This document shows, in pieces, positions 1-64,000 of a stretch of 64,000 nt of DNA (positions are counted from its first letter, which is position 1; the number at the start of each line of letters is the position of its first letter). The position numbers and the translations under genes were made by a program. A model generated the notes under the pieces. That model did not search any database. It worked only from the letters and a program-made list of their open reading frames with translations, and had not been told where the DNA came from. The DNA is from Gemmatimonadota bacterium (GTDB lineage: Bacteria > Latescibacterota > UBA2968 > UBA8231), in assembly GCA_018672475.1 (NCBI GenBank), contig JABHFS010000109.1, forward strand, positions 3,713-67,712, written 5' to 3'.

Positions 1-1
1 A

Positions 2-305
2 TAACTACTGCAGCAGGAGCCAGGCGATCGCCTCTTAGCAGCGGGTGCTTGCGCTCAACCCGTCTATGTGAAGGCGCGCAACGACCAGGCCTACGCGCTA
101 TAGGACGCCGGCCGACTGGGCGAGGCGATCGGCCATTAACGCCAGGCGCTGACGGAAGTTCCAGACTTGGTGGCCGCCCGTTTTAATGGCCGAAGCATTG
201 GCTACAGCCGGGCAACACGAGGCGGCGATCGCCGAATTACAGGAGGTCTTGCGCCAAGTGCCCGAGCGCCCCGAGGCGCAGAAAAAACTGGCGGCGTTGC
301 AATAG
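2..305 (+). pseudogene. Decayed 3' end of a TPR-repeat protein gene (two in-frame stops plus one frameshift)
   Basis: Frame 2 reads ...YVKARNDQAYAL*DAGRLGEAIGH*RQALTEVPDLVAARF. After a +1 shift near 183-186 it continues MAEALATAGQHEAAIAELQEVLRQVPERPEAQKKLAALQ, ending at TAG 303-305. The TAG at 101-103 and TAA at 137-139 sit where TPR helices expect residues; the TAA is at the aromatic position of EAIxxYxxAL. No single frame is open across the region. Confidence 0.4.
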
Positions 306-307
306 CT

Positions 308-1306
308 TTATAGCTCGACGATCATCTTACCGAAGTTGTCGCCGCGAAAAAGGCCGATAAAGGCGTCCGGTGCTTGTTCGAGACCGGTGACGACGGTTTC
401 CCGCCATTTTATTTTTCCCGCCGCAATCCAGTCGCTCATATCGGCAAGGAACGCTTCGCGTCGCGCGTAGTGGTCGCTGACAATAAAACCCTGCAGGGCG
501 AGGCGTCTCCCCACGGCCAGCATCAGATTGTTCGGTCCGGCTACCGCCTCGGTCGCGTTGTACTGGCCGATCATGCCGCAGAGGGCGATACGGCCATGGA
601 AGTTCATCTGCGCGATAGCCGCCTGTAAATGCTCGCCGCCGACATTGTCGAAGTAGACATCGATGCCGTCGGGACAATGGCGGGCGAGTTCGGCATTGAG
701 GTTGTCGATGCGCCGGTAATTGAAGGCGGCGTCAAAACCCGCTTCGTCAACCAGCCAGGCGACCTTCTCGTCGGACCCGGCGCTGCCGATGGTGCGGCAG
801 CCCTTGATCTTGGCGATTTGCCCGACGATGGAACCGACGGCACCGGATGCGGCGGATACGAAGACGGTCTCACCCGCTACCGGGCGGCCTATATCGAGCA
901 GCCCCACATAGGCGGTCATGCCCGGCATACCCAGGGTGCCGAGGAAGGTTTGCAGTGGCGCGATCTCGGGGTCGATGGGGCTTAGGTCTGATCCTTGTGC
1001 TATGAAGTGCTCGCGCCAGCCGCCGAATCCGGCGACAAAATCTCCCGTCTTGAAATCGGGATGATTGCAGGCGACGACTTCGCCGATGCTCTGGCCGTCG
1101 AGCGGGGTGTTCAGCGCGAAAGGGGTGAAATAGCTTTTGCCCTCGCGCATCCGGCCGCGCATATAAGGGTCAACCGACATATAGCGATTTTTCACCAGGA
1201 CTTCGTTCTGCTTTGGATCGGGCAAGTCGATCGAAACCAATTCGAAGTCTGCGACTGCTGGCAGGCCTTCGGGGTAGCGTTTGAGTTGTATGGCTCTACT
1301 TTGCAT
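308..1306 (-). CDS. NADP-dependent oxidoreductase, medium-chain dehydrogenase/reductase family (YncB/CurA / leukotriene-B4 dehydrogenase-like)
   Basis: 332-aa ORF with ATG at 1306. N-terminus LVKNRYMSVDPYMRGRM and cofactor loop VSAASGAVGSIVGQIAK are typical of this MDR subfamily. Confidence 0.9.
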   Translation of the reverse strand: MQSRAIQLKRYPEGLPAVADFELVSIDLPDPKQNEVLVKNRYMSVDPYMRGRMREGKSYFTPFALNTPLDGQSIGEVVACNHPDFKTGDFVAGFGGWREHFIAQGSDLSPIDPEIAPLQTFLGTLGMPGMTAYVGLLDIGRPVAGETVFVSAASGAVGSIVGQIAKIKGCRTIGSAGSDEKVAWLVDEAGFDAAFNYRRIDNLNAELARHCPDGIDVYFDNVGGEHLQAAIAQMNFHGRIALCGMIGQYNATEAVAGPNNLMLAVGRRLALQGFIVSDHYARREAFLADMSDWIAAGKIKWRETVVTGLEQAPDAFIGLFRGDNFGKMIVEL

Positions 1307-1348
1307 TGGAGCTCTCTTTTTTGAGAATCTACTTGCGTGCGATGATTG

Positions 1349-2134
1349 TTATCTGTTGGGGGTGGCGCCCATGAGGTTGCCGACCCAGCCTGTGCTACTG
1401 TGTGCCATGTGCATGGTTTCGCCAACGATGTCTGTCGGGGCGGCGGATCGTTTACGCGTCAGGCTGAATGATCTGACATCGATCCATTCTATCCCTGAAA
1501 AGCGCCATGTATCGGATTCCCCGGCCCACTCGCGCGTGAGACGCCCGGCGGTCTCTGCTTGTTTATTGGCTATTTCAAATGCAGGTGGATCGATCGTCCA
1601 AACCTCCATCCGGTTGTTTTGCCCCTTGTGATTGGTGGCGGCGACAAAACGCGCTTTGTCGGGCGAGAAAAAAGGGATGTGGGGAATCTGCAGCTCTTCG
1701 CCGTTCAATGCGTCGACGAGCGTGAAACTTTGGGCGGCTGAAGACGCTTTGCGTAGGAGATAGTATTGCTGGTCGGGAAGATAGGCCAAGAGGTTGTAGC
1801 GAGCGGTGTCGGCGGATCCAGTGTCCTTAGTGTCTTCGTATTCGAGTGGCTGACCGGTGCGCAAATAGACGGTCAGAATATTTGCGTTTCTCGCGCATTG
1901 TTGTGGATACAGGGTGATATAGTGTGTTTCAATACGTCGTGCGCAAGCGTGAGCATCGGCTAAGTCGGGGCAGAGCGGGCTATTGTCGATGTTCCATAAC
2001 GGTTGCGTATGTTTGCTGCTCGACCCGATCCAGAGCAGCTTCGGGCGTTCGGGTTTGCTCCGGCTTGTTTGGCAGGCGATTGGCAATACCAAGGCGCTTA
2101 TCAGCCATAATAGGTTTTTGCCGATGTGGTCCAC
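1349..2134 (-). CDS. Secreted/lipoprotein-like hypothetical protein
   Basis: 261-aa ORF. N-terminal signal-like segment KNLLWLISALVLPIACQ. No family recognised. Confidence 0.6.
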   Translation of the reverse strand: MDHIGKNLLWLISALVLPIACQTSRSKPERPKLLWIGSSSKHTQPLWNIDNSPLCPDLADAHACARRIETHYITLYPQQCARNANILTVYLRTGQPLEYEDTKDTGSADTARYNLLAYLPDQQYYLLRKASSAAQSFTLVDALNGEELQIPHIPFFSPDKARFVAATNHKGQNNRMEVWTIDPPAFEIANKQAETAGRLTREWAGESDTWRFSGIEWIDVRSFSLTRKRSAAPTDIVGETMHMAHSSTGWVGNLMGATPNR

Positions 2135-2834
2135 TATGGGTTTGCAGTGATATAGATTGGGGCAGCGGTCTGGTCGCTATGGAAGATGACGGGCATTGCT
2201 TGTTCCTATCGCGGTTTGTATTCCGGCACTCAAGTATGGCGGCTATAGACACAGCGAGCACGGTGCAAAAAATATGCAGGCGCTCGGCATTGGGCAACCA
2301 GCGCATGAGCAGGGAGGCGGCTTGCGGGTTACTCGCGTAACGGACCAACAGGCCTTCCTCGGGCCCGCGGTGTCCCATGCTATTTTCTTTTAGCGTGTCG
2401 GTTAGGGCTGCGATCGACTCGGCGCGTTCGGCTTCCTCGCCTTCGGGGGAAGGCACCAACAATAATGATAGTGGTTCGAATACTTCGCTGACGCGATCCA
2501 TAAGATGCAGCTCGTGCAGCATCTTGTATTCACGCACCGTGTTTTCGGCCCTGAGCGCTTGGCAGCGTTCGAGTTGCGGCAAGACCCCCTTGGGCAAGCT
2601 GGCCTTAAGACGGGCGTGCAATTGGCTGGTGCGTTTGCTGAGGCCTTTGATTTCGCGTTTGATCGTGCGCTTTGTGGATTGTTGGGTTTTTAGTTTTTTG
2701 TCCAGGGTGTCCAGGTGTAGTTGTATTTTCTGCAAAGTGTGCTGGGCCGAGATCGTGTCGTTGTTGAGGCGGCGAAAGTGGTAGACGGCTAGGCGCAGTG
2801 CATTCTTCTCTTCGACTACAGCCTCTTCGACCAA
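1980..2834 (-). CDS. Hypothetical coiled-coil protein with a C-proximal TM helix; start and 3' end uncertain
   Basis: 284-aa ORF with a TTG start at 2834. It has a heptad-like charged N-terminal half and a hydrophobic segment IFCTVLAVSIAAIL. The last ~50 codons overlap the next gene by 155 nt and look low-complexity. Confidence 0.4.
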   Translation of the reverse strand: MVEEAVVEEKNALRLAVYHFRRLNNDTISAQHTLQKIQLHLDTLDKKLKTQQSTKRTIKREIKGLSKRTSQLHARLKASLPKGVLPQLERCQALRAENTVREYKMLHELHLMDRVSEVFEPLSLLLVPSPEGEEAERAESIAALTDTLKENSMGHRGPEEGLLVRYASNPQAASLLMRWLPNAERLHIFCTVLAVSIAAILECRNTNRDRNKQCPSSSIATRPLPQSISLQTHSGPHRQKPIMADKRLGIANRLPNKPEQTRTPEAALDRVEQQTYATVMEHRQ

Positions 2835-3035
2835 GCCAGGATAATCGGTATTGTTCTCGTCGGCGGCGATGAAATTGGCGAATAGACAGCAGGCTTATGG
2901 CGGCGTATTTTCCCTAGTATCGCACTAAATATGCGCGATCGTTGCCAAGGCGGCTGTGAGCGAGGACGCGGCGGATGGTTTGTAGGGTGGCCCTTTGACG
3001 GCTCGAAAAAGCATAAGGTATAAAAGGAATAAGGT

Positions 3036-4748
3036 ATGACGACACTTGTGCATGTCACACACGAAGCGGTGCAGCAGGCCGGTGGAATCGGCACCGTGTT
3101 ACGCGGTTTAATTACGGCCGACAGTTATCGGGATTATTGCCAACGCACTATCCTGCTCGGTCCGCTAACTGATCCCGGTGCCGAGCAACCGCTGGGGCCG
3201 GAGGGGGAAGTGCTCTACGACGCCGATCGGCAGATTCGCACCGGCGAAGTGGCCGATGTATTGAGACGGGTCGAATTCGAGTTTGGTGTGCGCTTGATCT
3301 ACGGGCGTCGTTTGTTGAGCGAGGGGGGGCGTCAGGCGCGCCCGGAAGTTTTACTAGTGGACGTGCGGCATCCACCGCATGGGTTGAATGACTTCAAACA
3401 TGCGCTATTTCAGCATTTCGGTCTGGATTCGCAGCGCTATGAACACCACTGGGAATACGAACAGTATTTGCGTTTGGCCGAGCCTGGTTTTGCCGCGGTG
3501 CAAGCGCTTGTCGGCGCCGAGCCCTTTATGTTGTTGGCTCATGAGTTTATGGGGTTGGGCACAGCTTTTAAGGCCCAACTCAGTGGTAGCCCTGCCTGTA
3601 AAACGCTGTTCTATGCGCACGAAGTAGCTACGGTGCGTCCCTTGGTCGAAGAGGGGCCGGGGCGGGATATTGCTTTTTACAATACATTGCGTCGGGCGCG
3701 GGCGGAGGGGCTGTATATTGATGAGGTACTTGGTCCGCAGGACGCGTATTTCAAACATGCATTAGTCCGTGAAGCTTGGCGTCTCGACGCGGTGCTGGCC
3801 GTGGGAGACTGGGTGGTCGAGGAATTGCGCTTTCTAGGTCCCGAATTCGCCGCGCGCGCTATAGATCTAGTCTACAATGGAGTACCTGCGGTGGATCTGC
3901 CTTTTGCCGATCGGGAAGAGGCGCGGCTAAAATTACAGGCAAGCGGCGCTCAATTATTGGGCTGGACTCCGGATCGGGTCTTTACCCACGTGACCCGTTT
4001 GGTCAAAAGCAAGGGCCTGTGGCGTGATCTGCTAGTCCTCGATCACTTGGATCGCGAGTTGCATAAACGCGGTGAGCAGGCGCTCTTTATCGTTTTGGCG
4101 ACCGAGACGGGGCGGCGTAGCGCGGACGAGGTGCGCCGGATGGGGGCTTATGGTTGGCCGTCGGTGCATCGCGAGGGTGGCGCCGACTTGAGCGGTGGAG
4201 AACTGGAATTTGATTTGCAGGTTCGCGCTTTTAACGGTCGTTCGCGCGCGATCAAAACGCTCTTTGTAAACCAATTCGGTTGGGATCGGCAAAGTTGCGG
4301 TGAGTTTCTGGCGCCAGACGCCGAATTCACCGATTTGCGCCGGGGCAGTGACGTCGAATTCGGGCAGTCGATTTACGAGCCCTTTGGCATAGCCCAAATC
4401 GAACCTATGAGTTTCGGCACGATAAGCGTTGTCAGCGATATATGTGGGTGTGTCGGATTCGTCGACCGGGTGAGGGACCGGCAGGTGCTGGGCGGTTTTG
4501 TCGAAGGGGCCTATACGCGCCTTGATCCGCTGATGGCTGACAGTGGATCAATCGGTGCGGCCGAAGGCGTCAGGGCTGAGGCGATGCAGAGTAAGGTGGT
4601 CGCTGCGGAGTTGGCGCAAAAATTACCCGCCAATAAAAACGAGCGGCGCAAGCTGCTCGAAGAAGGTTTTGCCGTGGCTAGGGAAATGAGCTGGGAGAGG
4701 GTTGTAGAGGATATGTTATTGCCGGTGTTGCGTCGTTTGGAAAAATGA
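3036..4748 (+). CDS. GT-B glycosyltransferase, eukaryotic-type glycogen synthase (GT3)-like
   Basis: 570 aa, AAGGAA SD 6 nt before the ATG. HEAVQQAGGIGTVLRGL parallels the GS motif EVANKVGGIYTVL. GVRLIYGRRLL, LLAHEFMGLG, LFYAHEVAT and YEPFGIAQIEPMSFG parallel the GS blocks YGRWL, HFHEW, FTTHAT and YEPWGYTP. Confidence 0.7.
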   Translation: MTTLVHVTHEAVQQAGGIGTVLRGLITADSYRDYCQRTILLGPLTDPGAEQPLGPEGEVLYDADRQIRTGEVADVLRRVEFEFGVRLIYGRRLLSEGGRQARPEVLLVDVRHPPHGLNDFKHALFQHFGLDSQRYEHHWEYEQYLRLAEPGFAAVQALVGAEPFMLLAHEFMGLGTAFKAQLSGSPACKTLFYAHEVATVRPLVEEGPGRDIAFYNTLRRARAEGLYIDEVLGPQDAYFKHALVREAWRLDAVLAVGDWVVEELRFLGPEFAARAIDLVYNGVPAVDLPFADREEARLKLQASGAQLLGWTPDRVFTHVTRLVKSKGLWRDLLVLDHLDRELHKRGEQALFIVLATETGRRSADEVRRMGAYGWPSVHREGGADLSGGELEFDLQVRAFNGRSRAIKTLFVNQFGWDRQSCGEFLAPDAEFTDLRRGSDVEFGQSIYEPFGIAQIEPMSFGTISVVSDICGCVGFVDRVRDRQVLGGFVEGAYTRLDPLMADSGSIGAAEGVRAEAMQSKVVAAELAQKLPANKNERRKLLEEGFAVAREMSWERVVEDMLLPVLRRLEK

Positions 4749-4826
4749 AAACGAGTATATCGCCTTGGTTTGATATTTGTTGTAGCGGGCAAATGTCGTG
4801 TAGTGTCTAGGCCGGGAGCGGAGTAG

Positions 4827-4858
4827 CTGGTTGCCTGGTTTAGGGCGACCAGGTTTTT
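4827..4858 (+). terminator. Rho-independent terminator after the GT3-like gene
   Basis: CTGGTTGCC (4827-4835) pairs with GGCGACCAG (4844-4852), with one G-U. The loop is 8 nt and the stem is followed by GTTTTT. The T-tract overlaps the stop codon of the convergent receiver gene. Confidence 0.55.
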
Positions 4859-5225
4859 ATTTATTTAGAGCCAAGTCTATGGTTTTGAGAAGATGCTCGC
4901 GTTGGATCGGTTTTTTGAGTACCGCGTGTACGCAGTCTGGTTGGTTCGCGATGGTTTCGTCGTCCACCCAGCCCGATACCACGATGATGGGGATCTCGTC
5001 GCCTTGGTCGCGCAGTTGGAAGAGTAATTCCTCGCCGTCGACCTGCCCGGGCATATGCAGGTCGAGCAGGATCAGCTGGATGGTATTCGGGCCGAGCATG
5101 GTAAGTGCTTGATCACCGGTATCGGCTTCAAGGGGGGTATAACCCGCATCAGTTAGAATGCGCGTCAGGAGCCGCCGTATGGGCTCTTCGTCGTCAACTA
5201 TCAAGATTGATGCGGTATCGGGCAT
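4857..5225 (-). CDS. Single-domain response regulator (CheY-like receiver)
   Basis: ILIVDDEEPIRRLL, LLDLHMPG, IIVVSGW and LKKP give the acidic pocket, phospho-Asp, T/S and K positions. I chose the internal ATG at 5225 (MPDTASILIVDDEE); the 45 upstream codons of the track ORF are Pro/Trp-rich and unlike a receiver. Confidence 0.85.
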   Translation of the reverse strand: MPDTASILIVDDEEPIRRLLTRILTDAGYTPLEADTGDQALTMLGPNTIQLILLDLHMPGQVDGEELLFQLRDQGDEIPIIVVSGWVDDETIANQPDCVHAVLKKPIQREHLLKTIDLALNK

Positions 5226-5307
5226 GGTAGAATCGTCCTGAAGGGAGGGGAAGGCGTCGGGGAATATAGGCCCGGGTATGGGACCGAGCAAGAGAAGCCA
5301 GAGGCCG

Positions 5308-6966
5308 TTAGGGGGAGGGGGCCATATCGGAAGCACAGCGGAATCCCACCGAGTTTTCAATCGTATTCGGCACGAAGGCCGCGCGTACCGTGGTGGTCAG
5401 GACCTCGAGCGGCACGCCGAGCTTCCAACTGGCGCCCCGGCCGACTCTTAGGGTGCCGCTGTCGGGCCCCTGCGGGTTCTGTTCGGGGCTTTGCGCGTAA
5501 TAGTCGGAGGCAAAGTAGTCGGCCGTCCATTCTTGCACGTTGCCGCCCATATTGTGCAAGCCGTAGAAGCTGACACCGAGCGGGTAGGTGCCGACCGGCA
5601 TGGTGGCTCCTACGTTATTGTTAAAATTGAGTAACTGCGCCGAGGGAAAGTCCTCGCCCCAAGCATAGGAGCGTCCATCCTCGCCGCGCGCTGCGCGCTC
5701 CCATTCCGCTTCTGTGGGCAGCCGTTTGGCCTGCCAGAGACAGTAGGTGGTCGCCTGATCCCACGAGACGCAATTGATGGGGTGTTCGAGGCGGTCGTCT
5801 CGGCCGCTATTGCAACCTGCGGTCATCGCGGCCTCAGGGCATACCCCGGCATTGACGCAGGCGTTGTAGAGACCGGTGGTGACCTCGAATTTGTCGATCC
5901 AGTAGAGGGCCAACTCGACCCTGTGCTGGGGGGATTCGTCCGGCGCTCCTAGGTTCGAACCCATAATAAAGGAGCCGGCGGGAATTTCGATCATGCCGTT
6001 CTGTTCGGCAAAAATGCGATCGACCACCTGCACGGTGACTACGACCAGCAGACTGGTCAAGTCGCCATCGGAGACTTCGAGCCCGAATACGTAATCACCG
6101 GGCTCGGTGGCAATAAAGGTCGGTTGTACCGCGGTCGAATCCGAAAGCTCAACTGACCCGCTCGGGGCGGCGCCGACAATCCAGTGGTAGAGCAACGTCG
6201 CGCCGTCTTTGGCGTCGGGGTCTACGCTCAGGCTGCCGTCCAAGGTTACCGCGGTGCTAACGGCGACCTGTTGATCTGGGCCGGCGTTGGCGACGGGTGC
6301 TTGGTTGCCGGACGAGCGGACTAGCACGCTTTTTTCAACAGTGTCGCTGAGTTCACCGTCACTGACGGTAAGTCTGAGTCTGTATGCGCCGCTGGCAATG
6401 GGAGTAAAAGAGGTCTGTTGAGCCGTTGAGTCGGCTAATTGCACTTCTGCCGGGGAGGAGAGTACGGTCCACTGATAGGTCAGCGTGTCGCCGTCGGGGT
6501 CGCTGCTGGCCAAGGCACTCAAAGGCACGGCGCTGTTGACGCCGACGACGATATCTGGGCCGGCCTTAGCAATCGGGGCTTGGTTGCTAAGGTTCGAGAC
6601 CGATATGCGGATCGAATCGGGGTCGCTGCTGAGCGCGCCATCGCTGACGATGAGGATGAAGATATATGTTCCGGCGACCGAAGGCGTGAAACTGAAACGG
6701 GGTTGCGTCTCGGGAAAGACGGTGGGGACCGGATTCTCGCTGGCCGCCCGCCAGGTAAAACTTAATGAGGTGCTTTCGGGGTCCGTGCTCAGCGAACCGT
6801 CTACGGAGACTTCTTGCGCCAAGGCCGCTTGCTGGTCGGCGCCGGCCTCGGCGACGGGCGCCTGGTTGGGTGCAGGCGGCGCGGGTGGCGCGCTGCACTG
6901 CAAGAGCAGCGCGGAGAGGGCGAAAAAGAATACGGCACGGACCGGGATGGCAAAGTGAAGGAACAT
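5308..6966 (-). CDS. Secreted protein: three PKD/Ig-like repeats plus a C-terminal FGE-sulfatase (SUMF1/PvdO-type) domain
   Basis: Signal-like MFLHFAIPVRAVFFFALSALLLQCS from the ATG at 6966. There are three ~94-aa repeats, each opening NQAP(V/I)AxAGPD. The C-terminal FGE-domain motifs are FWIDKFEVT, RLPTEAEWERAARG, GNVQEWTADY, RVGRGASW and GFRC. Confidence 0.85.
   Translation of the reverse strand: MFLHFAIPVRAVFFFALSALLLQCSAPPAPPAPNQAPVAEAGADQQAALAQEVSVDGSLSTDPESTSLSFTWRAASENPVPTVFPETQPRFSFTPSVAGTYIFILIVSDGALSSDPDSIRISVSNLSNQAPIAKAGPDIVVGVNSAVPLSALASSDPDGDTLTYQWTVLSSPAEVQLADSTAQQTSFTPIASGAYRLRLTVSDGELSDTVEKSVLVRSSGNQAPVANAGPDQQVAVSTAVTLDGSLSVDPDAKDGATLLYHWIVGAAPSGSVELSDSTAVQPTFIATEPGDYVFGLEVSDGDLTSLLVVVTVQVVDRIFAEQNGMIEIPAGSFIMGSNLGAPDESPQHRVELALYWIDKFEVTTGLYNACVNAGVCPEAAMTAGCNSGRDDRLEHPINCVSWDQATTYCLWQAKRLPTEAEWERAARGEDGRSYAWGEDFPSAQLLNFNNNVGATMPVGTYPLGVSFYGLHNMGGNVQEWTADYFASDYYAQSPEQNPQGPDSGTLRVGRGASWKLGVPLEVLTTTVRAAFVPNTIENSVGFRCASDMAPSP
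6022..6867 (-). repeat. Three tandem ~94-codon PKD-like protein repeats inside the FGE-domain gene
   Basis: Repeat starts are NQAPVAEAGADQQ, NQAPIAKAGPDIV and NQAPVANAGPDQQ. Each contains DGSxS.DP...L.Y.W and ends in a Y.F.L.VSDG-type strand. Confidence 0.75.
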
Positions 6967-7062
6967 GACCGGGCTTTTCTCAAGGGGGATTGTCGGCGGG
7001 GAGCCGTCCAAGCCCAATAATACATCTGCAGGTCCTAGCTGTCAATCGGTGGGGAGGGCAGG

Positions 7063-7091
7063 GTGACAAAAGATGGCGGCGATTATATATT
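7063..7091 (+). promoter_or_regulatory. Candidate sigma70-type promoter for the 7100 operon, with an overlapping opposite-strand TATAAT
   Basis: GTGACA (7063-7068), 17-nt spacer, TATATT (7086-7091). On the minus strand, 7082-7087 reads TATAAT and faces the FGE-domain gene. Sequence pattern only. Confidence 0.4.
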
Positions 7092-7099
7092 GATCGGAG

Positions 7100-8863
7100 A
7101 TGGAACCGGCAACTGTAGATGTCAACTTGGGGCTTTTCGACGGCGAGGTGAGCCATGCCCGAATAAATACGGCTGTCGCCAAGGGAGACAAGAGCGTCCT
7201 CTTCGGCGAACAGACCCGGTTGCCCTATTTTCCCGATGACGAACCCCTGCCAAAGCTGCATGCCGGTGACCCGTTGGTCCTGCTGTTCTGGAAGGTATTG
7301 CGCAAAGTTCCCGAGAATCTGCGCACCGCCTTGATCGAAGCCCCTTTGAGTCTGACGCTAGTGCGCGACGATACGCTATTGCATTTCGAGAATTACCGTT
7401 GCCATCAAGCGCTGCATATCGGTTGTCGCCGCCGTACGATCTATCTGCCCGAAATACTCCTGCACGCTGCCGAGGATCGCGGCTACGACTATTGGGCGAT
7501 CGCCGAGGGCGTCATCTACGCGGGGTGGATGATCATGGACTATCTGCTGTTGGTAGACGTGCTCAAGGAATACGCCGAACTGGCGCGCAAACTGCCTGGG
7601 TATCGCCTGGGCGAGGCATTGCAGACCCGCTTGGTCGATGACCACAACAACCACCGGCGCGATCACGCGTCGGCGGGGCGTTCGGAGGTCGCTGAGTTTA
7701 TTGACGGATATAAGGGAAAACTATTAAGGGTAACGCCCGAGCAAGGGGCGAACGAGGATGTGTTCGCTCTGGCGCGCGGCATCTTCGACTCGGAGTTGGA
7801 ACAGCGCTGGGCCCATGACAAGATGGAACGCATAGCGCAGGTCTTCAGCTACCCCCGGCTCTTTCTCTTCGATCGCGATATCATCCACGGCACCGCCCGC
7901 GCGTTGGCCGAGGCCAAAGGGCTCGAGATTGAGCCTCGGAGCTTTGCTGACGCACTGCACGATTACCACGACGTGCTGCGTTTCGAGTCGCATCCGCTGA
8001 TGACGACCTTGGGTAAGGCCGTGGTGCCCAAACCGCGGGCGGTATTTTTGCAGACCGTCGTGCGCCTCGGGATCATCGGGTTGCGCGGGTTTTTCGAAGC
8101 GTATGGTCGTGACGAACCGGGGGTGCGCGACCTGGTGCATCCGTTGTGGATGTATCTGTGCTCGCTCAGTTCTGATCCGGCGGGGATCTTTTCGCGGGCG
8201 GGGCGTTTGCGGGCGGTGGGACGCGAGGCGCTGGACGAGACACTCGATGGCCACCTCGCCGGTGTGCTGATCCGCCTAGACGGGGCGGAAAACTATATGC
8301 AGTTGGTCCGCGAGGTAGCGGCGATGGGGGAAGTCGTGCGTGCCGAATTACAGGCGTTGATCTCCGTCCAGCGCTTGCTCGAAGAGGACGAGTGGGAAGC
8401 TTTTAAGGGGCGCAAGCAGGCGATCGTCGCCAACGCCTGTCGGGCCCTTGAAGACCTCTCCAGCAGCGAAGATGGCGGCGCGTCGGAGCGCGTCAATTTG
8501 CACGAGGACGAGAAAATTCGATCGCTGATCTCTGATCGTCCGCATCGCTTGACCTCGGATCCCAGTGGAGTAATGATGTATTTAAGGACCTATAAGAATT
8601 CGTTGAACCGCTTCGGGGCGGCTGACCCGGATTCGGATTTTCTGTTGGCCTCGATCCTGGTGCGGTTGGACCAGGCGGACGAGTATCCCGAATTGCTCGA
8701 ACGGGTGTTTGAAATCGGCACGCCGGCCTTTACGGCGCTGCACAATGTCTTTGAGCAGATACCCGAGCGCGATATGAAAAAACGGGAAATACTCAAACAG
8801 GCGCGGATCCTTTGGAGCAGATTGCTGGCCAAAGCCCGGGCTAAGACGAAGGGGGGAAAATGA
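7100..8863 (+). CDS. Hypothetical cytoplasmic protein, 587 aa, no recognised domain
   Basis: Long ORF with protein-like composition. GGAG immediately precedes the ATG. The stop overlaps the next start (ATGA at 8860-8863). Confidence 0.7.
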   Translation: MEPATVDVNLGLFDGEVSHARINTAVAKGDKSVLFGEQTRLPYFPDDEPLPKLHAGDPLVLLFWKVLRKVPENLRTALIEAPLSLTLVRDDTLLHFENYRCHQALHIGCRRRTIYLPEILLHAAEDRGYDYWAIAEGVIYAGWMIMDYLLLVDVLKEYAELARKLPGYRLGEALQTRLVDDHNNHRRDHASAGRSEVAEFIDGYKGKLLRVTPEQGANEDVFALARGIFDSELEQRWAHDKMERIAQVFSYPRLFLFDRDIIHGTARALAEAKGLEIEPRSFADALHDYHDVLRFESHPLMTTLGKAVVPKPRAVFLQTVVRLGIIGLRGFFEAYGRDEPGVRDLVHPLWMYLCSLSSDPAGIFSRAGRLRAVGREALDETLDGHLAGVLIRLDGAENYMQLVREVAAMGEVVRAELQALISVQRLLEEDEWEAFKGRKQAIVANACRALEDLSSSEDGGASERVNLHEDEKIRSLISDRPHRLTSDPSGVMMYLRTYKNSLNRFGAADPDSDFLLASILVRLDQADEYPELLERVFEIGTPAFTALHNVFEQIPERDMKKREILKQARILWSRLLAKARAKTKGGK

Positions 8864-9951
8864 GGGGATTCGTCGCGATAGTTGCGACCACCGTAGGTTT
8901 GGCGGCATGGGGTTGTTTGCCTTTTGGCGGCGGTCGACCGCAAAGCGCGGAATTGACGGCGGCAGCTCGAGAACTGGTGCAGGTCGCCCAGGGCAGTGGT
9001 GCAACGATCGACTGGATCGGGTTGCGTGACGGTGGGGGCGACCGGAGCGAGGCCGTCAAGGTGCTAGATGATTATTTGGTGTCAGCGCTTTTACAAGCCG
9101 AAGTGGCGTTGGTTTTGGCGGACACGGTGGGTGGGAAGTGGTCAGATGGCGGCGTGCTCGACTTAAACCGGGGCGAGGGAGCGTTGGTTTTGGGCGGGCG
9201 TTTGCAGGGGGATGCCCCCTGGATGTACGTGCGGCTCTTCCTCGTTGAGAGAGACGGCGGCAAGCTCGTGGCGAAGCGAACGGTTCGGGTGCCCGAAAGC
9301 GAAGTTAACGACGAAGTGGCGCTGCGTGCGAAGGCCAACGGCGGTGCGGATGACACGATCCCGGTACAGGCTGACCTGCACTTGATCGTTAAGCGGGTAG
9401 AAGGCGGTGTCGACGAGATCGTTGAGCTGGCCGAGGGCGCGCAACTGCAACAAGGGGATCGATTGCAATTGCGCTATAAACTGCACAGGGACGTCGAGGT
9501 CTACGCTTTCCTCTATGATTCGGAAGGCACGCTCGAAGTGGTGGTCCCGGAGCAATTCGTCTATTCGGGGATCGAGCAATATGGGCCCAGCGAAAATGGC
9601 TGGATTACCCTACAGGAGAGCGACCGGGTCTACACACTTTATTTTCTCGCCGGGCCGCGCCTCTTGGAGGAAAATACCGGCGAGCTCTTTGAGCGACTCG
9701 GTGAACTGATTCAACAGCGCCAAGTCGATCGCTTCAATGGGTTGGAAAATATAGACCAAACGATCGTGGAATTTCTCCGGCGCTCCTACCAGGAGGACTC
9801 GGTCATCGCAGTGCAGAGGGGAAGCGAGGGGATCGCGGTGGGGCGGCCGGAGACGATCGTCTACGACGACGGTACTCGTCTGCCGAGTCAGGCGGAAATA
9901 CTCAAGGGCACGCCCGTGCTGGCGCGTGCCCTGAGTTTTTCGGTGCAATAA
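8860..9951 (+). CDS. Lipoprotein-like protein with a DUF4384-like C-terminal region
   Basis: Signal plus Cys: MRGFVAIVATTVGLAAWGC. GDRLQLRYKLHRDVEVYAFLYDSEGTLEVVVPE and RVYTLYFLAGP resemble the DUF4384 core (GD.i.i.v....gYlyvf..d..G....lfP). Confidence 0.65.
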   Translation: MRGFVAIVATTVGLAAWGCLPFGGGRPQSAELTAAARELVQVAQGSGATIDWIGLRDGGGDRSEAVKVLDDYLVSALLQAEVALVLADTVGGKWSDGGVLDLNRGEGALVLGGRLQGDAPWMYVRLFLVERDGGKLVAKRTVRVPESEVNDEVALRAKANGGADDTIPVQADLHLIVKRVEGGVDEIVELAEGAQLQQGDRLQLRYKLHRDVEVYAFLYDSEGTLEVVVPEQFVYSGIEQYGPSENGWITLQESDRVYTLYFLAGPRLLEENTGELFERLGELIQQRQVDRFNGLENIDQTIVEFLRRSYQEDSVIAVQRGSEGIAVGRPETIVYDDGTRLPSQAEILKGTPVLARALSFSVQ

Positions 9952-9958
9952 GCGTCTT

Positions 9959-11149
9959 TTAGAGGACCGCGGCGACCGACTCGCAGAAGTACTCGAGGTT
10001 GGTGCTGGTGAGCCCGGCAACGTTTATGCGGCCGCCGCCTACGATATAGATCGCGTATTTTTCCCGCAATGCCTCGACCTGCTCTGTGCCCAATCCCGAA
10101 AAAGAGAACATGCCGCGTTGTTGTTCGATAAAGGAGAAGTTGCGTTCGATGCCCTTGACTTTCAGCCCTCTGACCAATTCCACGCGCATGTCGTTGATGC
10201 GCTTGCGCATCTGGGCGACTTCGCCTTCCCACTGCGCGCTAAGTGCTTCATCGCCGAGTATTTCGCTGACGATCGCCGAGCCGTGGGCCGGGGGGTTTGA
10301 ATAGCTGGTGCGTACGGCGATCTTGAGGTGACTCATGGCCTTGGCCGCCGCGTCCCGGTCGGCGCCGACCAATGTCAGGGCGCCAACGCGTTCTTTGTAC
10401 AGCCCAAAATTCTTCGAGAATGAACTGGCGATCAGCAATTCGCAACCCGGTCGGCTGAGCGCTTCGAGGCCGACGGCGTCTTCGCGCAAGCCGTCGCCCA
10501 GGCCTTGGTAGGCGAAATCGACCAGGGGCAGCAGATTGCGTTCGGCGATGATATCGGCGATATGTCCCCAGCAGGCTGGGCTCGGGTCGGCGCCGGTCGG
10601 GTTGTGGCAGCAGCCGTGCAAAAGCACGATGTGCCCCTCGGGTATTTTGGTTAGTGCGGTAAGCAAGGCCGATTCGTTGAGTCCATTGGTCTCTGCGTCG
10701 AAATAGGGATAGGTCTCGACTTGCAGTCCGGCCGCTTGAAAGATCTTGGGGTGGTTGGCCCAGGTCGGTTCGCTGAGCCAAATCGGCCGGTCGCCATAGT
10801 GCCGGGCGAGGAAGTCGCCGGCGATGCGCAGGGCGCCGGTGCCCCCTGGGCTTTGCACGGTGACGGCGCGCTCGCAGGAGAGAATCTCATGCTCTGGTCC
10901 AAGTAATAGCTTGCGCACCGCGATCCCGTATTCGGGGCTACCTTCGATGGACAGGTAGCTCTTGCTCTTTTCATTGGCAAGGATGCGCTCTTCGGCGGTT
11001 TTTACTGAGTCGAGGATCGGCGTCTGGCCGCTGCTGTCCTGGTAGACGCCGACACCGAGGTTGATTTTGTCGGGGTTGCTATTGCTTTTAAAGGCCGCGC
11101 TGAGCCCCAGGATGGGGTCGGCCGGCGCCATTTCCAGCTGTTCGAACAT
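9959..11149 (-). CDS. aspC: Aspartate/aromatic amino-acid aminotransferase (AspC/TyrB class I)
   Basis: From the ATG at 11149, MFEQLEMAPADPILGL...KINLGVGVYQD...GCCHNPTG...SSFSKNFGLYKERVG...SNPPAHG...MFSFSGL is near-colinear with E. coli AspC. The 74-codon N-terminal extension in the track ORF is rejected. Confidence 0.9.
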   Translation of the reverse strand: MFEQLEMAPADPILGLSAAFKSNSNPDKINLGVGVYQDSSGQTPILDSVKTAEERILANEKSKSYLSIEGSPEYGIAVRKLLLGPEHEILSCERAVTVQSPGGTGALRIAGDFLARHYGDRPIWLSEPTWANHPKIFQAAGLQVETYPYFDAETNGLNESALLTALTKIPEGHIVLLHGCCHNPTGADPSPACWGHIADIIAERNLLPLVDFAYQGLGDGLREDAVGLEALSRPGCELLIASSFSKNFGLYKERVGALTLVGADRDAAAKAMSHLKIAVRTSYSNPPAHGSAIVSEILGDEALSAQWEGEVAQMRKRINDMRVELVRGLKVKGIERNFSFIEQQRGMFSFSGLGTEQVEALREKYAIYIVGGGRINVAGLTSTNLEYFCESVAAVL

Positions 11150-11367
11150 TATCGCCTTTCTGTGGGTGGACGGGCTGGCTGAGGGCATCCCCTCGCTCAT
11201 ACACGCATCGCTACGCGATACGCGCCCTTCGGGAGTTCGGAGCGCAGAAAGCGCTGCGGACTCCGTTGGTGTTGCGGTTGGCGCGATAAAAAATAAGGTA
11301 AAAAGGAGAAATTCGCTAAGATCTTGGACGACTACGAACCAAAGGACTGGTGGGATAGTTCGCTGGA

Positions 11368-11844
11368 TCAACGCCGTCTATAGGTGGTAAATACCAGGTC
11401 TGCTTCCGGTCGTTCCTCGACCACTTCCCATTCGCTTTTGTCCCAAGCCGGAAAATACGCGTCGCCCTCGACTTCGATCGGCAAATGCGTCAGGATCATC
11501 TCGTCGGTCAGTGGCAAGGCGAGATTGTAGATTTCCGCGCCGCCGAGGATAAAGAGTTTTTGCGCGTCGCGTTGTCTGGCGGTGGTGATAACCTGTTGTA
11601 GGTCTTGGCAAATGATCACCCCCTCGTCGGAGATGTAGGCGGGGTTGCGGCTGAGGATGAAGTTGAGGCGGCCGGGCAACGGGCGCACTTGGAAGGACTC
11701 GTAGGTTTTGCGGCCGGCGACGACCGGGTGCCCTTTGGTTGTGCGGCGAAAGTGTTTCATGTCGGCTGGATAGTGCCAGGGGATGCTATTGTCGCGGCCT
11801 ATGACCCTGTTCTTACTCAGGGCGGCGATAATGACGGTTTTCAA
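11368..11844 (-). CDS. folA: Dihydrofolate reductase
   Basis: KTVIIAALSKNRVIGRDNSIPWH..D.KHFRRTT.GHPVV.GRKTYES...LPGR.N.ILS...I.GGAEIY. The start is a TTG at 11844 overlapping the upstream TGA (TTGA). Confidence 0.9.
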   Translation of the reverse strand: MKTVIIAALSKNRVIGRDNSIPWHYPADMKHFRRTTKGHPVVAGRKTYESFQVRPLPGRLNFILSRNPAYISDEGVIICQDLQQVITTARQRDAQKLFILGGAEIYNLALPLTDEMILTHLPIEVEGDAYFPAWDKSEWEVVEERPEADLVFTTYRRR

Positions 11845-12587
11845 GCGTGCGGGTCTCCCGGGTGGAAAAAGGGGTGGATGAAGGGGTGGACGGAATCTTT
11901 TGCTTCGGAGACGGTGCCGGTAAAAATAACCTTGCCCTGGTCGAGCATGATCAGGCGGCCGTCGAGCCTTTCGATGCTGAGTAGTTCGTGCGTGACAATG
12001 ATAATCGTGGTGCCGAGCGCGCGGTTGATTGTCAGCAGCAGTTCGTCAATTTCGGCCGCAGTGACGGGGTCTAGGCCGGCGCCGGGCTCGTCGCAAAAGA
12101 GGATTTTGGGGTCCATGACCATCGCCCGGGACAAGGCGGCACGTTTGCGCATTCCACCCGAGAGTTCGTCGGGATAACGGTCGTAGGCGTGCTCGAGCCC
12201 GACTAGGGAGAGTCGGGTACGGACGATGTCGGCGATCAGATCGGGAGTGAGGTCGGTATGCATTTCGAGCGGTAGGGCGATATTCTGGCCGATGGTCAGC
12301 GAATTGAATAGGGCCCCGTATTGAAACATCACACCGAATTGTCTGGTGAGGGCGGTGCGCGTTTCTTCATCGAGATCGGTGGCGTCCTGGCCGAGTACCT
12401 CGATCCGCCCGGTGCGGGGTTGGACCAGACCGATAATGCTTTTCAGCAGGGTACTTTTTCCGCAGCCGCTGCCGCCTAGTACAATGGCGATTTCGCCCTT
12501 TGCCACTTGTACATCAATGCCATTTAGGACCGTGGTTTCGCCGTAGGCGACACTGAGTGCGCTGATGTCGATGGCCGGGTTTACCAT
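11841..12587 (-). CDS. ABC transporter ATP-binding protein, MlaF-like
   Basis: Walker A GGSGCGKST, signature LSGGMRKR, Walker B ILFCDEPGAGLD, H-loop VTHE. The ATG at 12587 overlaps the permease stop by 7 nt. Only the last 248 codons of the 616-aa track ORF are used. Confidence 0.9.
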   Translation of the reverse strand: MVNPAIDISALSVAYGETTVLNGIDVQVAKGEIAIVLGGSGCGKSTLLKSIIGLVQPRTGRIEVLGQDATDLDEETRTALTRQFGVMFQYGALFNSLTIGQNIALPLEMHTDLTPDLIADIVRTRLSLVGLEHAYDRYPDELSGGMRKRAALSRAMVMDPKILFCDEPGAGLDPVTAAEIDELLLTINRALGTTIIIVTHELLSIERLDGRLIMLDQGKVIFTGTVSEAKDSVHPFIHPFFHPGDPHA

Positions 12588-13678
12588 TTCAGATAGAAGA
12601 CCAGGCCCCAGAAGGCGTCGAGGATAATTATGCCGAAGAGGGAGGTTACGACCGATGAGGTCGTAGCCTGGCCGACGCCGGCCGCGCCACCACTGAAGTT
12701 GAGGCCGCGGTGTACGGCGATTATGGTGATGATCCAGGCGAAGGAAATACTTTTGACCAACCCGGTGAGTAGGTCTTTGAGGAAGAGCGCCGAAAAAACC
12801 TGGTTGAGGAAGGTCGTGACGGGTATGTCCATCGAGACGAGGCCGACCAAGGTGCCGCCAAGAATACCGAGTAGGTCGGCCATAATGGTTAAGAGCGGCA
12901 TGCACAGGAGCATCGCCCACATTTTGGGTACGGCGACAAAGCGCAGCGGATCGAGCCCCATGGTCTGTAGGGCATCTAATTCTTCGGTGAACTTCATCGT
13001 AGAAATCTCGGCGGCGATCGCCGATCCGGACCGCCCGGAGACCATTATCGCGGTCATTAGCGGGCCCAACTCGCGGGTTAGACCGATGCCGAGCAGGTCG
13101 GCGACGAATATGTCGGCCCCGAACTGGCGCAGTTGCGCGGCCGATTGCAGGGCCGAGACTGCACCGATGAGAAAGAGGATCAAACCGACGATCGGCAGGG
13201 CCTGGGCACCGATGGTGTGGGATTGTTCGATAAAACTGCCTTTGCGGATTCCGCCGCGCCGATAGAGGGACTGCACCGAGAAAACGGTCAAGTCCGCGGT
13301 CAGGTAGAGGAAGCCGGCGGTCTCTGCATAGGCGCGGTCGAGGCGGTCTCCGAGCTTTTCGAGTACGGTGGTCTTTGGAGGCGTTGGCGGGGTCGATGGC
13401 GACGGCGGAGTGACGAAGTCGAAAAAGGGCTGAAGGCGCTCGGGCAACCCGGTGAGGTCGAGGTCTTTGCCCAAGCTCCGGGCGATGGCGGGCAAGCCGC
13501 GCAGGAATACCACGCCGGAAGTATCGAGTTGGCTGATTTGGCTCAACTCGGCTCTCAGGGATGGGTGGGGATGGGCTGCGATGAGCGCGCGGATATCGGG
13601 GGGCAGGGCGCCAATGGTCTTTAAGGTTAGGGGACCGCTTAGCGAGATCCCGAGGTCGTCGCTTTGTGCTGCGGTCAT
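12581..13678 (-). CDS. MlaE-family ABC permease with an N-terminal STAS(MlaB-like) domain
   Basis: N-terminal ~110 aa: LSGPLTLKTIGALP...QLDTSGVVFLRGL (STAS-like). This is followed by MlaE-type TM helices, FIEQSHTIGAQALPIVGLI...TRELGPLMTAIMVSGRSGSAIAAEISTMKFTEELDAL. The ATG at 13678 overlaps the upstream stop (ATGA). Confidence 0.85.
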   Translation of the reverse strand: MTAAQSDDLGISLSGPLTLKTIGALPPDIRALIAAHPHPSLRAELSQISQLDTSGVVFLRGLPAIARSLGKDLDLTGLPERLQPFFDFVTPPSPSTPPTPPKTTVLEKLGDRLDRAYAETAGFLYLTADLTVFSVQSLYRRGGIRKGSFIEQSHTIGAQALPIVGLILFLIGAVSALQSAAQLRQFGADIFVADLLGIGLTRELGPLMTAIMVSGRSGSAIAAEISTMKFTEELDALQTMGLDPLRFVAVPKMWAMLLCMPLLTIMADLLGILGGTLVGLVSMDIPVTTFLNQVFSALFLKDLLTGLVKSISFAWIITIIAVHRGLNFSGGAAGVGQATTSSVVTSLFGIIILDAFWGLVFYLKW

Positions 13679-15195
13679 AGCAGGTAGACAAAGCGCATGA
13701 GAACCTGTTGTCTGGCCTGCAAGCGCACGATCGGTTTTACGCGTTCGAAGTTGAGGACGATATCCATATTGACAAAGCGGCTGAGCAGCAGGCGCAAGCG
13801 GTTCTCGAAGGTGAACTCCCAAGCGCTCGTGGCCACCTCCGGGATCAGGATGTCGAATTCTGAGTCCAGGCTGAGGTAGCGCGAAAAATGCGCGTTGAGG
13901 ATCAACAGGGCTTCAACGCCGGTGGTCGAGGTGTCGAGCAATTTGCGGGCTACCGTGCGGTCGGTGTCGAGGGCAAAGGTCTCTGTTACATAGCTCTGTC
14001 GCGCCCCGATACCGACGCGCATGTCCAGGGTCAGCGGGAAGCTGCGGATAAGCTGCGAGTTGATGCCGATCCCTTGGCGGAGTTCGAGCGGGCTTAGGGC
14101 GGGCGACAGCGTGAACTCATTGAGCCCGGTCCGGGAGCTTGCGATATTGCCGAGGGCGTCGCGGATCAGCAGGGTCTGCGGCTGGTCGAAGCGGGCTTGG
14201 GTTGCGAATAGCTTGGTATTGATGACGCCGCGCAAATAGGGGCCGACGCGTTCGGAGAAGCGGTAAATATATGTGGCGCGGACCTCAAATTCATCGATGG
14301 ACTTGCGAAAGGCATCACCTTCTTCGCGCGTGAAGCCTTCTTCAAAGATCAGCCGTAGATTGGCGAAATGGGGGTCGGAGCTGTAGATGCTGCGACCAAA
14401 GATCTGGGTTGAAAGCGAGATGACCGAGAGGTCCTCGCCGGTCGTGTTTTGCGAAGTCGAAAGCTGGGTCGAACCGCTCAATTGCCAGTTGGTCTTCCAG
14501 TGGGAACCCATTGCTTGACCCAACAGACCTCGCAAGGTCGGGGGATAGAAGCCGATGAAAGTGTTGTCGCCGACGTTGGCTACTAGGTTGCGCTGGACCA
14601 GTTCACCTGGTTCGAGGCGGACGCTGAATTTGCGTCGGGTCGATATATTATCGCCGACGCGCACCACGGTATAGGTGCCCGGGGGCAAGAGCCAGGTCTT
14701 GACGGCCTCGCCGCGCTCTTCCTCGATACCGAAACCGATGCCGTAGTTTTCCTGCTGGTCCTCCCAGTAGAGTTCATACGACTCGTTGAGCGAGGTGCGG
14801 TTTTCGTCGATGACGTTGATGACGAGGCCAGCCCAGAAGGGCTTCAACAGGGTGGTCATGCCTTCTTCGATCGGTATCGTTCGGCTCATCATTTGCGCGT
14901 CGGTGCCGGTACCGACGAGTACTTCGTAGAAGCCCGGCGAGAGCAGTACGCCGGTGCCCGGCGAGGCTTCGGCGATGCGCTTGTTGCCCTGAAATACGCG
15001 GAAGCTGGGTTCGTTGAGGGCATTGGTCATCGCCGGGACGAAAAGAAAACCTTTGCCCTTGGGGATCATGGTTGGGTCGAGCTCTAACTGGCCACGAGTC
15101 GGCGGACTTAGCCACGTGTAGCTCTTGTCTTGTGCTGTCGCACCGCCGGCAAAGAGCAGGCCGGCGAGGGCGATATAGAACAGGCGCAATAACAT
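13675..15195 (-). CDS. Signal-peptide protein, candidate outer-membrane beta-barrel with an N-terminal beta-sandwich region
   Basis: MLLRLFYIALAGLLFAGGATAQ signal. Two similar segments (SPGFYEVLVG and PPGTYTVVRVG). The C-terminal half has alternating hydrophobic beta-strand patterning up to the end (RFVYLL). The family call is tentative. Confidence 0.65.
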   Translation of the reverse strand: MLLRLFYIALAGLLFAGGATAQDKSYTWLSPPTRGQLELDPTMIPKGKGFLFVPAMTNALNEPSFRVFQGNKRIAEASPGTGVLLSPGFYEVLVGTGTDAQMMSRTIPIEEGMTTLLKPFWAGLVINVIDENRTSLNESYELYWEDQQENYGIGFGIEEERGEAVKTWLLPPGTYTVVRVGDNISTRRKFSVRLEPGELVQRNLVANVGDNTFIGFYPPTLRGLLGQAMGSHWKTNWQLSGSTQLSTSQNTTGEDLSVISLSTQIFGRSIYSSDPHFANLRLIFEEGFTREEGDAFRKSIDEFEVRATYIYRFSERVGPYLRGVINTKLFATQARFDQPQTLLIRDALGNIASSRTGLNEFTLSPALSPLELRQGIGINSQLIRSFPLTLDMRVGIGARQSYVTETFALDTDRTVARKLLDTSTTGVEALLILNAHFSRYLSLDSEFDILIPEVATSAWEFTFENRLRLLLSRFVNMDIVLNFERVKPIVRLQARQQVLMRFVYLL

Positions 15196-15206
15196 GAGTG
15201 CGGGTC

Positions 15207-15992
15207 CTAGGGGCTGAGCTTGCCCGGTATAATTTCGTAGTCGTTGGAATCGGTGTCGATCAACAAGGTAGTATCGGGCTCGGATGTGGCGTTCAATCCA
15301 TTCGTGGACGAGGTCAATTCCCCTAAGGCCTCGTTCAGACTCGAGCGCTGTTGATTGAGGAAGACGAAGTCGATCGAGCGAATGGATTTTTTCATTTGCT
15401 CGCCGAGGAGCACGCTGAAGGCGGAGACGGTGTGCTTCATCTCTGGGAAGAAGACATTGCGTTCCTCGTCAAAGTCGGTCTGCCAGATAACGTGGCCGTC
15501 CTCTTGCCGTACTAGTTCCATGCTCATGGCCAGATGGGCCGCCCATACATCGCCGCTATCAAAGCGTTCGATGGCCTTGATCCTGCCGTTGAACACATAT
15601 TGCGGGCGTCGATCGTAGAAATCGCGATCCCCGCCGATATAGGTGAAAAGGTTGGCTTGACGCAGATATTGTTTGACGACGTCGGTGAGCAGGTCCGCGG
15701 GACGCTCGGTCCAATGATGGAAATTGTCGTGTTGAAGCTCGTATTGGTCGCGGCGGACGATGATCTCTTTGCGGTTGTAGGCTCTTGGAGCTTCGAAACC
15801 TTTGATCTGAATCTGGAAGGCATAGGGGCGTGTGGAATTTTCGATATCGTTGCGCATGGGCTCGACGTTGAGCATATAGAGGCGCCGCTGGGGTAGCTCG
15901 GCCTTGCCGCCGAGCAGGTGTGTGCACCCCGATAACAACGAGACCGACATGGTTATGAAGCCCCAAAAGAGCAGGTGTTTATTCGCTCGCAC
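15207..15992 (-). CDS. ABC-transport auxiliary lipoprotein (PqiC/YmbA, DUF330-like)
   Basis: A GTG at 15992 gives VRANKHLLFWGFITMSVSLLSGC, a plausible lipoprotein signal plus lipobox. The ATG at 15950 would leave only 8 residues before the Cys. The body (RRLYMLNVEP..., IIVRRDQYELQHDNFHHWTERPADLL) fits the auxiliary-component family. It overlaps the MCE gene by 14 nt. Confidence 0.7.
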   Translation of the reverse strand: MRANKHLLFWGFITMSVSLLSGCTHLLGGKAELPQRRLYMLNVEPMRNDIENSTRPYAFQIQIKGFEAPRAYNRKEIIVRRDQYELQHDNFHHWTERPADLLTDVVKQYLRQANLFTYIGGDRDFYDRRPQYVFNGRIKAIERFDSGDVWAAHLAMSMELVRQEDGHVIWQTDFDEERNVFFPEMKHTVSAFSVLLGEQMKKSIRSIDFVFLNQQRSSLNEALGELTSSTNGLNATSEPDTTLLIDTDSNDYEIIPGKLSP

Positions 15993-16962
15993 TGCTGCTG
16001 CTTCCCCGGATGAGTACGGACGGATTGTCGCGGATAAGTTCAGTGGTCTCGCGCACGTTTTGTAAGGTCTCCTCCAGATCCTGCATCGCACGCAGGAGGT
16101 TTTGCCGGCTGGCGCCGACCGTTTGGTCGATGCCGACGAAAGTCCGGTCGATATTGGTGACCATGGTGTCCATCCGAGCGATCAGTTGGGGAAAAGGTCC
16201 GTCCATTTGTTGGCGTAGTTGGTGCATTGTCACCTGTAGGTCGGCCACGGTTTGTTGCAGCTTGGCGCCGACGAGCAGGTTGTGCAGCGAGTCGGTGGTC
16301 ACCGCCAGAGTCGCGCTCGCCTGGGAGAGCGAACGGGTGGTCGCGGCGATATTATTTGCCGTCTCGTCTACGGCGAGTCGGTTGTCCTGGACCAAGGTGT
16401 TGGCGGTGGCCATCAAGTCACCGGTATTGCGCAGCAGATCGGTGAAGACGCGTTGGTTCTCGCCGCCGAGCAATTTATTGAGATTGTCGACGGACTGTTC
16501 GATTTTTATGCTGAGGACTTCGGCGCGTTCCTGTATGTTGCTGAAAAAAGTTTCGCTGGCGGTAATATTGGAGCCGGGGAGAAGCTCTTTGGCGCCATTG
16601 CTGCCGCCGAAGAGCTCGATATACTTCAGGCCCGTTATGCCCAATGAGGCCATGCGTGCTTCGGTGTCGGTGCGAATGGCATTTTCGGCTTTTTGGCTCT
16701 CGACCGAAATGGCGACAACGACCTTGGTCAGGTCTTCGGGGGAGATATAAATACCCTCGACCCGGCCGACATTGAACCCGAGATACTTGACCGAGGCTCC
16801 TTTGTTGAGACCGCTGACCGCTACGCCGGTGAATTCGATATTATAGGAATCGCGTTGGTGCAGGAGGTGGCTGCCGGCGACTACGATAAAAAAGAGCGCC
16901 AATACACTACTAGATATTATAAAGAATAGGGCGAGGCGTATTTTCTGAGCCCTGGTAGCCAT
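15979..16962 (-). CDS. MCE/MlaD-family protein
   Basis: N-terminal TM (IRLALFFIISSSVLALFFIVVAG), then the MCE domain YNIEFTGVAVSGLNKGASVKYLGFNVGRVEGIYISPED, and a long helical C-terminal region. Confidence 0.85.
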   Translation of the reverse strand: MATRAQKIRLALFFIISSSVLALFFIVVAGSHLLHQRDSYNIEFTGVAVSGLNKGASVKYLGFNVGRVEGIYISPEDLTKVVVAISVESQKAENAIRTDTEARMASLGITGLKYIELFGGSNGAKELLPGSNITASETFFSNIQERAEVLSIKIEQSVDNLNKLLGGENQRVFTDLLRNTGDLMATANTLVQDNRLAVDETANNIAATTRSLSQASATLAVTTDSLHNLLVGAKLQQTVADLQVTMHQLRQQMDGPFPQLIARMDTMVTNIDRTFVGIDQTVGASRQNLLRAMQDLEETLQNVRETTELIRDNPSVLIRGSSSSASE

Positions 16963-17077
16963 AAAAGAGTATTGGGAAAGAGATGAAATTAGAAAGAAAT
17001 GGGTAAATCGACCGAGTTTGGGAATATGGGCAATATGATAATCCGAGGCAAGGATAATTGCGATGTGAATAAGATGG

Positions 17078-17962
17078 TCAGACGGGCGGTAAGATGATGT
17101 TCAAAGCCTTGGGACAGATCTCGATGCTTAGCGGGCTTTCGCCGAGGTGTTCGCCGTCTGCGTGCACGACCCTTTTATGCTCGGTGTAGATCTCGATTTT
17201 GGCGGTTCTTTCGACGCGTACGGCGGGATGAGCGATATGTTGGCCGGTGAAAAGGCGAGGCAAAACGGATAGAATGGTCCATCGGGGGACATTGTCGATG
17301 ATCACGACCTCGAAGAGCCCGTCGGTGGGGTCGGCTCCAGGGGCGATTTGCAGGCCGCCGCCATAACTGCGGGTATTGGCGATGGATACTTGCAATACTT
17401 CTTGTTCTATCTCGCCGAAATCCCCGCGCAAGCGCACACGTGGCGCCTGATAGCGGGCGGTATGGCGCCATGTCTCTATAAGATAACCGGCTGTCCCAGA
17501 TAAGGGCACCTGGCCATTGGCCATTCGCTCGCTTATTTCGGCGTCGAAACCAAATGCGGCGACCGTGGCGAAGAAACGATTCCCGACCTGGCCTAGGTCG
17601 ATCGCTCGTGGTTGTCCTTTGAGCAGACAGTGCACGGCGGCGTCAATCTTGCGCGGCACAGCCAGTGCGCGGGCTAGGTCATTGGCCGTGCCAAAGGGCA
17701 GCAGGCCAAGCGCGGTTTGTGAACCGGCGAGCGCGGGTAAGACCTCACCGATCGTGCCATCGCCCCCGCAGACGATGAGTCTGTCGGCGTGCTCGCGGAC
17801 TGCTTGGCGGGCCAATTCCGTGCCGTGCCCCTTCTCGTGTGTATAGCGCAATTCGACCGCTTGGCCGGCGGCTTGCAGGGCCAGAGTGGCTTGCTCGGCG
17901 ACCGCGCGACCACGGCCGCCGCCAGCTACCGGATTGGCGATTAGGATCCAGCGTTGCGTCAT
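17078..17962 (-). CDS. Diacylglycerol-kinase-family lipid kinase (YegS/BmrU-like)
   Basis: ILIANPVAGGGRG, LIVCGGDGTIGEV and LGLLPFGTANDLARAL are the DAGK catalytic-domain motifs. Confidence 0.85.
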   Translation of the reverse strand: MTQRWILIANPVAGGGRGRAVAEQATLALQAAGQAVELRYTHEKGHGTELARQAVREHADRLIVCGGDGTIGEVLPALAGSQTALGLLPFGTANDLARALAVPRKIDAAVHCLLKGQPRAIDLGQVGNRFFATVAAFGFDAEISERMANGQVPLSGTAGYLIETWRHTARYQAPRVRLRGDFGEIEQEVLQVSIANTRSYGGGLQIAPGADPTDGLFEVVIIDNVPRWTILSVLPRLFTGQHIAHPAVRVERTAKIEIYTEHKRVVHADGEHLGESPLSIEICPKALNIILPPV

Positions 17963-18060
17963 TGGGGTTTGCTTGCTCTTTTGTCATTAACCTGCGAGGG
18001 GGCAAAATCGCCATAGCTTGGCTCGCCCCTTGCCCCTCGGCGCTTAGTCGCCGCATGCAG

Positions 18061-18071
18061 TATATTATAAC
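18061..18071. promoter_or_regulatory. Symmetric -10 core TATATTATAAC in the divergent lipid kinase / megasynthase intergenic region
   Basis: The plus strand reads TATATT (18061-18066). The minus strand reads TGTTATAAT (18072 down to 18064), an extended -10 facing the lipid kinase gene. The same 11-mer recurs at 18301-18311 and 43074-43084. Confidence 0.4.
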
Positions 18072-18277
18072 ACATTAGGTGGTAGTGCAGCGAGCATTGG
18101 GAGATTATGGCCAAACAAAAAAACACACCTCCGGACAAAGCGGCCGCTCGGCGGCGGGAGCTAATAAAGCAAGTCAAACATCCCTATATTACGGGGCAGG
18201 GCTTAGACCGCCAGCGCCGCGCAGCGGAAGGGGGAGATCGCGAATCGGGGGCATCGCCTACCAATCCATGAGCTTCC

Positions 18278-18311
18278 TTGTGGAGGACCATTCAGCGCAC
18301 TATATTATAAC
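18278..18311 (+). promoter_or_regulatory. Candidate sigma70-type promoter of the megasynthase operon
   Basis: TTGTGG (18278-18283), 17-nt spacer, TATATT (18301-18306), about 60 nt upstream of the ATG at 18369. Contains the second copy of TATATTATAAC. Confidence 0.4.
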
Positions 18312-18368
18312 CCCAATATAAACTCCGTCTTAGCCCTATCCTGGCCACCGGGCCTACCGCTGTCAGAG

Positions 18369-21300
18369 ATGGGGCTTTTGTCCTTTATGATCAGAGAATT
18401 TTACCAAGACCGCACCGTGTTATTGACCGGGGGCACTGGGTTTTACGGTCAGGGACTGACCGCTAAGATTCTGCGCTATTTGCCCGAGATAAGACGGCTG
18501 TATCTAATCCTGAGACCAAGCCGAGGCCCCGATGGGGTCGCTTTGCCGGTTGACGAGCGTTTACAGGGCCTTTTTGAGCAAGTCGTCTTTGATCGTTTTC
18601 GCCGTGAAGACCCGGCCGCTTTCGCTGTTGCGCGTGGCAAGGTGCGGGCGCTCGCCTGTGATATGAGGGCCCCTGGCCTCGGCTTAGACGATGAGTCGAG
18701 GGCTGAATTGCTCGGCGAAGTCGACCTTATTATTGGCAATGCGGCCAGCGTCACTTTCGATGAAGCGCTCGATTCCGCTATTCAGTTCAATTCCCTGGCG
18801 CCGCAAGAGCTTTTGCAGTTAGCCCGAGAGGGTGCCAAAAAACCCGTTTTGGTGCACGTGTCCACCGTTTATGCGAATGGGCGTCAGACCGGGTCGATTC
18901 CAGAGCAGCCGCTGGCCATCGATCGGACCGTGCAGCAATTGATCGACGGCAACGTGCAGGGGGGCCCCTTCGTGCCAGAAGACGAGGTCGCCAACGCGCA
19001 GGCGCATTGCCGGGCGATACGCGAACGGGCGGAAAGCCAGGAGCAACAAGGGGAATTCCGCCGCGAGATCGTCGAAAAGAGCTATAGCCGCGAATTATCG
19101 GACAGCCGTTTGCAAAAGCTGTTAGCTGATCGCAGCCGGCGTTGGACTGAAAGCGAGTTGGTTAAGGAGGGGATGCGTCGGGCCAGGCTCTACGGTTGGA
19201 ACGATGTCTATACCTTTACGAAGGCGATGGGAGAGCAATTGTTGGTCAAGCACCGGGGCGAGGTGCCGCTGGTCATCGTGCGGCCCAGTACCACTGAGGG
19301 CGCGCTGACAGACCCACATCCAGGCTGGATTCACGGCCTGAAGGTGACCGATCCACTGGTCGTAGCCTACGGTCGGGGATTGGTTTCCGATTTTCCGGCC
19401 GCGCTCGGCGCGCCGATGGACCTGGTCCCGGTAGATATTGTCGTCAATACGGTGCTGACGGCGGCGACAAGGGCCCACAGCGACGGGGTGGAGGTTTATC
19501 ACGCCGCGACGAGCGGCGAGAACCCGTTGCCCAATACGCGGATGTTCAAGTATATCAAAGCGTATTTCGAGGAATTTCCGCTACTAAACAAGGACGGGAC
19601 TTGCCCTGAGTTGGTGGATTGGACCTTTCCATCGGTGCAGCAATTCCAGCGGGTCTTTAATTGGAGATACCTCTATCCGTTGAAATTAAAACAACGAATC
19701 TACGACCGCCTGCCCGAGCGTTGGGCGTCCGCGAGTAAGAAGCGACGGCTGGCGGCGATCAACACGCGGCTCAAACGGGTGCAGTATTTCACCGATCTGT
19801 TTAGCCCTTATACGACCTTGGATTGCCGCTACGAGGCCGTGCGGATGTTGGCTCTTTACGAGTCGTTGCCACCGGAAGAGCAGCGGATCTTCAATATGGA
19901 TGTGCGGCAGATAGATTGGTTCGAGTATTACCAAAAGACCCACCTGCCCGGTCTGCGCCGTCATGAATTGGGCGGGGGAGGTGATGAGGAGCCATTGCGG
20001 GCGGCTCCTGGGGAAGAAATGGGTGGCGAGGAAAGCCGTTGGCAGATTGAAGAGGAGATCCGCACCATTCCGGATCTCTTGCGCGCGGTCAGCAGTCGGT
20101 ATGCGGCTAAGACCGCGTTGCAGATAGAACGCCCGTCGGGTTGGAAGCGGGTTAGTTATGGCGAATTGTTGGGCAATGCCGAAACTATGGCACGCTACTG
20201 GCAGGCCGAGGGTTTGTCGAGCGGGGACCGGGTTTTATTGTGCGGAGAAAATAGTCCGGAGTGGGTTGTCGCTTATATGGCCGCGAGCCTTCTCGGCCTA
20301 GTGGTAGTGCCGGTCGATCCGCAGACCCGCGAGGTGGATATCTGGGCTTTGTGCGATTTTGTCGAAGCTCGCGCGCTTATCGTTACAGAGAAACGCTTCT
20401 CTCAGCTGTCCCCTGAGGGCGTGATCGCCCACAAGCAGATGTCCTTTAATAGTATTGACCGCGAGGGCATGTCTTTTGGCGGCAAGGAGTCTACTGGCTC
20501 GGCGGTCGGGAGAGGAAGCTGGCAGGCTGCGCGGGTCGAGCCCGATGATTTGGCCTCGATAATTTTCACCTCTGCTATTGAACCGCGCGGGGTAGAACTG
20601 AGTCACGGCAACTTCGTTGCGAATCTATTGGTCTTGGCCGAAGTGCAAGCACTTTACGAGCAAGACCGCGTGCTTTCGACGCTGCCTTTACACCACGCAC
20701 TCGAATTTACGGGCGGCTTGTTGGTGCCGCTTTTGGGGGGGGCGACGATTACCTATTTAGAGGCCCTCAATAGCCGCGAGATTTTGCGGATGATGCGAGA
20801 CACAGGCACGACGGCCCTGTTGACTGTGCCGCGCCTGTTGCGGATTGTGGCCGATCGTATCACGCGTTTGCGGCCGCCAGAGGAGCGGGAACCGGCGCTG
20901 GCCAGATTGCGTTTGCTCGTTAGTGGCGGTGCGGCGCTGACGGAGGAATTGCGCCTCACTTATGAACGACTGGGGGTGACGGTATATCAGGGCTATGGAT
21001 TAAGCGAGGCCGCGCCGGTCGTTGCGGTGAACGCACCGGGGCAGTGCAAGGCGTTGTCGGTGGGGAAAGTGTTGCCCGGGCAGGAGGTGCGGGTTGCCGA
21101 CCCGAACAAGCTTGGTGTCGGCGAGATTCTGGTGCGGGGCGCTAATGTGACGCGGGGCTATTTCTCCCGCTCCGATCTGAGCCAAGAGCTATTGTCCGAC
21201 GGGTGGATGCACACCGGCGATTTGGGCTATTTAGACCGCGAGGGATATCTTTTTATAGAAGGTCGTTGTAAGGATTTGATCGTTACGGGCGCCGGTAAAA

Positions 21301-22619
21301 ATATCTATCCGCAAGAGGTAGAATCTCTATATGCTGATTTGCCGCACGTAGCCGAGTTAGCGGTCGTCGGCGTGTTTGCCGAGCGCACTGAAGGCGAAGA
21401 AGTGCATGGGATTGCGGTGCTCGAACGGGGTGGGCAGGAGCAAGAGGTGTTGCGGGAGGCCGTTATTGGGAGCGTCTACGAAATCGCGCGTTCGCTGCCG
21501 AGTTATCACCGGATTCACCGGCTACACATCTGGACGCACCCCTTGCCGCGCACTGACGACGGGGCCGTAGATCGTCAGGCGTTACTCGTCGAACTCGAAG
21601 GGGATTTGCGAACGAGCACGGAGCCGATAGACTCGTTGCCGCCGTGGGAACAGGCAATCTATCGGCGGATCGGTCAGATTTCGGGTTTGAGCCCTGGCGA
21701 GGTCGCCGCGCACGCCGATGTGCCGCTCGATACTGTGCTGGATTCGCTGATGGCTGTGGAATTCGCCGCGTTGCTCGAAACGCGTTTGGGGATCCGTCTT
21801 AACGGAATGGACCGTTCACAGGATACCTTGCGAAAGGTGCTGGCCCCGTATGAATCGGACCTTAAGGGAGTGGTCGATTGGGGGGTGGAGGGGCAAGCAT
21901 CCGGGTACTGGGCGCAGACCCTGGAGGCGGTGCCTGAGGCGGTGCCTGAGGCGGAAAAAATAGCCAGCACCGGCAAGAAAATGGTGCAAGGGGCCGTATG
22001 GGGGGTGGGGGGGTCCTTGTTTCGCAAATACTTCGACATTGGCGCCAGCGGGTTGCAGCATTTGCCACAGGATCGACCCTATTTGATCGCCGCCAACCAC
22101 GCCAGCCATCTCGATGGCCCGAGCGTCTATGCGGCGGTGCGTTCCCGGGTGGACGAACTCAATGTCATCGCCGCGCAAGATTATTTCACCGACGCGGAGT
22201 TGGGGGGCTGGTTTTCAGATGCTCTAGTCAACGCCGTGCCGCTCGATGGCCACGGCGATTTCGCGCAAAGCCTGGTACGGGCACGACAGTTGGTCGGTGT
22301 CCGGCGGCCGCTGCTAGTCTTTCCCGAGGGGACCCGCTCCGCAAGCGGGCAATTGCAACCCTTTAAGGCCGGTGTCGGGCTGTTGGCCTATGAGATGGGT
22401 GTGCCCGTGGTGCCCTTGCATATCGCCGGCACTGAGGAAGCATTGCCGCGGGGTAGCCGCAAGCCGGCGAGCCATCCCTTGCGACTGCTCTTCGGCCTGC
22501 CCCTCGAAATAGACGCTTTCAAAGGGCGCGACGATGCTTTGAATGCCTACGAGGTCTATCGCGAGATCGCCGAGTCGCTCAAGCGGCAGATCGAGGCGTT
22601 GGGGCGAAAGAATATCTGA
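18369..22619 (+). CDS. Multidomain lipid megasynthase: fatty acyl reductase (NAD-binding + FAR_C), AMP-dependent acyl ligase, carrier protein, PlsC-type acyltransferase (ElbD-like architecture)
   Basis: 1416 aa. FAR domain: LLTGGTGFYGQ, YTFTKAMGEQ. FAR C-terminal-like region: aa ~390-530. Ligase: YQGYGLSEA, WMHTGDLGYLDREGYLFIEGRCKDLIV, GKNIYPQEVE. Carrier: DTVLDSLMAVEF. Acyltransferase: NHASHLDG (HX4D), FPEGTRS. Confidence 0.9.
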   Translation: MGLLSFMIREFYQDRTVLLTGGTGFYGQGLTAKILRYLPEIRRLYLILRPSRGPDGVALPVDERLQGLFEQVVFDRFRREDPAAFAVARGKVRALACDMRAPGLGLDDESRAELLGEVDLIIGNAASVTFDEALDSAIQFNSLAPQELLQLAREGAKKPVLVHVSTVYANGRQTGSIPEQPLAIDRTVQQLIDGNVQGGPFVPEDEVANAQAHCRAIRERAESQEQQGEFRREIVEKSYSRELSDSRLQKLLADRSRRWTESELVKEGMRRARLYGWNDVYTFTKAMGEQLLVKHRGEVPLVIVRPSTTEGALTDPHPGWIHGLKVTDPLVVAYGRGLVSDFPAALGAPMDLVPVDIVVNTVLTAATRAHSDGVEVYHAATSGENPLPNTRMFKYIKAYFEEFPLLNKDGTCPELVDWTFPSVQQFQRVFNWRYLYPLKLKQRIYDRLPERWASASKKRRLAAINTRLKRVQYFTDLFSPYTTLDCRYEAVRMLALYESLPPEEQRIFNMDVRQIDWFEYYQKTHLPGLRRHELGGGGDEEPLRAAPGEEMGGEESRWQIEEEIRTIPDLLRAVSSRYAAKTALQIERPSGWKRVSYGELLGNAETMARYWQAEGLSSGDRVLLCGENSPEWVVAYMAASLLGLVVVPVDPQTREVDIWALCDFVEARALIVTEKRFSQLSPEGVIAHKQMSFNSIDREGMSFGGKESTGSAVGRGSWQAARVEPDDLASIIFTSAIEPRGVELSHGNFVANLLVLAEVQALYEQDRVLSTLPLHHALEFTGGLLVPLLGGATITYLEALNSREILRMMRDTGTTALLTVPRLLRIVADRITRLRPPEEREPALARLRLLVSGGAALTEELRLTYERLGVTVYQGYGLSEAAPVVAVNAPGQCKALSVGKVLPGQEVRVADPNKLGVGEILVRGANVTRGYFSRSDLSQELLSDGWMHTGDLGYLDREGYLFIEGRCKDLIVTGAGKNIYPQEVESLYADLPHVAELAVVGVFAERTEGEEVHGIAVLERGGQEQEVLREAVIGSVYEIARSLPSYHRIHRLHIWTHPLPRTDDGAVDRQALLVELEGDLRTSTEPIDSLPPWEQAIYRRIGQISGLSPGEVAAHADVPLDTVLDSLMAVEFAALLETRLGIRLNGMDRSQDTLRKVLAPYESDLKGVVDWGVEGQASGYWAQTLEAVPEAVPEAEKIASTGKKMVQGAVWGVGGSLFRKYFDIGASGLQHLPQDRPYLIAANHASHLDGPSVYAAVRSRVDELNVIAAQDYFTDAELGGWFSDALVNAVPLDGHGDFAQSLVRARQLVGVRRPLLVFPEGTRSASGQLQPFKAGVGLLAYEMGVPVVPLHIAGTEEALPRGSRKPASHPLRLLFGLPLEIDAFKGRDDALNAYEVYREIAESLKRQIEALGRKNI

Positions 22620-22620
22620 T

Positions 22621-23385
22621 ATGTATCCCTATCTGCTTGAGATCGGCCCGATTACCATCGCCAGTTTCGGCGCGATGGTCGCATTGGGTTTTATCGCCGC
22701 GCTGTACATCCTGAATCTGGACTTCAAACGAAAAGGGTTCGATGACGAGTTGGGCTCGACGATTATCACGACCTGTATGGTCGGCGGCGTGCTCGGGGCC
22801 AAGCTCTACTTCGTCCTATTCGAAACACCGCCGAACCAAGACTGGGAGACTATTTTTGGCCAAGTATTTTCGGGTTATGGCCTGACTTGGTATGGCGGTT
22901 TTGTCGTTGCTTCAGCTGGGGTCATCTGGCAAATTCGCCGCCATAACGTGCCGCTGGGCCAGGTCGTCGACTCGGTGAGCATCGCGCTGGCGCTGGGCTA
23001 TGCGATTGGGCGGATCGGTTGTCAATTGGCTGGCGACGGTGACTATGGCGTAGCGACCGACCTGCCCTGGGCGATGGCCTATCCGGACGGCGTGGTCCCG
23101 ACGCTGGAAAAGGTACATCCCGCGCCGGTCTATGAAACGCTCTCGCACTTAGGGATCGCAGGGTTGCTCTGGAGTTTGCGGATGCGCATTCAACCGCCGG
23201 GGCTTCTGTTCGCCATCTATCTGGTATTGGCGGGGGGCGCGCGATTTATGGTGGAGTCGATCCGGTTGAACCCGCGGGTCCTTTGGGGGTTTAGTGAAGC
23301 GCAGTTGATCAGCATCGCCTTTATGGTGTTTGGTTTATTTTTGGCGGCTCGGTTGCATTTTAAGGTTAAGGAAGAGTCAAATTGA
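22621..23385 (+). CDS. lgt: Prolipoprotein diacylglyceryl transferase family protein (Lgt paralog or ortholog)
   Basis: [45 protein letters not shown] and HPAPVYE are Lgt motifs. The ATG at 22621 is 1 nt after the megasynthase stop. The track ORF's 26 upstream codons lie inside the previous gene. Confidence 0.85.
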
Positions 23386-24854
23386 CGGAAAAAGTGCGGT
23401 ATCCCCGCGTATCGAGCTTTAAAAAAACGGACGATTTTCGCGCCCATCTCGAGAAGGTGGATGCGGTGATGCCCTGTGATGATGCTATTGAGACGGCCCC
23501 GGCTTCGCCGCTGGCGCAGTCGGCCGAAGTCGGCGGGGTGCGCATCGGCAACCGCTTTGCGATCCAGCCGATGGAGGGTTGGGACGGCAATGAAAAGGGC
23601 GAGCCTAGTGATTTGACCCGTCGCCGCTGGCGAAATTTCGGTCTCAGCGGCGCCAAACTGATTTGGGGCGGGGAAGCTTTCGCGGTCGTGCCGGAGGGGC
23701 GCGCCAATCCGAACCAACTAATGGCGCTGGAGGGAAATCGCGCGGGCATGGCCGAGTTGCGCGACATTCTACTCGCGGCCCATAACGAGCGCTTTGGTAA
23801 GACCGATGACGTGTTATTGGGTTTGCAGTTGACGCATTCGGGGCGCTTCTGCCGGCCCTTTCGCAAGGACCGGATGGAACCGGCGATCCTCTATCGCCAT
23901 CCGATTCTCGATCGCAAATTCGGTATCGACGCCGATTATCCATTGATCGAAGACGCCTATATCGAAATGTTGATCGACCGCTATGTCGTCGCCGCGAAGA
24001 TCGCCTGGGAATTGGGCTACCACTTCGTCGATGTCAAGCATTGCCACGGCTATCTTGGACACGAGTTTCTGGGGGCATTTACCCGCGAGGGGCCCTATGG
24101 TGGTTCTTTTGAGAATCGCACGCGTTTTGTTCGCCAGATTATCGCGGGGATTCGCGCCGAAGCTCCGGGCCTAGGGATCGGTGTACGTTTGAGCCTCTTC
24201 GATTTTGTGCCATTTATGCCTGATCCAAACGAAGGGGAGGATGGCAAGCTGGGGCGGGGCATACCCGAACCGCATACGGACTTTCTGCCTTATCAATACG
24301 GCTTCGGGCTGTCTCAAGATGATCCGCTGCAAATCGATTTGGGAGAAGCGGAACAGTTTATTACACTGCTCGAAGGGCTCGGCGTTGAATTGTTTAACTT
24401 ATCATGTGGAAGCCCCTATTATAATCCGCATATCCAACGTCCGGCGCTTTTTCCGCCTTCGGATGGATATCAACCGCCGGAAGACCCGCTTTGCGGTGTG
24501 GCGCGTCAGGTGGCCGCAGTTGCTCGGGTTAAAGCGCGCTTTCCAGGTCCGCTTATCGTCGGTTCGGGTTACTCGTATCTGCAGGAGTACTTGCCGCATG
24601 TTGGGCAGGCGTTGGTGCGAGAGGGGATGGTCGATTTCATCGGCTTGGGGCGGATGGTATTGTCCTATCCGGATTTGCCTCGCGACGTTTTAGAAGAGGG
24701 GCAGATGAAACGCAAGTATATCTGCCGTACATTCTCAGATTGCACGACGGCGCCGCGCAATGGGATGGTCTCGGGGTGTTTTCCGCTCGACCCATTTTAT
24801 AAAGAGCGTGAGGAGGCGGTGCGGATGAAAGAGCTTAAGAAGGCTTTGAAATAA
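23382..24854 (+). CDS. NADH:flavin oxidoreductase, Old Yellow Enzyme family (long form)
   Basis: 490 aa. [21 protein letters not shown] and [15 protein letters not shown] are OYE TIM-barrel motifs. The TTG start at 23382 overlaps the lgt stop (TTGA), so the start is somewhat uncertain. Confidence 0.8.
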
Positions 24855-24925
24855 AGCCGTTTGGAGATATTATCTATCAGTGTTAAAAATAGACAAAATG
24901 CATCCTGTTGAGGGGAGCTGAGCTA

Positions 24926-25657
24926 ATGAGTGCGTTTGTGGACAAGGTAGTGGTGGTCACAGGTGCTGGCACGGGGATTGGCGAGGCCGTAGCCCGAGGA
25001 TTTGTTGATGCCGGGGCGCGGGTGGTTTTTGTCGGCCGACGAACCGAGAAACTGGTAGTGGCCGCCGCCGGTCTTGATGCAGAGCGGGTGATGCTGCGGT
25101 CGTGTGACGTGGCCGACCGCGAGGCCGTTGACGCTTTGGCGGCCGAAGTCGCGGCCGAATGGGGCACCGTCGATATTCTGGTCAATAACGCCGGGACCAA
25201 TTCCAATCCGCGCGCTGTCGGCGAGGTCGATCCGCAAGACTGGGATCGGACCATCGCCATTAACCTCACCGGGGTCTACAATATGGTTCGGGCGGTATTG
25301 CCCGGCATGCGTGCTCAGCGGGATGGAGTGGTCATCACGGTCTCTTCGATAGCTGGTCTCAGGGCCAGCAAACTGGCCGGGGCGGCCTACTCGGCCTCAA
25401 AGCACGGTGCAGTGGCTTTGACGCATTCGCTCAACGAAGAAGAAGTGGGAAATGGCATCCGCGCCTGCGCGATATGCCCAGGCGAGGTGGAAACGCCCTT
25501 GCTTGAGAAGCGGCCGGAGCCGGTCGGCGCCGAGCGCCGGGCGGCGATGCTGCAACCCGAGGAATTGGCCAGCACCGTGCTCTTCGTCGCTTCCTTGCCC
25601 CCTCGTGCTTGTGTGCCGGTATTGGTGATCAAACCTACGGTACAGATCTTCCAATAG
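24926..25657 (+). CDS. Short-chain dehydrogenase/reductase (SDR)
   Basis: VVVVTGAGTGIGEA, LVNNAG and YSASKHG. The ATG at 24926 is preceded by AGGGGAG. The track's TTG at 24908 is less likely. Confidence 0.9.
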   Translation: MSAFVDKVVVVTGAGTGIGEAVARGFVDAGARVVFVGRRTEKLVVAAAGLDAERVMLRSCDVADREAVDALAAEVAAEWGTVDILVNNAGTNSNPRAVGEVDPQDWDRTIAINLTGVYNMVRAVLPGMRAQRDGVVITVSSIAGLRASKLAGAAYSASKHGAVALTHSLNEEEVGNGIRACAICPGEVETPLLEKRPEPVGAERRAAMLQPEELASTVLFVASLPPRACVPVLVIKPTVQIFQ

Positions 25658-25670
25658 GCTGGAGGAAACT

Positions 25671-27980
25671 ATGTCCAAAACGCATGACATAACGCCACTA
25701 GAAGTTATTGAAATCTGTCCGGGGTCTTTTCTGCTCAAGGTTCTCGAGGCGGGCGTGTCCTTGCTGTTTAACGCCTGGCCCGATATCACCAAATACCTGA
25801 TCCAGCAGCAGCACGAGATCAACGGCGTCGTCTATCCGGATTTACGCATGCAAACCTCGAAGGGGATAAGCTGCAATCTCATCGAGTTCCCCCTGTTGCA
25901 TGCGATGTTCAACCAGGGGATGGTCTTCCGCAACGAAAAACCCTGCCTCATCGGTACTGAGCACCAACTGACGCTGGCTAGCGAGAGCTTTCGCCGGGGC
26001 CTTTACGGTTTTTACTCGGCGGAGGAATTGGCCGATTGCGGCCTTTCGGCCGCGGAAATAGACGGAGTAATGCGCGAGATCGAAGGGCTCTCGCTCAACG
26101 GGATTCAGCCGATAGACGAGTTGCTCGAATTGGTGCCGCTGGTGCCCTTGCAGGAACTGCCCAGCGAGTTCGATGCGACCTGTTATAATGGCGTGCGGAT
26201 CTGGAAAGAGGACTTCAATGTTTTCGGTATCGAATACCAGGGCCACCGGGTTTCCATCGACTGCACGCTTCCAGTGGGCGAGGAGTACCGGCCGCCGCTG
26301 AATATCGATGTCAAAAACGTTCCCTACAGACTTTTCCAAATCATCGATACAGGGGAAGAGGACGGTTTCTCAACCAAGAGTTGCATGCACACGGTGATCC
26401 AGTGGCGTGACCGGGTTATTTGCGTCGACCTGCCGATGAATGTCTCGTATCTGCTCGGCAAGGTGAGTATTTCCAAAACGGAAATCGACGCAGTGATCTT
26501 CACCCACAACCACGACGACCACATCGGCGACTTCTCGTTACTGCTGCAGATGGACCGCAAGCTAACCATCTTCTGCCCGCGCGTCATCTGGCGGGCGATC
26601 CTGCTCAAGGCCTCCGCCGTCTTTGATATGTCCGTTGACGAGTTGGCGGAGTACTTCGACTATGTGCCGATCGTCTACGGCGAAGAATACGACTACGCAG
26701 GCTTGCGCATCCTCGCGCACCCTTCGATTCATTCGGTGCCCTGTGCGATCTACCGCATCCGCGGAATCGTCAACGGCGAGTGGAAGACCTACGCCCATAT
26801 GAGCGATATCCTCAACTTTCAGCGCTGTCAGAAACTGTTGCAAGAGGGGCATCTGACAACGCGCCGTCTGGCCGAGTACAAAAAATTCGTAATGGAGCCG
26901 GCGGCGGTTAAGAAAATCGACGTCGGGGCGCGCGACGGTACCGAAGACTTCTCCGTACACGGCTCCTGGCGCGATTTTATTGAGGATAAGTCGGAGCATA
27001 TTGTGCTTGCTCATACTTCGGCAGATGCGCTCGATGAAAGGGCGAAGGTGCAGGTTGGCCAATTCGCAGTAGCCGGCTCTGCCCGCGATATGGGCGAACG
27101 CGGAATCCATACTTATCATGATCAATACCGCGAGCGGGCCCTTAGCTATTTGGCCGACTATCTGTTCTCGTTATTGGAAGCCCGACTCGAAGACGGGGAC
27201 CTCGGTAGGCATCGGTTGCGCAGCTATTTGCGGATCCTCGCCGACAACGAGATTCGCGTTATCCAGCCCTATACGCCCTTTCTTAAAGAGGGCGGGGAGC
27301 CGACCTTTGTCGATGTCGTGATCAGCGGGGCGGGAAGTCTCTGGGATGATCGAGATGGCGAACTCACACGCGTCGCGACAGTGCAGGCTGGTGATGTGAT
27401 CGGCGATATGGGAATACTGTTAAAAATGCCGCGCACCGTGACCATTCGCTCTGATACCTATATGCACTTACTGCGTATACCGGCGATGCTCTTTGAGGAG
27501 GTCGCGGTGGCTCTGGGTATTACCGACAAAGACAACGGGCAGAGCGAGGGGGTGATAGAGAAAGTCTGGCGGCACCGTGAGATGGTACAACACTCGGGTA
27601 TTTTCGGTGCTGAAGTACCATTCTATTTGCAAAACAAGATCGCTCAACGGGCTGACGAAGTCTGTTTGGAAAAGGGGGACGTGTTATTGGGGGCGGCCGG
27701 AGAGCGATCCTTGTTTATCAGTGATGACTGCGATGCCTTTACCGTCGAGGTCGACAGTTATGCGATTGACGCCGGCCCTTATCCGTTTTTTGGCGAAGCC
27801 GCATTTACGACCGGTGAGCAGGAGGCCTATCGGGTCGTCGCCCGGCGCCGAACAATGGTCTTGCGCTTGGCGCCGGAAGAATTCAGCTGGATCGGTGAGG
27901 TGCCGCTTTTTAAACTGCGTCTCAGGCAGTTGGCCGAGGAGCGTGCGATTCAGGTGCAGCGGGCTAGGCGTTCGGGTTAG
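25671..27980 (+). CDS. Three-part protein: unknown N-terminal domain (~250 aa), MBL-fold metallo-hydrolase domain, two CAP-type cyclic-nucleotide-binding domains
   Basis: MBL motif IFTHNHDDHIGD (HxHxDH). cNMP domain 1: FLKEGGEP...GDVIGDMGILLKMPRTVTIRS. cNMP domain 2: LEKGDVLL...FFGEAAF...YRVVARRRT. Starts 13 nt after the SDR stop. Confidence 0.8.
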   Translation: MSKTHDITPLEVIEICPGSFLLKVLEAGVSLLFNAWPDITKYLIQQQHEINGVVYPDLRMQTSKGISCNLIEFPLLHAMFNQGMVFRNEKPCLIGTEHQLTLASESFRRGLYGFYSAEELADCGLSAAEIDGVMREIEGLSLNGIQPIDELLELVPLVPLQELPSEFDATCYNGVRIWKEDFNVFGIEYQGHRVSIDCTLPVGEEYRPPLNIDVKNVPYRLFQIIDTGEEDGFSTKSCMHTVIQWRDRVICVDLPMNVSYLLGKVSISKTEIDAVIFTHNHDDHIGDFSLLLQMDRKLTIFCPRVIWRAILLKASAVFDMSVDELAEYFDYVPIVYGEEYDYAGLRILAHPSIHSVPCAIYRIRGIVNGEWKTYAHMSDILNFQRCQKLLQEGHLTTRRLAEYKKFVMEPAAVKKIDVGARDGTEDFSVHGSWRDFIEDKSEHIVLAHTSADALDERAKVQVGQFAVAGSARDMGERGIHTYHDQYRERALSYLADYLFSLLEARLEDGDLGRHRLRSYLRILADNEIRVIQPYTPFLKEGGEPTFVDVVISGAGSLWDDRDGELTRVATVQAGDVIGDMGILLKMPRTVTIRSDTYMHLLRIPAMLFEEVAVALGITDKDNGQSEGVIEKVWRHREMVQHSGIFGAEVPFYLQNKIAQRADEVCLEKGDVLLGAAGERSLFISDDCDAFTVEVDSYAIDAGPYPFFGEAAFTTGEQEAYRVVARRRTMVLRLAPEEFSWIGEVPLFKLRLRQLAEERAIQVQRARRSG

Positions 27981-28056
27981 TGCGCTGTGGATTGCTCGCT
28001 TTATTGAAAAATTGGACTTTCCGCACTTGGTTGGTAGTCCGAACGAGCTTGGTATA

Positions 28057-29157
28057 TTAGGCTTTCAGGCCGTGTCCTGAGAGCACGCTGACCACCCGAT
28101 CGCCCGGTCGCAAATCCGCTTTCTGCCGATATTGTCGCAAGCCTTCCCAGATTACAGCCGAAGTCGGTTCGACGCAAAATCCCCTGCGCCCTAATTCAGT
28201 AATGCCCTTTTTGATATCTTCCTCGGATACGGCGAGCACATCGCCCCCGCTTTCCCGCAACGCGCTCAGTAGTTCGACGTCGCGTACCGGTTTGGGCAGG
28301 GCGATGCCTTCGGCCAAAGTGGGCTGCGGGTCTTTGGCGGGCGCGACTGTGCACGCCCCTTCGTGAAAAGCCCGGTGTAGGGGGGATATGTGGGCTGCCT
28401 GTATCGCGACGAGGCGCGGCATGGAGCTTATGGCGTCTGCTGCGAGCAAATCGCGAAAGCCCCTATAGAGGCCGAGGAGGATACTGCCTGCCCCTACGGG
28501 ACATAGGATGGCGGCAGGCGCTTGCCAGTTGTTTTGCTCGGCCAATTCAAACGCCAGTGTTTTGACCCCTTCGATAAATAGCGGATGCCACAGATGAGAA
28601 GCGTAGGGCACTTTGTGTTGTGCAGCGTAGGTGAGCAGTGCTTCGGTCGCACGAGGGCGCGGTCCTTCGACGGGCACGAGCTCGGCGCCATAGAGACGAA
28701 TTTGCGCCAGCTTGCCGGGTGAGGCTGTGGCCGGGCAGAAGACCTTGAGGCGAATATCGGCCCGGATGGCGTAGGCGGCGAGGGCGGCTCCGGCGTTGCC
28801 AGAGGAATCTTCGACTGCTTCGCGGATGCCTATGTCACCGAGATAACTGGCGAGCAAGGCGGCACCGCGGTCCTTGTAGGAGCCGGTGGGCATCAGGTAT
28901 TCGCACTTGGCCCAGGCCTCGATTCCGTCCTGTTCGAAAGAGACTAATGGGGTTACTGGCTCGCCGAGTGAAATGCGTTTGGCGAACACGGGCAGTGCCT
29001 CGCTATAACGCCACATATCGGATGGGCGGGTGGCGATGGCCTCGCGGGGGAATGTTGGCGTTTGCGATGGCAGATACTCTACCGGTCCGTCACAGGTCGG
29101 GCAGCGGTATATCGGTTCGATGACGGGTATTTTGCAGGCGGGGCAATGAAATTTCAT
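28057..29157 (-). CDS. Threonine-synthase-family PLP enzyme with an N-terminal zinc ribbon
   Basis: CPACK...CPTCDG zinc ribbon, PLP-lysine motif PTGSYKDRGAA, and SSGNAGAA. Specific function not assignable. Confidence 0.75.
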   Translation of the reverse strand: MKFHCPACKIPVIEPIYRCPTCDGPVEYLPSQTPTFPREAIATRPSDMWRYSEALPVFAKRISLGEPVTPLVSFEQDGIEAWAKCEYLMPTGSYKDRGAALLASYLGDIGIREAVEDSSGNAGAALAAYAIRADIRLKVFCPATASPGKLAQIRLYGAELVPVEGPRPRATEALLTYAAQHKVPYASHLWHPLFIEGVKTLAFELAEQNNWQAPAAILCPVGAGSILLGLYRGFRDLLAADAISSMPRLVAIQAAHISPLHRAFHEGACTVAPAKDPQPTLAEGIALPKPVRDVELLSALRESGGDVLAVSEEDIKKGITELGRRGFCVEPTSAVIWEGLRQYRQKADLRPGDRVVSVLSGHGLKA

Positions 29158-29158
29158 C

Positions 29159-30442
29159 TCAACCTGCCTTGAGGGCCTGGCGAGTGCCGGCGATGTCGAA
29201 ACAGGCTTCCTGGTTGCCGCGCATAAAGCGCGTTGCCAATTCGATGCTTTCGACCTCTGTGAGCAGGCCGTCGTCGATCTCGCCCTGCAGCGCGCGCGTT
29301 AGCCAACGGCGCGCCTGAATCGCGTAGGCCACTGAACTGGTAGGCCAGGAGGTATCGCCGCCGAAGGCGAAGAGCTTGTTGGCGGGCACGGCGTGGATAA
29401 AGCGGCGGACAAAATCGCAGGCGCTGTATGGATCGATCGACCAGGCCCAGCACAAGTCTGCGTAGACATTGCGATAGTGCTTTGCGAGCGAGACCAGTTC
29501 GCCGGAATACGGATAGGCGATGTGCATCAATACGAAGCGACAGTCGAGGTAGCGGGCTAATAGGGGAGAGAGATGGCCGCTTTTTATCCGGTCGACGGGC
29601 ATGCGGTCGTTGCCGGCGTAATAGCCGGTGTGAATCTTGAATGGTAGGTTGTATTCAATTGCGAGTTCGCAGCCGCGCGCCCAGCACCAGTCGCCTAAAA
29701 GCAGCCGGCTTGGTTCGTCCAATTCCTCGCCTTTCAATGAGCGGGTGAGTACGCGTTCGGCGTCGGCGTCGTTTCGCTCTTGCCAGCGCAGGGTGCGGTT
29801 GTAGGCGTGTTGCGCTTTGACCGCGATGGCGCTGGGGCCGTATTGCGCGAAAATTGCTTCCATCGCCTGTTTGAGGCTGGCCAGGTTGGTGACCGTGATA
29901 TCCGTTTCGCCGGCTAGGGCGGCGGGGTCTACCTGGCCATTGCAGAAGCCGGCCCAGGATAGATCGTAGAGGAAAAAGTCGACGCCCGAGTCGTCCGGCA
30001 CGCAGGGCCAGCAGAAATCGTCGGTTTGCACGTGATCGAGTTTGCCGACTTCGCTGAGCAGTTTGTAGCGCCCGCCGGGTTGCCGCCATGTGGTGAGCTT
30101 TTGCTGGGCTTTTTGCAATTCGTCGCCGCTGAACTCACTCATACCGTAGACCTCGCGGGCGAGGATGGTGACCGCTTCGCCGTAGCCGGTAAAACGCGTG
30201 GTTTCGAAGGCCGGACGGATCGCCTCGAAGCGGGCGCCAAAATCGGGGTCGGCGGCATCGGTCAGGCGGTCGAGATCAGCGCGGCTGGCTCCGGCGGTGA
30301 TCAGGTCGGCGGGCACGTAGTTGCCGAAGAGGGCCTGTAGGATATCGGGCCCGTCTTCGACCCAGTCTCGCTCCTTGCGCAAATGCTCGTGGGTGTCGAT
30401 TAACGATAGGCTTTCTATATGTTGTGACAGATCTGTGCCCAT
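29159..30442 (-). CDS. Metal-dependent amidohydrolase-superfamily (TIM-barrel) protein
   Basis: LIDTHEHL near the N-terminus, then internal HTGY and MHIAYPY histidine motifs. Its stop is 1 nt from the ThrC-like start. Confidence 0.7.
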   Translation of the reverse strand: MGTDLSQHIESLSLIDTHEHLRKERDWVEDGPDILQALFGNYVPADLITAGASRADLDRLTDAADPDFGARFEAIRPAFETTRFTGYGEAVTILAREVYGMSEFSGDELQKAQQKLTTWRQPGGRYKLLSEVGKLDHVQTDDFCWPCVPDDSGVDFFLYDLSWAGFCNGQVDPAALAGETDITVTNLASLKQAMEAIFAQYGPSAIAVKAQHAYNRTLRWQERNDADAERVLTRSLKGEELDEPSRLLLGDWCWARGCELAIEYNLPFKIHTGYYAGNDRMPVDRIKSGHLSPLLARYLDCRFVLMHIAYPYSGELVSLAKHYRNVYADLCWAWSIDPYSACDFVRRFIHAVPANKLFAFGGDTSWPTSSVAYAIQARRWLTRALQGEIDDGLLTEVESIELATRFMRGNQEACFDIAGTRQALKAG

Positions 30443-30512
30443 GATGTTTATCCCGTCAAAGAGGGTCGATTTCCCAGATGATATGACCTCGTGGCAGATG
30501 TGTCAATCGCGC

Positions 30513-30541
30513 TTGCCCGCACGGGGTTTAGGGCCTATCCT
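30513..30541 (+). promoter_or_regulatory. Candidate sigma70-type promoter of the DUF2231/HK/EBP operon (possibly a leaderless transcript)
   Basis: TTGCCC (30513-30518), 17-nt spacer, TATCCT (30536-30541). The ATG at 30548 lies 7 nt after the -10 and no SD is visible. Confidence 0.35.
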
Positions 30542-30547
30542 TCGAAG

Positions 30548-30976
30548 ATGGATTGGCACCCCCTTATCGTTCACTATCCCATCGCCTTGTTGCCCTTGAG
30601 CCCGTTGTGCGATCTGGTCGCGTTGTGGTCGCGGCGAGGCGAAGGACACCTGCTCGCCTATGGGTTGATGGTCCTCGGGACCCTGGCATCATGCGTCGCG
30701 GTGCTCAGCGGCAATGCCGCGGCCGAAGGCCATTGGCAGGGGGCTGCCGCCGGGGAGATTTCGGCGCATGAGGACCTGGCGACATGGACTATGTTATTGG
30801 CCTTAGGCACGACGTTGGGGCGATTGCCCTTGCAGTTGAAGGGGGCAATGGACGGTAAGGCGCTTTACGCGTGCATCGGGATGGGCATACTGATCGGCGT
30901 GTTAGTGGCGTTGACCGGTTATCGCGGGGGCGAATTGGTTTATGTGCATGGGATAGGTGTGGTGACGGGTGGCTGA
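30548..30976 (+). CDS. DUF2231-like integral membrane protein
   Basis: MDWHPLIVHYPIALLPLSP is the typical DUF2231 N-terminus. Four hydrophobic helices. Overlaps the kinase GTG start by 8 nt. Confidence 0.7.
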   Translation: MDWHPLIVHYPIALLPLSPLCDLVALWSRRGEGHLLAYGLMVLGTLASCVAVLSGNAAAEGHWQGAAAGEISAHEDLATWTMLLALGTTLGRLPLQLKGAMDGKALYACIGMGILIGVLVALTGYRGGELVYVHGIGVVTGG

Positions 30977-32990
30977 CTTCACACCGGATATCGTTCCGGT
31001 CAGGCCCACGGCGCTCAAACCCGGTTATTTGGCCGCTCTCTTTGCGGTGCTGGCCGTCGTTTTGGGCGCCTTTGCTCTATATGGGCTACAACAGGAACGA
31101 CGATCGACATTGGAAACGATGGAACGCGGTGCGCGGTCGCTGGCTGAGGCGGTGTCCCGTGCGGAGGAGAATGTGTTGCGCGCCGAAGCCGATATGGAAG
31201 CGCTCGTCGGCGAGCGCTTGCTCGACAATGCGCGGTTGCTTGCGGAGTTGGGCAGTAGGCAGGCCTTATCCGATACGCTTATCGAGCGTTTGGCAGCGGA
31301 GCATGAACTAGATCAGGTGGACGTGTTGGATCTGGAGGGTCGGCTTTTGGCGTCTAGTGGCATTGTCGATGATGACGAACTAGATGGTTGGCAGGAGGGT
31401 TTGCAGCGATTGTTCGCCGGTTTGGAGCAAGCGCTGCTATTTGAATTAGATCAACGGCTCTTTGCCGTCGCGGTGGCGATGCGCAATGGGGGGGTGGTGA
31501 TCGTGCGGGCGTCTGCCGAGCGGCTTTTAGAATTGCGGATTCGTTCCGGGGCCGGTAGGCTGATCCAGGAGATCGGCTCTAATAAAGGCGTCGTATATAT
31601 GGTGTTACAGGATTCGCTGGGTGTGTTGGCCGCCTCCAGCGACGTGGTGTTGATCGACCCGATAACCGGCGACACCTTCCTCGAATCGGCGTTGGTCAAA
31701 GATTCGGTGGACTCGCGGTTAGTCACCTTTGAGGGCCAACAGATTTTTGAGGCAGTGATTCCTTTCGCGCCCGAGGGCGAGACGCTCGGCCTACTGCGGA
31801 TCGGCCTTTCGCTCGACGAGCTTCGTGTGCAAGAGCGGCGCGGCAGGCTGCAGGTGTTGTTGTTGGTATTGCTGTTGTTGGTGCTCGGAGCGGTCGGTGC
31901 AGGCGCGGTGACGGTGCGGCAAAACCTGTCCCTGCTCGGCGATGCCTATACCCGTATTCAAACGTATAGCAGCCGGATTTTGACCCAGATGGCGGACGCC
32001 GTTATCGCCACGGACCCGGTCGGGGTGATCGAGGTGTTCAATCAGGCGGCAGAAGACCTGTTGGGTGGCGATCGCAATGAAGTTCGGGGGCGGCGCTTAC
32101 AAGAGGTCTGGCCGCACGAGATTGTCGACCGGGCATTACAAGGCGAGGAGTTGCTCGGGGCCGTTTGCCTATATACGAATAAAGAGGGTGGTGAGCGGAC
32201 GCTCGCGGTTTCGAGCTCGCAGGTGCGCAACGCCGACGGCGAGGTGGAGACGATAGTCTTGGTCGTTCAGGACTTGAGCGAAAAGGTAGCGATGGAGGCG
32301 GATTTGAGACGACGAGACCGCTTGGCCTCAATGGGGGCTTTGGCGGCGGGGGTCGCCCACGAAGTACGCAACCCGCTCAATGCCATAAGCGTCATAGTAC
32401 AGCGGCTGCGACGCGAGTTCATCCCGCAGCAGGATAAAGAGGAATACGGCCAATTGACCGGTGTCGTTTCGGAGGAAGTCAAGCGGGTCAATCGCATTAT
32501 CGAACAATTTCTCGAACTAGCGCGCCCACCGGCCCTGGCAAAGGAGCGAGCAGACCTTGCGGCGCTTTTGCAACGGGCGGCGCAGACCATCGAACCTCGC
32601 GTCCTGGCGACGGGTTTGCGTTTGCAGCGAGATTTCAACGATGTCGGTGCAGTCGAAGTCGATGCAGATCAGTTGCAACAGGCGTTGCTGAATTTGTTGG
32701 GCAACGCCATAGAGTCGATGGAGTCGATGGACGAGGAGGCGATCAAATTGGCGGCGCGCTCCCTCGCGGATGGCTGGGTGGAGATCACCGTCGCAGATAC
32801 GGGTCCCGGCATACCTCCGGCGGAGCTCGAACGAATTTTTGATTTGTATTTTACGACTAAGGCCGAGGGCACGGGGCTGGGTTTGAGTATAGTGCACCGC
32901 ATCGTCTCCGAGCACGGGGGCCGGATTGAAGTGCAGAGCGCGCTGGGCGAGGGCACTCGATTCACCATTTTATTGCCGAGGGGGTGTTGA
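30969..32990 (+). CDS. Sensor histidine kinase (two TM segments, PAS, HisKA, HATPase_c), NtrB/ZraS/AtoS-like
   Basis: H-box GVAHEVRNPLNAI, N-box LLNLLGNAIESM, G1 DTGPGIP, G2 GTGLGLSIV. PAS-like segment ILTQMADAVIATDPVGVIEVFNQAAEDLLG. Confidence 0.9.
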   Translation: MADFTPDIVPVRPTALKPGYLAALFAVLAVVLGAFALYGLQQERRSTLETMERGARSLAEAVSRAEENVLRAEADMEALVGERLLDNARLLAELGSRQALSDTLIERLAAEHELDQVDVLDLEGRLLASSGIVDDDELDGWQEGLQRLFAGLEQALLFELDQRLFAVAVAMRNGGVVIVRASAERLLELRIRSGAGRLIQEIGSNKGVVYMVLQDSLGVLAASSDVVLIDPITGDTFLESALVKDSVDSRLVTFEGQQIFEAVIPFAPEGETLGLLRIGLSLDELRVQERRGRLQVLLLVLLLLVLGAVGAGAVTVRQNLSLLGDAYTRIQTYSSRILTQMADAVIATDPVGVIEVFNQAAEDLLGGDRNEVRGRRLQEVWPHEIVDRALQGEELLGAVCLYTNKEGGERTLAVSSSQVRNADGEVETIVLVVQDLSEKVAMEADLRRRDRLASMGALAAGVAHEVRNPLNAISVIVQRLRREFIPQQDKEEYGQLTGVVSEEVKRVNRIIEQFLELARPPALAKERADLAALLQRAAQTIEPRVLATGLRLQRDFNDVGAVEVDADQLQQALLNLLGNAIESMESMDEEAIKLAARSLADGWVEITVADTGPGIPPAELERIFDLYFTTKAEGTGLGLSIVHRIVSEHGGRIEVQSALGEGTRFTILLPRGC

Positions 32991-32991
32991 T

Positions 32992-34350
32992 ATGGCCGGA
33001 GACACGATTCTGGTTATTGACGATGAGGCGTCGCAGCGCGAAGCGGTCGGCGGTTATTTGCGCAAACGTGGATTCACCGTTTTGCAGGCCGATAACGGGC
33101 GGCGGGGATTAGAGATATTGCAAGGGCAGGTCGTCGATTTGGTCATCACCGATCTGCGTATGCCAGAGCTCGACGGGATGGGCGTGCTCGAAGCGGCTCG
33201 CCAGACCAACCCGGATATCGGCGTGGTACTGGTCACGGCTTTTGGCTCAGTCGACGGAGCGGTCGACGCGATGCAAGAGGGGGCTTTTCACTATTTGGAG
33301 AAACCGATTGACCTCGATGAGTTGGATGAGATCGTCGATCGCGCGCTGGAGCGTAGCCATCTAGTCTCGGAAAACGAGTTATTGCGCGAGCGTATCGGCG
33401 GAGGTGCACAATTCGGCGGTATAATCGCCCGCGACCCCGCGATGGAAGAGGCGTTGAATGTCGTCGCGCGCGCCGCGCCAAGCCGGGCGACGGTGCTGGT
33501 CAGGGGAGAGTCGGGCACGGGCAAGGAATTGGTTGCGCGGGCGGTGCACGACGCGAGTCCGCGGGCGGACAAACCCTTTGTCGGGGTTAATTGCGCCGCA
33601 CTCAACAAGGGGCTAATAGAAAGTGAGCTTTTTGGCCATGAGAAGGGCGCTTTTACCGGTGCAATTGACCGTCGGGTCGGGCGTTTTGAGCAGGCGAACG
33701 GCGGCACGTTATTTATCGACGAACTGGCTGAAATTCCCGCCGAAGTGCAGGTAAAGCTTCTGCGCGTTTTGCAGGAGCGCAAAATAGAGCGGGTTGGTAG
33801 TGGCACAGAGATCGAGGTCGACGTGCGTTTGATCGGGGCGACGCACCGCGATTTACAGGGGCTGGTCGCTGATGGCGGGTTCCGCGAGGATCTGTTCTAC
33901 CGGCTCAATGTGGTTTCGGTGCAGTTGCCGCCGTTGAGAAGCCGCAAGCGAGATATTCCCGTGCTCGTCGAGCATTTCCTAGCCCGCTACGCCGAAGAAA
34001 ACGCCAAGACCATCGAAGGGGTTTCGAAAGAGGCGATGGATCTTTTGATGCGCTACGTCTATCCGGGTAATGTGCGTGAGTTGCAGAATATTATCGAGAG
34101 GGCGGTGGTTATGGCACGCGGCGATGTCGTGACGAAGAATGATTTGTCGCTCGAAGGGCAAGAAATGCAAAGTGCCGCCGAGTCGCTGCCGAGCGGAACG
34201 ACCTTGTCGGAGCAAGTTGAAGACTTAGAGAAAAAGGCCATCGCCGAGGCTTTGCAGCAAGCTAATGGCATCCAGAGCCGGGCGGCCGATATCTTGGGTT
34301 TGACCGAACGCAATCTGCGGTATAAGCTGAAGAAATACGGGCTGAAATAG
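32992..34350 (+). CDS. Sigma54-dependent response regulator (NtrC/ZraR family enhancer-binding protein)
   Basis: Receiver ILVIDDEAS...VITDLRMPELDG. AAA+ Walker A GESGTGKE, sigma54-contact loop GAFTGA, Walker B LFIDEL. Fis-type HTH SRAADILGLTERNLRYKLKKYGL. The ATG is 1 nt after the kinase stop. Confidence 0.95.
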   Translation: MAGDTILVIDDEASQREAVGGYLRKRGFTVLQADNGRRGLEILQGQVVDLVITDLRMPELDGMGVLEAARQTNPDIGVVLVTAFGSVDGAVDAMQEGAFHYLEKPIDLDELDEIVDRALERSHLVSENELLRERIGGGAQFGGIIARDPAMEEALNVVARAAPSRATVLVRGESGTGKELVARAVHDASPRADKPFVGVNCAALNKGLIESELFGHEKGAFTGAIDRRVGRFEQANGGTLFIDELAEIPAEVQVKLLRVLQERKIERVGSGTEIEVDVRLIGATHRDLQGLVADGGFREDLFYRLNVVSVQLPPLRSRKRDIPVLVEHFLARYAEENAKTIEGVSKEAMDLLMRYVYPGNVRELQNIIERAVVMARGDVVTKNDLSLEGQEMQSAAESLPSGTTLSEQVEDLEKKAIAEALQQANGIQSRAADILGLTERNLRYKLKKYGLK

Positions 34351-34557
34351 ACGCTTAGTTGACCGTGCGGCGCGGACAACTAAGCATGTGCGTCGACTAG
34401 TGCGATACTGTTATAGATGACCCGCAGTATTCGATCTAACTCGACGGGTGCGAGACGTGCGATCAATGATGGCGGGGACGGAGTAACACGCGGGTGGGCG
34501 GATGTCGGGTATGGCTGGCCGAAGTTCCCATCCGGGCGGTCACATAATCGATGAGTT

Positions 34558-34586
34558 GCTGTAGGTGTTCTACCTACACCTACAGC
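34558..34586 (-). terminator. Stem-loop just downstream of the beta-barrel gene (no U-tract)
   Basis: GCTGTAGGTGT (34558-34568) and ACACCTACAGC (34576-34586) form an 11-bp perfect stem with a 7-nt loop, 9 nt after the stop at 34595. No T-run follows on either strand, so terminator function is uncertain. Confidence 0.35.
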
Positions 34587-34594
34587 ACTTCTCT

Positions 34595-35695
34595 TCAAAA
34601 GCCCAATTGTAGACCGATTGTATACGACCGCGCGGTGGCGTCGTAGAAGACGTCGTTGGAGTCGATATCGCGGTAGAGCCATTCCAATTCGACACCGGCT
34701 TCCTGGATCCATGAGTTTACCGGATAGAATGTTCGGCCCAGCCCCAAACGCAGGGTCTGGCGGTTTTCTGATGCCGAGTCTCCGGTGGGGAAACCACTCA
34801 GGTCATAGGCCGGCCGGTTGCTGTAATGACGGCTTTCGCGCTGGAAAGAGGCCACTAGCTCGCTCTGCCACGGCGCCAGGTATTTCAAGGTTGTGCCGAG
34901 TTGTTGGCCGTCATAGCTAAATTGGTCGTCGAAGAGATCGTCGTCGGGGTTGTAGAATAACAGGTCGGCAAAGCGGCTCTGGCCGGTGAAGCTCTGCCGG
35001 TGTTGCCATTCGAGCTGTAGGCCGGCATTGGCGCCTAGGGACTGGGCGGCTTTGAGTCGGCTGACTCCTTGCAGTAGGTGGTGGTCTTGGTCCGATCGGG
35101 CGGAAAGATCGAAGAAAGGATCAGCCCCGCTCGCTTGCGTATAGGATTTGAGGCCCAATTCGCCACCGAATTGCAATGTAGTGCGTGTCGGCAGGACATG
35201 GGTGAATTGCGCATTGAGGCGTTGTTCGACATAACTGTAGTCGTTGGCGTTGAGGAAATTCTGGTAGTGCAGGTTATAACCGATGCGGCCGAGCAGGTCG
35301 GGGCGCAGATAGGACTTGAGAGTGGCAAAGGCGCGGCCCTCGGCGAAGTCGCGATAGTCGTAGAGCGGGTGGTCCAGGCGCAACCCCGTTTCAAGGCCGG
35401 CGACGAGTAGGTCGTCGGTGCGCAAGGGGCGCGTATAGCTCAAGCCAAAGGTGTGCAGGTGGCTGAAGAGGTCGGTGTTTTCGCTGAAGAGACTGGCGCT
35501 GCCCGAGTAGTAGAGGCCGAGATCCTCGTTGACGACGTAGTCGAGATCGACATAGCTGGCATTGACTACGTCGCCGCGTTGGGTCGAACTCAGGAAGAGA
35601 TTGTCCGTATAGGTCGTATACAGGTTTACATTGGGTATGATTTGCGCATCGGCGACGGAGACTAACGCGGTGAGAAGGGCCAGGCAATATTTCAT
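34595..35695 (-). CDS. Outer-membrane beta-barrel candidate, unknown family
   Basis: Signal MKYCLALLTALVSVADAQ. Alternating-hydrophobic strands throughout. C-terminus YTIGLQLGF ends in Phe, as in many OMP beta-signals. The ATG overlaps the upstream stop (ATGA). Confidence 0.65.
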   Translation of the reverse strand: MKYCLALLTALVSVADAQIIPNVNLYTTYTDNLFLSSTQRGDVVNASYVDLDYVVNEDLGLYYSGSASLFSENTDLFSHLHTFGLSYTRPLRTDDLLVAGLETGLRLDHPLYDYRDFAEGRAFATLKSYLRPDLLGRIGYNLHYQNFLNANDYSYVEQRLNAQFTHVLPTRTTLQFGGELGLKSYTQASGADPFFDLSARSDQDHHLLQGVSRLKAAQSLGANAGLQLEWQHRQSFTGQSRFADLLFYNPDDDLFDDQFSYDGQQLGTTLKYLAPWQSELVASFQRESRHYSNRPAYDLSGFPTGDSASENRQTLRLGLGRTFYPVNSWIQEAGVELEWLYRDIDSNDVFYDATARSYTIGLQLGF

Positions 35696-36384
35696 TTGCG
35701 TCCTCTGCGTTTTTTGTCGCGTTCGGGGTCATCTTGTCGCAAGCGCGAAGGCAAGCTCCGCCGTGGCGGTCCGACCTTAGACCTTTTCTGCAATCGCAGT
35801 CCCGGTGGGCCTCGTTTCTTGTGCAATAGGCGGGCATCATCAATGCCATCGCCGTCTTCGTCAAAAAAGTAGTCCATGCGGCGGTCCATTATGCGCATGC
35901 GTTGATGCAGTCGTTTGAAAGGATCGTGCATACCGTCGCCGTCTTCGTCGAGGAAGCGTTTGACCGGGTGGCCGCGCTCCTCAAAGATACGACCGAAGCG
36001 ATAGCCCTTTAAGCCGCGCGGCCCGTATTTTTCGCCGGTGATATCGTTGATATTGTCGCCCTCGAAGTCGATGATATTATCGACGAAGCCGTCCTTATCC
36101 GAGTCTATGAAACGCCCGTCTAGGTCATTGACGCCGTCGCCGTCCTTATCGCGGAAGTGGTCATTGAGCCCGTCCTCGTCCGCGTCTACAAAACTAAAGT
36201 GGTGTGGATACGGACGCTGCCCGATATCGTTGCGGCCGTCGCCATCGTGGTCGCGAAAGTGGTCGTTGAGGCCGTCGCGGTCCTCGTCGACATAGCCGAC
36301 GACGTCGGGGGCGGATTGTTGCTGTTGCGCGCCGACGGGCAGCGTCGACAGGGCGAGGGCGAATAACGCGAAAAGCAAGAGCAC
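35692..36384 (-). CDS. Secreted acidic protein with thrombospondin-type-3-like Ca-binding repeats
   Basis: GTG start at 36384 with AGGAGA upstream. Signal LLLFALFALALSTLPVGAQ. Five DxDxDGxxD-type repeats: DEDRDGLNDHFRDHDGDGRND, DADEDGLNDHFRDKDGDGVND, DSDKDGFVD, DEDGDGMHD, DEDGDGIDD. Confidence 0.7.
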   Translation of the reverse strand: MLLLFALFALALSTLPVGAQQQQSAPDVVGYVDEDRDGLNDHFRDHDGDGRNDIGQRPYPHHFSFVDADEDGLNDHFRDKDGDGVNDLDGRFIDSDKDGFVDNIIDFEGDNINDITGEKYGPRGLKGYRFGRIFEERGHPVKRFLDEDGDGMHDPFKRLHQRMRIMDRRMDYFFDEDGDGIDDARLLHKKRGPPGLRLQKRSKVGPPRRSLPSRLRQDDPERDKKRRGRK

Positions 36385-36402
36385 GGTTTAGGTCTCCTGA
36401 CA

Positions 36403-36450
36403 AAAGGGAATGCGGGGTCGAGCCTAATCGCTCGACCCCGCATTCCCTTT
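36403..36450 (-). terminator. Strong intrinsic terminator/attenuator hairpin between the LTXXQ gene and the Ca-repeat gene
   Basis: Perfect 21-bp stem, AAAGGGAATGCGGGGTCGAGC (36403-36423) with GCTCGACCCCGCATTCCCTTT (36430-36450), and a 6-nt loop. On the minus-strand transcript the stem runs into CCCUUUUG. Confidence 0.7.
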
Positions 36451-36460
36451 AATATACGGT

Positions 36461-37033
36461 TTACTCGGTAGAGGGTGCATCGGTTTCCGGCGTTGGCATT
36501 GCTCCTCTGCCGCCCTGTCGACCGCCTTTGTGCCCGCGGTGGGGTTTTTCGTAGCCAGCATCCTTGAGTGCCTGGCGAATTTCCGCGCGCGTTGCCCCCT
36601 CGGTTTTGAGGTCGTCGACGAGTGCTTTGATCTCTTCACGTTGGGCTGTCCGCTCGGCTCGTTGGCTTTCGCGCTGGGCGGCACGTTTGGTGAAATCTTC
36701 GGGTAGTTCGACGCCAGCCGCGGTGAGTTCGGTCGTTAATGCAGCGCTGATTTCTTCGGCGGAAGCGCCTGATTCGCGCAAGGCGCTGAGTTGGTCTTTG
36801 AGCTCGCTGCGTTGATCCGCAGTCAATTGTTCGGCGAACGCGGCCCGGCCCGGCTTATGACCGCCGCGACGATGGCGCGAGGCCTGGCCATCGCTGATGC
36901 CATCGGCATTTTCATCTGCGACGAGGGTTTGCGCCGATTGGCGCCCTCTGCGTTGGGCTTCTGTTTCACTGAGCGCGCCTCCGGCAACCACGAGGGCTAA
37001 GGCAAAGGCGGCGAGTTGATTGATCCGTTGCAT
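36461..37033 (-). CDS. Periplasmic helical protein with an LTXXQ motif (Spy/CpxP/ZraP-like)
   Basis: ATG at 37033 with GGGAG upstream. Signal MQRINQLAAFALALVVAGGALS. EQLTADQRSELKDQL carries one LTXXQ motif. Basic Gly/His-rich ends (RHRRGGHKPGR, HRGHKGGRQGGRG). The track ORF's 68 upstream codons are rejected. The gene lies behind a sigma54 promoter. Confidence 0.65.
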   Translation of the reverse strand: MQRINQLAAFALALVVAGGALSETEAQRRGRQSAQTLVADENADGISDGQASRHRRGGHKPGRAAFAEQLTADQRSELKDQLSALRESGASAEEISAALTTELTAAGVELPEDFTKRAAQRESQRAERTAQREEIKALVDDLKTEGATRAEIRQALKDAGYEKPHRGHKGGRQGGRGAMPTPETDAPSTE

Positions 37034-37125
37034 GGTATTGCTCCCTGATGAATTAAATCGTGTGTTGATTTTTGCGTTGTGTCGAATATCGACTGGGCCC
37101 ATTGCCGATGTTCTACCAGAGATAA

Positions 37126-37141
37126 TGCAAGGTGCGTGCCA
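37126..37141 (-). promoter_or_regulatory. Sigma54 (-24/-12) promoter
   Basis: The minus strand reads TGGCAC-GCACC-TTGCA, an exact match to the TGGCAC-N5-TTGCW consensus. It lies about 90 nt upstream of the ATG at 37033. Confidence 0.8.
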
Positions 37142-37229
37142 GGGTGTAATGATTGAATAAATTAAATGTAAATAATTGTTTACTATTGACTTGTGTGGGT
37201 TGTGAGTGCGACGTGTTCCCCAACACACT

Positions 37230-37247
37230 TTCGACATCCTGGTCGAA
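37230..37247. promoter_or_regulatory. Dyad TTCGAC-N6-GTCGAA, candidate enhancer (UAS) site 1
   Basis: cacTTTCGACatcctgGTCGAATG, centred about 100 bp upstream of the -24 element. Confidence 0.55.
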
Positions 37248-37308
37248 TGTATTCGATTGATCAGGGTCTTTTAGGCTCTATGGTTATATGTCACAAGAGG
37301 TTATCACT

Positions 37309-37326
37309 TTCGACGATTTGGTCGAA
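37309..37326. promoter_or_regulatory. Dyad TTCGAC-N6-GTCGAA, candidate enhancer (UAS) site 2
   Basis: cacTTTCGACgatttgGTCGAATG, with the same flanks as site 1. It is 79 bp further upstream, about 180 bp from the -24 element. Confidence 0.55.
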
Positions 37327-37576
37327 TGCACCCGGGCAAAATCGTCGAAAAGGGCAGGGCGGGGCTAGGGGCTGTTATCGATTGCGTTATTGCAGCCATC
37401 TTATAGGCGCTGCATCTGAATGGTTTTGCTGTGGTCTTTTAATAATGCGTTCGAGGTCCCTGTGCGCAGCCTTGACCACTCCCTGGACCAATTTGGCGTT
37501 GAACTGTGGTTTAAATACTGCGACCATTAGATGCTCTTATATGAGACGTTATTCGTCGAAGTATTCGGTGGGACGC

Positions 37577-38965
37577 TTAGCGGCCGAAGACGATCTCTGG
37601 TAATTTTGTCGCCATTTCGGGGACAAACCACAGCACGATCAACAATAAAACCTGTATTGCGATAAAGGGCACCGCACCCCTGTAAATCTGCGGGGTGCTG
37701 ATCTCGGGGGGGGCGACGCCGCGCAGATAAAAGAGCGAGAAGCCGAAGGGCGGGGTCAAAAAAGAGGTCTGTAGATTGAGGGCGATCATGACCCCGAACC
37801 ACACGGGGTCCAAGCCCATCGCCAACAGAATCGGGCCGACGATGGGCACGACGACGAAAATGATCTCGAAGAAGTCGAGGAAGAAGCCGAGCAGGAAGAT
37901 CACCGCCATCACCAGAAAGAAGGAACTGACCACGCCGCCGGTCATGCCCAACAGAAATTCCTCGACGGCCACGTCGCCGCCATAGCCGCGGAAGACCAGC
38001 GAGAAGATGGAGGCGCCGATGAGGATGGTGAAAACCATTGCGTTGACTTCGGTGGTGGCGCGCATGACTTCCTTGAGCACTTTTTTGTTGAATTGTCCTT
38101 TGAGCAGCGAGAGGAATATCGCGCCGATCGCGCCGACTGAAGCGGCCTCGGTCGGAGTCGCGATGCCGAACAGGATCGACCCTAAAACGCCGAAGATGAG
38201 CAGGAGCGGCGGTAAGAGAACGGCGGCGAGGCGGCGCAAAAATGCGGTGCTGAGTACTTGCTCGCGTTCGTCGATGGGAATTGCAGGCATTGTTTGCGGG
38301 CGGACGATGCCTACCAATACAATGTACAATACATAAAGGCCGACCAAGGCGAGGCCGGGCAGCAGTGCGCCCATAAACAGGTCGCCGACCGAAATCGAGA
38401 CGGGGGCGAAATTGCCGACTTTCAATTGCGCCTGCTGGTGGGCGGAGGAGACGACATCGCCGAGGATGACCAAGACGATACTCGGGGGGATGATCTGGCC
38501 CAAGGTGCCCGAGGCGCAGATGATCCCGGTGGCGATCGGAGGGGCGTAGCCGCGTTTGAGCATCGCCGGCAGCGAGATCAGTCCCATCGTCACTACGGTT
38601 GCACCGACGATGCCGGTGGAGGCGGCCAATAAACCGCCGACAAGGCAGACCGAAATGCCCAGCCCGCCGCGCAGGCCGCCGAAGAGTTGGGCCATCGTTT
38701 CCAGCAGGTCTTCGGCGATCTTCGAGCGTTCGAGTACGATCCCCATAAAGACGAAGAGCGGTATGGCGATCAAGGTCTCGTTGCTCATAATGCCGTAGAT
38801 GCGCGAGGGCAGTGCGGAGAGGAACGCCGGGTCGAAGTGCCCGGTGAGCAAGCCGATGCCGGCGAAGATCAGCGCCGTGCCGGCGAGACAGAAGGCGACG
38901 GGAAACCCCGTGAGCAGTACGGCGAAGGTGACCAGGAACATCGCCAGCGGCAATAGGGCGTTCAT
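37577..38965 (-). CDS. TRAP transporter large permease (DctM family)
   Basis: 462 aa and polytopic. TLIAIPLFVFMG, GGL.ASTGIVGATV and the LNLQTSFLTPPFGFSLFYL region are typical of DctM. The start overlaps the DctQ stop. Confidence 0.9.
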   Translation of the reverse strand: MNALLPLAMFLVTFAVLLTGFPVAFCLAGTALIFAGIGLLTGHFDPAFLSALPSRIYGIMSNETLIAIPLFVFMGIVLERSKIAEDLLETMAQLFGGLRGGLGISVCLVGGLLAASTGIVGATVVTMGLISLPAMLKRGYAPPIATGIICASGTLGQIIPPSIVLVILGDVVSSAHQQAQLKVGNFAPVSISVGDLFMGALLPGLALVGLYVLYIVLVGIVRPQTMPAIPIDEREQVLSTAFLRRLAAVLLPPLLLIFGVLGSILFGIATPTEAASVGAIGAIFLSLLKGQFNKKVLKEVMRATTEVNAMVFTILIGASIFSLVFRGYGGDVAVEEFLLGMTGGVVSSFFLVMAVIFLLGFFLDFFEIIFVVVPIVGPILLAMGLDPVWFGVMIALNLQTSFLTPPFGFSLFYLRGVAPPEISTPQIYRGAVPFIAIQVLLLIVLWFVPEMATKLPEIVFGR

Positions 38966-39438
38966 GGGGCCTTTAATGTCCGCGCGCTCTGGCTGATCAG
39001 CGAGAGCGCCTGTAATAATAACAATAGGCAGAAGAGCGGAATGGCGGTCTTGAGCAGAAAAACGGCTTCAAGGCCGCCGCCGTTCTTTGAGCCTTCAAAG
39101 ACAGCCCAAGAATCGAAGACAAAGGGCAGAGATTCCATGAGCAGGACTAGGCAAGTGGGCAGCAAAAGGAACAGGCTGCCGAATAGGTTAACCCATGCTT
39201 TTTTGCGCGCGTTCATGGGCCGGTAGAGGATGTCGACACGGACGTGTGCATCTTTGGCGAGGGTATAACCGGCGGCTATAAGAAAGGTGAAGGCGTGCAT
39301 GTAGAGCGCGATTTCCTGCATCCAGACCCAACCGCGGTCAAAGAGGTAGCGGAAGACCACGATGGTGAAGGTGACCAGTACCATGCCCAAGGTCAGCCAG
39401 GGCACGGTGGAGACGACGAATCGGTTGAAGCGCTGCAT
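38962..39438 (-). CDS. TRAP transporter small permease (DctQ family)
   Basis: 158 aa with four hydrophobic helices, located between the SBP and DctM genes. Confidence 0.85.
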   Translation of the reverse strand: MQRFNRFVVSTVPWLTLGMVLVTFTIVVFRYLFDRGWVWMQEIALYMHAFTFLIAAGYTLAKDAHVRVDILYRPMNARKKAWVNLFGSLFLLLPTCLVLLMESLPFVFDSWAVFEGSKNGGGLEAVFLLKTAIPLFCLLLLLQALSLISQSARTLKAP

Positions 39439-39446
39439 CGCGAAGC

Positions 39447-40592
39447 TCAGCCGAAGGTCAGTGCGCGGGCCTGGGTATAGGCTTCCTCGGAGATCCTGGT
39501 ATAGGAAACCGATGCGCTACGGAAAGCGTCGAATGAGGTGTAGACCTTGTTCGAGAAGGGGTCTTTACCCGCGATCTCGGCGACGACATCAGCGGCGGTT
39601 TTGCCGACTTCGGTGAGCAATTCGTCGGAAAAGCGCCGCAGCTGTACGCCGTGTTTCTTGACCAGGATTTGCAGTGCGCCATTGTTGCGGGCTGTGAATT
39701 CGTTGAGCATGTCTTCGTTGGCGGCCTGGCAGGCGTATGCGACGATGGCCTGTAGGTCACTGGGCAGGGCGGCAAGGGCTTTGGCGTTGACCATGCCTTC
39801 AAGGGCGGTGCCCGGTTCGTGCCAACCCGGCCAGTAGTAGTATTTGGCGGCTTGGTGCAGACCGAAAGCCAGGTCGTTATAGGGCCCGACCCACTCGGTG
39901 GCGTCAATGGCGCCGGTTTTTAGCGCCTGGAATATCTCGCCGCCGGGCAGGGATTTTACGGTGGCGTTGAGGCGGCGCAGCACTTCTCCACCCAGGCCGG
40001 GCATGCGCATTACTAGTCCCGAGAAATCGCCGACTTCGTTGATCTCTTTGTTAAACCAGCCGCCCATTTGTACGCCGGTGTTGCCGACGGGGAAGGCTTT
40101 GAGCCCGAATTGAGCATAGAGCTCGTCCCAGAGTTCTTGTCCGCCGCCGTAGCGCAACCAGCCGTTGATCTCATTGGCGTTGAGGCCGAAGGGCACGGCG
40201 GCGAAAAACTGGGTCGCCTCGTGCTTGCCCTTCCAGTAGTAGGAGACACCGTGGCCCATTTCGGCTGTGCCGCCGGAGACGGCGTCGAAAACCCCTGATG
40301 CGGGCACCAATTCACCCGCCCCGTAAACCTTGACCTGCAATCGCCCACCCGACATGGCTTCGATATATTTTGCGAGCGTATTGGCACCGGTGCCGAGACC
40401 GGGGAAATTCTTTGGCCAGGTCGTGACCATTTTCCATTTGAAATGCTGTTGGCTTTGTATCGCGGGTGCGGTTTGTTGCTCGGATTGCGCACACGCCGCA
40501 ATCGCACCGGTGGCCAATAATGGGGCTTGGCGCAAGAAGGACCGTCGGGTGCTCGAGTCTTTACTTGCACTGGGTTTAGGGGTCTTGCTCAT
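39447..40592 (-). CDS. TRAP transporter substrate-binding protein with a Tat signal
   Basis: Twin-arginine signal TRRSFLRQAPLLATGAIAA. KWKMVTTWPKNFPGLGTGANTLAKYIE resembles the mannitol/chloroaromatic-type TRAP SBP family. Substrate unknown. Confidence 0.88.
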   Translation of the reverse strand: MSKTPKPSASKDSSTRRSFLRQAPLLATGAIAACAQSEQQTAPAIQSQQHFKWKMVTTWPKNFPGLGTGANTLAKYIEAMSGGRLQVKVYGAGELVPASGVFDAVSGGTAEMGHGVSYYWKGKHEATQFFAAVPFGLNANEINGWLRYGGGQELWDELYAQFGLKAFPVGNTGVQMGGWFNKEINEVGDFSGLVMRMPGLGGEVLRRLNATVKSLPGGEIFQALKTGAIDATEWVGPYNDLAFGLHQAAKYYYWPGWHEPGTALEGMVNAKALAALPSDLQAIVAYACQAANEDMLNEFTARNNGALQILVKKHGVQLRRFSDELLTEVGKTAADVVAEIAGKDPFSNKVYTSFDAFRSASVSYTRISEEAYTQARALTFG

Positions 40593-40643
40593 GGTGTAAG
40601 TCTCAATTTGAATTCGCTCGCTATGAATGGGCTACTGTAGGCC

Positions 40644-41324
40644 TCAGCTTTTTTCGATCACCCGGGAGGTGCCGTCCGCCTCGCCGATGACGACAAGATG
40701 GGTCATCGCCACGAAGAGCCCGTTTTCAACGACGCCGGGCAGAGTGTTGAGCCAGATATCGGTCGCCTGGGCGTCATCAATGCCTTCGGGGAAACGGCCG
40801 TCAATAATGTAATTGCCATTGTCGGTGACGAAGGGTTGCTCCGCTTGTTGCATACGCAGGGTTGGTTCGATTCCACGCTCGCTGAGGCGATTACAGACCA
40901 AGGACCAGGAAAAGGGCACGACCTCGATTGGCAACGGCGCTTGTGTGCCCAATTTTTTGACGAGTTTCGAAGGGTCGATAATGATCACTTGCCGTGCGGT
41001 GGCGGAGGCGACGATTTTTTCGCGCAACAGGGCGCCGCCCAGGCCTTTTATCAGATCGAGATCGGGGTCGACCTCGTCGGCTCCGTCGATGGTCAAATCG
41101 ACCGCCGGGTCGTCCTCCAATGTCGTCAGTGTTATGCCCAACTCGCCGGCGAGTTGGGCGGAGGCTTCGGAGGTCGGGATCGCTTTGACTTCTAACCCGG
41201 CGGCGACGCGTTCGCCGATGGCGCGGATGGCGAATTCGGCGGTCGAACCAGTGCCGAGCCCGACGACCATACCGGTTTCGATATATTCGGCGGCACGACG
41301 GCCGGCGACTTCTTTGGGGAGCAT
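40644..41324 (-). CDS. rpiA: Ribose-5-phosphate isomerase A
   Basis: VVGLGTGSTAEFAI, IPTSEAS, DGADEVD and LIKGLGGALLREKIVA. AGGAGAG SD upstream. Confidence 0.9.
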   Translation of the reverse strand: MLPKEVAGRRAAEYIETGMVVGLGTGSTAEFAIRAIGERVAAGLEVKAIPTSEASAQLAGELGITLTTLEDDPAVDLTIDGADEVDPDLDLIKGLGGALLREKIVASATARQVIIIDPSKLVKKLGTQAPLPIEVVPFSWSLVCNRLSERGIEPTLRMQQAEQPFVTDNGNYIIDGRFPEGIDDAQATDIWLNTLPGVVENGLFVAMTHLVVIGEADGTSRVIEKS

Positions 41325-41331
41325 ATCTCTC

Positions 41332-41799
41332 CTAGATCTTCATGCAATAATGGACTTGCCGGGCGACTTCCTCGAAACCCAGGCTGGGGTAGAGGTGGGA
41401 GCCGATCTGGTTTTGCGCCAGCGTTTCTATCTTTGCGATTTCCATTCCCTGGGAGCGCATATATTGCAAGCCATGTTCGAGTAGTTTGCGGCCGATGCCC
41501 TGCCCTTGGGTGTCGGGCAAAACGGCGATATTGGGTATGCCGCCGATCTTACTCTCGTGGTCGATGCGAGTGGTGATATAACCGACGACTGTGCCGGCTT
41601 CTTCCCAGACGAAGACACCGTCCGCTCGTTCGTCAGTGACATCGTCATCAATATGGCGCAACTTTCGAAATTGCCAATCACGTTTGCCAATCTGGCCGAA
41701 GCGCTCTTCTATATTGCGGTCAATAGATACGCCGTCGAAACAAATGGCGGTGATGCGCTTGAGCGCGTCTATGTCGTCGGGTTTATAAAGTCGTATCAT
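41332..41799 (-). CDS. GNAT-family N-acetyltransferase
   Basis: Acetyl-CoA-binding region VLPDTQGQGIGRKLLEH. ATG at 41799 (MIRLYKPDDIDAL) chosen over the 12-codon-longer track start. Confidence 0.8.
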   Translation of the reverse strand: MIRLYKPDDIDALKRITAICFDGVSIDRNIEERFGQIGKRDWQFRKLRHIDDDVTDERADGVFVWEEAGTVVGYITTRIDHESKIGGIPNIAVLPDTQGQGIGRKLLEHGLQYMRSQGMEIAKIETLAQNQIGSHLYPSLGFEEVARQVHYCMKI

Positions 41800-41868
41800 G
41801 GGTGCTAATATGGGGGCTGGCTCCCGTTCCGGCAAGCGGCGGCCGTCCTATGGTTTTGCTTGGGATTT

Positions 41869-43032
41869 TTAGGCCGGCAGGGTGCGTTTTAGCAAGAGGG
41901 CATCGGCCAAGAATTTGGCGCCCCAATTGGGCAAGGCATAGGGCACATAGGCTCCCCCGATTGGCGCTGAGGCGGGTACGCCTCCGAATAGGCTTGTATT
42001 TTCATTGGTTAAAAATTGACCGGCTTTTACCTGCTCGATAAGGGTCTGGGCAGCGTGGGCGAAATCTGCGGTTTGCGCTGGGGCGAGAGCGTGGAGCTTG
42101 AGCAGGAGGATGGCGAGTTGCGCGTTGCCTGGTAGGCAGGAATGCCGGGCGCGGCCGTGCCAATTTTCGTCGAGTGCAGCGGGCAGCTTGGCTGGGGGTG
42201 CTTGCAGTTGGGCTTGTTGCGCGGTGACTAGTTGCCGCACGTCCGATGAGACGAGGTCGATTAGCTCGTTCTGCGAGGGCGGGCCTAATGCCAGGCCGCA
42301 TTCGAGCAGGCCACGCAGGGTGTAGGCGATGGTATGCGTGATGGGGACTTGTCCCGGTTCGAGGGCCATGTGCGCGAAGCCACCTGCGGGCAAGCGCTGG
42401 ATTTTGAGCCATTGCAGGAAGCGCTCGGCCGCGGCGCGGTAGCTTTTTTCTCCGGTCGCCGCGTGTACTTCTAATAGAGGCCAGGCCACGCGGGTGTGGT
42501 AGGCGCGTGGGGCGTCGAGGTAGGTGTGGCGGGTCCACTTGCCGTCGGGGTCTTGTATGTCGAGCAACCAGTCGGCGGCACGGACCGCTGCGGTCAAGAA
42601 CCTTTCCTCGGCGGTGGCGCGGTAGAGGGCGGTCCAGCCGAGGATAACTTGTCCAGTATTGAAGACGATGGGATAGTCGTTCAGGCCGATGCCGCCGCGC
42701 ACGCCGCCTGAGGGCAACTGTACTTCGATTTCCCATTCGCCGAGTGCTATGGCGCGGTCTGTCTGGTCGACGGCCAACAGGGTCGGGATAATATAGCCGG
42801 TCGTCTCCGGATAGGGGGGCATCCAGCCGCGTTTAAAAAAATAACCGGCCGAGACGCCGCCTGCCACCACGTCTTGGGCGCGACATAGCCAAGAGATGGC
42901 TGCTGCGAGATGCTCGTCGTCGCTAAAGGTCGAAGGCCGAGTCTCTTGCCGGTCGCGCCAGAGCACGGACCAGTGGTGGGGGCGGCTGGCAAGCCGCAGG
43001 TTTTCATAGAGGGCGATAAGATGTTGTTTCAA
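41869..43032 (-). CDS. Hypothetical protein, probably an alpha/alpha-toroid (six-hairpin / prenyltransferase-like) fold
   Basis: 387 aa. It has periodic helical repeats with aromatic/Gly turns: AISWLCRAQD, YPETTGYIIPTLL, FNTGQVILGW, AADWLLDIQDPDGKW. The fold assignment is by eye only. Confidence 0.55.
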   Translation of the reverse strand: MKQHLIALYENLRLASRPHHWSVLWRDRQETRPSTFSDDEHLAAAISWLCRAQDVVAGGVSAGYFFKRGWMPPYPETTGYIIPTLLAVDQTDRAIALGEWEIEVQLPSGGVRGGIGLNDYPIVFNTGQVILGWTALYRATAEERFLTAAVRAADWLLDIQDPDGKWTRHTYLDAPRAYHTRVAWPLLEVHAATGEKSYRAAAERFLQWLKIQRLPAGGFAHMALEPGQVPITHTIAYTLRGLLECGLALGPPSQNELIDLVSSDVRQLVTAQQAQLQAPPAKLPAALDENWHGRARHSCLPGNAQLAILLLKLHALAPAQTADFAHAAQTLIEQVKAGQFLTNENTSLFGGVPASAPIGGAYVPYALPNWGAKFLADALLLKRTLPA

Positions 43033-43051
43033 TTTTGTAGCCGCGGGCGAG

Positions 43052-43084
43052 TTGGTCAGGATTCGCTTCGCTATATATTATAAC
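43052..43084. promoter_or_regulatory. Candidate bidirectional promoter core between the toroid gene and the AAC(3)/ACP/FkbH/GT4 operon
   Basis: Plus strand: TTGGTC (43052-43057), 16-nt spacer, TATATT (43074-43079). On the minus strand, 43077-43082 reads TATAAT. Contains the third copy of TATATTATAAC (43074-43084). Confidence 0.4.
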
Positions 43085-43124
43085 TGATGTTTGATTTTTT
43101 GCACGAGAGGCGAAGGAAGGTGGG

Positions 43125-44060
43125 ATGATCAAGCGGATCTTGCGTCGCATACTGCCAGCTGGGGTATATGGCGTGGGCAAGGCGAGGCTCAAGCGTTTTC
43201 GCGTTCGTCGCCAGTTGCTCAAACCCAAGATCGGAGAGGATGCCATGCGTCGTATTCTCGCCGATGAGTTGCGGCTTGTTCGCGGCGATATCGTATTTGT
43301 GCACAGTTCGGTGGATGCGCTCAACCTCGACTTTCCCTTCTTTAAATTGCTGGGTATGTTGCGCGAAGTTGTCGGAGCAGAAGGAACCCTGCTTTTTCCC
43401 GCGAGCCAGTTGACTGAGCGCCCCGAAACTTGGTTGGCTGGTGGGCAGGTTTTCGATCTCAAGCGCAGCCCGACGTCAATGGGTTTATTGGCCGAGTGGG
43501 CCCGACGCCAACGCGGCAGCGAGCGCAGTATGCACCCGACGCACTCGGTGGTCGCGCAGGGGCCGCTAGCGGTCGAATTGCTCGGCGAGCACCACTGGAG
43601 TCCAGCGCCTTGCGGGGTGCATAGCCCTTATTATAAAATGCTTGAGAAGGGGGGAGTTGTCGTGGGTTTGGGTGTCGACGCGGATGTGCTGACCATGGTG
43701 CATTGCGTCGAAGATGTGCTCGGCGGACGCTTTCCGGTCCAGACGCGGCGTTCCGAGTTATATTCTGCTCGGGTATTGGATATGGAGGGGCACGAGTCCC
43801 TGGTCAAAACGGCCATCGGCCACCCGCGCATGCGCTTTCGCCGCATGTTGGATTTTATGGCGTGCCATATCGACGGACGAGTTTGTCGGAGACTGCAGGT
43901 CGAGGGCGTACCGTTTTATCGAGTAGAAGCTAAGCCTCTATACGAAAGCATGATGACCCTGGCGCAGCGGGGGGTGACGATATATTGGCGCAGCATCCAT
44001 CGGCAGAGTCCCTTTGAAACCATCTTGAGCTATATGGCGGAGAAACTGGAGGCGAGATAG
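43125..44060 (+). CDS. AAC(3)-family (aminoglycoside N3-acetyltransferase-like) N-acyltransferase
   Basis: VFVHSSVDAL, GTLLFPA, MGLLAEWARR, SMHPTHSVVA, SPYYKM and VVGLGVD...TMVHCVEDV follow the Antibiotic_NAT family pattern. Confidence 0.8.
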   Translation: MIKRILRRILPAGVYGVGKARLKRFRVRRQLLKPKIGEDAMRRILADELRLVRGDIVFVHSSVDALNLDFPFFKLLGMLREVVGAEGTLLFPASQLTERPETWLAGGQVFDLKRSPTSMGLLAEWARRQRGSERSMHPTHSVVAQGPLAVELLGEHHWSPAPCGVHSPYYKMLEKGGVVVGLGVDADVLTMVHCVEDVLGGRFPVQTRRSELYSARVLDMEGHESLVKTAIGHPRMRFRRMLDFMACHIDGRVCRRLQVEGVPFYRVEAKPLYESMMTLAQRGVTIYWRSIHRQSPFETILSYMAEKLEAR

Positions 44061-44064
44061 AATT

Positions 44065-44355
44065 TTGCAAAGGCGCGAGAAGATTGCGGCGCTTGTAGGC
44101 GCGGCAATAGACGAACTAAATTTGCAACGAGGTCCAGGTGAAGCGCTGGGCAAGGCCGCGGATACCCTGCTTTTTACCCTGGGTGGTCCGCTTGATTCGC
44201 TGGGTTTGGTCAATCTAATCGCGGATCTGGAAGGTCGGGTGGAGGCTGAATTCGGCGAATGGGTCAACTTGGCGGATGAAACCTTGTTTGCAGGCGAAGG
44301 CAGCCCCTTCCAGAGCGTCGGCCGCTTGGTCGATTATATCGACGGAATCCTATGA
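44065..44355 (+). CDS. Acyl carrier protein-like protein
   Basis: 96 aa. GGPLDSLGLVNLIADLE carries the phosphopantetheine-Ser (DSL) motif. TTG start. The stop overlaps the FkbH start (ATGA). Confidence 0.7.
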   Translation: MQRREKIAALVGAAIDELNLQRGPGEALGKAADTLLFTLGGPLDSLGLVNLIADLEGRVEAEFGEWVNLADETLFAGEGSPFQSVGRLVDYIDGIL

Positions 44356-46025
44356 GCGGTGATGTTTGTCTGCTCTTGGCCGATTTTAACAGCGGTAACC
44401 TCGCGGCCTATTTGCGTAATGACCAAGCGGCACCGCTCTTCGAGGTGGTCGAAGCTCCTTATGATCAAGTGGTGCCGATTCTTGCCGATGCTGGGCACGC
44501 GAGTTGGGCTGCGGGCGCGCAAATCGCGGTAGTGTGGACTCGGCCCGAGGCGGTGAGCCCGACTTTTTCTGCCATCCTGCGCGGTGATGTCGCCGATCTC
44601 GGCCGCTTGGCGGCAGAAGTCGACCGCTATACCGAATTGCTCATCGAAGCCGGCCTTAGGGTGCAATTGATGCTGGTGCCGACTTGGGTCGTGCCGACCT
44701 ATCGCCGTGGTCTGGGCATGTCCGATTTCAGACCCGGCGGTGTCGCGCATGCCCTGATGACAATGAATGGCCGCCTTGTCGCGGCATTGGCCGGTGATCC
44801 GCGCGTCTATGTACTTGATGCGCAGAAGTGGTGCGAGAGGGCGGGCGCCAAAGCCTTTGACCCCAAGCTTTGGTATTTGGGCAAGATCCCCTTTGGTCAC
44901 GAAGTGTTCAAGGCGGCGATTCCGGATATAAAGGCCGCGCTGAGGGGCGTGAATGGCCGCGCGAAGAAGTTGCTGGTCGTCGATCTCGACGATACGCTGT
45001 GGGGGGGAATTGTCGGCGAGGTAGGGGTGGAGGGTTTGGTATTGGGAGGGCACGACCGGGTGGGCGAGGCCTTTCTCGATTTTCAACGGGCGTTGAAGGC
45101 GCTGGTGCGTCGCGGGGTGCTCTTGGGCATTGTGAGCAAGAATGAGGAGCAGGTGGCGCTGTCGGCGATCAATAGCCACCCGGAGATGGTATTGGGGCGA
45201 GCGGATTTTGCCGGCTGGCGGATCGATTGGACCGATAAGGCGCATCATATCGCCAGCTTGGCCGCGGAACTTAATCTGGGGCTGCAGGATGTCGTTTTTA
45301 TCGACGACAACCCTGCCGAACGCGCCCGTGTGCGCGAAGCTCTACCCGAAGTCCTGGTCCCAGATTGGCCGGCCGACCCATCGCACTATGCCGCGACCCT
45401 AGAGCAGATGGTCTGCTTCGATGCGCCGGACCGGACCTGGGAAGACGGCGCGCGCAATCAGATGTATGCCGAGGAAAAAGAAAGGCACACTGATCGGGAG
45501 GCTGTGGGGGCACTTGATGAATGGTTGCATACCCTGGCGTTGCAGGTTTCGGCCGAACGGGTGAATCGGACCAATGTGCGGCGGACGATTCAGCTATTGA
45601 ACAAGACCAATCAGATGAACCTCAGTACCCGGCGTTTGAGTGAGGCCGAGTTGGTCGAATGGGTAGGGCAGGAGGGGCGGGAGGCGTGGGTTTATCGCGT
45701 TGAGGATCGCTTTGGCGATTCGGGCTTGACGGGCATCCTCAGTTTACAGGCCGTCAGCGGTGGCGGTCGGGTGGTAGACTTCGTGCTCAGTTGCCGGGTG
45801 ATGGGACGCGGTGTGGAGGAAACGCTGCTTCACCATGCGGTTGCGCGTGCACAGGTTTTGGGTTGGGAAGAATTGCTAGTTGAGTATTTGCCGACAGAAA
45901 AGAACAAACCCTGCCTCGATTTGATGAGCCGAGCGCTACAACCACTAAAGGGAGAATTGCCGCTCTTTCGCTGGCCGATCGCATCTGAATTTCCGCTGCC
46001 CGGCCACGTCGAGTTTCGCTCGTGA
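44352..46025 (+). CDS. FkbH-like HAD-IIIC family protein
   Basis: LLVVDLDDTLWGGIVGEVG, GIVSKNEE and FIDDNPAER (HAD-IIIC). The C-terminal domain has DRFGDSGLTGI and VLSCRVMGRGVE, as in FkbH-type glyceryl-loading enzymes. Confidence 0.85.
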   Translation: MSGDVCLLLADFNSGNLAAYLRNDQAAPLFEVVEAPYDQVVPILADAGHASWAAGAQIAVVWTRPEAVSPTFSAILRGDVADLGRLAAEVDRYTELLIEAGLRVQLMLVPTWVVPTYRRGLGMSDFRPGGVAHALMTMNGRLVAALAGDPRVYVLDAQKWCERAGAKAFDPKLWYLGKIPFGHEVFKAAIPDIKAALRGVNGRAKKLLVVDLDDTLWGGIVGEVGVEGLVLGGHDRVGEAFLDFQRALKALVRRGVLLGIVSKNEEQVALSAINSHPEMVLGRADFAGWRIDWTDKAHHIASLAAELNLGLQDVVFIDDNPAERARVREALPEVLVPDWPADPSHYAATLEQMVCFDAPDRTWEDGARNQMYAEEKERHTDREAVGALDEWLHTLALQVSAERVNRTNVRRTIQLLNKTNQMNLSTRRLSEAELVEWVGQEGREAWVYRVEDRFGDSGLTGILSLQAVSGGGRVVDFVLSCRVMGRGVEETLLHHAVARAQVLGWEELLVEYLPTEKNKPCLDLMSRALQPLKGELPLFRWPIASEFPLPGHVEFRS

Positions 46026-47137
46026 AAACCATCGCGCATTGCATCTCCCCCTACTTGCAGACCGCCGGCCCTTGGGTCTACGAGCAAATCCGCCGGCTCG
46101 AGCGCTTTCGCCCTGTTGTTTTGACCCAGGGCGCTTGTAATCTCGAACACTATCCGGTTGAGCCGCTGTACTCGGCTGAAGACTTCCCGCCGTTAAAAAA
46201 ACTCTGCAATAGGATCTGGCGTAAAACGACGAATAGCTACCCCTTCTATAAAGGTATTTTACAGCGCGAGAACGCGGCGTTGATCCACGCGCATTTCGGC
46301 TATGAGGCGTGCCGGCTGTTGGCCAGCAAAAAGGCGAGCGGCTTGCCGCTATTGACGACCTTCTACGGGGCGGACGCGACGGAGTATCCGCGTTATCCGC
46401 AATGGCGTGAACGCTATCGGCACCTCTTCGCTGCCGGTGAACTCTTTCTGGCCGAAGGTGGGGCGATGGCGCAGAAACTGGTCGATCTCGGTTGTCCGCA
46501 AGACAAGGTGCGCGTATGGCGATTGGGTGTGGATATCGAGCGGATTGAATGCATTGAGCGTTCGCCGGGCGAGCGGGTATGCTTTCTCATCTGTGCGGGT
46601 TTTAAAGAGAAAAAGGGCATCCCTTATGCGCTTAAAGCTCTCGCTGTAGCCCAGGCCAACCGACCCTTCCCCTATGCGCTGACCTTGGTCGGCGATGGGG
46701 AGGACCGACCGCAGATCGAAGCGCTGGTTGACGAGTTGGGTTTGCGCCCGTGTACCACTTTCAAAGGCATGATGCCCTATGAGCAAGTGCTGGCGGAATT
46801 ACCCCGGCATGATATCCTATTGCAGACCAGCGTTACGGCGCAAAACGGCGACGGCGAGGGCGGCGCCCCGGTGATCCTGCTCGACGCGCAAGCTTCGGGA
46901 ATGCCGGTATTGGCTACAACGCACGGGGATATCCCGGAGTATGTGCGCGACGGCGAAAGCGGCTATTTGGCCCAGGAGCGAGATGTGGAGGGTCTGGCCG
47001 AACGCATGTCGCTCTTGGTGGATCAGTCGCAACGTTGGGCTGAAATGGGGAGGATGGGGCGGTCTCATGTTGAGGACCGATATGGGGCAAGGCGGCAGAT
47101 CCAGGCGTTGGAGCGAATCTACGACGGGTTGGTCTGA
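46022..47137 (+). CDS. Glycosyltransferase, GT4 (GT-B) family
   Basis: The GTG start overlaps the FkbH stop (GTGA). EGGAPVILLDAQASGMPVLATTHGDIPEYV is the E-X7-E region. Confidence 0.85.
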   Translation: MKTIAHCISPYLQTAGPWVYEQIRRLERFRPVVLTQGACNLEHYPVEPLYSAEDFPPLKKLCNRIWRKTTNSYPFYKGILQRENAALIHAHFGYEACRLLASKKASGLPLLTTFYGADATEYPRYPQWRERYRHLFAAGELFLAEGGAMAQKLVDLGCPQDKVRVWRLGVDIERIECIERSPGERVCFLICAGFKEKKGIPYALKALAVAQANRPFPYALTLVGDGEDRPQIEALVDELGLRPCTTFKGMMPYEQVLAELPRHDILLQTSVTAQNGDGEGGAPVILLDAQASGMPVLATTHGDIPEYVRDGESGYLAQERDVEGLAERMSLLVDQSQRWAEMGRMGRSHVEDRYGARRQIQALERIYDGLV

Positions 47138-47273
47138 GCGTTGAGTGGCGGCGTAATCGACGGTATCGACGAGGGCGATATTAACCGTCAGGTCCGTTCC
47201 GGGGGATTGAAGACCTGTGGTTCGTCGATAAAAATATAGGGTGTGTAAAGGAGAAAAAGCGGACCGCGATATC

Positions 47274-47822
47274 CTACTCTTCTTCTTCTTCTTCGTCCTC
47301 AATCCAGTAGCGTTGGTACTCTTCGAAATAAGCTAAGGTCTCGAAACCCTCCATGCGGTCTAGGAAGAGCACGCTGTCGAGATGGTCGATCTCGTGTTGC
47401 AGGACGCGGGCGAAAAAACCTTCGGCTGCAAATTCGACCTGCTGCCCTTCAACGTCGAACCCTTTGACTTCCACCGCCGCCGAGCGGGGGACGACACCGC
47501 GGATGTCGGGGATGCTCAGGCACCCCTCCCACCCATCTACTCGTTCGTCCGACATGGCGGTAAGTTCCGGGTTGAACAGAACGGTTAGCGGAATAACCCC
47601 CTCTTCTTCTGGATCGACATCGGGCATCCCCAAGACGATCAAGCGCAGGGGTTGATAGACTTGCGGCGCTGCGAGTCCAATACCTTCGTAGTCGACCATC
47701 GTTTCGACCATATCCGCGACTAGGCGCTGTAATGGCGGGTTTGTCATTTCTTCGGGCGGTATGTCCTTTGCGCGTTGCCGCAACACGGGGTGCCCCATGC
47801 GCGATACTTTGAGAATGGCCAT
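47274..47822 (-). CDS. def: Peptide deformylase with an acidic C-terminal tail
   Basis: GIGLAAPQV, EGCLSIP and QHEIDHL motifs. The C-terminus is YWIEDEEEEEE. Confidence 0.95.
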   Translation of the reverse strand: MAILKVSRMGHPVLRQRAKDIPPEEMTNPPLQRLVADMVETMVDYEGIGLAAPQVYQPLRLIVLGMPDVDPEEEGVIPLTVLFNPELTAMSDERVDGWEGCLSIPDIRGVVPRSAAVEVKGFDVEGQQVEFAAEGFFARVLQHEIDHLDSVLFLDRMEGFETLAYFEEYQRYWIEDEEEEEE

Positions 47823-47890
47823 GGCTCTTTCTCTTTTTAGGTGGAAAAGAGAAAAAGGGCTGTTGGCGGGAATCTGTCAATTGCCGGGGT

Positions 47891-48514
47891 TTATTTGAGG
47901 CGTTTTTTGAGTTTTTGCGCGCGTTTGGCTTTGAGGTGTCTAAGCACCTTATTGCGGGCCTCGGCCGAGAATTGGCGCAGCAGGAAGGTCGCGCTCTGAT
48001 CGTCGAGCGCGGCGACTTCCAGGGCGATTTCTTTGGCGGGCAGGGCGACCAGCGACTGCGCCAGCGCTTTCAGCATGGCGTCGCGGTCTTTCTTTAAGGC
48101 TTTTAGTTCGCGCCCTAACTCTTGCTTAAGCGTGCCGAGTTGGTTCATGGCGGCCTGATTGGGCGCCAGGTTGGCCGGTTGGCTCGCGGCGGATGCCGCA
48201 GGTTGTTGCGCCGATGGGGAGGAGGATAGTGTTTCGCTTGCCAGGGTTGGTGTCGGCGTCGGCTGTTCTGGGGTTGCGGCGTTGGGCGAGGTGGTCGATT
48301 GCGGCCGACGTGCCGCACGCGTTTTGCGGGTGCTTGGGCGGCGTTTTTCTGTACGGGTCTCCACAGGTGTTTCTTGTTGGATGCGGCTTTGCGCCACTCG
48401 GCGGCGGGTGGGGCGTTTGGCATTGGTGTCTACTGCCGCCAGCATAATAGCCAGAATCATCCCGAAGGAGAGGGTCATGCCTGCGAATATCAACAGGAGC
48501 GATTTGGGGTTCAT
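47891..48514 (-). CDS. Membrane-anchored protein with a Pro/Thr/Ser linker and a MgtE_N/MotE-like C-terminal helical domain (tentative)
   Basis: From the ATG at 48514: TM helix LLLIFAGMTLSFGMILAIMLAAV, a low-complexity linker, and the C-terminus PAKEIALEVAALDDQSATFLLRQFSAEARNKVL. Function uncertain. Confidence 0.5.
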   Translation of the reverse strand: MNPKSLLLIFAGMTLSFGMILAIMLAAVDTNAKRPTRRRVAQSRIQQETPVETRTEKRRPSTRKTRAARRPQSTTSPNAATPEQPTPTPTLASETLSSSPSAQQPAASAASQPANLAPNQAAMNQLGTLKQELGRELKALKKDRDAMLKALAQSLVALPAKEIALEVAALDDQSATFLLRQFSAEARNKVLRHLKAKRAQKLKKRLK

Positions 48515-48586
48515 GGCAAAATTTGCTGCTGTTGTGGGCACGTTTGGCGACTCCACCTCTGAATTTAATATACGGTGAAGTAGGTC

Positions 48587-48645
48587 AAGTGGTGTAAAAA
48601 CAGATATATAAACTTCTTTGCCTACTCTTTTGGTATAAAAACAAG
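48587..48645. repeat. Two copies of the motif (AA)GTGGTRTAAAAACAR; a third copy lies at 50330-50347
   Basis: AAGTGGTGTAAAAACAG (48587-48603) and TGGTATAAAAACAAG (48631-48645), compared with AAGTGGTATAAAAACAAG (50330-50347). All are on the plus strand, in AT-rich intergenic DNA flanking the flagellar region. Confidence 0.5.
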
Positions 48646-48660
48646 CAAAGAATAGGCCAA

Positions 48661-49236
48661 TTATTGGGCGGGCGAGCGGCAACAGCGGAAACCGACTAGG
48701 TCGAGGCGGTATTCAGGCCCCAGATGATAGCCATAGCGGGCGTCGGATCGGGCGAAGTTGACACTTTGAAAATAGGACCCACCGCGTACGACTCGCCAAA
48801 GGTCGGGTTGTGAATACCAAGAGGCCGTCCACTCCCAGGCATTGCCGATCATATCGTGGACTCCATAGTCGTTAGTACAGCGCTCATAGTCCCCGCTCGG
48901 GGCTAAACCCGGACCGCGTTGCCATGCTCCATCAACTTTGATGGGCGTATTGCAGCGTCCCGATTCTAATTGATCCCCATAGGAATACTTGAAATGCTGC
49001 GGACCAGTGCAGGCTTTTTGCCACTCTTGTTCGGTGCAAAGTCTTTTGTCTTGCGCTGCACAAAGCGATTCGGCCTGGCGCCAGGTTACGTCGACTTTGG
49101 GCAATAGGCCGCGCTGATTGGGGTACTCGTATACATCTATATAAAAGGTCCCTTCAATCAGTGCCATATTTCCTTCACCAGCTGAGATCAGTGAGGGCAA
49201 GACCAGTAGGATTGAGAGGGTTAATAGTCTATTCAT
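48661..49236 (-). CDS. Small secreted FGE-sulfatase-domain protein
   Basis: Signal MNRLLTLSILLVLPSLISA. FYIDVYEYP, RLCTEQEWQKAC, GNAWEWT, VVRGGSY and GFRCC. Confidence 0.8.
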   Translation of the reverse strand: MNRLLTLSILLVLPSLISAGEGNMALIEGTFYIDVYEYPNQRGLLPKVDVTWRQAESLCAAQDKRLCTEQEWQKACTGPQHFKYSYGDQLESGRCNTPIKVDGAWQRGPGLAPSGDYERCTNDYGVHDMIGNAWEWTASWYSQPDLWRVVRGGSYFQSVNFARSDARYGYHLGPEYRLDLVGFRCCRSPAQ

Positions 49237-49239
49237 TGC

Positions 49240-50187
49240 TTATTCCACAAATTGAATCGCGCCAAAGCGCTCAGGGTGGTGAAAGCCCCGTTGGTATGTC
49301 TCGCTCCAAGCGGTATACTCGGTCTGCTGGCCATAGTGGGTTTGTAGAGGGGATAAAGCCTCGATTATCGGTGCCAGGCGTTTATTCAATTTTGTAAGCT
49401 GTTGCCGGCTCTGCGGATCGAGTTGTGATTCATCGCGGTCCTCATGGCCTAGCCATAAGGTGTCTATCGCGGCACGAATAGGAGCGGCCTGAGCTTGCAG
49501 GGTGTTAATGCGTTTTTTCAAGTCCCGGCCGCCTTTGCGTTCGATGCGGTAGAGGTTGAGGCGCCAGATATCGCCAGATATAGGTTGCGCGCCACCGGTC
49601 ACGCTATCGGCCATTGCTGCCCAGGGAATAGCGATTTCCGCGGTCCAACCTTGGTCGAGTTGTAGCGAATCATTGACCGACCCGTGGATGGAAACCGCTG
49701 TTTTAAGTCCGTTGATATCCCAATCTATCGATGCAACCCACTCCGGGGAAATCGAGTAGACCAACAGATCGACGACCACATTCTGCGGATTGACTTCCAA
49801 TTCCAAGTAGTTTTTGCCATCGCCGTCGGGGTCTATAAAGACCTCTACGACTTCTTCCTCCCATAGGCGGTCGTCTTCGTTTTCGTAGATCGCCCATATA
49901 TCGGCATCCTGGCAAACAAACGAAAAATAGAAGTATTCGTCGTCCCAGAGCATCTTGCTGCGCGTGGCGAAATGTACATCAGCATAATCGTTTAGAATTC
50001 GATCTAAACTATTGATCTGATTGGATTTATCCCAGGAAAATTCATCGAGTTTGCCGTCGATTATTATTGGGTCTATGGCGCGTTCTACCGCATAGTAGGC
50101 CAATGGACCAACCGAGGTCAGTGCTTGTTCAGAAGTCGCGAGCGCGGGCCATAGGACAATGAGCATAAGACGCGGAAAGCAACGCAT
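49240..50187 (-). CDS. Secreted CBM9-like (carbohydrate-binding family 9 / DOMON-like) protein
   Basis: IDGKLDEFSWDKS, MLWDDEYFYFSF, VEVFIDPDGDGKNYLELEVNP, WTAEIAIPW and WRLNLYRIE. Confidence 0.75.
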   Translation of the reverse strand: MRCFPRLMLIVLWPALATSEQALTSVGPLAYYAVERAIDPIIIDGKLDEFSWDKSNQINSLDRILNDYADVHFATRSKMLWDDEYFYFSFVCQDADIWAIYENEDDRLWEEEVVEVFIDPDGDGKNYLELEVNPQNVVVDLLVYSISPEWVASIDWDINGLKTAVSIHGSVNDSLQLDQGWTAEIAIPWAAMADSVTGGAQPISGDIWRLNLYRIERKGGRDLKKRINTLQAQAAPIRAAIDTLWLGHEDRDESQLDPQSRQQLTKLNKRLAPIIEALSPLQTHYGQQTEYTAWSETYQRGFHHPERFGAIQFVE

Positions 50188-50382
50188 AAGTTCTCCATTT
50201 TTAAAGACACAAGGCGGTGTTGAATATACAAAAAATAGCGCCGGTCAACCAACATCGCTTCCGGCTAAAAGTTGGTGGAAATTATTTCCTTGTCACATTT
50301 GTACATAGGCCGGTGCTGTTTTCTAGTTAAAGTGGTATAAAAACAAGGGTATAGTAAGGGGCATGTTAAATGCTATTCTACG

Positions 50383-50398
50383 TGGCACATAGCTTGCT
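50383..50398 (+). promoter_or_regulatory. Sigma54 (-24/-12) promoter of the flgF operon
   Basis: TGGCAC-ATAGC-TTGCT, an exact consensus match, about 50 nt upstream of the ATG at 50449. Confidence 0.8.
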
Positions 50399-50448
50399 TC
50401 CCTATGATATGTGAAAAGACATTCTACCAGTAATAATAACGAGAGACC

Positions 50449-51240
50449 ATGATCGAAGGACTATTTATCTCAGCATCGGGCATGTTGCCAAAGGCTACGC
50501 AACAAGAGTCGATTGCAAATAATCTTGCAAATGCCGAAGTACCTGGTTTTAAAAAGGATAACCTCTTTATGCGCGAGGTGCGCGAGGCGATGAAACGGCA
50601 ATCTGGCGACTATCCAGATTGGCGCATCAATCGCTTTGAAGGGGCCTGGACCGACCATGAGCAAGCCAGATTGCGCAAAACAGGCGATGTATTCGATATG
50701 GCTTTAAGCGGCAAAGGTTTCTTTGCGCTACAGACGTCTTCTGGTGTGCAATATACCCGCAATGGCAATTTTTCTAAAAATGACCAGGGCATGTTGGTCA
50801 ATCCGCTGGGGCATCAAGTCCTCGATGAGGGTGGGGCGCCGATCGTTATACCTGAAAACATAACAGCGCCGATCATCGATGGGGCAGGGGTTGTGCGAGT
50901 GCGCGATGAAGCCACGGGGGAAGATACCGTTATAGCTACGATACAAATAGTTGATTTTCCAGAGCTTTATGATAAAAATGCTATGGCGCAGACCCCCTAT
51001 CAGAATCCGCTAAGAAAGTCCAAGGACGGGCTCTTTATTCCTCACCCCGCGACCTCACAGGTACCGGCTGATGAGGTGGAAATTGTACAGGGGTTTTTAG
51101 AAGAGTCGAATGTTGAACCGGTATTGGAAATGGTCAGAATGATCGACACTTTCCGCTCCTACGAGGCGGAACAACGAGCCATTCAGGTCCAAGACAGCAC
51201 TTTGGAGCGGGCCGTCAACGATCTCGGTCGCGTCAGTTAA
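50449..51240 (+). CDS. flgF: Flagellar basal-body rod protein FlgF
   Basis: N-terminal SIANNLANAEVPGFKK rod motif and a conserved C-terminal helix. Lies directly upstream of flgG. Confidence 0.85.
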   Translation: MIEGLFISASGMLPKATQQESIANNLANAEVPGFKKDNLFMREVREAMKRQSGDYPDWRINRFEGAWTDHEQARLRKTGDVFDMALSGKGFFALQTSSGVQYTRNGNFSKNDQGMLVNPLGHQVLDEGGAPIVIPENITAPIIDGAGVVRVRDEATGEDTVIATIQIVDFPELYDKNAMAQTPYQNPLRKSKDGLFIPHPATSQVPADEVEIVQGFLEESNVEPVLEMVRMIDTFRSYEAEQRAIQVQDSTLERAVNDLGRVS

Positions 51241-51264
51241 TAGATAGAGAAGGGGAGACATAAG

Positions 51265-52053
51265 ATGAGTAGGGCACTGTATACCGCGGCCACAGGGATG
51301 ATCGCTCAGCAGATGAACGTCGATAATATTGCCAATAACTTGGCGAATGTTAATACGACGGGTTATAAGAAGAGCAAAATGGAATTTCAGGATTTGCTCT
51401 ACCAACAATTGCGCCTTGCCGGTGCGACACAAGCCGAGGGCGCCCAGGTGCCGGTGGAATTGCAAATCGGCTATGGCACGCGCCCCGTGGCAACACAGCG
51501 GATCTTCTCGCAGGGCACCATCGTGCCGACGGGTAATCCACTCGACGTTTCGATCGACGGCAATGGCTTTTTACAGGTGACCTTGCCCGACGGTACGACA
51601 TCCTTTACTCGCGACGGGGCATTGAAGATGGGGTCCGACGGCACCATCGTCACCTCTGACGGTTATGCGCTCGAACCGCAAATCACCGTGCCGCAGGATG
51701 CTACGGATATCAATATCTCGTCCAATGGCGAAGTGTCCGTCAAGCTCCCGGGTACTGCGGCCTTTCAGACGGTGGGGCAGTTGGAACTGGCTCGATTCAT
51801 CAATCCGGCCGGCCTCAAGACGATCGGGCGGAACCTGATGCTCGAGACGCAAGCCTCGGGTGTGGCGATTATCGGCGCGCCGGACGGAGAAGGATTCGGC
51901 AAGCTGTCGCAGCGCTTTTTGGAACTGTCGAATGTGGAAGTAGTCGACGAGATGGTGAGCATGATCGTCGCCCAGCGGGCCTATGAGATCAATTCCAAGG
52001 CGATTCAGACTTCCGAGGAAATGCTCTCGAACGCCAACAACCTGAAGCGATAG
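51265..52053 (+). CDS. flgG: Flagellar distal rod protein FlgG
   Basis: ALYTAATGMIAQQMNVDNIANNLANVNTTGYKKSKMEFQDLLYQ and C-terminal LELSNVEVVDEMVSMIVAQRAYE are close to E. coli FlgG. Confidence 0.95.
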   Translation: MSRALYTAATGMIAQQMNVDNIANNLANVNTTGYKKSKMEFQDLLYQQLRLAGATQAEGAQVPVELQIGYGTRPVATQRIFSQGTIVPTGNPLDVSIDGNGFLQVTLPDGTTSFTRDGALKMGSDGTIVTSDGYALEPQITVPQDATDINISSNGEVSVKLPGTAAFQTVGQLELARFINPAGLKTIGRNLMLETQASGVAIIGAPDGEGFGKLSQRFLELSNVEVVDEMVSMIVAQRAYEINSKAIQTSEEMLSNANNLKR

Positions 52054-52063
52054 GGCTAAAACG

Positions 52064-52774
52064 ATGAAAAAGGCGATTTGGATTTTTCTCATATTGAGTT
52101 TTTCCGGCGGTCCAGCCTTGGCGCAAAGCAAGGTCTCTGCTTCCGATATCACCAAGGCCGTCGAGGTGTTCGTGCAACAAGAACTTGAGGGTAGCCTCGA
52201 AGACGAAATGCGCATTGAGATCAATACTCGTTGGCAAGGGGTAGTAGAATTGGAGTCGGCCGGTGAGCCGCAGATCCGCGTGCGTCGCGCTTCGTCGCGG
52301 CCGCTGCGTGGACCGACGGTCTTGCGAGTGGGCATCGACGTCGGCGGGCAGACGCTGAAGACGATGAGTGTGACCGCCGATATCCGCTATCTGCGACCGG
52401 TGCTGGTCGCCAGCTATATGTTGAGCCGGGGCGAGGCGCTGGAAGAATCGATGGTTGAAATGGTGGAACGCGATATCACCACCTTGCGCAACGGTTATTT
52501 CACCGAACCCGCCCTGTTGCAGGATATGCAGACGCGCAGAAGTTTGGCCGCGGGGGCCGTCTTGACTCGCAACCACGTCTCGGCCATTCCCGTAGTGAAA
52601 CGCGGCACGGCGGTCGAACTCGTCGCGCGCACCAAGCGATTCAGCGCCACGGCATTGGGTGAGGCGATGCAGGATGGTGGGGTTGGTGAGCGGATACGGG
52701 TCAAGAACAGCGACTCGGGCAAGATTCTCTATGGGCAGATACTCGACGCCCATACCATTCAGATCGGGCTATAG
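52064..52774 (+). CDS. flgA: Flagellar P-ring assembly chaperone FlgA
   Basis: Signal peptide. C-terminal SAF-like region VKRGTAVELVA...G.ERIRVKNSDSGKILYG. Located between flgG and flgH. Confidence 0.8.
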   Translation: MKKAIWIFLILSFSGGPALAQSKVSASDITKAVEVFVQQELEGSLEDEMRIEINTRWQGVVELESAGEPQIRVRRASSRPLRGPTVLRVGIDVGGQTLKTMSVTADIRYLRPVLVASYMLSRGEALEESMVEMVERDITTLRNGYFTEPALLQDMQTRRSLAAGAVLTRNHVSAIPVVKRGTAVELVARTKRFSATALGEAMQDGGVGERIRVKNSDSGKILYGQILDAHTIQIGL

Positions 52775-52786
52775 GGGGCGCAGTTG

Positions 52787-53368
52787 ATGTTGAGCGTGAA
52801 AAAGGGAATGCAAATGTCCGCGCTAGTCGTCGCTCTTGCGGCGACCGCCTCATCGGCGCAGATCCAGTCGATGTTCGCGGACCCCAAGGCCAACCAGGTC
52901 GGTGACGCGTTGACGGTGATTATTCAGGAGAACGCTTCGGCTTCGAACCGGACATCGACGAAGACGGCGAAAAACAGCAAGACGGGAATCAGCAGCACAA
53001 TACCGGGTGCCGGCAATATCCTGGGTTTCATCCCGCTGCATTCGCTCGACAGCGGATTTGACAACGAGTACACGGGCGATGCATCGACTTCGCGCAGTGC
53101 GCGGTTGACGGCACGGATGACGGTGACCGTCGTGAGCAAGAAACCCAATGGAGACCTGATCATCGAGGGCGTGCGCACCTTAAAGATCAATGGAGAGAAC
53201 GAGGCTATTTATGTAAATGGCTCGGTCAACCCGGCGATGGTGCGCCGCGACAATACGGTGCTTTCGTCGAGTATCGCCGACTTGCAGATCGAATACACTG
53301 GCAAGGGCACTATCACCCAGGGTACTAGGCCAGGGGTAGTCGTACGCTTTATTAACTGGATTTTTTAG
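52787..53368 (+). CDS. flgH: Flagellar L-ring protein FlgH (no lipobox Cys)
   Basis: LFADPKA-type motif (SMFADPKANQVGDALTVIIQEN), ARMTVTVV..PNGDLIIEG and IADLQIEYTGKG. Start ambiguous (TTG 52784, ATG 52787, ATG 52814). Confidence 0.85.
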   Translation: MLSVKKGMQMSALVVALAATASSAQIQSMFADPKANQVGDALTVIIQENASASNRTSTKTAKNSKTGISSTIPGAGNILGFIPLHSLDSGFDNEYTGDASTSRSARLTARMTVTVVSKKPNGDLIIEGVRTLKINGENEAIYVNGSVNPAMVRRDNTVLSSSIADLQIEYTGKGTITQGTRPGVVVRFINWIF

Positions 53369-53371
53369 GCT

Positions 53372-54496
53372 ATGCTAGCGGGAGGATTCATCAGAGTTGG
53401 GGTCTTGGCGGTCTTGGCGGTCTTGGCGGTCGTTTGCGGTATGTGTAGTCGCGTGGAAGCGGTGGCATCGGTCCGGATCAAAGACCTCGCGAAAGTGCAG
53501 ACGGCACAGGATATACAGTTGACCGGCGTCGGTTTGATTATCGGACTTGAAGGGACGGGGGATGGTCGTCGGGCTGAATTCACTTTTCAGATGATGGCCA
53601 ATATGATGCATCGGATGAAAGTGGCCGTCACGCCCGAGCAGGTTCGAGTGCGCAATGTTGCCGGCGTCAGTGTTACCGGGACTTTGACGCCGCACCAGCG
53701 CAAAGGCAGTCGTATCGACGTGCATGTGGCCTCGATAGGCGACGCCTCGTCGCTACAGGGCGGCACGCTGCTTTTATCGACGATGATGGGCCCGGACGGT
53801 ACGGTATACGCCACGGCGCAAGGGCCGATCTCGATTGGTGGTTTCAACCTCGGCGGCGGAGCTGCTGGATCGGTGCGCAAGAATCACACGGTAGTAGGTG
53901 CGGTGCCGAACGGGGGAATCGTAGTTGAGGAAATGTTCAAACAGGAAGAACTGGATAAGGATGTAACGCTAATGTTGTACGATGCGGATTGGACGACGGC
54001 CTCGCGTGTGGCCTTCGCCATCGGTGAGCACTTCGGCGAGGGGGACTTGGCGCATGCGATGGACCCGGGAACGATTGTGGTGGCACTTAACTCGATGCGC
54101 GGTCAACCTGACGCGATCGTCGATTTCGTCGCCGAGTTGGAAAAGGTCGAAGTAATCCCCGATCTGCCAGCCAGGGTAGTCGTCAACGAACGCACCGGCA
54201 CGGTGATTATCGGCGAGAACGTATCGGTTTCGGCTGTGGCTATGTCGCATGGTAGTCTCCAACTAAAGATCCCCGGTGATGACGGTGGCGATGTTTTCGG
54301 TGGCGAGGCCGAAGTCGTCGAGGAGCCCGATCGCCTGCATCCGATCATCAGTTCGTTCGACGTCGGGGCTATGCCCACGGTGCGGGAATTGGTGCGCAAT
54401 CTCAACGCATTGGGTGTTACCCCGCGCGATTTGATCTCGATTTTGCAGGCGTTGAAGACGGCCGGTGCATTACGCGCCGAATTGATCATCCAGTAG
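53372..54496 (+). CDS. flgI: Flagellar P-ring protein FlgI
   Basis: VRIKDLA, LTGVGLIIGLEGTGD, SSLQGGTLL, RVVVNERTGTVIIG and VTPRDLISILQALK.AGAL.AEL. Confidence 0.95.
   Translation: MLAGGFIRVGVLAVLAVLAVVCGMCSRVEAVASVRIKDLAKVQTAQDIQLTGVGLIIGLEGTGDGRRAEFTFQMMANMMHRMKVAVTPEQVRVRNVAGVSVTGTLTPHQRKGSRIDVHVASIGDASSLQGGTLLLSTMMGPDGTVYATAQGPISIGGFNLGGGAAGSVRKNHTVVGAVPNGGIVVEEMFKQEELDKDVTLMLYDADWTTASRVAFAIGEHFGEGDLAHAMDPGTIVVALNSMRGQPDAIVDFVAELEKVEVIPDLPARVVVNERTGTVIIGENVSVSAVAMSHGSLQLKIPGDDGGDVFGGEAEVVEEPDRLHPIISSFDVGAMPTVRELVRNLNALGVTPRDLISILQALKTAGALRAELIIQ
53401..53427 (+). repeat. 3 x 9-nt perfect tandem repeat (GGTCTTGGC) in the flgI signal-peptide region
   Basis: GGTCTTGGC repeated three times, followed by a partial GGTC. 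It is in frame and encodes the hydrophobic core VLAVLAVLAV. Confidence 0.9.
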
Positions 54497-54508
54497 GAGG
54501 ATGGCGAC

Positions 54509-54943
54509 GTGAACGATTTAATGAACATTGCGACATCGCTGAAGGGGACGAATTTCACGGGTAAGCAGAAGACGGTGGATGTCAAATCGTTTCGGGGGGC
54601 CGAGACCATTGAGGAGCGGCGCGAAGCGCTCAGGGAGTCGGCCAAGCAGTTCGAGGCGGTCTTCGTTCACCAGATGATCTCGGCGATGCGTAAGACCGTC
54701 AGCGAATCGAGTCTGACGCCCAAGAGCAATGGCCAGAAGATTTTTGAAAGCATGTTGGATGAGGAGTGGAGTAAGAAACTGGTGAATAAATCCGGGTCAG
54801 GGAGTCTGAGCGAGATACTCTATCGGCAATTGAGCGCCAATATGGGGCTTGACGAGGCAGAAGACAGCGCCAAAACGCAGGATCAGTTGTGGCCTGCTCC
54901 GCCACCGGTGTTGCCAATAAAAAATAACGGAACACAGAAATGA
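54509..54943 (+). CDS. flgJ: Rod-binding protein (FlgJ N-terminal-domain type, no muramidase domain)
   Basis: QFEAVFVHQMISAMRKT and IFESMLDEEWSKKL are the rod-binding domain. GTG start 8 nt after GGAGG. Only 144 aa. Confidence 0.8.
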   Translation: MNDLMNIATSLKGTNFTGKQKTVDVKSFRGAETIEERREALRESAKQFEAVFVHQMISAMRKTVSESSLTPKSNGQKIFESMLDEEWSKKLVNKSGSGSLSEILYRQLSANMGLDEAEDSAKTQDQLWPAPPPVLPIKNNGTQK

Positions 54944-55443
54944 ATGACCCGGTATTGATAGAGTTGATCGCAGTGATCAACGAGGAAGTGCGCACCTTCC
55001 ATCGGTTGCTGACATCACTGCAGGAAGAGCAGCAGGTCATCATCGAAGACGACTTGGAAGGCATCGAGGAGATTGTCGCCGAGCAACGGCAGTTGGCCGT
55101 CTACGCCCACCAGATCGAAACTCGGCGCATCCAATTGGTCAACGAGTTGGCGTTGTGCCTGGATTTGCAGCCCGATAACGTGAGCTTGAGCCGTTTGGTG
55201 GAAGTGTTAGAAGGACCGCACAGCGAGGAGTTGGCGAATATGCGCGGACAATTACTCGAGCTCAACAGCCAGATTCGCGCGATCAGCGAAAACAATGCTT
55301 TTCTCATCCGTCAGTCGCTGCGTTATACCGACCGCTGCCTCGATATTCTCACCGGGCAGCAGGTCGAGCGCCGCGTTTACGGGCAATTCGGCAAAGCCAA
55401 ACGCAGCGCCGGCGAGCGTTCGCTATTGAACCAGACCGCCTGA
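54940..55443 (+). CDS. flgN: FlgN-family flagellar export chaperone (tentative)
   Basis: 167-aa helical protein (LIAVINEEVRTFHRLLTSLQEEQQVI) directly before flgK. ATGA overlap with flgJ. Confidence 0.6.
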   Translation: MNDPVLIELIAVINEEVRTFHRLLTSLQEEQQVIIEDDLEGIEEIVAEQRQLAVYAHQIETRRIQLVNELALCLDLQPDNVSLSRLVEVLEGPHSEELANMRGQLLELNSQIRAISENNAFLIRQSLRYTDRCLDILTGQQVERRVYGQFGKAKRSAGERSLLNQTA

Positions 55444-55453
55444 GGAAACAAGC

Positions 55454-56878
55454 ATGGCCATCACTTCATCCGCAAGCCACGGCATCGAGATCGGCCGCCG
55501 CGCCCTCCAGGCGCAACAGGCGTCGCTCAACGCGACCGGGAACAATATCGCCAACGTCAACACGCCGGGTTTCTCGCGGCGTCAGGTTCGTTTGGAAAAT
55601 GCCATCTCCAGTGGGCAGAACGGTATTGGATCCGGTGTCGACTTGGAGGGGGTGGCCCGCCAGCGCAGTCGTTTCATCGATGCACAGATGCGGGTGCAGC
55701 AGCAGGTCTTGGGTCGTTGGGAGGTTTTAGAGAGTGCGATCGGCACTATCGAGGCGGTGTTCAATGAGCCGGCTGGTGCGGGGTCGAGCGAGGCGGGAAC
55801 GATTTTCAACGAGCCGTCGGGTTTGGGGCTTTCGGGTTCGTTCAGCCGCTTTTGGAACGCCTGGCAGGATTTGGCGAATGTGCCTGAAAGTGGTGCGGCC
55901 CGCGCGGTGGTGCGGCAAGAGGCCGATTTCATGGTGACCACGCTGCACCAGTATCACGACAAGCTGCGCGATGCTCGCAATGGGATGGACGCGGATGTAA
56001 TGGACGAGGTCTCCGATATCAATGAGATGCTCGACCAGTTGGCCGATATCAATTCGCAAGTGCCACGCGCCTCTTTTGATGGCGGGGATGCTAGTGACCT
56101 GAAGGACCGGCGCGATTTGATCATCGACGAGTTGTCGCGGCGGGTGGATATTTCCCTGACGGAGAGCGACAATGGCCAGATTTCGGTATTGTTGGCCGGG
56201 CACAATCTCTTGCAAGGGGACCATGTTGTTCACTTGCAGGTACGTCAGACGGTCGATGATGGTACGTCGGTCAGTCAGGTCCACTACGCGGACGACGGGA
56301 CACGGGCACGGATCAGTGAAGGCCGCTTGCGCGGTCTGATCGAGGTCCGTGACAATGTCGTGCCGAAGTTGTTGACGAACCTCGACGAGATGGCGGCGGG
56401 CTTGGTCACTGAGATCAATGCCTTGCATCGCACGGGCTTCGGCAAGGACGGCGGAACGGGCGTCAATTTTTTTGATCCGGGTAAGATTGACGCTAGTAAT
56501 ATCGCTGTCGACAACGCCATCCTGTCGAATCTCAATAATATCGCCGCCTCGGCCGATGGCAATACAGGTGATAATGGTATGGCTCTGGCGCTGAGCAGTT
56601 TGCGCAATGGCAATATTCTCTCCGACGGCACTCAGACGATGGAGGGGTTTTACTACGAGATGTTGGGCGAAGTCGGGGCGTTGAGCGGCGAGGCGCAGAC
56701 CATGGCCGAGAACCACAGATTGTTTTCCTCGCAGATCGAGAATCGTCGCCAAAGCGTGCAGGGCGTTTCGCTCAACGACGAGGCATCGCAGTTGATGCTT
56801 TTTCAACGCGCCTATCAGGCGGCGGCACGTACAGTGTCGATCATTGACGAGTTGTTGGAAGTTACGGTCAACATATGA
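55454..56878 (+). CDS. flgK: Flagellar hook-associated protein 1 FlgK
   Basis: N-terminal LNATGNNIANVNTPGFSRR and C-terminal SGVSLNDEASQLMLFQRAYQAAAR. Confidence 0.9.
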   Translation: MAITSSASHGIEIGRRALQAQQASLNATGNNIANVNTPGFSRRQVRLENAISSGQNGIGSGVDLEGVARQRSRFIDAQMRVQQQVLGRWEVLESAIGTIEAVFNEPAGAGSSEAGTIFNEPSGLGLSGSFSRFWNAWQDLANVPESGAARAVVRQEADFMVTTLHQYHDKLRDARNGMDADVMDEVSDINEMLDQLADINSQVPRASFDGGDASDLKDRRDLIIDELSRRVDISLTESDNGQISVLLAGHNLLQGDHVVHLQVRQTVDDGTSVSQVHYADDGTRARISEGRLRGLIEVRDNVVPKLLTNLDEMAAGLVTEINALHRTGFGKDGGTGVNFFDPGKIDASNIAVDNAILSNLNNIAASADGNTGDNGMALALSSLRNGNILSDGTQTMEGFYYEMLGEVGALSGEAQTMAENHRLFSSQIENRRQSVQGVSLNDEASQLMLFQRAYQAAARTVSIIDELLEVTVNI

Positions 56879-56968
56879 TTTGTCGCCGGGAAGTTCACTG
56901 TCCATTAACCGATGGACTTATTTTAAAGAGGCCCCTATATTTGGGGCGATTGAGCAGGAGATAGCGCC

Positions 56969-58081
56969 ATGCGAGTCACGACGGGGATGGCAGTGGGCAC
57001 CCTGACGAATAATTTAGGCCGCTCATACGAGCGTATCACGCGTTTCCAGAATGAACTGTCTTCCGGTACGCGCCTGAATAAGCTCTCCGACGATCCGGCC
57101 GGAGTCGAACGCTCGCTGGCATTGCGCTCGGAACTGCGCAATACCGAACAGTTTCAAAAGAATATTGGCGACGGAGTGGGTTGGTTGCAGTTGAGTGAGG
57201 CGACCCTCAATTCGCTCGAAACACTCTTCGTCGAAGCGCGTGGGCTGGCTGTGCAGGGGGCGACGAGCACTTATAATTCCTCGCAGCGCAACGCCATCGC
57301 CGACCAGGTCGACCAGTTTCTCGAGCACGCCGTTAGCTTGAGCGAAGCTCGCTATCGGGGGCGTTATATATTTTCGGGGACCCAGACCGGCGGCGTGCCC
57401 TATATGCCGAATCGCGATGAGAACGGCAACGCCCTCGATGTCAGGGCTAGCGGCGACACGACCGGCAGCATTGAGCGCGAAGTGACTGACGGGGTTATTA
57501 TGCAGGTCAATATCCCGGGCAGCGAGATTTGGGAAGATCCCAAAGACATCCGGTTGCCTTTGAATACCTTGGCTCGCGGGTTGGGCGCTGAGGATCGGGC
57601 GCAGTTGGACCAGGTCGTCGGGCAGGACCAACAGCTCGATATGGATCGGTTGAACGCGCTATTGGACGGAACAGAAGTGGTGGACCCGCCGATTAGTGAG
57701 GCGGTACATGAGGTTTTGGTGCAGGCGCGTGACTCGTTTGAGGATCAGCAGACCAACCCATTCGATGTGTTGATCGAACTGCGCGACGCTTTGCGCGACA
57801 ATAATGTCGATGACGTGCGGGGCACCTTAAACAAGTTGGCTAATGTGCGCGAGAACATCTCCTCGGTTCGTGGGCTGATCGGCGCCCGGGTTAATCGCAT
57901 GGAGACGACCCAGAACGTGCTCGACCGCATTTCTGTGGAAATGACTTCAATACTGTCTGCCGATGAAGATGTCGATTTGGCTTCCACAATTGTGAATTTG
58001 CGTCAAGAACAAGATGTATTTCAGGCGGCTTTGGCCTCCGGGTCCTCAGTGATTCCCCAATCGCTGATGGACTTCATCTAA
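56969..58081 (+). CDS. flgL: Flagellar hook-associated protein 3 FlgL (flagellin-fold)
   Basis: MRVTTGM, SSGTRLNKLSDDPAG and C-terminal DVDLASTIVNLRQEQDVFQAAL. AGGAG SD 8 nt upstream. Confidence 0.85.
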   Translation: MRVTTGMAVGTLTNNLGRSYERITRFQNELSSGTRLNKLSDDPAGVERSLALRSELRNTEQFQKNIGDGVGWLQLSEATLNSLETLFVEARGLAVQGATSTYNSSQRNAIADQVDQFLEHAVSLSEARYRGRYIFSGTQTGGVPYMPNRDENGNALDVRASGDTTGSIEREVTDGVIMQVNIPGSEIWEDPKDIRLPLNTLARGLGAEDRAQLDQVVGQDQQLDMDRLNALLDGTEVVDPPISEAVHEVLVQARDSFEDQQTNPFDVLIELRDALRDNNVDDVRGTLNKLANVRENISSVRGLIGARVNRMETTQNVLDRISVEMTSILSADEDVDLASTIVNLRQEQDVFQAALASGSSVIPQSLMDFI

Positions 58082-58181
58082 TGAGTGATCTCTCTCCCTC
58101 TGGCGCGCTCCCTGCGCCGAACATTTTAGACGAGCGTGAGCTAAGAAAATGACGATCGCCGCGTATTCAGGGGATCCTAGG

Positions 58182-58640
58182 ATGAGCGAATCAGATAAGG
58201 TAACATTTCAGAACGCCAAGTTCGGCGAGGTGACGATCGAACGCGGAAACGTGCTGAGCTTCCCATATGGGTTGCCGGGTTTCGAGCGCCACCGAGACTA
58301 TGGACTGGTCGAAGTTGAAGAGGAGGTGCCTTTTATACGCCTTCTGGCCCTTAACGAACCCCGTCTCGCGTTCGTACTGGTCAACCCGATGCTATTATGG
58401 CCCGAATACGATCCGGACATAGGGCAGGAGGCTTTGCAGAGCTTGGGGATAGGACAGCCCGAGCACTTGGCGGTTTATTGTATCGTAACCTTGAGCAGTG
58501 AACCAGGACAGGTTACGGCAAACCTCAGGGGACCGATCTGTATCAATACCGAGACGATGCAGGCCAAGCAGATGATTTTGGTGGACGAGCGCTATCATAC
58601 TAGGCACTCGATTATGGAAGCTAGCAGTCAGGAAGCCTAG
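58182..58640 (+). CDS. fliW: Flagellar assembly factor FliW
   Basis: FPYGLPGFE, F.LV.V.EE.PF..L and ANLRGPICIN motifs. The start could instead be the ATG at 58149. Confidence 0.85.
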   Translation: MSESDKVTFQNAKFGEVTIERGNVLSFPYGLPGFERHRDYGLVEVEEEVPFIRLLALNEPRLAFVLVNPMLLWPEYDPDIGQEALQSLGIGQPEHLAVYCIVTLSSEPGQVTANLRGPICINTETMQAKQMILVDERYHTRHSIMEASSQEA

Positions 58641-58688
58641 CGCATTTAGGTCGCTTGGAGCGACCGTTTTAATCAGGGAAGATTCGTT

Positions 58689-58925
58689 ATGCTCGTGCTA
58701 ACGCGTAAAGCAGGCGAAAGCATTGTCATAGGCAGCGAGATCCGGGTCACTGTGCTTGAATTGCAGGGACGCCAGATCCGCCTAGGGATAGAGGCGCCGT
58801 CTGAAATATCGGTTCATCGGGGTGAGGTCTACGAGCGAATCCGCGAGGAAAACGAGCGGGCCGCACAGGGGGACCAGCAAGAGCTCAAGGCGTTGAGCCA
58901 AGCGCTGAAAAAAGGGAGCGGCTGA
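58689..58925 (+). CDS. csrA: Carbon storage regulator CsrA
   Basis: MLVLTRKAGESIVIG..I.VTVLE..G.QIRLGIEAP..I.VHR.EVYE.I. Confidence 0.95.
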   Translation: MLVLTRKAGESIVIGSEIRVTVLELQGRQIRLGIEAPSEISVHRGEVYERIREENERAAQGDQQELKALSQALKKGSG

Positions 58926-58948
58926 ACGAGGTTTGTACGGGAGGCTGC

Positions 58949-58973
58949 AAGGATGGGTCTGTCGATAAGGATG
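58949..58973 (+). promoter_or_regulatory. Two tandem AAGGATG motifs (candidate CsrA binding sites) 18 nt apart
   Basis: gcAAGGATGg (58949-58955) and atAAGGATGa (58967-58973) match the core of the SELEX consensus RUACARGGAUGU. They begin 24 nt after the csrA stop. GGGAGG lies at 58939-58944. Confidence 0.35.
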
Positions 58974-59358
58974 ACGATCGGACGCGAGGGCGTGCCATCA
59001 CTTCCATGCAGAAGTCCACTGATTTTTACCGAGCACTGGTTTTTAACCCGTGCGAAGCTCGGTTGCGGTACTTGGCCCACACAGGCCATTCCTTCCACTT
59101 AATTCACCCACAGCAAAGTTCGCAAAAGACCTGGCGCCGTGCCTTTTTGTCGTCGCCATCGATACTAGGTCTTTCCCTATCTCCGACGGCTACAATGGCT
59201 ATATCTCCGACGACTATCGCTAGCTGTGCGAAAAACCGCAAGCAGGTCCCGTTTAGCAGATTCTGGCGGCCGAATTGGGTAGCAATACCCGGCAGGCGAT
59301 CGAGCAGCACTTCATTCGCGCTTGCGCACCGGTCTGAATCACAATTGTTATCCGGTCT

Positions 59359-62300
59359 GTGCTGCTGGGGATCGGGGGCGCATTGTCGACTGTAACTGTT
59401 GCCCCCCGAGTCAGTATCGCCATACCAGTCTACAATAAAGCCGAATTTACCGAAGCTTGTCTTTATGGCGTGGCAGAAAATACGGATGACGACCCCTCCT
59501 ATGAGGTGATTGTCATCGACAATGCCTCGACCGACTGGACGAAATATCTGCTGCACGCTTTCGAGGGGGATATCCGCGTTGAATACAACGACGAGAATAA
59601 GGGATTCGCCCGGGCTAACAACCAGGCAGCGGCCATGGCGAGCGGGGATTACCTACTCTTCCTCAACAACGATACCGTGCCGCAACCGGGGTGGTTGCGT
59701 GAAATGGTGGGCTTGGCCGATTCAGATCCGTCCATCGGCATTGTCGGTTCGAAGTTGCTCTATCCAGAAACAGGCAAGATACAACACGCCGGCATAGAAT
59801 TGATCCATGGCGTTCCCGACCATATCCACCGAGAGGCCGCTGCCGATGATCCGCAGGTTAACGCGGTGCGCGACTTCGATATGGTGACCGGTGCCTGCAT
59901 GCTGGTGCGCCGGGGGCTTTTCGCGGAACTGCAGGGTTTTGACGAAAACTTCCTCAACGGGGTCGAAGACGTCGATTTATGCCTTCGAGCGCGAGAGAAA
60001 GGGTGGCGGGTCGTCTATTGCCCGACGAGTGTCGTCGAACACCACGAAGGCAGCAGCGAGGGGCGTTACGATCATGTGCGCGAGAATCTGCAGCGCTTTG
60101 TCGACCGCTGGCAAGGGCGTTTTGACGCTGAAGGCAGATTGATGGTCGGCGGTAAAGAGGCGATTTCCGCGACGCGAAAGGTGCGAGGGGTGGTACCCGA
60201 GCCGGTGGCCGTCCAGTCGCGGCCCTTCCGCGGAAATTGGGAGGGGTCGTTTCTAGTCTATTCGAGTTTGGCCACGGTCAATCGCGAATTGGTCTTAGCG
60301 CTGTTGCGGAGTGAGAAATTCGAGTTGGGTTTGTTGCAGGCCGAACCCGGTGAGCGGGCGGAGGTCGCAATCACTTCCCGCTTGTACCCGGTCGCCGAAC
60401 GGCTGGACAAAGCGTTAGACGGCGAGGTCGACTTCCATCTGCGCCACCATTGGCCGCCGAATTTCAGCCGCCCCCCGGCCGGGAAGCTGGTCCTGGTGCA
60501 GCCTTGGGAATTCGGACGGATTCCCAGCGAATGGGTCGAGCCGATCCAACAGAATGTCGACCAGATATGGGCTTATACCAGTTATGTTCGCGATTGTTAT
60601 ATCGCCAGCGGCATTGATCCGAATCTGGTGGAGGTCGTTCGTCTTGGGGTTGATCCGGAGCGTTTCCAGCCAGGCCTTAGCGGGTTGTATTTGCCTACCG
60701 AAAAGACCTTTAAATTCTTATTTGTCGGCGGGACATTAGAGCGCAAGGGCATCGATTGTCTGCTCAAGGCCTATCGCCAAGCCTTTACCCCGGAAGATGA
60801 CGTGTGCCTGGTGATAAAAGACATGGGCACCCGTACTTTCTATGAGAATCAGACGGCGGGTGAGCAGATCCGCACGTTACAAAATGATCCTCACTGCGCC
60901 GACATTCTCTATTTGACCGAAGATCTTCCGGAGGCCGATATCCCGAGTCTGTACAGCGGGTGCGATTGCCTTGTGCATCCCTATCGCGGGGAGGGTTTTG
61001 GCCTGCCCGTCGCCGAGGCGATGGCCTGCGGGTTGCCAGTGGTGGTGACGGCGGGCGGGGCCTGTGACGATTTTTGCAATGAGGATACCGCCTATCTGGT
61101 GTCTGCGCGGAGGGTGCCGGTCAGGTTGCCCGATGAGATGGAATTGGCGGGCGACCCATGGGTGCTCGAACCGAACCCCGACGAGCTCAAGGCGAGATTG
61201 CGCACGGTTTTTGAGCGGCGGGAGGAGGCGGCGCAGCGGGGGAAAGCAGCGGCTGAACATATCGCGGCGCACTTTACTTGGCAAGATGCCGCGGAGGATG
61301 CCCAGGCGGCGCTGACGAAGTTGCGGCAGGCAACTTCGTCAACGATGGAGCCTGTGGTCGCTCCGGCGTTGGCAATAGGAGCTATGCAGCAATTGGCCTC
61401 GCCGGTGCAGGCGCCGTCCGTAGAAATTACGCTCGTCGTGCTTGGTGATGTGGCCGAAGAAACCATCGATGAAGTAATGGTCGGTTTGGGTGAGGGGGTA
61501 GTTCGTTTTGATTTGCGCGATGGTGCGGATACGGCGGTATCGTTGGGTGGGGAACTCGAGGCGCTGCGGCAACGGATGGAGGGGGAATACTTGGTGTGTA
61601 TTGGGCAAGGACAGACGATTGACGCCGAGGGCATTGCCCAATTGATCGAGCATTTGCGATTACAGAACAATATCGCCGCTGTGCAACCATCGCTTGCAGG
61701 TGAGGCCAAAGGGGTCGGTCTGGTAGACCTGGAGATCGCCGAAGGGCGGATCGTCGCTTTCCGCGGGCAGGCACTTGCGACGATTGGCGGTTTTGACCAC
61801 AGTTTTCACTCACCGGCGGTGTTGTGTGAGGCGACGCGCCAACTCGGGCGCCATGGGGGGAGAGTTGTGCAAGTGCTCGAATGCGTCTCGGTCGGGGGAC
61901 AAGGGCCGCTTGACCAGGTGCATCAAGATGAGCTCAAAGCGATCTATGCGTTGGCTGAAGGTGATCGTATGCGTTCGCTTGGGGATGACGAGGCGGCATT
62001 GTCAGCTTATCGGGATTCGGTCGTGGCGAAGGGTGATTTTGTCGAGTCGATCGTGGTGTTGTCAGCTTTGCTGATGGAATCCGGTCGGTCCGCCGATGCG
62101 ATCGAACATCTCGAATGTCTGGTGCAGATGGATGAAGGATCCTTTCGGGCGCACAATTATCTGGGGTTGGCGCGTTATCAGGCGGGGCAGGTCGAAGCGG
62201 CGCGGTCGACGATGAAGAAGGCACTGGCGCTAAACTCCGCCTGTGTGGAAACGCTGATCAATCTGGCGGTATTGGAGTGGGAGCAGGGGGAAGCCTTGGA

Positions 62301-62604
62301 AGCCGTTGATTATCTAGAGAAGGCGGCCAAGTTGGAGCCGGACAATCGGGATGTTATCGTCAACACCGGGGTCATATACGCCCAGTCCGGCAACCCCGCC
62401 GCTGGCATCGCCCTCCTGCGAGAGTATCTGGATCTCAACCCACGCGATCAGGGTGCGGCCTCGTCGCTGGCCGATGTGCTGATACAGACCGGGGAGCTAC
62501 AGGCGGCGCGCGAATTGGCCGGACGTCTGCTGGCGCACGACCCGCAGTATCCGGTGGCACATGCCATATTGGAGAGAATACGTGGGCAAGAAGAGCAAGA
62601 GTAA
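59359..62604 (+). CDS. Multidomain glycosyltransferase: GT2, GT4, a GT2-like middle region, and C-terminal TPR repeats
   Basis: GT2: VSIAIPVYNKAEF, VIVIDNASTD, FLNNDT, EDVDLCLR. GT4: FLFVGGTLERKGID, GEGFGLPVAEAMACGLPVV. TPR: aa ~860-1081 (AHNYLGLARYQAGQVEAA..., NLAVLEWEQGEALEAVDYLEKAAKLEPDN). The start is GTG 59359 or TTG 59383. Confidence 0.85.
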   Translation: MLLGIGGALSTVTVAPRVSIAIPVYNKAEFTEACLYGVAENTDDDPSYEVIVIDNASTDWTKYLLHAFEGDIRVEYNDENKGFARANNQAAAMASGDYLLFLNNDTVPQPGWLREMVGLADSDPSIGIVGSKLLYPETGKIQHAGIELIHGVPDHIHREAAADDPQVNAVRDFDMVTGACMLVRRGLFAELQGFDENFLNGVEDVDLCLRAREKGWRVVYCPTSVVEHHEGSSEGRYDHVRENLQRFVDRWQGRFDAEGRLMVGGKEAISATRKVRGVVPEPVAVQSRPFRGNWEGSFLVYSSLATVNRELVLALLRSEKFELGLLQAEPGERAEVAITSRLYPVAERLDKALDGEVDFHLRHHWPPNFSRPPAGKLVLVQPWEFGRIPSEWVEPIQQNVDQIWAYTSYVRDCYIASGIDPNLVEVVRLGVDPERFQPGLSGLYLPTEKTFKFLFVGGTLERKGIDCLLKAYRQAFTPEDDVCLVIKDMGTRTFYENQTAGEQIRTLQNDPHCADILYLTEDLPEADIPSLYSGCDCLVHPYRGEGFGLPVAEAMACGLPVVVTAGGACDDFCNEDTAYLVSARRVPVRLPDEMELAGDPWVLEPNPDELKARLRTVFERREEAAQRGKAAAEHIAAHFTWQDAAEDAQAALTKLRQATSSTMEPVVAPALAIGAMQQLASPVQAPSVEITLVVLGDVAEETIDEVMVGLGEGVVRFDLRDGADTAVSLGGELEALRQRMEGEYLVCIGQGQTIDAEGIAQLIEHLRLQNNIAAVQPSLAGEAKGVGLVDLEIAEGRIVAFRGQALATIGGFDHSFHSPAVLCEATRQLGRHGGRVVQVLECVSVGGQGPLDQVHQDELKAIYALAEGDRMRSLGDDEAALSAYRDSVVAKGDFVESIVVLSALLMESGRSADAIEHLECLVQMDEGSFRAHNYLGLARYQAGQVEAARSTMKKALALNSACVETLINLAVLEWEQGEALEAVDYLEKAAKLEPDNRDVIVNTGVIYAQSGNPAAGIALLREYLDLNPRDQGAASSLADVLIQTGELQAARELAGRLLAHDPQYPVAHAILERIRGQEEQE

Positions 62605-64000
62605 GGGCAAGAAACAAAAAAAGAACAAGGGTGCCCGCCTGCGCCGCCCGCAGCTGTCGCTTTGCATGATCGCTAGGGATGAGGCTGCATTTCTGGGGCA
62701 GTGCCTGCAAAGTGTCGCGGGTTTGGTAGACGAGATCGTCGTCGTCGATACGGGTTCGAGCGACGATACCGTCACCGTAGCCGGGCGCGCAGGTGCGCGG
62801 GTATTCAGTCAAGCCTGGGACGACGATTTCTCAAAGGCCCGTAATCGATCCATCGCCGAGGCGAAGGGTGAATGGATACTGGTGCTGGATTGTGACGAGG
62901 TTTTGGCAGCCCAGGACCATGCGCGGTTGCGCCAACTGCTCGCGGGCAGGGACGCCGACGCCTATCGCATGACGACCCGTAATTATAGTAAAGAGGAAAA
63001 CCGTTCTGGCTGGGTGCCCTGTCGCGGTGAAATCCCGGAGGAAAAGGGATATCCGGGTTATTTTCCGACTACCAAGGTCCGGCTTTGGCGCAATCGACGC
63101 GATGTACGCTTCGTCGGTGCGGTGCACGAGCTGGTCGAACCGACGTTATTGCAAGCGGGCATGGCGCTCGGCGACTGCCTGGTACCGGTGTATCATTATG
63201 GCCATATCGAAAAAGAGCGCGGCGTAGACCACTACCTGGAAGTCGGCGAGCGCAAGGTTCGCGACAATCCAGATGATTTGCGGGCTCGCTACGAATTGGC
63301 CATCGCCTATCGCAACGCCGAGCGTTTCGATGAGGCGCTGGCCAGCATCGAAACGGTGGTTGCACAAACCGCCGATACCGGAGAGGAAGCGCGGATCTAC
63401 CTGCAGGAGGACTTGGTCCTCTTGCTGCGAGCCGAGGTATTGGGACGCCTGAGACGTGCGGATGAAGCGCTGGCGGCCTATGATGAGATGCTCGCACGTT
63501 TCCCAGCGTCTTTTGAGGCGCTCAATAACAGGGGACTGCTGCTCGAACAATTTGGCCGTTTGGACGAAGCCCGGCAGTGTTATATGCGTGGGGCCGAGCT
63601 AGCTCCGGACAATCGCATTCTCGCCGACAACTTCAAGCGCTTACAGCGGAAAAATTATACACTCAGCGCCTGTATAATTGCGCGCGACGAAGAAGAGGTG
63701 CTCGGCCGTTGTCTCGACAGCTTGCGGGGCATCGTCGACGAGATTGTGGTGGTCGACACCGGCTCTGTCGACGGGACGATCGCGTTGGCCGAGGGCTATG
63801 GCGCACGGATCGGCCATTTCGAATGGTGCGACGATTTTTCCGCGGCACGCAATGCCTCACTCGAAATGGCGACCGGCGATTGGATCCTCTGGCTCGACGC
63901 CCATGACTATTTGTTGCCGGAGGATGGCGACAAAATACGCCAGGCGAAAGCTCTCGAACCTGATCAGGCCCTGTATTTTACCCTAGTCAACGAAGGCGGT
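62582..64000 (+). CDS. GT2 / TPR / GT2 glycosyltransferase, 5' part only (runs off the window); not in the supplied ORF track
   Basis: I checked codon by codon: 473 codons from GTG 62582 to 64000 contain no stop. GGAGAG lies 5 nt upstream; an alternative ATG is at 62561. GT2 domain 1: LSLCMIARDE, VVVDTGSSDDT, WDDDFSKARN, LVLDCDE. TPR: YELAIAYRNAERFDEAL, NNRGLLLEQFGRLDEARQCY. GT2 domain 2: LSACIIARDEE, VVVDTGSVDGT, WCDDFSAARN, LWLDAHD. Lys-rich N-terminus GKKSKSKGKKQKKNKG. Confidence 0.85.
   Translation, partial: MGKKSKSKGKKQKKNKGARLRRPQLSLCMIARDEAAFLGQCLQSVAGLVDEIVVVDTGSSDDTVTVAGRAGARVFSQAWDDDFSKARNRSIAEAKGEWILVLDCDEVLAAQDHARLRQLLAGRDADAYRMTTRNYSKEENRSGWVPCRGEIPEEKGYPGYFPTTKVRLWRNRRDVRFVGAVHELVEPTLLQAGMALGDCLVPVYHYGHIEKERGVDHYLEVGERKVRDNPDDLRARYELAIAYRNAERFDEALASIETVVAQTADTGEEARIYLQEDLVLLLRAEVLGRLRRADEALAAYDEMLARFPASFEALNNRGLLLEQFGRLDEARQCYMRGAELAPDNRILADNFKRLQRKNYTLSACIIARDEEEVLGRCLDSLRGIVDEIVVVDTGSVDGTIALAEGYGARIGHFEWCDDFSAARNASLEMATGDWILWLDAHDYLLPEDGDKIRQAKALEPDQALYFTLVNEGG

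Follow-up and report, generated by a model that had tools for sequence, protein, structure and literature searches.

An ElbD-type multidomain enzyme gene accompanied by Lgt-family and OYE-like genes in Gemmatimonadota and related bacteria

A large gene of ElbD architecture lies in the window, the stretch of 64,000 nucleotides that was analysed, together with the following features:

11841-16962, minus strand: operon for Mla-type phospholipid transport, downstream of the kinase gene (Pfam)
17078-17962, minus strand: YegS/Rv2252/BmrU-family lipid (DAG-type) kinase (TIGR00147, 187.8 bits, cut-off 118.65)
18107-18271, plus strand: small 54-aa ORF in the interval that separates the kinase and ElbD genes, with the invariant core HPYITGQGL
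18369-22619, plus strand: ElbD-architecture multidomain enzyme, 1416 aa (Pfam, alignment, motif table)
18423-19451, residues 19-361 of that enzyme: NAD_binding_4, the fatty-acyl reductase (FAR) domain (Pfam, E 1e-52)
19761-19964, residues 465-532: Sterile/FAR_C (Pfam, 46.2 bits, gathering cut-off 35.4)
20091-21560, plus strand: whole adenylation (A) domain, with AMP-binding at residues 575-932 (Pfam, E 8e-67) and AMP-binding_C at residues 983-1064 (Pfam)
21654-21812, residues 1096-1148: PP-binding carrier (ACP; Pfam, 19.9 bits, slightly under the cut-off of 20.8)
22047-22424, residues 1227-1352: PlsC-type acyltransferase (AT; Pfam, E 2e-20)
22621-23385, plus strand: Lgt-family membrane protein of a 'Cys-type' subfamily, 254 aa (Pfam LGT, E 1.9e-44)
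23382-24854, plus strand: OYE-like FMN flavoprotein, 490 aa (Pfam Oxidored_FMN, E 6.5e-18)
24908-25657, plus strand: classical SDR oxidoreductase, 249 aa (Pfam adh_short, E 1.8e-56)
25671-27980, plus strand: MBL-fold and cNMP-binding protein, 769 aa (Pfam cNMP_binding and Lactamase_B_2)
52784-53368: FlgH, flagellar L-ring
53372-54496: FlgI, flagellar P-ring

The ElbD, Lgt-family and OYE-like genes have the same orientation and are essentially contiguous: the Lgt-family gene starts with an ATG at 22621, 1 nt past the TGA stop of the ElbD gene (22617-22619), and the OYE-like gene overlaps the end of the Lgt-family gene (23385) by 4 nt. These coordinates agree with the original prediction of gaps of 1 nt or less within the trio, followed by the SDR and then the MBL/cNMP gene; the divergent DAG-kinase-family gene and, as FlgH and FlgI, the L/P-ring flagella ascribed to the host were likewise found in the window. 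The best hits assign this host, a soil or water bacterium, to Gemmatimonadota. The kinase and Mla transporter genes are divergent from, and upstream of, the ElbD operon. The Mla operon encodes MlaD, an ABC_trans_aux lipoprotein whose lipobox is LLSGC, a protein of 506 aa that falls just short of the DUF3078 threshold (24.7 bits, cut-off 25), MlaE and MlaF.

The 1416-aa protein had been proposed to unite four activities in one polypeptide as ElbD does, and both the set and the order of its domains (FAR-A-ACP-AT by Pfam) agree with the published description of ElbD, in which an N-terminal FAR1-like domain is followed by ACS, ACP and an AGPAT-like acyltransferase (PMC9131029). The domain models confirmed FAR, FAR_C, AMP-binding and PlsC, with PP-binding just short of its cut-off, and the E-values of the operon's domain matches are far outside chance. 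All of the motifs quoted earlier for this ORF (TGGTGFYG, YTFTK, LDSL, NHASHLD and FPEGTRS) are present in its translation; thus the FAR GxxGxxG and YxxxK, the carrier DSL serine, and the acyltransferase HX4D and FPEGTR are intact. An end-to-end colinear alignment (29% identity, E 2e-159) was obtained with a Myxococcales ElbD-like protein (L024:2043-6428), which is followed by an ElbE-like epimerase gene and stood in for M. xanthus ElbD (MXAN_1528). Judged by its sequence, the 1416-aa protein is a genuine full-length member of the ElbD family. Unlike in the M. xanthus system, however, the adenylation P-loop is degenerate (FTS--AIEPRG, with a further 2-residue deletion in the window's subclade beyond the non-canonical sequence) and the A10 lysine is missing, which makes fatty-acid activation by this protein doubtful.

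Genes of ElbD architecture split into two operon types. Type 1, found in Myxococcota, Acidobacteriota, Planctomycetota and Armatimonadota, carries HAD and/or Lar_N genes (the order in Anaeromyxobacter is epimerase-HAD-Lar_N-ElbD), whereas type 2, found in the window, in Gemmatimonadota and in MAGs labelled Latescibacterota or Handelsmanbacteria, carries Lgt-family and OYE-like genes. HAD and Lar_N were never found in type 2 loci, and Lgt and OYE were never found in the type 1 loci fetched, which have HAD or Lar_N. The type 2 proteins form a single clade in a neighbour-joining tree built without bootstrap. Measured against elbA-E of M. xanthus, the window shares the FAR-ACS-ACP-AGPAT order of ElbD but lacks homologues of ElbB (HAD), the Lar_N protein at the ElbC position and ElbE (epimerase), with Lgt and the OYE-like protein present instead and a flagellated Gemmatimonadota-like bacterium as host; the suggestion of a gene set partly different from the elb cluster is therefore upheld.

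The ElbD/FAR-Lgt-OYE trio was contiguous, with gaps of at most 25 nt, in all 10 loci from genomes or long contigs, and persisted in a different genomic context (L005) and among proteins diverged down to 43% identity. Among metagenome loci with an Lgt of at least 53% identity and a flank that was informative on the side concerned, FAR/ElbD lay upstream in 14 of 16 and an OYE-like gene lay downstream in 16 of 18; in L094 no OYE gene adjoins ElbD-Lgt, and in L091 the OYE gene stands by itself. The FAR motifs do not vary, whereas A, ACP and AT are decayed or missing in some lineages: six loci are FAR-only (L092, L095, L096, L098, L107 and L111), and in other type 2 genomes the acyltransferase motif is gone. 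The core that is conserved thus comprises FAR, Lgt and the OYE-like protein; the acyltransferase half appears dispensable, which weakens a strictly ElbD-like mechanism. Adjacency alone is weak evidence of shared function, because about 25 kb of surrounding synteny is also conserved, including the clearly unrelated PALP, IlvD, amidohydrolase and RpiA genes.

Beyond this core, conservation differs from gene to gene, and the accessory genes hold as one unusual set only in part: Lgt and the OYE-like gene are clade-wide, but the SDR follows the OYE-like gene in L001, L095, L096 and L173 and is missing from L003, L005, L006, L007, L008 and L092, and L173, the closest relative (81% ElbD identity), is the only other locus with an MBL/cNMP homologue, which stands behind the SDR there and is flagged Lactamase_B/Anti-Pycsar_Apyc1. 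The MBL/cNMP gene is probably a recent, lineage-specific addition, and its product is possibly a regulatory cyclic-nucleotide hydrolase. Upstream, the Mla block recurs in L001, L003, L006-L008, L029, L092 and L173, and the kinase in 8 of 9 type 2 genome loci. The kinase also adjoins many type 1 ElbD genes, and the linkage has already been noted in a preprint (bioRxiv 10.64898/2026.06.23.733905); the kinase link thus does not stand as a feature of this lineage. The 54-aa ORF matched no Pfam family; its core is unchanged in nine type 2 loci, including the FAR-only L092, amid many synonymous third-position changes, which indicates selection at the protein level.

The OYE-like gene is the best conserved of the trio, its best 120 homologues being 61-88% identical. 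Its product matched TsER, YqjM and XenA among PDB sequences, and an AlphaFold2 model (pLDDT 80.6) gave target-normalised Foldseek TM-scores of 0.78-0.80 to thermophilic-like OYEs; the protein is thus predicted to keep the OYE TIM-barrel fold, and its sequence retains the catalytic Tyr together with one of the substrate-binding His residues. Unlike thermophilic-like OYEs, however, it has about 130 extra residues, PMEGW in place of the PMC-Q-Y motif, and a Lys aligned to the first His of the pair. Its invariant residues include PMEGWD, KHCHGY, a 15-residue motif and, unlike classical OYEs, a C-x5-C-x11-C loop, which is reminiscent of the Fe-S loop seen in FadH- or NCR-type enzymes; FAD/NAD(P)H domains are absent from the window protein.

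We lean towards reading the locus as a lineage-wide variant, in Gemmatimonadota and relatives, of the ElbD lipid pathway, with an ether lipid as its putative product. The invariant FAR domain would reduce a fatty acyl group, taken from the internal carrier or from the acyl-ACP/CoA pool, to a fatty aldehyde or alcohol, which would become an O-alkyl chain on a glycerol backbone; the PlsC-type domain would add an acyl chain. The OYE-like flavoprotein could provide a partner redox or ether-forming step, a role that may be filled in other lineages by the ElbE-type epimerases, zinc alcohol dehydrogenases or Lar_N proteins that accompany ElbD there. The SDR, where found, could reduce a 2-keto intermediate, and the YegS kinase would phosphorylate the neutral alkyl(acyl)glycerol for entry into phospholipid synthesis. 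The scheme has analogies to the eukaryotic peroxisomal-type pathway of FAR1, GNPAT, AGPS and alkyl-DHAP reductase (MXAN_1675-1676 in M. xanthus): the FAR domain may correspond to FAR1, the A domain to ACS, the AT domain to GNPAT/AGPAT and the SDR to alkyl-DHAP reductase, and the flavoprotein may stand in the place of AGPS, also a flavoenzyme. It departs from that pathway in that AGPS is FAD-linked whereas the window flavoprotein is an FMN-type OYE TIM barrel, and in that FAR-only variants lack a GNPAT-like domain. The kinase-ElbD linkage common to both operon types was counted in favour of the pathway reading. Counted against it were likeness to a myxobacterial proxy only, at 29% identity, and OYE chemistry: the usual substrates of OYEs are activated C=C bonds, and no intermediate with such a bond is known in ether-lipid synthesis. 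No lipid analyses of the type 2 clade were found in the searched literature.

A rather unlikely alternative is that no ether bond is formed and the locus serves to produce fatty alcohols or to repair phospholipids. FAR would then feed fatty aldehydes or alcohols into wax esters or neutral lipids of other kinds, the OYE-like protein would be an enal or enoyl reductase, in keeping with its fold match to OYEs, which are classical 2-enal reductases, and the A-ACP-AT half would act like Aas (acyl-ACP synthetase/lysophospholipid acyltransferase), re-acylating lysophospholipids, for instance from lipoprotein maturation; this would explain the adjoining Lgt, Mla and kinase genes, which are general envelope-lipid genes. 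FAR-only variants fit a reductase that works without the acyltransferase, and residues 595-1011 have sub-threshold NCBIfam similarity to acyl-[ACP]--phospholipid O-acyltransferase (Aas) models; however, these scores are far under the cut-offs (199 against 1221 bits), Aas has another domain order, and the loci showed no wax synthase. Moreover, the one member tested genetically, ElbD of M. xanthus, is required there for both alkyl and vinyl ether lipids (PMC9131029).

That the Lgt-family protein is itself an active pathway enzyme appears quite improbable. It would either transfer diacylglyceryl from phosphatidylglycerol to the FAR-derived fatty alcohol, giving alkyl-diacylglycerol with O replacing the S of the normal thioether chemistry, or place ether-containing (alkyl-acyl) glyceryl anchors made by ElbD and the OYE-like protein on lipoproteins. 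The coupling is tight, the Lgt start overlapping or falling 1-14 nt from the ElbD/FAR stop in all type 2 loci, including the FAR-only loci and L094, and the canonical signature fails. Compared with E. coli Lgt (PDB 5AZB/5AZC), to which identity is 22.7-27% according to the alignment (tblastn, MAFFT), the window protein shows Y26->F, N146->C and Y235->A and a deletion of residues ~168-190 (22 residues), and it scores under all NCBIfam Lgt cut-offs (TIGR00544: 96.8 bits against 118.9). It matches Pfam LGT over its whole length and keeps the phosphate-binding and catalytic R143, R239 and E243 as well as H196, Y201/E202 and R246, and a 14-residue motif is invariant. Cys in place of Asn146, however, defines a broad subfamily of about 250 representative clusters (GR.GC.L.GDG.YG in every one of the 135 top representatives in which the signature motif could be located). 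In about 60 metagenome loci its members lie among housekeeping genes that are unrelated and differ from locus to locus, and L100 and L105 carry close orthologues (57-59% identity) but no ElbD/OYE. The lipobox proteins demand a housekeeping Lgt, and none of the fetched loci showed a second one. Since the subfamily also stands alone in housekeeping contexts, the window protein is probably the prolipoprotein diacylglyceryl transferase that this lineage ordinarily uses, transcribed together with the pathway genes rather than specific to the pathway.

ElbD itself, its non-myxobacterial homologues and the DAG-kinase linkage were already known. The claim of an ElbD-type pathway in a different lineage therefore holds in that the window lies outside the myxobacteria, but homologues have been reported from three further phyla, Acidobacteriota, Poribacteria and Latescibacterota (PMC9426513, mSystems 2022; bioRxiv 10.64898/2026.06.23.733905). 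These sponge-symbiont studies describe NRPS-like elbD homologues with adjoining DAG kinases and variants split between reductase and A domains, and mention neither Gemmatimonadota carriers nor Lgt or flavin/OYE neighbours; their 'standalone' Latescibacterota matches may be type 2. An Lgt and OYE-like helper set for ElbD was described nowhere in the searched literature. What is new, therefore, is a conserved, lineage-wide set of ElbD helper genes, Lgt-family and OYE-like, that replaces the usual ones.

The original prediction described a single open reading frame (ORF) joining a fatty-acyl reductase (FAR), an AMP-dependent acyl ligase or adenylation (A) domain, a carrier domain (ACP) and a PlsC-type acyltransferase (AT), followed by Lgt-family, OYE-like, SDR and MBL/cNMP genes and divergent from a lipid kinase gene. 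The four-domain ORF and all of the quoted motifs were recovered by ORF finding, Pfam searches and translation, and the neighbouring genes were located in the predicted order and places. The Pfam models match the domains in the expected order, with the PP-binding match falling just below its threshold.

Genes of the window locus and domains of the ElbD-like protein
17078-17962, minus strand: YegS-family lipid kinase, divergent from the ElbD-like ORF
18369-22619, plus strand: ElbD-like ORF, 1416 aa (ORF finder)
ElbD-like residues 19-361: NAD_binding_4, the FAR domain (Pfam, E 1e-52)
ElbD-like residues 465-532: Sterile/FAR_C (Pfam, 46.2 bits)
ElbD-like residues 575-932: AMP-binding (Pfam, E 8e-67)
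ElbD-like residues 983-1064: AMP-binding_C (Pfam)
ElbD-like residues 1096-1148: PP-binding (Pfam, marginal, 19.9 bits against a cut-off of 20.8)
ElbD-like residues 1227-1352: PlsC-type Acyltransferase (Pfam, E 2e-20)
From 22621, plus strand: Lgt-family gene, its ATG 1 nt past the ElbD stop codon
23382-24854, plus strand: OYE-like gene, overlapping the Lgt stop by 4 nt
24908-25657, plus strand: SDR, after the OYE-like gene
25671-27980, plus strand: MBL/cNMP protein, after the SDR

The kinase is a member of the YegS/Rv2252/BmrU family, as it scores 187.8 bits against the curated model TIGR00147 (cut-off 118.65) and carries DAGK_cat and YegS_C domains. A promoter and terminator scan of 16900-28300 returned nothing above shuffled expectation.

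In Myxococcus xanthus, ElbD (MXAN_1528, Q1DC43) consists of an N-terminal FAR1-like domain, an ACS domain, an ACP and an AGPAT-like acyltransferase, and it is encoded in an operon comprising elbA (epimerase), elbB (HAD), elbC (unknown), elbD and elbE (epimerase); elbD mutants lose both alkyl and vinyl ether lipids, and the ether-bond-forming step has yet to be established (PMC9131029). The four domains of the window protein are arranged in this order within one polypeptide. Myxobacterial proxies for comparison came from a genome-collection scan, where the matches listed included Myxococcales, Anaeromyxobacter and Bradymonadaceae loci, the Myxococcota among them all at MAG level, and no M. xanthus. 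A full-length colinear alignment with an ElbD-type protein was obtained by BLASTP with the product of L024:2043-6428, from an uncultured member of the Myxococcales (29% identity over residues 15-1412 of the window protein, E 2e-159), and membership in the ElbD family is supported through this proxy. The L024 gene is followed by an ElbE-like epimerase gene, and the Anaeromyxobacter locus (L023) has the gene order epimerase-HAD-Lar_N-ElbD.

Many full-length homologues of the window protein were found at approximately 70% identity, several of them on contigs of 4-7 Mb, and the named ones belong to Gemmatimonadetes/Gemmatimonadota. Homologues at 43-58% identity include metagenome-assembled genomes (MAGs) labelled Handelsmanbacteria and Latescibacterota, and those at 33-37% identity are 1450-1480 aa long with a clear PP-binding match. 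ElbD-architecture genes were assigned to two operon classes from context look-ups and from local tblastn searches of all fetched loci with helper genes as queries.

Operon classes of ElbD-architecture genes
Type 1: ElbD 29-36% identical to the window protein; Acidobacteriota, Armatimonadota, Planctomycetota and Myxococcota; helpers are HAD, Lar_N or both, in many cases with a DAG-type kinase and occasionally with an epimerase or zinc alcohol dehydrogenase
Type 2: ElbD at least 43% identical to the window protein; the window, Gemmatimonadota and MAGs labelled Latescibacterota and Handelsmanbacteria; helpers are Lgt, then OYE-like, directly downstream

By context and tblastn, neither Lgt nor the OYE-like gene was seen in any fetched type 1 locus, and neither HAD nor Lar_N in any fetched type 2 locus; the two helper sets are mutually exclusive. 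The prediction of a gene set differing from the elb cluster therefore stood: the M. xanthus partners ElbB (HAD), ElbC and ElbE (NAD epimerase/dehydratase) have no counterparts in the window, and tblastn queries with HAD, Lar_N and epimerase sequences gave no match in the window or in any type 2 locus. Lgt and OYE-like genes lie directly downstream of ElbD in 10/10 type 2 loci from genomes or long contigs, with gaps of at most 25 nt or overlaps, and a neighbour-joining tree, drawn without bootstrap values, groups the type 2 proteins in a single clade. A YegS kinase gene and an Mla operon lie upstream of most type 2 loci. The genes beyond the OYE-like gene vary: the SDR is confined to the window and four comparison loci (L001, L173, L095 and L096), a PIG-L gene takes its place in two others (L007 and L008), and the MBL/cNMP gene is restricted to the window and L173, its closest relative. 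As a separate observation, the gene in the ElbC position, to which the literature assigns no function, was seen to have a Lar_N domain in type 1 loci, myxobacterial and other: at L023 4759-6372 and in seven further loci (L004, L009, L012, L015, L021, L025 and L027). Lar_N is the N-terminal domain of lactate racemase, from a nickel-pincer cofactor family, and its presence in this position makes it a candidate redox-neutral catalyst of the classical Elb pathway.

ElbD homologues outside the myxobacteria, adjoining DAG kinases and split Re/A variants have already been described (PMC9426513; bioRxiv 10.64898/2026.06.23.733905). The searched literature held nothing linking ElbD to Gemmatimonadota, Lgt or OYE, and no report of ether lipids in Gemmatimonadota. 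What we rate as new is a conserved ElbD variant accompanied by Lgt and OYE-like genes.

A motif table of the homologues was used to compare the individual domains. In the window protein the FAR GxxGxxG and YxxxK motifs, the carrier DSL serine and the acyltransferase HX4D and FPEGTR motifs are intact. The P-loop of the A domain is degenerate (FTS--AIEPRG, window 20559-20606, residues 731-746) and has lost two residues, a deletion peculiar to the window's subclade. The domain has no A10 lysine (PRTDDGAVDR, window 21543-21584, residues 1059-1072). This lysine is also missing in all type 2 proteins, most type 1 proteins and most non-myxobacterial ElbD homologues, and the P-loop is non-canonical outside Myxococcota; activation of fatty acids by the window's A domain appears doubtful. 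The acyltransferase HX4D motif has been lost in one type 2 subclade (P0080, P0082 and P0088-P0092), and no homologue departs from the FAR motifs. Furthermore, six loci (L092 6486-10467, L095, L096, L098, L107 and L111) encode, instead of the full-length protein, a stand-alone FAR of approximately 570 aa followed by Lgt and OYE, with no A-ACP-AT gene within 7-10 kb. The operon Lgt was also used to seed a metagenome scan, supplemented by local tblastn; for Lgt genes of at least 53% identity, FAR/ElbD lies upstream in 14 of the 16 loci with an informative upstream flank and OYE downstream in 16 of the 18 with an informative downstream flank. The exceptions are a locus in which ElbD and Lgt are present and a convergent unrelated gene occupies the place of OYE (L094), two loci with Lgt and no ElbD (L100 and L105), and, in a genome of 8.4 Mb, an isolated OYE-like copy (L091 9001-10473, 64% identical) next to mreB/mreC, where neither FAR nor Lgt occurs within 9 kb. 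On this evidence the core under the most consistent selection is FAR, Lgt and the OYE-like protein.

Directly upstream of ElbD lies a small ORF (18107-18271, plus strand, 54 aa) with the invariant core HPYITGQGL. Counterparts of 48-93 aa lie immediately upstream of other type 2 ElbD/FAR genes (L001 ~9830-9975, L003 9630-9869, L006 7621-7881, L092 6048-6305 and L173 9729-9902; also in L094, L104 and L106). Across nine type 2 loci the ORF shows many synonymous third-position changes, and this variation around an invariant core points to selection on the protein and to a real gene; it matches no Pfam family. An overlapping 80-aa ORF (18079-18321) reported by the ORF finder was rejected as the conserved gene, being in the wrong frame.

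The locus probably, if by no means securely, encodes an ElbD-family pathway making fatty-alcohol-derived, probably O-alkyl, glycerolipids, in which a neutral intermediate would re-enter phospholipid synthesis through the kinase. Production of fatty alcohol coupled to an Aas-like repair of lysophospholipids, with no ether bond formed, is considered rather unlikely.

The window Lgt matches PF01790 over profile positions 1-238 of 240 (152 bits) and falls below every NCBIfam Lgt cut-off (TIGR00544, 96.8 vs 118.9 bits; the best of the NF0007xx models, NF000778, 113 vs 334), with only 35 bits against E. coli Lgt. The canonical Lgt signature is G-R-x-G-N-[FYW]-x-N-x-E, and Y26, N146 and G154 are reported to be essential in the E. 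coli enzyme. The corresponding window motif departs from this signature. In an alignment with E. coli Lgt, all operon Lgts retain R143, H196, Y201/E202, R239, E243 and R246, but Y26 is replaced by F, N146 by C and Y235 by A or S, and 22 residues (approximately 168-190) are deleted; H103 is retained in 5/8. The N146C and Y26F replacements and the sub-threshold equivalog scores first pointed to a specialised, FAR-specific neofunctionalised paralogue. This idea was largely abandoned, because the motif GR.GC.L.GDG.YG occurs in all 135 of the best 150 cluster representatives in which it could be located, approximately 60 metagenome loci carry such Cys-type Lgts (42-48% identity) among variable, unrelated neighbours (for example HisRS...Lgt...SpoU), and close orthologues at L100 and L105 lack ElbD and OYE partners. 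In an exhaustive search of cluster representatives, approximately 250 of 11,620 Lgt-family members scored E 1e-30 or better. In addition, an Mla-linked lipoprotein in the window carries the lipobox LLSGC, so that the cell needs a working Lgt. Since the Cys-type Lgt stands alone in variable contexts and a lipobox protein is present, a housekeeping role is favoured; the most economical reading is that the operon contains the usual Lgt of these phyla, and a part for it in the pathway seems quite improbable. Because approximately 25 kb of synteny, unrelated genes included, is conserved in the lineage, adjacency is weaker evidence than usual for all three explanations. Most of the weight is carried by the tight coupling of the genes and by the independent genomic context of one locus (L005), where the trio is followed by a Peptidase_M19 gene like that adjoining the solitary Lgt of L100.

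The OYE-like protein is the most conserved member of the trio, its best 120 matches being 61-88% identical. Its Pfam match is limited to profile positions 7-231 of 342; an AlphaFold2 model (pLDDT 80.6, pTM 0.86) superposes on the thermophilic-like OYEs TsER, YqjM and XenA with target-normalised TM-scores of 0.78-0.80 at 19-24% identity. In the alignment, the catalytic Tyr and second His of the OYE family correspond to Tyr224 and His222, and Lys219 stands in place of the first His. Model confidence is low for two invariant loops, one at residues 349-361 and the other, Cys-rich with the spacing C-x5-C-x11-C, at residues 450-469 (window 24729-24788). The latter, which is similar to a shortened FadH-/NCR-type Fe-S loop, is followed by no FAD or NAD(P)H domains and may bind a metal or an Fe-S cluster. 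The gene occupies the position held in other lineages by ElbE-type epimerases, zinc alcohol dehydrogenases or Lar_N proteins, and we infer that its product works with the FAR as a redox or flavin-assisted partner. That FAR, Cys-type Lgt and OYE-like protein form a self-sufficient, previously unrecognised ether-bond-forming module, in which either the OYE-like protein would act as a non-homologous analogue of alkyl-DHAP synthase, by flavin-assisted acyl-to-alkyl exchange on an enolisable glycerone intermediate, or Lgt would alkylate the fatty alcohol with a glyceryl unit, is distinctly unlikely.

Other features of the window were also recorded. The L/P-ring flagella attributed to the host were borne out by FlgH and FlgI; the ORFs at 34595-37237, considered as ring genes, have no Pfam matches, and the ring genes are at 52784-54496. 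They belong to a flagellar cluster at 50449-58081 (FlgF/G, A, H, I, N, K and a flagellin-like FlgL), just downstream of which a 1081-aa protein (59359-62604, plus strand) with GT2 and GT4 glycosyltransferase domains fused to TPR repeats may have a role in glycosylating flagellin. Between its amidohydrolase and RpiA genes the window carries a PAS/Cache histidine kinase together with a sigma-54-dependent response regulator (30969-34350, plus strand), and after them a TRAP transporter (37577-40592, minus strand). Relatives such as L003 and L006 have a much shorter interval there, without these genes, and the stretch looks like a lineage-specific insertion. Between ABC_trans_aux and MlaE, a protein of approximately 500 aa (13675-15195, minus strand) has a sub-threshold DUF3078 match (24.7 bits, cut-off 25); since it is kept inside the Mla operon in all related loci, it may be an uncharacterised Mla component of the phylum.

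Gemmatimonadota is an abundant soil phylum, and the bacterial producers of alkyl glycerol ethers are only partly known. If the self-sufficient ether-forming module exists, Gemmatimonadota would be a major source, so far unrecognised, of these ethers in the environment. Non-isoprenoid alkyl glycerol ethers serve as environmental biomarkers (PMC5552659). The two exclusive helper sets and the genomes reduced to FAR, Lgt and OYE narrow the candidates for ether-forming or partner enzymes to a short list open to testing, and they predict that members of the phylum make fatty-alcohol-derived glycerolipids as a core trait. The module, if real in either version, would answer how ElbD-type pathways form the ether bond. 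Should the lipid prove ordinary, the locus would still be a useful case of an essential lgt gene lying within an operon for lipid metabolism.

Follow-up and report, generated by a model that had tools for sequence, protein, structure and literature searches.

The locus described here raises a simple question: does the two-component system that it encodes control the envelope genes on the opposite strand? It lies in the window, by which we mean the whole 64-kb stretch of DNA that was analyzed, from an uncultured marine Latescibacterota bacterium. To our knowledge, this phylum is without a cultured model, and its regulation is essentially unknown. Our analysis suggests that the locus is probably a sigma-54-dependent two-component envelope-response module. 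In the most likely reading, the kinase-regulator pair, together with a conserved promoter and two palindromes, would switch on three secreted or outer-membrane proteins, all of unannotated families.

The kinase and regulator lie in one operon

Three genes make up the sensor operon:

30491..30976, plus strand: DUF2231 membrane protein, first gene of the operon (Pfam PF09990, 53.9 bits)
30969..32990, plus strand: sensor histidine kinase with PAS, HisKA and HATPase_c domains (Pfam)
32992..34350, plus strand: NtrC-type response regulator (enhancer-binding protein) with REC, Sigma54_activat and HTH_8 domains (Pfam)

The preliminary description of this DNA had placed a DUF2231 protein, a kinase and a GAFTGA-containing regulator in a single operon, and all three genes are indeed there, the kinase start overlapping the DUF2231 stop by 8 nt and the regulator gene beginning 2 nt past the kinase stop. 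The likely start of the DUF2231 frame is the ATG at 30548. This gene is confined to the closest relatives, since tblastn detected it in L019 and L020 and not in L014-L018. By Pfam, the kinase consists of a transmembrane helix, a periplasmic domain of ~265 aa, a second transmembrane helix and then PAS, HisKA and HATPase_c; the periplasmic domain resembles sCache_3_2, with a score below the cut-off. The regulator scores 96 bits with PF00072, 236 bits with PF00158 and 51 bits with PF02954. It has every part of an NtrC-type enhancer-binding protein, namely a receiver domain, an AAA+ domain in whose translation GAFTGA can be read, and a Fis-type helix-turn-helix (HTH). The genome also encodes rpoN and has 16 full enhancer-binding proteins.

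A sigma-54 promoter is preceded by two dyads

About 2.8 kb from this operon, on the opposite strand, are the following elements (those without a direction are given no strand):

37034..37115, minus strand: predicted 5' leader of ~82 nt, read from the sequence
37126..37141, minus strand: sigma-54 promoter TGGCAC-GCACC-TTGCA (-24/-12), exact match TGGCACGCACCTTGCA, 0 mismatches
37142..37225: AT-rich spacer between dyads and promoter, 64% A+T vs 43% in the window
37230..37247: proximal enhancer dyad TTCGACCAGGATGTCGAA, centred 97 bp ahead of the base at which the -24 element starts
37309..37326: distal enhancer dyad TTCGACCAAATCGTCGAA, at a distance of 79 bp from the proximal one
37339..37350: extra half-site TTTCGACGATTT (minus strand), forming a larger inverted repeat (I5) with the distal dyad

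The promoter had been reported as exact, and we recovered it without a mismatch. With up to one mismatch allowed, the consensus has 3 matches in the 64 kb against 1.65 expected; by itself, then, such a match is within chance, and what makes it significant is that relatives conserve it. An internal validation comes from flgF/flgG, which in the window are preceded by the same consensus. We place the transcription start at ~37115, as predicted from the GC of the -12 element (37127-37128). The leader that would result carries AGGGAG ~7 nt 5' of the ATG and the palindrome GTCGATATTCGAC. The AT-rich spacer is a possible bending region, and the E. coli consensus for IHF found no match in it.

TTCGAC-N6-GTCGAA was observed twice against 0.21 expected, and TTCGAC/GTCGAA half-sites number 6 in a 350-bp stretch against 0.39 expected. 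To call the two dyads identical, as had been done, is slightly overstated: both are present with the same arms, but with different spacers (CAGGAT vs CAAATC), and the 24-nt units share 83% identity. The kinase-regulator operon has no dyad of its own, and no autoregulatory site was seen there.

Three envelope proteins of unannotated families

Downstream of the promoter, three genes follow in this order:

36461..37033, minus strand: 190-aa secreted helical protein with a signal peptide and Arg/Gly/His-rich ends
35692..36384, minus strand: secreted acidic protein with seven DxDxDGxxD loops (motif count)
34595..35695, minus strand: outer-membrane beta-barrel protein with a signal peptide and 16 predicted strands, ending in Gly-Phe

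The first product had been presented as a secreted helical LTXXQ protein with basic ends. Signal peptide, helices, LTADQ and ends all hold, but the LTXXQ family models do not recognize it, with nothing at E<=1 against PF07813 (cut-off 24.3 bits) or PF13801. In the AlphaFold2 model, a helical core (62-165, pLDDT ~90) lies between disordered tails; a fold search with this model gave no Spy, CpxP or ZraP match and no PDB match with E<1, while a profile search of PDB sequences returned only designed helical repeats. We therefore rejected membership of the LTXXQ / Spy-CpxP family (PF07813), there being no Pfam match, one LTADQ only and no fold match. Comparison with E. coli ZraP by hhalign gave a probability of 0.3%, that is, no profile similarity. 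The protein also contains one DENADGISD loop, a basic HRRGGHK stretch, a basic Gly/His tail and two 'GA(S/T)xxEI...AG.E.P' units, and none of its 41 homologues (alignment A4) is annotated. Its N-terminal 80 aa resemble the Metal_resist proteins of locus L026 (hhalign 92%), with nothing beyond that part, and positional counterparts in relatives do pass the models (PF07813 with 37 bits; PF13801 with 54 and 71 bits). Since family models and fold search fail, it is position and relatives that suggest a chaperone role for the 190-aa protein. LTXXQ and Metal_resist proteins are periplasmic in known cases.

The second product, earlier named a thrombospondin-type Ca-binding repeat protein, keeps its seven DxDxDGxxD loops and loses the thrombospondin label. 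Sequence searches gave neither a Pfam family (E<=1) nor a PDB chain (E<=10), so that thrombospondin type 3 repeats (PF02412) were rejected in favor of generic DxDxDG loops only. The C-terminal tail is polybasic, with a net charge of +14 over the last 45 residues, and the protein is conserved in relatives (60-97% identity). For the third, proposed earlier as an outer-membrane barrel and the last output gene, the signal peptide, the modelled 16-strand barrel (AlphaFold2, pLDDT 89, pTM 0.82) and the C-terminal aromatic residue all point to an outer-membrane beta-barrel protein. AlgE- and OprD-type barrels were its top Foldseek matches (E ~1e-9, TM ~0.55); no Pfam or NCBIfam family was found, and its homologues are all unannotated. 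No paralogues of the three output genes were found in this genome.

The same circuit could serve another output, an inducible Ca2+-dependent surface structure (adhesion, matrix or host contact) whose barrel exports or anchors the loop proteins. The barrel always adjoins a carrier of DxDxDG loops, which in the genus is the separate seven-loop protein and in families f2 and f3 and locus L076 is the helical protein itself, with a loop at its N-terminus and once at the C-terminus too; yet the syntenic first genes of relatives encode bona fide LTXXQ/Metal_resist proteins. Translational coupling of the loop protein to the barrel, through a 4-nt gene overlap, and a polybasic tail that could dock onto an anionic surface would also suit such a structure. 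One relative matches the Slam barrel model weakly (E 0.055), but likeness to known secretion barrels is no more than generic barrel similarity. Finally, the MAG titles of many relatives name marine-animal metagenome projects, whereas the links to ECF sigma genes described below better fit envelope stress. Taken together, we regard a surface structure as unlikely.

A hairpin separates the first two output genes

Two hairpins bear on the extent of the transcript:

36403..36450, minus strand: hairpin with a perfect 21-bp stem and a 6-nt loop between output genes 1 and 2, followed by UUUUGU
34557..34587, no strand given: hairpin with a 12-bp stem between the convergent regulator and barrel genes, from a terminator-like scan

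A strong hairpin in the path of transcription had been noted before, and the perfect 21-bp stem is indeed there, with -51.6 kcal/mol computed for a 101-nt stretch. In all relatives examined, this spot is occupied by a strong hairpin of different sequence, mostly without a U-tract, which makes termination here uncertain. We suggest that its role may be partial termination or 3'-end stabilisation. Were it a full terminator, the sigma-54 unit would consist of the 190-aa gene alone, and the loop and barrel genes would be independent. The perfect stem, the UUUUGU that follows it and the retention of a hairpin in relatives could be read in this way, but the hairpin is only ~20 nt away from the next start codon, neither the gap between output genes 1 and 2 nor the preceding gene showed a sigma-70-like promoter on the same strand, and most relatives' hairpins miss the U-tract. 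Moreover, the helical-loop-barrel gene order is kept down to 41% barrel identity, and in families f2 and f3 the barrel gene lies directly 3' of the helical gene. We hold full termination to be improbable. The comparison supports the Ca-loop and barrel genes as conserved members of the same predicted transcription unit, the likely end of which is the hairpin at 34557..34587.

Promoter, dyads and genes are conserved together

The domains and motifs described above are conserved and occur together in other genomes. The promoter, the dyads and the order of the genes are found again elsewhere in the genus, in another Latescibacterota family and on metagenome contigs. In relatives, TGGCAC-N5-TTGC(T/A/G) stands at the same place, and the distance from dyad to TGGCAC-N5-TTGC is 95-98 bp in 8 of them and 85 bp in a ninth. 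The distant contig L077 has the same promoter and dyad elements with the same five genes, and in family f3 (L026) the same elements precede Metal_resist/LTXXQ proteins and the barrel. Kinase orthologues (68-97% identity) occur in exactly those genus genomes that have the barrel, 11 of 25; the probability that the two sets coincide is 1/C(25,11) = 2e-7, with no correction for phylogeny, and the co-occurrence may simply reflect gain or loss of one block, because the signalling and output genes lie side by side.

Elsewhere the outputs can do without this regulator: family f2 has retained the pair of helical protein and barrel but has no such kinase, dyads or sigma-54 promoter. In the fragmented assembly G026 (family f3), none of at least 29 regulator paralogues has the recognition helix of the window regulator.

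Among 120 metagenome loci with a perfect dyad, 19 are flanked on one side by a sigma-54 promoter no more than 260 bp away (~0.5 expected), at a distance of ~100-114 bp in 16 of the 19. The regulators at these dyad loci are 55% identical to that of the window and share ...ERxLRYKLKKYG; the HTH of the window regulator (...SRAADILGLTERNLRYKLKKYGLK) is kept in its orthologues and in these metagenome homologues beside the same dyad. In soil metagenomes, the same dyad stands ~100-114 bp ahead of sigma-54 promoters, and regulators with the same recognition helix adjoin it.

A second site precedes an ECF sigma gene

TTCGAC-N6-GTCGAA occurs three times in the 6.6-Mb genome, and the third of these precedes the sigma-54-type promoter of an ECF sigma gene. 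This site, on contig C63, is an 18-mer identical to the distal dyad; the layout is a dyad, ~72 bp, a dyad, ~97 bp, TGGTAC-N5-TTGCA and then the sigma gene. Recent duplication was rejected as its origin (the layout is the same, the flanks are without similarity), as was an enhancer-binding protein encoded 10 kb away as its regulator (the HTH differs). The shorter pattern TCGAC-N6-GTCGA has 86 genomic sites, with a sigma-54-like promoter downstream only in the window, at C63 and, weakly, at one C141 site.

Many of the remaining sites fall within Asp/Val-rich coding sequence. That the pattern can arise inside such sequence weighs against the circuit.

No dyad-bearing orthologue of the C63 sigma gene was found in other genomes, only another paralogue (54% identity). 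This other paralogue (C123 and orthologues across the genus) has a sigma-54 promoter with a different dyad, CTCAGA-N2-TCTGAG. A regulon larger than the enterobacterial one, as had been suggested, is plausible, given the dyad-bearing sigma-54-type promoter ahead of the C63 gene, and would extend beyond the three output genes.

It is very unlikely that the adjacent pair is unrelated to the promoter and that another of the genome's 16 enhancer-binding proteins activates it: the regulator operon is convergent, 2.8 kb off and without its own dyad, but the co-occurrence of kinase and barrel is perfect in the genus, L077 has the same pairing, soil contigs hold dyad, promoter, kinase and regulator as one operon in a different gene order, recognition helix and dyad are conserved together, the genome's other enhancer-binding proteins have different helices, and the one ECF promoter examined (C123) has a different dyad.

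Model and significance

We hypothesize that a periplasmic signal is detected by the ~265-aa Cache-like domain of the membrane kinase, which in turn phosphorylates the NtrC-type regulator. The regulator would then bind the TTCGACC-N4-GGTCGAA-type dyads, whose centres lie ~123 and 202 bp ahead of the predicted start; this binding is suggested by the shared conservation of helix and dyad. Its GAFTGA-bearing AAA+ ring would reach RNA polymerase-sigma-54 at TGGCAC-N5-TTGCA over the AT-rich spacer, and the promoter would open. The transcript would encode the small secreted helical protein, presumably in abundance, and the hairpin may act as an attenuator that passes only part of transcription to the translationally coupled DxDxDG-loop protein and the 16-strand barrel. 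The same regulator probably also activates the paralogous ECF sigma operon in this genome. The signal may be divalent cations or envelope damage, and the output may be a periplasmic chaperone or cation buffer with an outer-membrane partner.

More tentatively, and with considerable doubt on our part, the helical protein with its N-terminal DxDxDG loop, the seven-loop protein and their dedicated 16-strand barrel could form an undescribed inducible Ca2+-dependent outer-membrane or surface system, particular to Latescibacterota and their neighbours, in which the loop proteins are exported or anchored by the barrel. Such a system would be governed by a sigma-54 to ECF-sigma cascade, driven by a widespread regulator lineage that is still without a name and uses the operator TTCGACC-N4-GGTCGAA.

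Purely by sequence comparison, we obtained here a regulator with a predicted operator, a promoter and a small regulon, each of which is open to tests in vitro or in E. coli. The ZraSR/ZraP-type design, in which a sigma-54 two-component system acts on a small secreted protein, would thereby extend beyond Proteobacteria to a distinct lineage that has an operator of its own, and three unannotated protein families would be tied to an envelope response. As the regulatory logic is conventional, the value of the locus is mainly that of a well-defined entry point and not of a surprise.

Comparison with known systems

The E. coli rpoE P2 promoter is a sigma-54 promoter activated by QseF/GlrR. The ECF sigma genes of C63 and C123 resemble it in having a sigma-54 promoter and upstream activator sites directly ahead of them, whereas activators and operators are not the same.

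AtoSC of E. coli provides the best NCBIfam matches, both for the cytoplasmic PAS-HisKA-HATPase part of the kinase (AtoS, 303 bits) and for the whole regulator (AtoC, 509.7 bits), but both scores are far under the cut-offs (646 and 714). In contrast to AtoSC, the window has no nearby genes for acetoacetate or short-chain fatty acids, and its predicted targets are all envelope proteins.

Another comparison is offered by metagenomic operons consisting of the dyad, a sigma-54 promoter, a 133-aa Gly/Met-rich secreted protein, a Cache-like kinase and a regulator. They have the same perfect dyad at a similar distance, regulators that are 55% identical with the same recognition helix, and kinases with the same weak sCache_3_2 signal. 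Here the kinase and regulator genes are part of the target operon itself, which suggests autoregulation. These operons differ further in that their target is another small secreted protein without a Pfam family, and in that they have no loop protein and no barrel.

ZraPSR of E. coli and Salmonella, the zinc-responsive envelope stress system, had been named as the model that the locus resembles. As an analogy of circuit logic this stands. Both have a two-component kinase with an NtrC-type sigma-54 activator; in both, two inverted repeats lie upstream of a -24/-12 promoter ahead of a secreted-protein gene; in each case a small, secreted, helical protein whose ends are rich in Gly and His is the main target; and the regulon is very small, that of E. 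coli ZraR being zraP, zraSR and mgtA (PMC7657598). ZraPSR is itself counted among envelope stress responses and likened to CpxPAR (PMC12314577). As membership, the resemblance fails on scores, operator and target protein. The regulator shares 48% identity with E. coli ZraR, differs from it in the recognition helix, and was rejected as its equivalog at 455.9 bits (NF007689, cut-off 760), the AtoC score being higher; the kinase was rejected as a ZraS equivalog at 208.5 bits over residues 440-671 only (NF007688, cut-off 479); and the 190-aa target was rejected as a ZraP-family protein, with no PF13801 or PF07813 match, the hhalign result given above and no fold match. Furthermore, the periplasmic sensor of the window kinase is a larger, Cache-like domain; the operator is TTCGACC-N4-GGTCGAA, against CGAGT-N7-ACTCG in the E. 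coli zraP-zraS region; target gene and sensor operon share no intergenic region; and this circuit comprises two more envelope genes and probably also an ECF sigma operon. Judged by these comparisons, the circuit appears to work like ZraSR/ZraP, but its regulator belongs to a separate lineage with an operator of its own, and its output proteins are different.

Organization of the circuit

The window (contig C32, 3713-67712) comes from a 6.6-Mb genome (210 contigs, G+C 56.5%) that encodes rpoN and 16 full sigma-54 enhancer-binding proteins (EBPs). The sigma-54 circuit reported in the preliminary description was confirmed, with its genes, exact promoter, dyads and output genes, and it is conserved across relatives. 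The output genes, on the minus strand, are convergent to the kinase and regulator genes on the plus strand.

Features of the circuit and of the second sigma-54 promoter in the window
30491-30976, plus strand: DUF2231 membrane protein, first in a close-packed three-gene group
30969-32990, plus strand: histidine kinase; two membrane helices around a ~265-aa periplasmic domain, then PAS, HisKA and HATPase_c
32992-34350, plus strand: NtrC-type response regulator; receiver, sigma-54 interaction domain with GAFTGA, Fis-type HTH
34557-34587: hairpin with a 12-bp stem, within the 244 bp that separate the regulator gene from the convergent barrel gene
34595-35695, minus strand: 366-aa outer-membrane protein (third output gene)
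35692-36384, minus strand: 230-aa secreted acidic protein (second output gene)
36461-37033, minus strand: 190-aa secreted helical protein (first output gene)
37126-37141, minus strand: sigma-54 promoter TGGCACGCACCTTGCA, exact consensus
37230-37247 and 37309-37326: two TTCGAC-N6-GTCGAA dyads with identical arms
37339-37350: further half-site
50383-50398, plus strand: second exact sigma-54 promoter, TGGCACATAGCTTGCT
50449-51240 and 51265-52053: flgF/flgG-type rod genes, downstream of TGGCACATAGCTTGCT

Two dyads were found in the window against 0.21 expected. They had been described as identical, which holds for the arms but not for the 24-nt units, whose identity is 83%. Besides the half-site beyond the dyads, another is located in the output leader, and the spacer between dyads and promoter has an A+T content of 64%, compared with 43% window-wide. 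Judging from the -12 GC, output transcription is predicted to start at ~37115, with a leader of ~82 nt in which AGGGAG lies ahead of the ATG. The flgF and flgG genes are a classic sigma-54 target. As TGGCACATAGCTTGCT lies ~50 nt upstream of genes of this type, the sigma-54 consensus is valid for the host organism, and the flagellar genes look sigma-54-dependent in this Latescibacterota genome.

A perfect 21-bp stem separates the first and second output genes. All relatives examined have a strong hairpin at the same spot, of unrelated sequence and mostly lacking a U-tract. No sigma-70-like promoter was found after the first-gene hairpin, and the second output gene shares 4 nt with the third. 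The region is most economically read as a single transcription unit that has a structured 3' end or a partial stop after the first gene; this arrangement would yield the small protein in larger amounts than its two companions. The hairpin in the convergent gap may terminate transcription from either side.

Conservation of the block and its promoter

The same block, in which the kinase and regulator genes face barrel, loop-protein and small helical-protein genes read from the promoter, with a TRAP transporter beyond it, is shared by ten further genomes of the genus. These relatives keep TGGCAC-N5-TTGCT and a perfect TTCGACCAAATGGTCGAA (or a one-base variant), the dyad centre lying 95-98 bp, and once 85 bp, upstream of the -24 element (97 bp in the window), and they also carry a second, distal dyad copy, GCGACCATTTGGTCGAA. 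The kinase orthologues of two genus genomes are each spread over two reading frames (G009:C1:1875887-1877883 and G023:C97:3404-5376), as the result of either an assembly error or a frameshift that made the gene a pseudogene.

All five genes are present on a metagenome contig (L077) whose barrel is only 41% identical, together with a dyad (CTCGACCATTTCGTCGAA), a degenerate second copy and a promoter (TGGCACGTTCCTTGCT). In L026, a locus of another Latescibacterota family (f3) with a kinase identity of 42-44%, TTCGACCGGGCGGTCGAG and TTCGACCAGATGGTCGAG precede TGGCACGCCCGTTGCA by 120-141 bp, and genes for three small secreted helical proteins and then a barrel come after it. Two of the three helical proteins pass the Pfam models Metal_resist (54 and 71 bits; cut-off 29.2 bits) and LTXXQ. 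A regulator for this locus was not found in the fragmented f3 assembly. L026 also encodes (2178-4427, minus strand) a 749-aa protein that, read by eye, has an ECF-sigma-like start, then ankyrin-like repeats and an F1-ATPase beta subunit-like region. A further family, f2, retains the pair of helical protein and barrel without a window-type regulator; at its locus L023, neither a sigma-54 promoter nor dyads were found ahead of the helical-protein gene, which is preceded by a ~45-nt direct repeat (…GATCGGGGCAACGGGGAGGGATCACGACCC…, 8760-8900).

Evidence for a probable link between regulator and dyads

Barrel and kinase orthologues share exactly the same 11 of the 25 genus genomes, an argument weakened by the adjacency of the genes. 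A genome without the block has regulator paralogues at only 47% identity. Only three copies of the dyad TTCGAC-N6-GTCGAA are present in the whole 6.6 Mb of the genome.

Scanning metagenome contigs for perfect dyads returned 120 loci, mostly coincidences in coding sequence, where the 18-mer can encode Phe-Asp-Gln-Met-Val-Glu. Of the 120, 19 have a sigma-54 promoter within 260 bp on one side (~0.5 expected), at a distance of ~100-114 bp in 16 cases. Most of these contigs carry a single operon encoding a secreted protein of 133 aa that is rich in Gly and Met in its N-terminal part and matches no Pfam family, a kinase with a weak sCache_3_2 signal, likewise seen in the window kinase, and a regulator; examples with a perfect TTCGACCAAATGGTCGAA and a sigma-54 promoter include the contigs L085, L086, L107, L116 and L123. 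The regulators are 55% identical to that of the window and have an identical recognition helix (...ERxLRYKLKKYG), in which the remaining EBPs of the window's genome differ. Helix and operator thus co-occur even in lineages far apart. Only a binding assay would be better evidence than this shared distribution that the window regulator reads the dyads.

A probable second target and links to ECF sigma factors

The dyad's third occurrence in the genome (C63:162121-162138, on another contig) is identical to the distal dyad of the window and has a degenerate partner ~72 bp off. It lies upstream of TGGTACGGCCTTTGCA, and the gene for an ECF sigma factor begins ~45 nt further on. Element for element, the layout matches that of the window promoter. 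The flanks are dissimilar, which rules out a recent duplication as the origin of the site. From its promoter layout, the ECF sigma operon is a probable second target of the regulator. In the same region (C63:159986-162140, locus L040), the sigma gene is followed by a small ORF and by a gene for a secreted helical protein whose ends are rich in Gly; a divergent RND efflux pair begins nearby, at C63:162985. Other genomes yielded no copy of this ECF sigma paralogue. Another paralogue, conserved in the genus (C123:20150-20936; loci L042-L060), has its own sigma-54 promoter, TGGCACGATTATTGCT (TGGTACGGTTCTTGCT in the window's genome), preceded by two CTCAGA-N2-TCTGAG dyads, and therefore a different activator.

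On L076, a JGI metagenome contig with a distant barrel homologue (27% identity), the barrel gene sits between a helical-protein gene, whose product carries a DxDxDG loop, and genes for an ECF sigma factor and an EBP with no receiver family on record. Two GGAAC-N18-GTCTAA motifs (350-560) precede the module and look like ECF-type promoters. Together with the other ECF sigma associations, this contig ties the output module repeatedly to envelope-stress-type regulators.

The output proteins

None of the three output proteins matched a Pfam or NCBIfam family. The 190-aa protein has 41 homologues, all unannotated, and its alignment reveals as invariant a DENADG..D loop, a basic HRRGG stretch, L..xQ and two 'GA(S/T)xxEI' units. 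AlphaFold2 predicts a confident helical core (residues 62-165) with disordered basic tails. A PDB fold search with this core gave no match, Spy, CpxP and ZraP included, and a comparison of its profile with that of E. coli ZraP was negative; the likeness to ZraP suggested by the LTXXQ motif was not borne out. Against the L026 Metal_resist proteins, only the first 80 residues gave a positive profile comparison (92%, E 5.5e-7). In six congeners the first-gene slot holds a different protein, of 211-356 aa with LTXXQ repeats, and both of the two scanned pass PF07813. The slot is conserved, with a variable occupant.

The 230-aa protein contains seven DxDxDGxxD loops, with a net charge of -21 in the body and +14 in the tail. 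Its assignment as a thrombospondin-type repeat protein found no support beyond the motif in Pfam or a PDB sequence search. The third protein is, as suggested, a beta-barrel: AlphaFold2 gives a confident 16-strand model (pLDDT 89), with only generic similarity to the AlgE and OprD barrels.

Comparison with ZraPSR and AtoSC

The sigma-54-dependent regulator ZraR of E. coli directly controls zraP, zraSR and mgtA, and the zinc-induced Zra system now counts among the envelope stress responses (PMC7657598, PMC12314577). The window circuit follows the same logic, and the resemblance to ZraSR/ZraP first noted stands as an analogy. It does not extend to membership, because the kinase and regulator score well below the ZraS and ZraR equivalog cut-offs (AtoS and AtoC score higher), the predicted operator is the TTCGAC-N6-GTCGAA dyad whereas the E. 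coli zraP-zraS region has CGAGT-N7-ACTCG repeats, and the 190-aa target protein fails the ZraP family models. The circuit is real, and its initial interpretation is partly supported. On sequence grounds, the regulator is best described as a separate, unnamed NtrC-type lineage with the predicted operator TTCGACC-N4-GGTCGAA, one that would control a conserved, unannotated envelope module in Latescibacterota, with a putative signal and putative biochemical roles.

Follow-up and report, generated by a model that had tools for sequence, protein, structure and literature searches.

A five-gene cassette proposed to decorate a glycan with an N-glyceroyl group in a marine bacterium

Acyl groups held on a dedicated carrier are transferred to a sugar amine in the rhizobial NodB/NodA/NodF(E), LpxC/LpxD and BtrH/BtrI (butirosin) systems; in the Nod and Lpx systems this transfer comes after removal of an N-acetyl group. 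NodA, LpxD (left-handed beta-helix) and BtrH (papain-like) have folds unrelated to the AAC(3)-like enzyme described below. AAC(3) N-acetyltransferases, FrbF and YokD form the fold family PF02522 and N-acylate amines of sugar-like substrates, and their known members use acetyl-CoA. A natural N-glyceroyl amino sugar is Pse5Am7Gra of Tannerella forsythia (N-glyceroyl pseudaminic acid), which is found on surface glycoproteins.

The closest known system is Cj1295-Cj1304 of Campylobacter jejuni NCTC 11168, linked genetically to di-O-methylglyceroyl-pseudaminic acid; its annotation includes carrier-protein genes (Cj1299, Cj1304). Cj1296/7 of strain 11168 is annotated as aminoglycoside N3'-acetyltransferase (PMC3025981 Table 1), cj1302 is an fkbH-domain gene of the flagellin glycosylation locus (PMC7099621) and Cj1295, in the same locus, is required for the di-O-methylglyceroyl-Pse sugar of the flagellum (PMC3025981, PMC7099621, PMC3068675). 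According to PMC3068675, which cites Logan 2009, flagellin of strain 11168 carries 5-(2,3-di-O-methylglyceroyl)amino-Pse. In strain 12664, where cj1302 is a pseudogene, DMGA sugars are absent (PMC7099621). An earlier, sequence-only reading of the DNA described here had missed this precedent. Among FkbH-type enzymes, the role of OzmB is the only one characterised biochemically (PMC9057759): FkbH/OzmB acts with FkbJ/OzmE to give glyceryl-ACP in methoxymalonyl-ACP and tetronate pathways (PMC9057759).

Here we describe a five-gene cassette of a marine bacterium, located in a stretch of 64,000 nucleotides that was analysed as a whole (the window). Sequence comparison, complex modelling and analogy suggest, with a probability of about 0.58, that the cassette adds an N-glyceroyl (2,3-dihydroxypropanoyl) group to a glycan. 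As in C. jejuni, an AAC(3)-type gene stands together with an fkbH-domain gene, the likeness to Cj1296/7 being one of annotation; in C. jejuni a flagellar sugar carries the C3 hydroxy acid as an N-linked amide, and the flagellar link is common to both systems. In contrast to C. jejuni, the window lacks a Cj1295-like aminopeptidase-fold gene, a methyltransferase, FabH and adjacent pseudaminic-acid genes; their place is taken by an (alpha/alpha)6 barrel and a GT4.

Layout and conservation of the cassette

The features of the window considered here are the following:

41869-43032, minus strand: (alpha/alpha)6-barrel ('toroid') protein, 387 aa; open reading frame, weak GH127/SQHop matches, AF2 fold
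43033-43124, no strand: divergent intergenic region, 92 bp; likely control region
43125-44060, plus strand: AAC(3)-fold (Antibiotic_NAT) acyltransferase, 311 aa; PF02522
44065-44355, plus strand: divergent acyl/peptidyl carrier protein, 96 aa, TTG start; invariant serine, family profile
44352-46025, plus strand: long-form FkbH-like protein, 557 aa; TIGR01686
46022-47137, plus strand: GT4 (GT-B fold) glycosyltransferase, 371 aa, last operon gene; PF00534, PF13439
59359-64000, plus strand: two giant multi-glycosyltransferase/TPR genes, possibly linked, outside the operon; Pfam

The toroid gene is divergent from an operon of four co-directional, coupled genes (43125-47137) encoding the AAC(3)-like acyltransferase, the carrier protein, the long-form FkbH-like protein and the GT4. 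This arrangement had been proposed by the sequence-only reading, and its open reading frames, its gene overlaps and the start of the carrier gene 4 nt past the preceding stop were all confirmed: the stop codon TAG of the AAC(3)-like gene occupies 44058-44060 and is separated by 4 nt from the TTG at 44065, the carrier and FkbH-like genes overlap by ATGA (44352-44355) and the FkbH-like and GT4 genes by GTGA (46022-46025). RNA-library contigs from four runs in three studies span the AAC(3)/ACP and ACP/FkbH junctions, with DNA carry-over possible. The divergent region holds one sigma-70-like hexamer pair (43053-43081, plus strand); with one promoter-like site in 43033-43124 against a shuffle mean of 2.0, this is not above chance. 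The cassette had also been placed 3 kb from the flagellar and giant GT/TPR genes, which holds for flgF, 3.3 kb downstream (50449), but not for the giant genes, which begin 12.2 kb downstream (59359).

The cassette is kept as a unit at 47-71% identity. The AAC(3)-like/ACP/FkbH triad is present in every locus whose AAC(3)-like protein has at least 47% identity and which has enough flanking DNA, and also in another chromosomal context (L014/L020), where an O-methyltransferase is added and the cassette adjoins a Wzx flippase; the triad is thus conserved as a unit, and a lack of such conservation is what the earlier reading had named as a refutation. The toroid gene belongs to the same unit: every close locus has it beside the AAC(3)-like gene, as do Skermanella and genome G026. 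GT4 identity is 55-78% across all complete cassettes and 47% beside the toroid/AAC(3)-like pair in G026. The cassette is accessory: its AAC(3)-like, FkbH and toroid genes were each found in the same 5 of 25 sampled same-genus genomes, and G001 and G011, without these three genes, have kept the flanking ones. Amino-sugar pathway genes are absent from the cassette; the genome has about nine strong DegT-family matches and two NeuB matches, all on other contigs. Since the cassette also has no methyltransferase, dehydratase or reductase, the acyl group should remain plain glyceryl.

Loading of the carrier and the role of the AAC(3)-like enzyme

The FkbH-like protein scores 271 bits against the TIGR01686 FkbH domain (cut-off 146.65) and also matches TIGR01681 (HAD-IIIC); no second FkbH-domain gene was found in the genome. 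Its N-terminal domain (about residues 1-200) is additional to the FkbH-type core. The HAD-IIIC phosphatase domain has DLDDT at 211-215, and Cys481 (codon 45792-45794) lies in the C-terminal domain, within the motif SCRVMGRG; residues 193-357 are matched by PDB 3slr. In alignment A3, which extends to 25% identity, the invariant residues are DxDxT (D211, D213, T215), S262-K263-N264, K296, D318-D319 and S480-C481-R482. The HAD motifs and Cys481 are therefore intact, in keeping with the FkbH-type role assigned earlier, and Cys481 would be the counterpart of the OzmB thiol. The OzmB/OzmE system and the cassette share an FkbH domain above the curated cut-off, the HAD phosphatase motifs, the conserved Cys and an adjoining dedicated carrier of about 95 aa. 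They differ in that the FkbH-like protein has about 190 residues more than OzmB (557 versus 366 aa), which form the N-terminal domain, in that the carrier is DltC-like and in that the downstream dehydrogenases, methyltransferase and PKS are missing from the cassette.

The carrier falls below the Pfam PP-binding threshold (12.7 versus 20.8 bits). All 27 PDB matches of its family profile (alignment A4) are carrier proteins, the best being DltC (E 1e-3) with the serines aligned, and hhalign against classical ACP neighbours gave E 1.3e-4 at a probability of 54%. Ser45 (codon 44197-44199), within GGPLDSLGL, is the phosphopantetheine serine and is invariant in A4 (LDSLG). We propose that the FkbH-like protein is the glyceryl loader of this carrier. 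By analogy with the OzmB/FkbH mechanism, a C3 unit from 1,3-bisphosphoglycerate would be taken up on Cys481, the HAD domain would strip the phosphate and the glyceryl group would pass to the phosphopantetheine arm on Ser45.

The AAC(3)-like protein matches PF02522 Antibiotic_NAT (E 3e-34), and its PDB matches include AAC(3) enzymes. It keeps the HSS and HP motifs and the His-x-x-Glu pair of AAC(3), FrbF and YokD, the pair being H193 and E196 in the motif VHCVED and the invariant residues being taken from clade alignment A1. Unlike these relatives, its clade has a basic 45-residue N-terminal arm (net +13 over residues 1-45 of this protein) as well as VHCVED, falls far under the NCBIfam AAC(3) cut-offs (71 bits for this protein versus 270 for AAC_3) and is found beside carrier-protein genes. 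A carrier ORF lies at most 5 kb away in 27 of 31 loci of the clade. Among 42 remoter loci, nine have a carrier ORF, each also with a deacetylase-like neighbour and KAS III or FkbH, and the remaining 33 have no carrier ORF. The loader varies among relatives with an ACP, being FkbH in L030, L031, L061 and L069, an AMP-ligase in L026 and L038 and KAS III in L003, L037 and L043. The association of the clade with carrier proteins holds for each type of loader (FkbH, acyl ligase or KAS III).

A modelled complex of the AAC(3)-like protein and the carrier reached an ipSAE of 0.68 (runs 0.66-0.73), compared with 0.01 for the best of three controls. The runs share at least 79% of contacts, and partner pLDDT is at least 87. 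Of 80 solved complexes, 58 reached the ipSAE mark, as did 2 of 110 mismatched pairs; these counts apply only roughly to this model because our own alignments were used. Ser45 of the modelled carrier contacts enzyme residues 62-64, 72, 120 and 121, and the carrier's net charge of -9 matches the +13 of the arm. We know of no similar solved complex. Thus, the earlier suggestion that an AAC(3)-fold enzyme works with an ACP gains support from carrier neighbours with three loaders and from a complex model above its controls. We propose that the enzyme is a carrier-protein-dependent N-acyltransferase: the acidic carrier would dock via the basic arm and the surface near the HSS motif, and the His193/Glu196 pair would serve the transfer of the glyceryl group to the free amine of a sugar.

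The enzyme could instead be an ordinary acyl-CoA (acetyl-CoA) N-acetyltransferase, with the glyceryl-carrier feeding another step: the C-terminal domain of FkbH or the GT4, for instance, might draw on the glyceryl unit directly and yield an O-glyceroyl ester or a glycosyl-glycerate. Consistent with this, the toroid, AAC(3)-like and GT4 genes occur with no FkbH or carrier gene nearby in G026 (L091) and Skermanella (L047); G028 has toroid and AAC(3)-like genes, and an FkbH search of G026 and G028 found none. The families closest to the GT4 by score, although far under cut-off, include BshA, where a hydroxy acid is glycosylated. The sets in G026, G028 and Skermanella imply that the enzyme family can use another donor, which is probably acyl-CoA. 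However, the cassette has no other acyltransferase-type enzyme, its carrier gene follows directly on the AAC(3)-like gene, the clade adjoins carriers with three unrelated loaders and Ser45 docks on the enzyme in a model that passed its controls, so we consider this explanation unlikely.

The sugar-acting proteins and the nature of the product

The toroid protein gave weak Pfam matches to GH127 and SQHop_cyclase_C. AF2 modelled it with a pLDDT of 97 as an (alpha/alpha)6 barrel resembling a polysaccharide lyase, GH88 hydrolases and sugar 2-epimerases in Foldseek (TM 0.6-0.7, about 12% identity), and the model suggests that the protein is probably a sugar-acting enzyme of epimerase or hydrolase type. 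The GT4 matches PF00534 and PF13439, and its best NCBIfam matches, WcaL and BshA, are both far under their cut-offs. The two proteins would work on the same sugar or glycan, through glycosyl transfer and epimerase- or hydrolase-type processing.

Instead of decorating a surface glycan, the cassette might be self-contained and make a small soluble glycoside or glycolipid, such as an N-glyceroyl-hexosamine-based metabolite. It sits among housekeeping genes in the window (RpiA, GNAT, deformylase) and has a single GT with no flippase, polymerase or initiating transferase. In related Bacteroidota cassettes the AAC(3)-like gene is joined by a deacetylase-like gene, a loader and an ACP, and GTs and glycan-locus neighbours are missing. 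Their logic resembles that of Nod and Lpx, whereas the window cassette has no deacetylase-like gene. A Tannerella sp. MAG (L044) combines the AAC(3)-like gene with a deacetylase-like and a KAS III-like gene, and no carrier ORF within 5 kb passed the HMM search. Against a small-molecule product, the L014/L020 version adjoins the Wzx flippase, toroid relatives are fused to GT4 or formyltransferase domains, which are typical of glycan loci, and the presence of the cassette varies with that of flagellar and giant GT/TPR genes. We regard such a product as improbable.

Far less probable is a role of the FkbH/carrier pair in making polyketides or tetronates, for which it would provide a glycolate- or glycerate-derived unit in the manner of methoxymalonyl-ACP pathways. 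This would match the one characterised FkbH-type role (OzmB, PMC9057759), but no ketosynthase, FkbK/FkbI-type dehydrogenase, O-methyltransferase or PKS lies in or near the cassette, the accompanying genes encode a GT4 and a carbohydrate-type barrel, and of more than 5000 long-form FkbH-like clusters those inspected sit in GT-rich loci. A role in aminoglycoside resistance for the AAC(3)-like gene, with its place beside the others due to chance, would fit its PF02522 membership and PDB matches, but is very hard to reconcile with the low AAC_3 score, the clade-specific arm, the translational coupling to the carrier gene and the strictly conserved synteny.

Flagellar genes and the target of the N-glyceroyl group

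If the cassette decorates a glycan with N-glyceroyl groups, a flagellar glycan is our tentative choice of target in the source organism, at somewhat less than even odds, with another envelope glycan as the alternative. The flagellum had already been named as a possible target, and this view is strengthened by phyletic co-variation: of the 25 genus genomes, the four in which FlgI (flagellar P-ring) and the giant GT/TPR gene were found (G000, G015, G016 and G023) are all among the five cassette carriers, and both genes are present in G026, which has the toroid, AAC(3)-like and GT4 genes. No FlgI match was obtained in G041, a cassette-bearing genome with the Wzx neighbour, or in G028. A single joint loss in one subclade may account for the co-variation among relatives; the backbone genes between the cassette and the flagellar genes are also kept by non-flagellated relatives. 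A search of the genome for a Maf-type transferase found none. The first giant gene encodes a GT2-GT4-TPR protein of 1081 aa, whose orthologues were found only in cassette-bearing genus genomes and G026; the second (GT2/TPR, 1381 aa) runs past the window end. They are preceded by csrA and followed directly by three tandem flagellin genes, which lie just outside the window, and in L097 flagellins and FliD lie downstream of the giant GT/TPR genes.

The cassette and its place in the chromosome

The map of open reading frames bore out the arrangement proposed by the sequence-only reading, namely four consecutive genes on one strand and a divergent gene coding for an (alpha/alpha)6-barrel (toroid) protein.

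Genes of the cassette (window coordinates, strand, product, basis of the assignment)
41869-43032, divergent (minus): (alpha/alpha)6-barrel (toroid) gene; weak GH127/squalene-cyclase matches, predicted fold
43125-44060, plus: AAC(3)-like acyltransferase, 311 aa; Antibiotic_NAT PF02522, E 3e-34
44065-44355, plus: carrier protein, 96 aa, TTG start; profile of the carrier family alignment (A4)
44352-46025, plus: FkbH-like protein, 557 aa; TIGR01686 and HAD-IIIC domain
46022-47137, plus: GT4 glycosyltransferase; PF13439, PF00534

The gene junctions were likewise as described: 4 nt separate the stop codon of the AAC(3)-like gene from the TTG start of the carrier gene, and ATGA and GTGA overlaps follow. 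A promoter and terminator scan of 42900-47400 gave counts no higher than those in shuffled sequences. At least 14 marine or seawater metagenome runs, from many studies, contain a nearly identical stretch, and four metatranscriptome runs (three studies) yielded short contigs that match it at 99% or more. Such RNA-library contigs span the AAC(3)/carrier junction (X17 and X19) and the carrier/FkbH junction (X15 and X16). A large portion of the toroid gene and some of the FkbH-like and GT4 genes have no cover, the contig-based cover being patchy and its gaps uninformative. The contigs lend weak support to transcription as a unit, with DNA carry-over a possible source of them.

The AAC(3)-like protein has homologues at 47-71% identity in metagenome-assembled genomes labeled Latescibacterota, Gemmatimonadota or Planctomycetota, and the order toroid / AAC(3)-like, carrier, FkbH, GT4 is kept around all these homologues wherever the contig is long enough. 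At two loci (L014 and L020) the same five genes occupy another site, next to a Wzx flippase gene and with a TylF-type O-methyltransferase gene inserted after FkbH. A sample of 25 genomes from the same GTDB genus was searched for the AAC(3)-like orthologue, for the toroid and for the FkbH domain: each turned up in the same five genomes, and none of the three was found in the remaining 20, many of which are single-contig assemblies. Two cassette-less genomes (G001 and G011) retain the flanks, with CBM9, FGE-sulfatase and deformylase genes on one side and GNAT, RpiA and DctP genes on the other, and the slot between them holds only a gene for a 1200-aa 2-oxoacid:ferredoxin oxidoreductase. Because the carriers are the same five of 25 and the flanks are intact in G001 and G011, the cassette is an accessory unit that was gained or lost whole. 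It is real and conserved, and the concern that the FkbH-ACP-AAC(3) triad might not travel as a unit is answered by the kept gene order at 47-71% identity and by the shared five genomes.

Two further features of the region were noted. In relatives, a fused 2-oxoacid:ferredoxin oxidoreductase of about 1200 aa (TPP_enzyme_C, POR and DUF6537 domains; L016:3113-6691 and L093:3072-6689) separates the GNAT gene from the cassette slot, and this gene is missing from the corresponding window position, 41835 to 41869. Elsewhere in the window, 18369-22619 on the plus strand codes for a 1416-aa fusion of fatty-acyl reductase (NAD_binding_4/Sterile), AMP-binding and PlsC-type acyltransferase domains, followed by Lgt and OYE-type genes.

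The FkbH-like protein and its carrier

Residues 204-525 of the FkbH-like protein match TIGR01686 over model positions 2-314 of 323, with 271 bits against a curated cut-off of 146.65, and the HAD-IIIC model TIGR01681 scores 53.5 bits against 35.75. In an alignment of 12 homologues, which includes no characterised FkbH sequence and reaches down to 25% identity, the HAD motifs (D211, D213 and T215; S262-K263-N264; K296; D318-D319) and the triplet S480-C481-R482 are invariant. The catalytic Cys and phosphatase residues, whose loss had been named as a possible weakness of the proposal, are thus not missing: the HAD motifs and Cys481, the candidate for that Cys, are all kept. Cys481 is the putative acyl-bearing thiol and would be equivalent to that of OzmB, which converts 1,3-bisphosphoglycerate via phosphoglyceryl-S-enzyme and glyceryl-S-enzyme into glyceryl-ACP (PMC9057759). 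OzmB has 366 aa compared with 557 aa for the window protein, which is extended at the N-terminus by roughly 200 residues. FkbH-like proteins of this long form abound (more than 5000 clusters at E below 1e-10), and the members inspected lie in loci rich in glycosyltransferase genes. A PDB sequence search returned only 3slr (Bacteroides BF1531), which matches the HAD part alone, and offered no solved FkbH C-terminal domain on which to place Cys481. The FkbH domain was absent from all 14 named control genomes searched. Literature searches found no paper joining FkbH and O-antigen, and nothing relevant linking FkbH and ACP with aminoglycoside acetyltransferase.

The gene preceding FkbH adjoins it via the ATGA overlap, and its product is the putative acceptor of a glyceryl group. 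The 96-aa protein scores 12.7 bits against the Pfam PP-binding model PF00550, below the gathering threshold of 20.8 bits, and its orthologues, with 14-15 bits, likewise fall below it. Within the family alignment A4 (11 sequences) Ser45 is invariant in the motif LDSLG, and the A4 profile yielded 27 PDB matches, every one of them a carrier protein; the best, at E 1e-3, was DltC, which carries D-alanine, and the phosphopantetheine serines align. Profile-profile comparison (hhalign) with classical ACPs adjoining related genes gave E 1.3e-4. The same type of carrier occurs upstream of long-form FkbH genes in other phyla (L013) and in the absence of FkbH in L038, and in an Anaerolineae-type locus a 102-aa ORF occupies its position. 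A single ACPS-type phosphopantetheinyl transferase is encoded elsewhere in the genome.

The AAC(3)-like enzyme as a candidate carrier-dependent acyltransferase

The AAC(3)-like protein matches Antibiotic_NAT PF02522 with 119 bits against a cut-off of 25, and AAC(3) enzymes in the PDB match it down to E 4e-12. It does not reach the NCBIfam AAC(3) equivalog NF033082 (71 bits against a cut-off of 270), and all subtype models score far below their cut-offs. The His-x-x-Glu pair H193/E196, in the motif VHCVED, aligns with the LLHHAE/VLHYAE motifs of PDB entries 7lap and 7lao and is retained in nearly all of 73 related loci. Throughout the close clade (alignment A1) the catalytic His is followed by Cys194. 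Covalent catalysis via this residue was rejected as a general requirement, Val, Ser or Ala being found there in carrier-linked relatives (L037, L039 and Muribaculaceae loci).

The genomic neighborhoods of the 73 loci, gathered with the clade alignment, were surveyed for carrier ORFs with an HMM of our own (E below 1e-3, within 5 kb). Of the 31 loci at 36% identity or more, 27 have a carrier ORF within this distance, compared with 9 of the 42 remoter loci, and all nine of the latter also have a deacetylase-like neighbor together with KAS III or FkbH. The other 33 remoter loci, generic AAC(3) homologues included, showed no carrier ORF within 5 kb, and a carrier-protein context was absent around the distant AAC(3) homologues P0043-P0045. 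The gene that would load the carrier differs between loci: FkbH stands beside the AAC(3)-like and carrier genes in L030, L031, L061 and L069, an AMP-ligase in L026 and L038, and KAS III, with or without a ligase or SDR, in L003, L037 and L043. What stays constant across these loci is the AAC(3)-like gene, and what varies is the acyl supply.

A predicted complex supports binding of the carrier by the AAC(3)-like enzyme. Its ipSAE was 0.68 (three runs, 0.66-0.73), compared with 0.01 for the best of three controls; the ipSAE mark, which is reached by 58 of 80 solved complexes and 2 of 110 mismatched pairs, is a rough guide here, own alignments having been used. The runs share at least 79% of contacts, with partner pLDDT of at least 87 (88 for the carrier). 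In the model, carrier Ser45 would contact enzyme residues 62-64, right after the HSS motif, and G120/L121, carrier D71 would face R128-R130, and residues 27-35 of the N-terminal arm would touch as well. The net charges are complementary (carrier -9, enzyme N-terminal arm +13). Neighborhoods, the control-passing complex model, charge complementarity and the retained His/Glu pair all speak for the suggested ACP dependence of this AAC(3)-fold enzyme, and the proposal of a carrier-delivered acyl group for an amino sugar is supported as far as sequence evidence can reach.

Fed from carriers in the manner proposed here are systems with unrelated folds, namely NodA/NodB/NodF, LpxC/LpxD and BtrH/BtrI. 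A farther-reaching reading, with a probability of about 0.5, is that the clade consists of widespread, unrecognised carrier-dependent sugar N-acyltransferases, analogues of NodA and LpxD. Those paired with an FkbH loader would install N-glyceroyl groups and supply the missing genes for Pse5Am7Gra of Tannerella and for di-O-methylglyceroyl-pseudaminic acid (DMGA-Pse) of Campylobacter, and the window would hold a minimal version in which the (alpha/alpha)6 barrel and GT4 serve a flagellar glycan.

Both sugars, one N-glyceroylated and the other O-methylglyceroylated, occur on surface glycoproteins, Pse5Am7Gra on the Tannerella S-layer and DMGA-Pse on Campylobacter flagellin. The Tannerella gene responsible for this group is described as one that 'remains elusive' (PMC6120980). 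For Campylobacter, PMC3068675 assigns only a putative de-acetylating step: Cj1295 is needed for 5-N-(2,3-di-O-methylglyceroyl)-pseudaminic acid and was proposed to remove the 5-N-acetyl group. In the same locus, Cj1295-Cj1304, Cj1296/7 is annotated as aminoglycoside N3'-acetyltransferase (PMC3025981), and the fkbH-domain gene cj1302 is a pseudogene in strain 12664, which is devoid of dimethylglyceric-acid sugars (PMC7099621). Our literature search found no paper assigning the donor or transferase of the Campylobacter glyceroyl group. The window shares with this locus, known on the Campylobacter side by annotation (PMC3025981, PMC7099621), the combination of AAC(3)-like, FkbH-domain and carrier genes. 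Unlike it, the window has a barrel and a GT4 gene in the cassette and lacks a Cj1295-type aminopeptidase-fold gene, a methyltransferase gene and adjacent pseudaminic or legionaminic acid genes; Pfam matches of the cassette and its neighbors included no Cj1295-like or nonulosonate genes, and NeuB homologues lie on other contigs. The window holds a distinct minimal variant of a cassette type whose closest known system is the Campylobacter locus. Since the cassette has no tailoring enzymes, a plain glyceryl group is expected.

As a candidate for glyceroyl amino-sugar chemistry, a compact cassette of loader, carrier and AAC(3)-fold transferase lends itself to direct testing, and it would extend a fold known from antibiotic resistance to carrier-dependent glycan tailoring. 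The window contributes a minimal gene set without tailoring enzymes, a conserved barrel/GT4 core, a specific predicted docking mode (carrier Ser45 against the HSS-motif surface and the basic N-terminal arm), and, for an abundant marine lineage, co-variation with an accessory flagellar system.

Two other forms of the AAC(3)-like domain were seen. Nearly all genomes of the genus have frames of roughly 880-940 aa that contain it (about 33% identity, residues 48-196), e.g. at G000:C36:12581-12991 in the window's own genome, and a same-class genome has two matches 1.2 kb apart (G040:C2:60603-62744), one of them in a 525-aa frame, suggesting a fused form.

Barrel, glycosyltransferase and the possible target glycan

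The toroid protein is predicted with a pLDDT of 97 as an (alpha/alpha)6 barrel, and among solved folds it comes closest to a polysaccharide lyase, GH88 hydrolases and sugar 2-epimerases (TM 0.6-0.7, about 12% identity). Its family is large (2208 representatives at E <=0.001) and includes fusions to GT4 domains (P0167, P0172, P0208 and P0231), to formyltransferase domains (P0241 and P0228, about 660-690 aa) and to radical-SAM/SPASM and methyltransferase modules (P0180 and P0188, about 1400-1470 aa). The GT4 protein matches PF13439 (51 bits) and PF00534 (82 bits) and reaches no NCBIfam equivalog cut-off. Toroid and AAC(3)-like genes are paired in Skermanella, and G026, a genome of another family, has a toroid, AAC(3)-like and GT4 set and no FkbH found in the genome. 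We read the barrel, the amine-acylating enzyme and GT4 as the core, and the carrier and FkbH as the module setting the acyl group.

The partner slot is occupied in Bacteroidota by a protein of roughly 340 aa resembling a divergent polysaccharide deacetylase (a weak PF01522 match, together with Atlas neighbors that serve as a lead only), which suggests a deacetylate-then-reacylate logic in those cassettes; the window has no deacetylase-like gene. Five Bacteroidota loci (L026, L030, L037, L038 and L043) are small, self-standing units in which an acyl-ACP supply (ligase, KAS III or FkbH, with ACP) is combined with the ~340-aa deacetylase-like gene and the AAC(3)-like gene, with no glycosyltransferase and outside obvious glycan loci.

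As to the target, a flagellar glycan is the leading candidate, at somewhat short of even odds, and another envelope glycan is possible at somewhat longer ones. The distance of 3 kb put forward earlier holds for flgF, which starts 3.3 kb downstream, and fails for the giant GT/TPR genes, which start 12 kb downstream. Just past the window end (L097), a second giant GT2/TPR gene (1381 aa) is accompanied by three flagellin genes in tandem and by fliD (1219-aa FliD), and this order of giant GT/TPR, flagellin and fliD genes is the layout of a flagellin glycosylation island. A search of the genome (92% complete) for the Maf-type flagellin nonulosonate transferase PF01973 found none. Of the 25 genus genomes, FlgI was detected only in G000 (the window's own genome), G015, G016 and G023, and the same four were the only ones to yield orthologues of the 1081-aa GT2-GT4-TPR gene; G017, only 58% complete, is not among them. 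FlgI and the GT2-GT4-TPR orthologue also occur in G026, with its own toroid/AAC(3)-like/GT4 set. Of four further cassette-bearing genomes reached via loci, three have FlgI; it was not found in the fourth, G041, which has the Wzx/O-methyltransferase variant, and G023 was again positive when re-tested. These genomes, being related, do not count as independent cases, and a single joint loss could account for most of the co-occurrence of cassette and flagella; that the two sit in separate slots around retained backbone genes counts against such a single event. The suggestion of a flagellar target thus gains indirect support from the co-occurrence with FlgI and GT/TPR genes and from the flagellin genes beside the latter.

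The entire flagellar system (window 50449-58640 and L097, G000:C32) itself looks accessory in the genus, with FlgI found in only 4 of 25 genomes, and the window's genome has eight flagellin-type genes besides flgL. Two regions of the cassette-less genome G001 (L092 and L095) held nothing relevant, and the flagellar cluster does not adjoin the CBM9 gene there. Between the deformylase and FGE-sulfatase-like genes of the window, 47891-48682 on the minus strand is a 263-aa ORF with a weak MgtE_N match; the syntenic parts of G001 and G011 showed no match to it, but it has counterparts in the cassette- and flagella-bearing loci L016, L017 and L022, and may be part of the flagellar accessory set.
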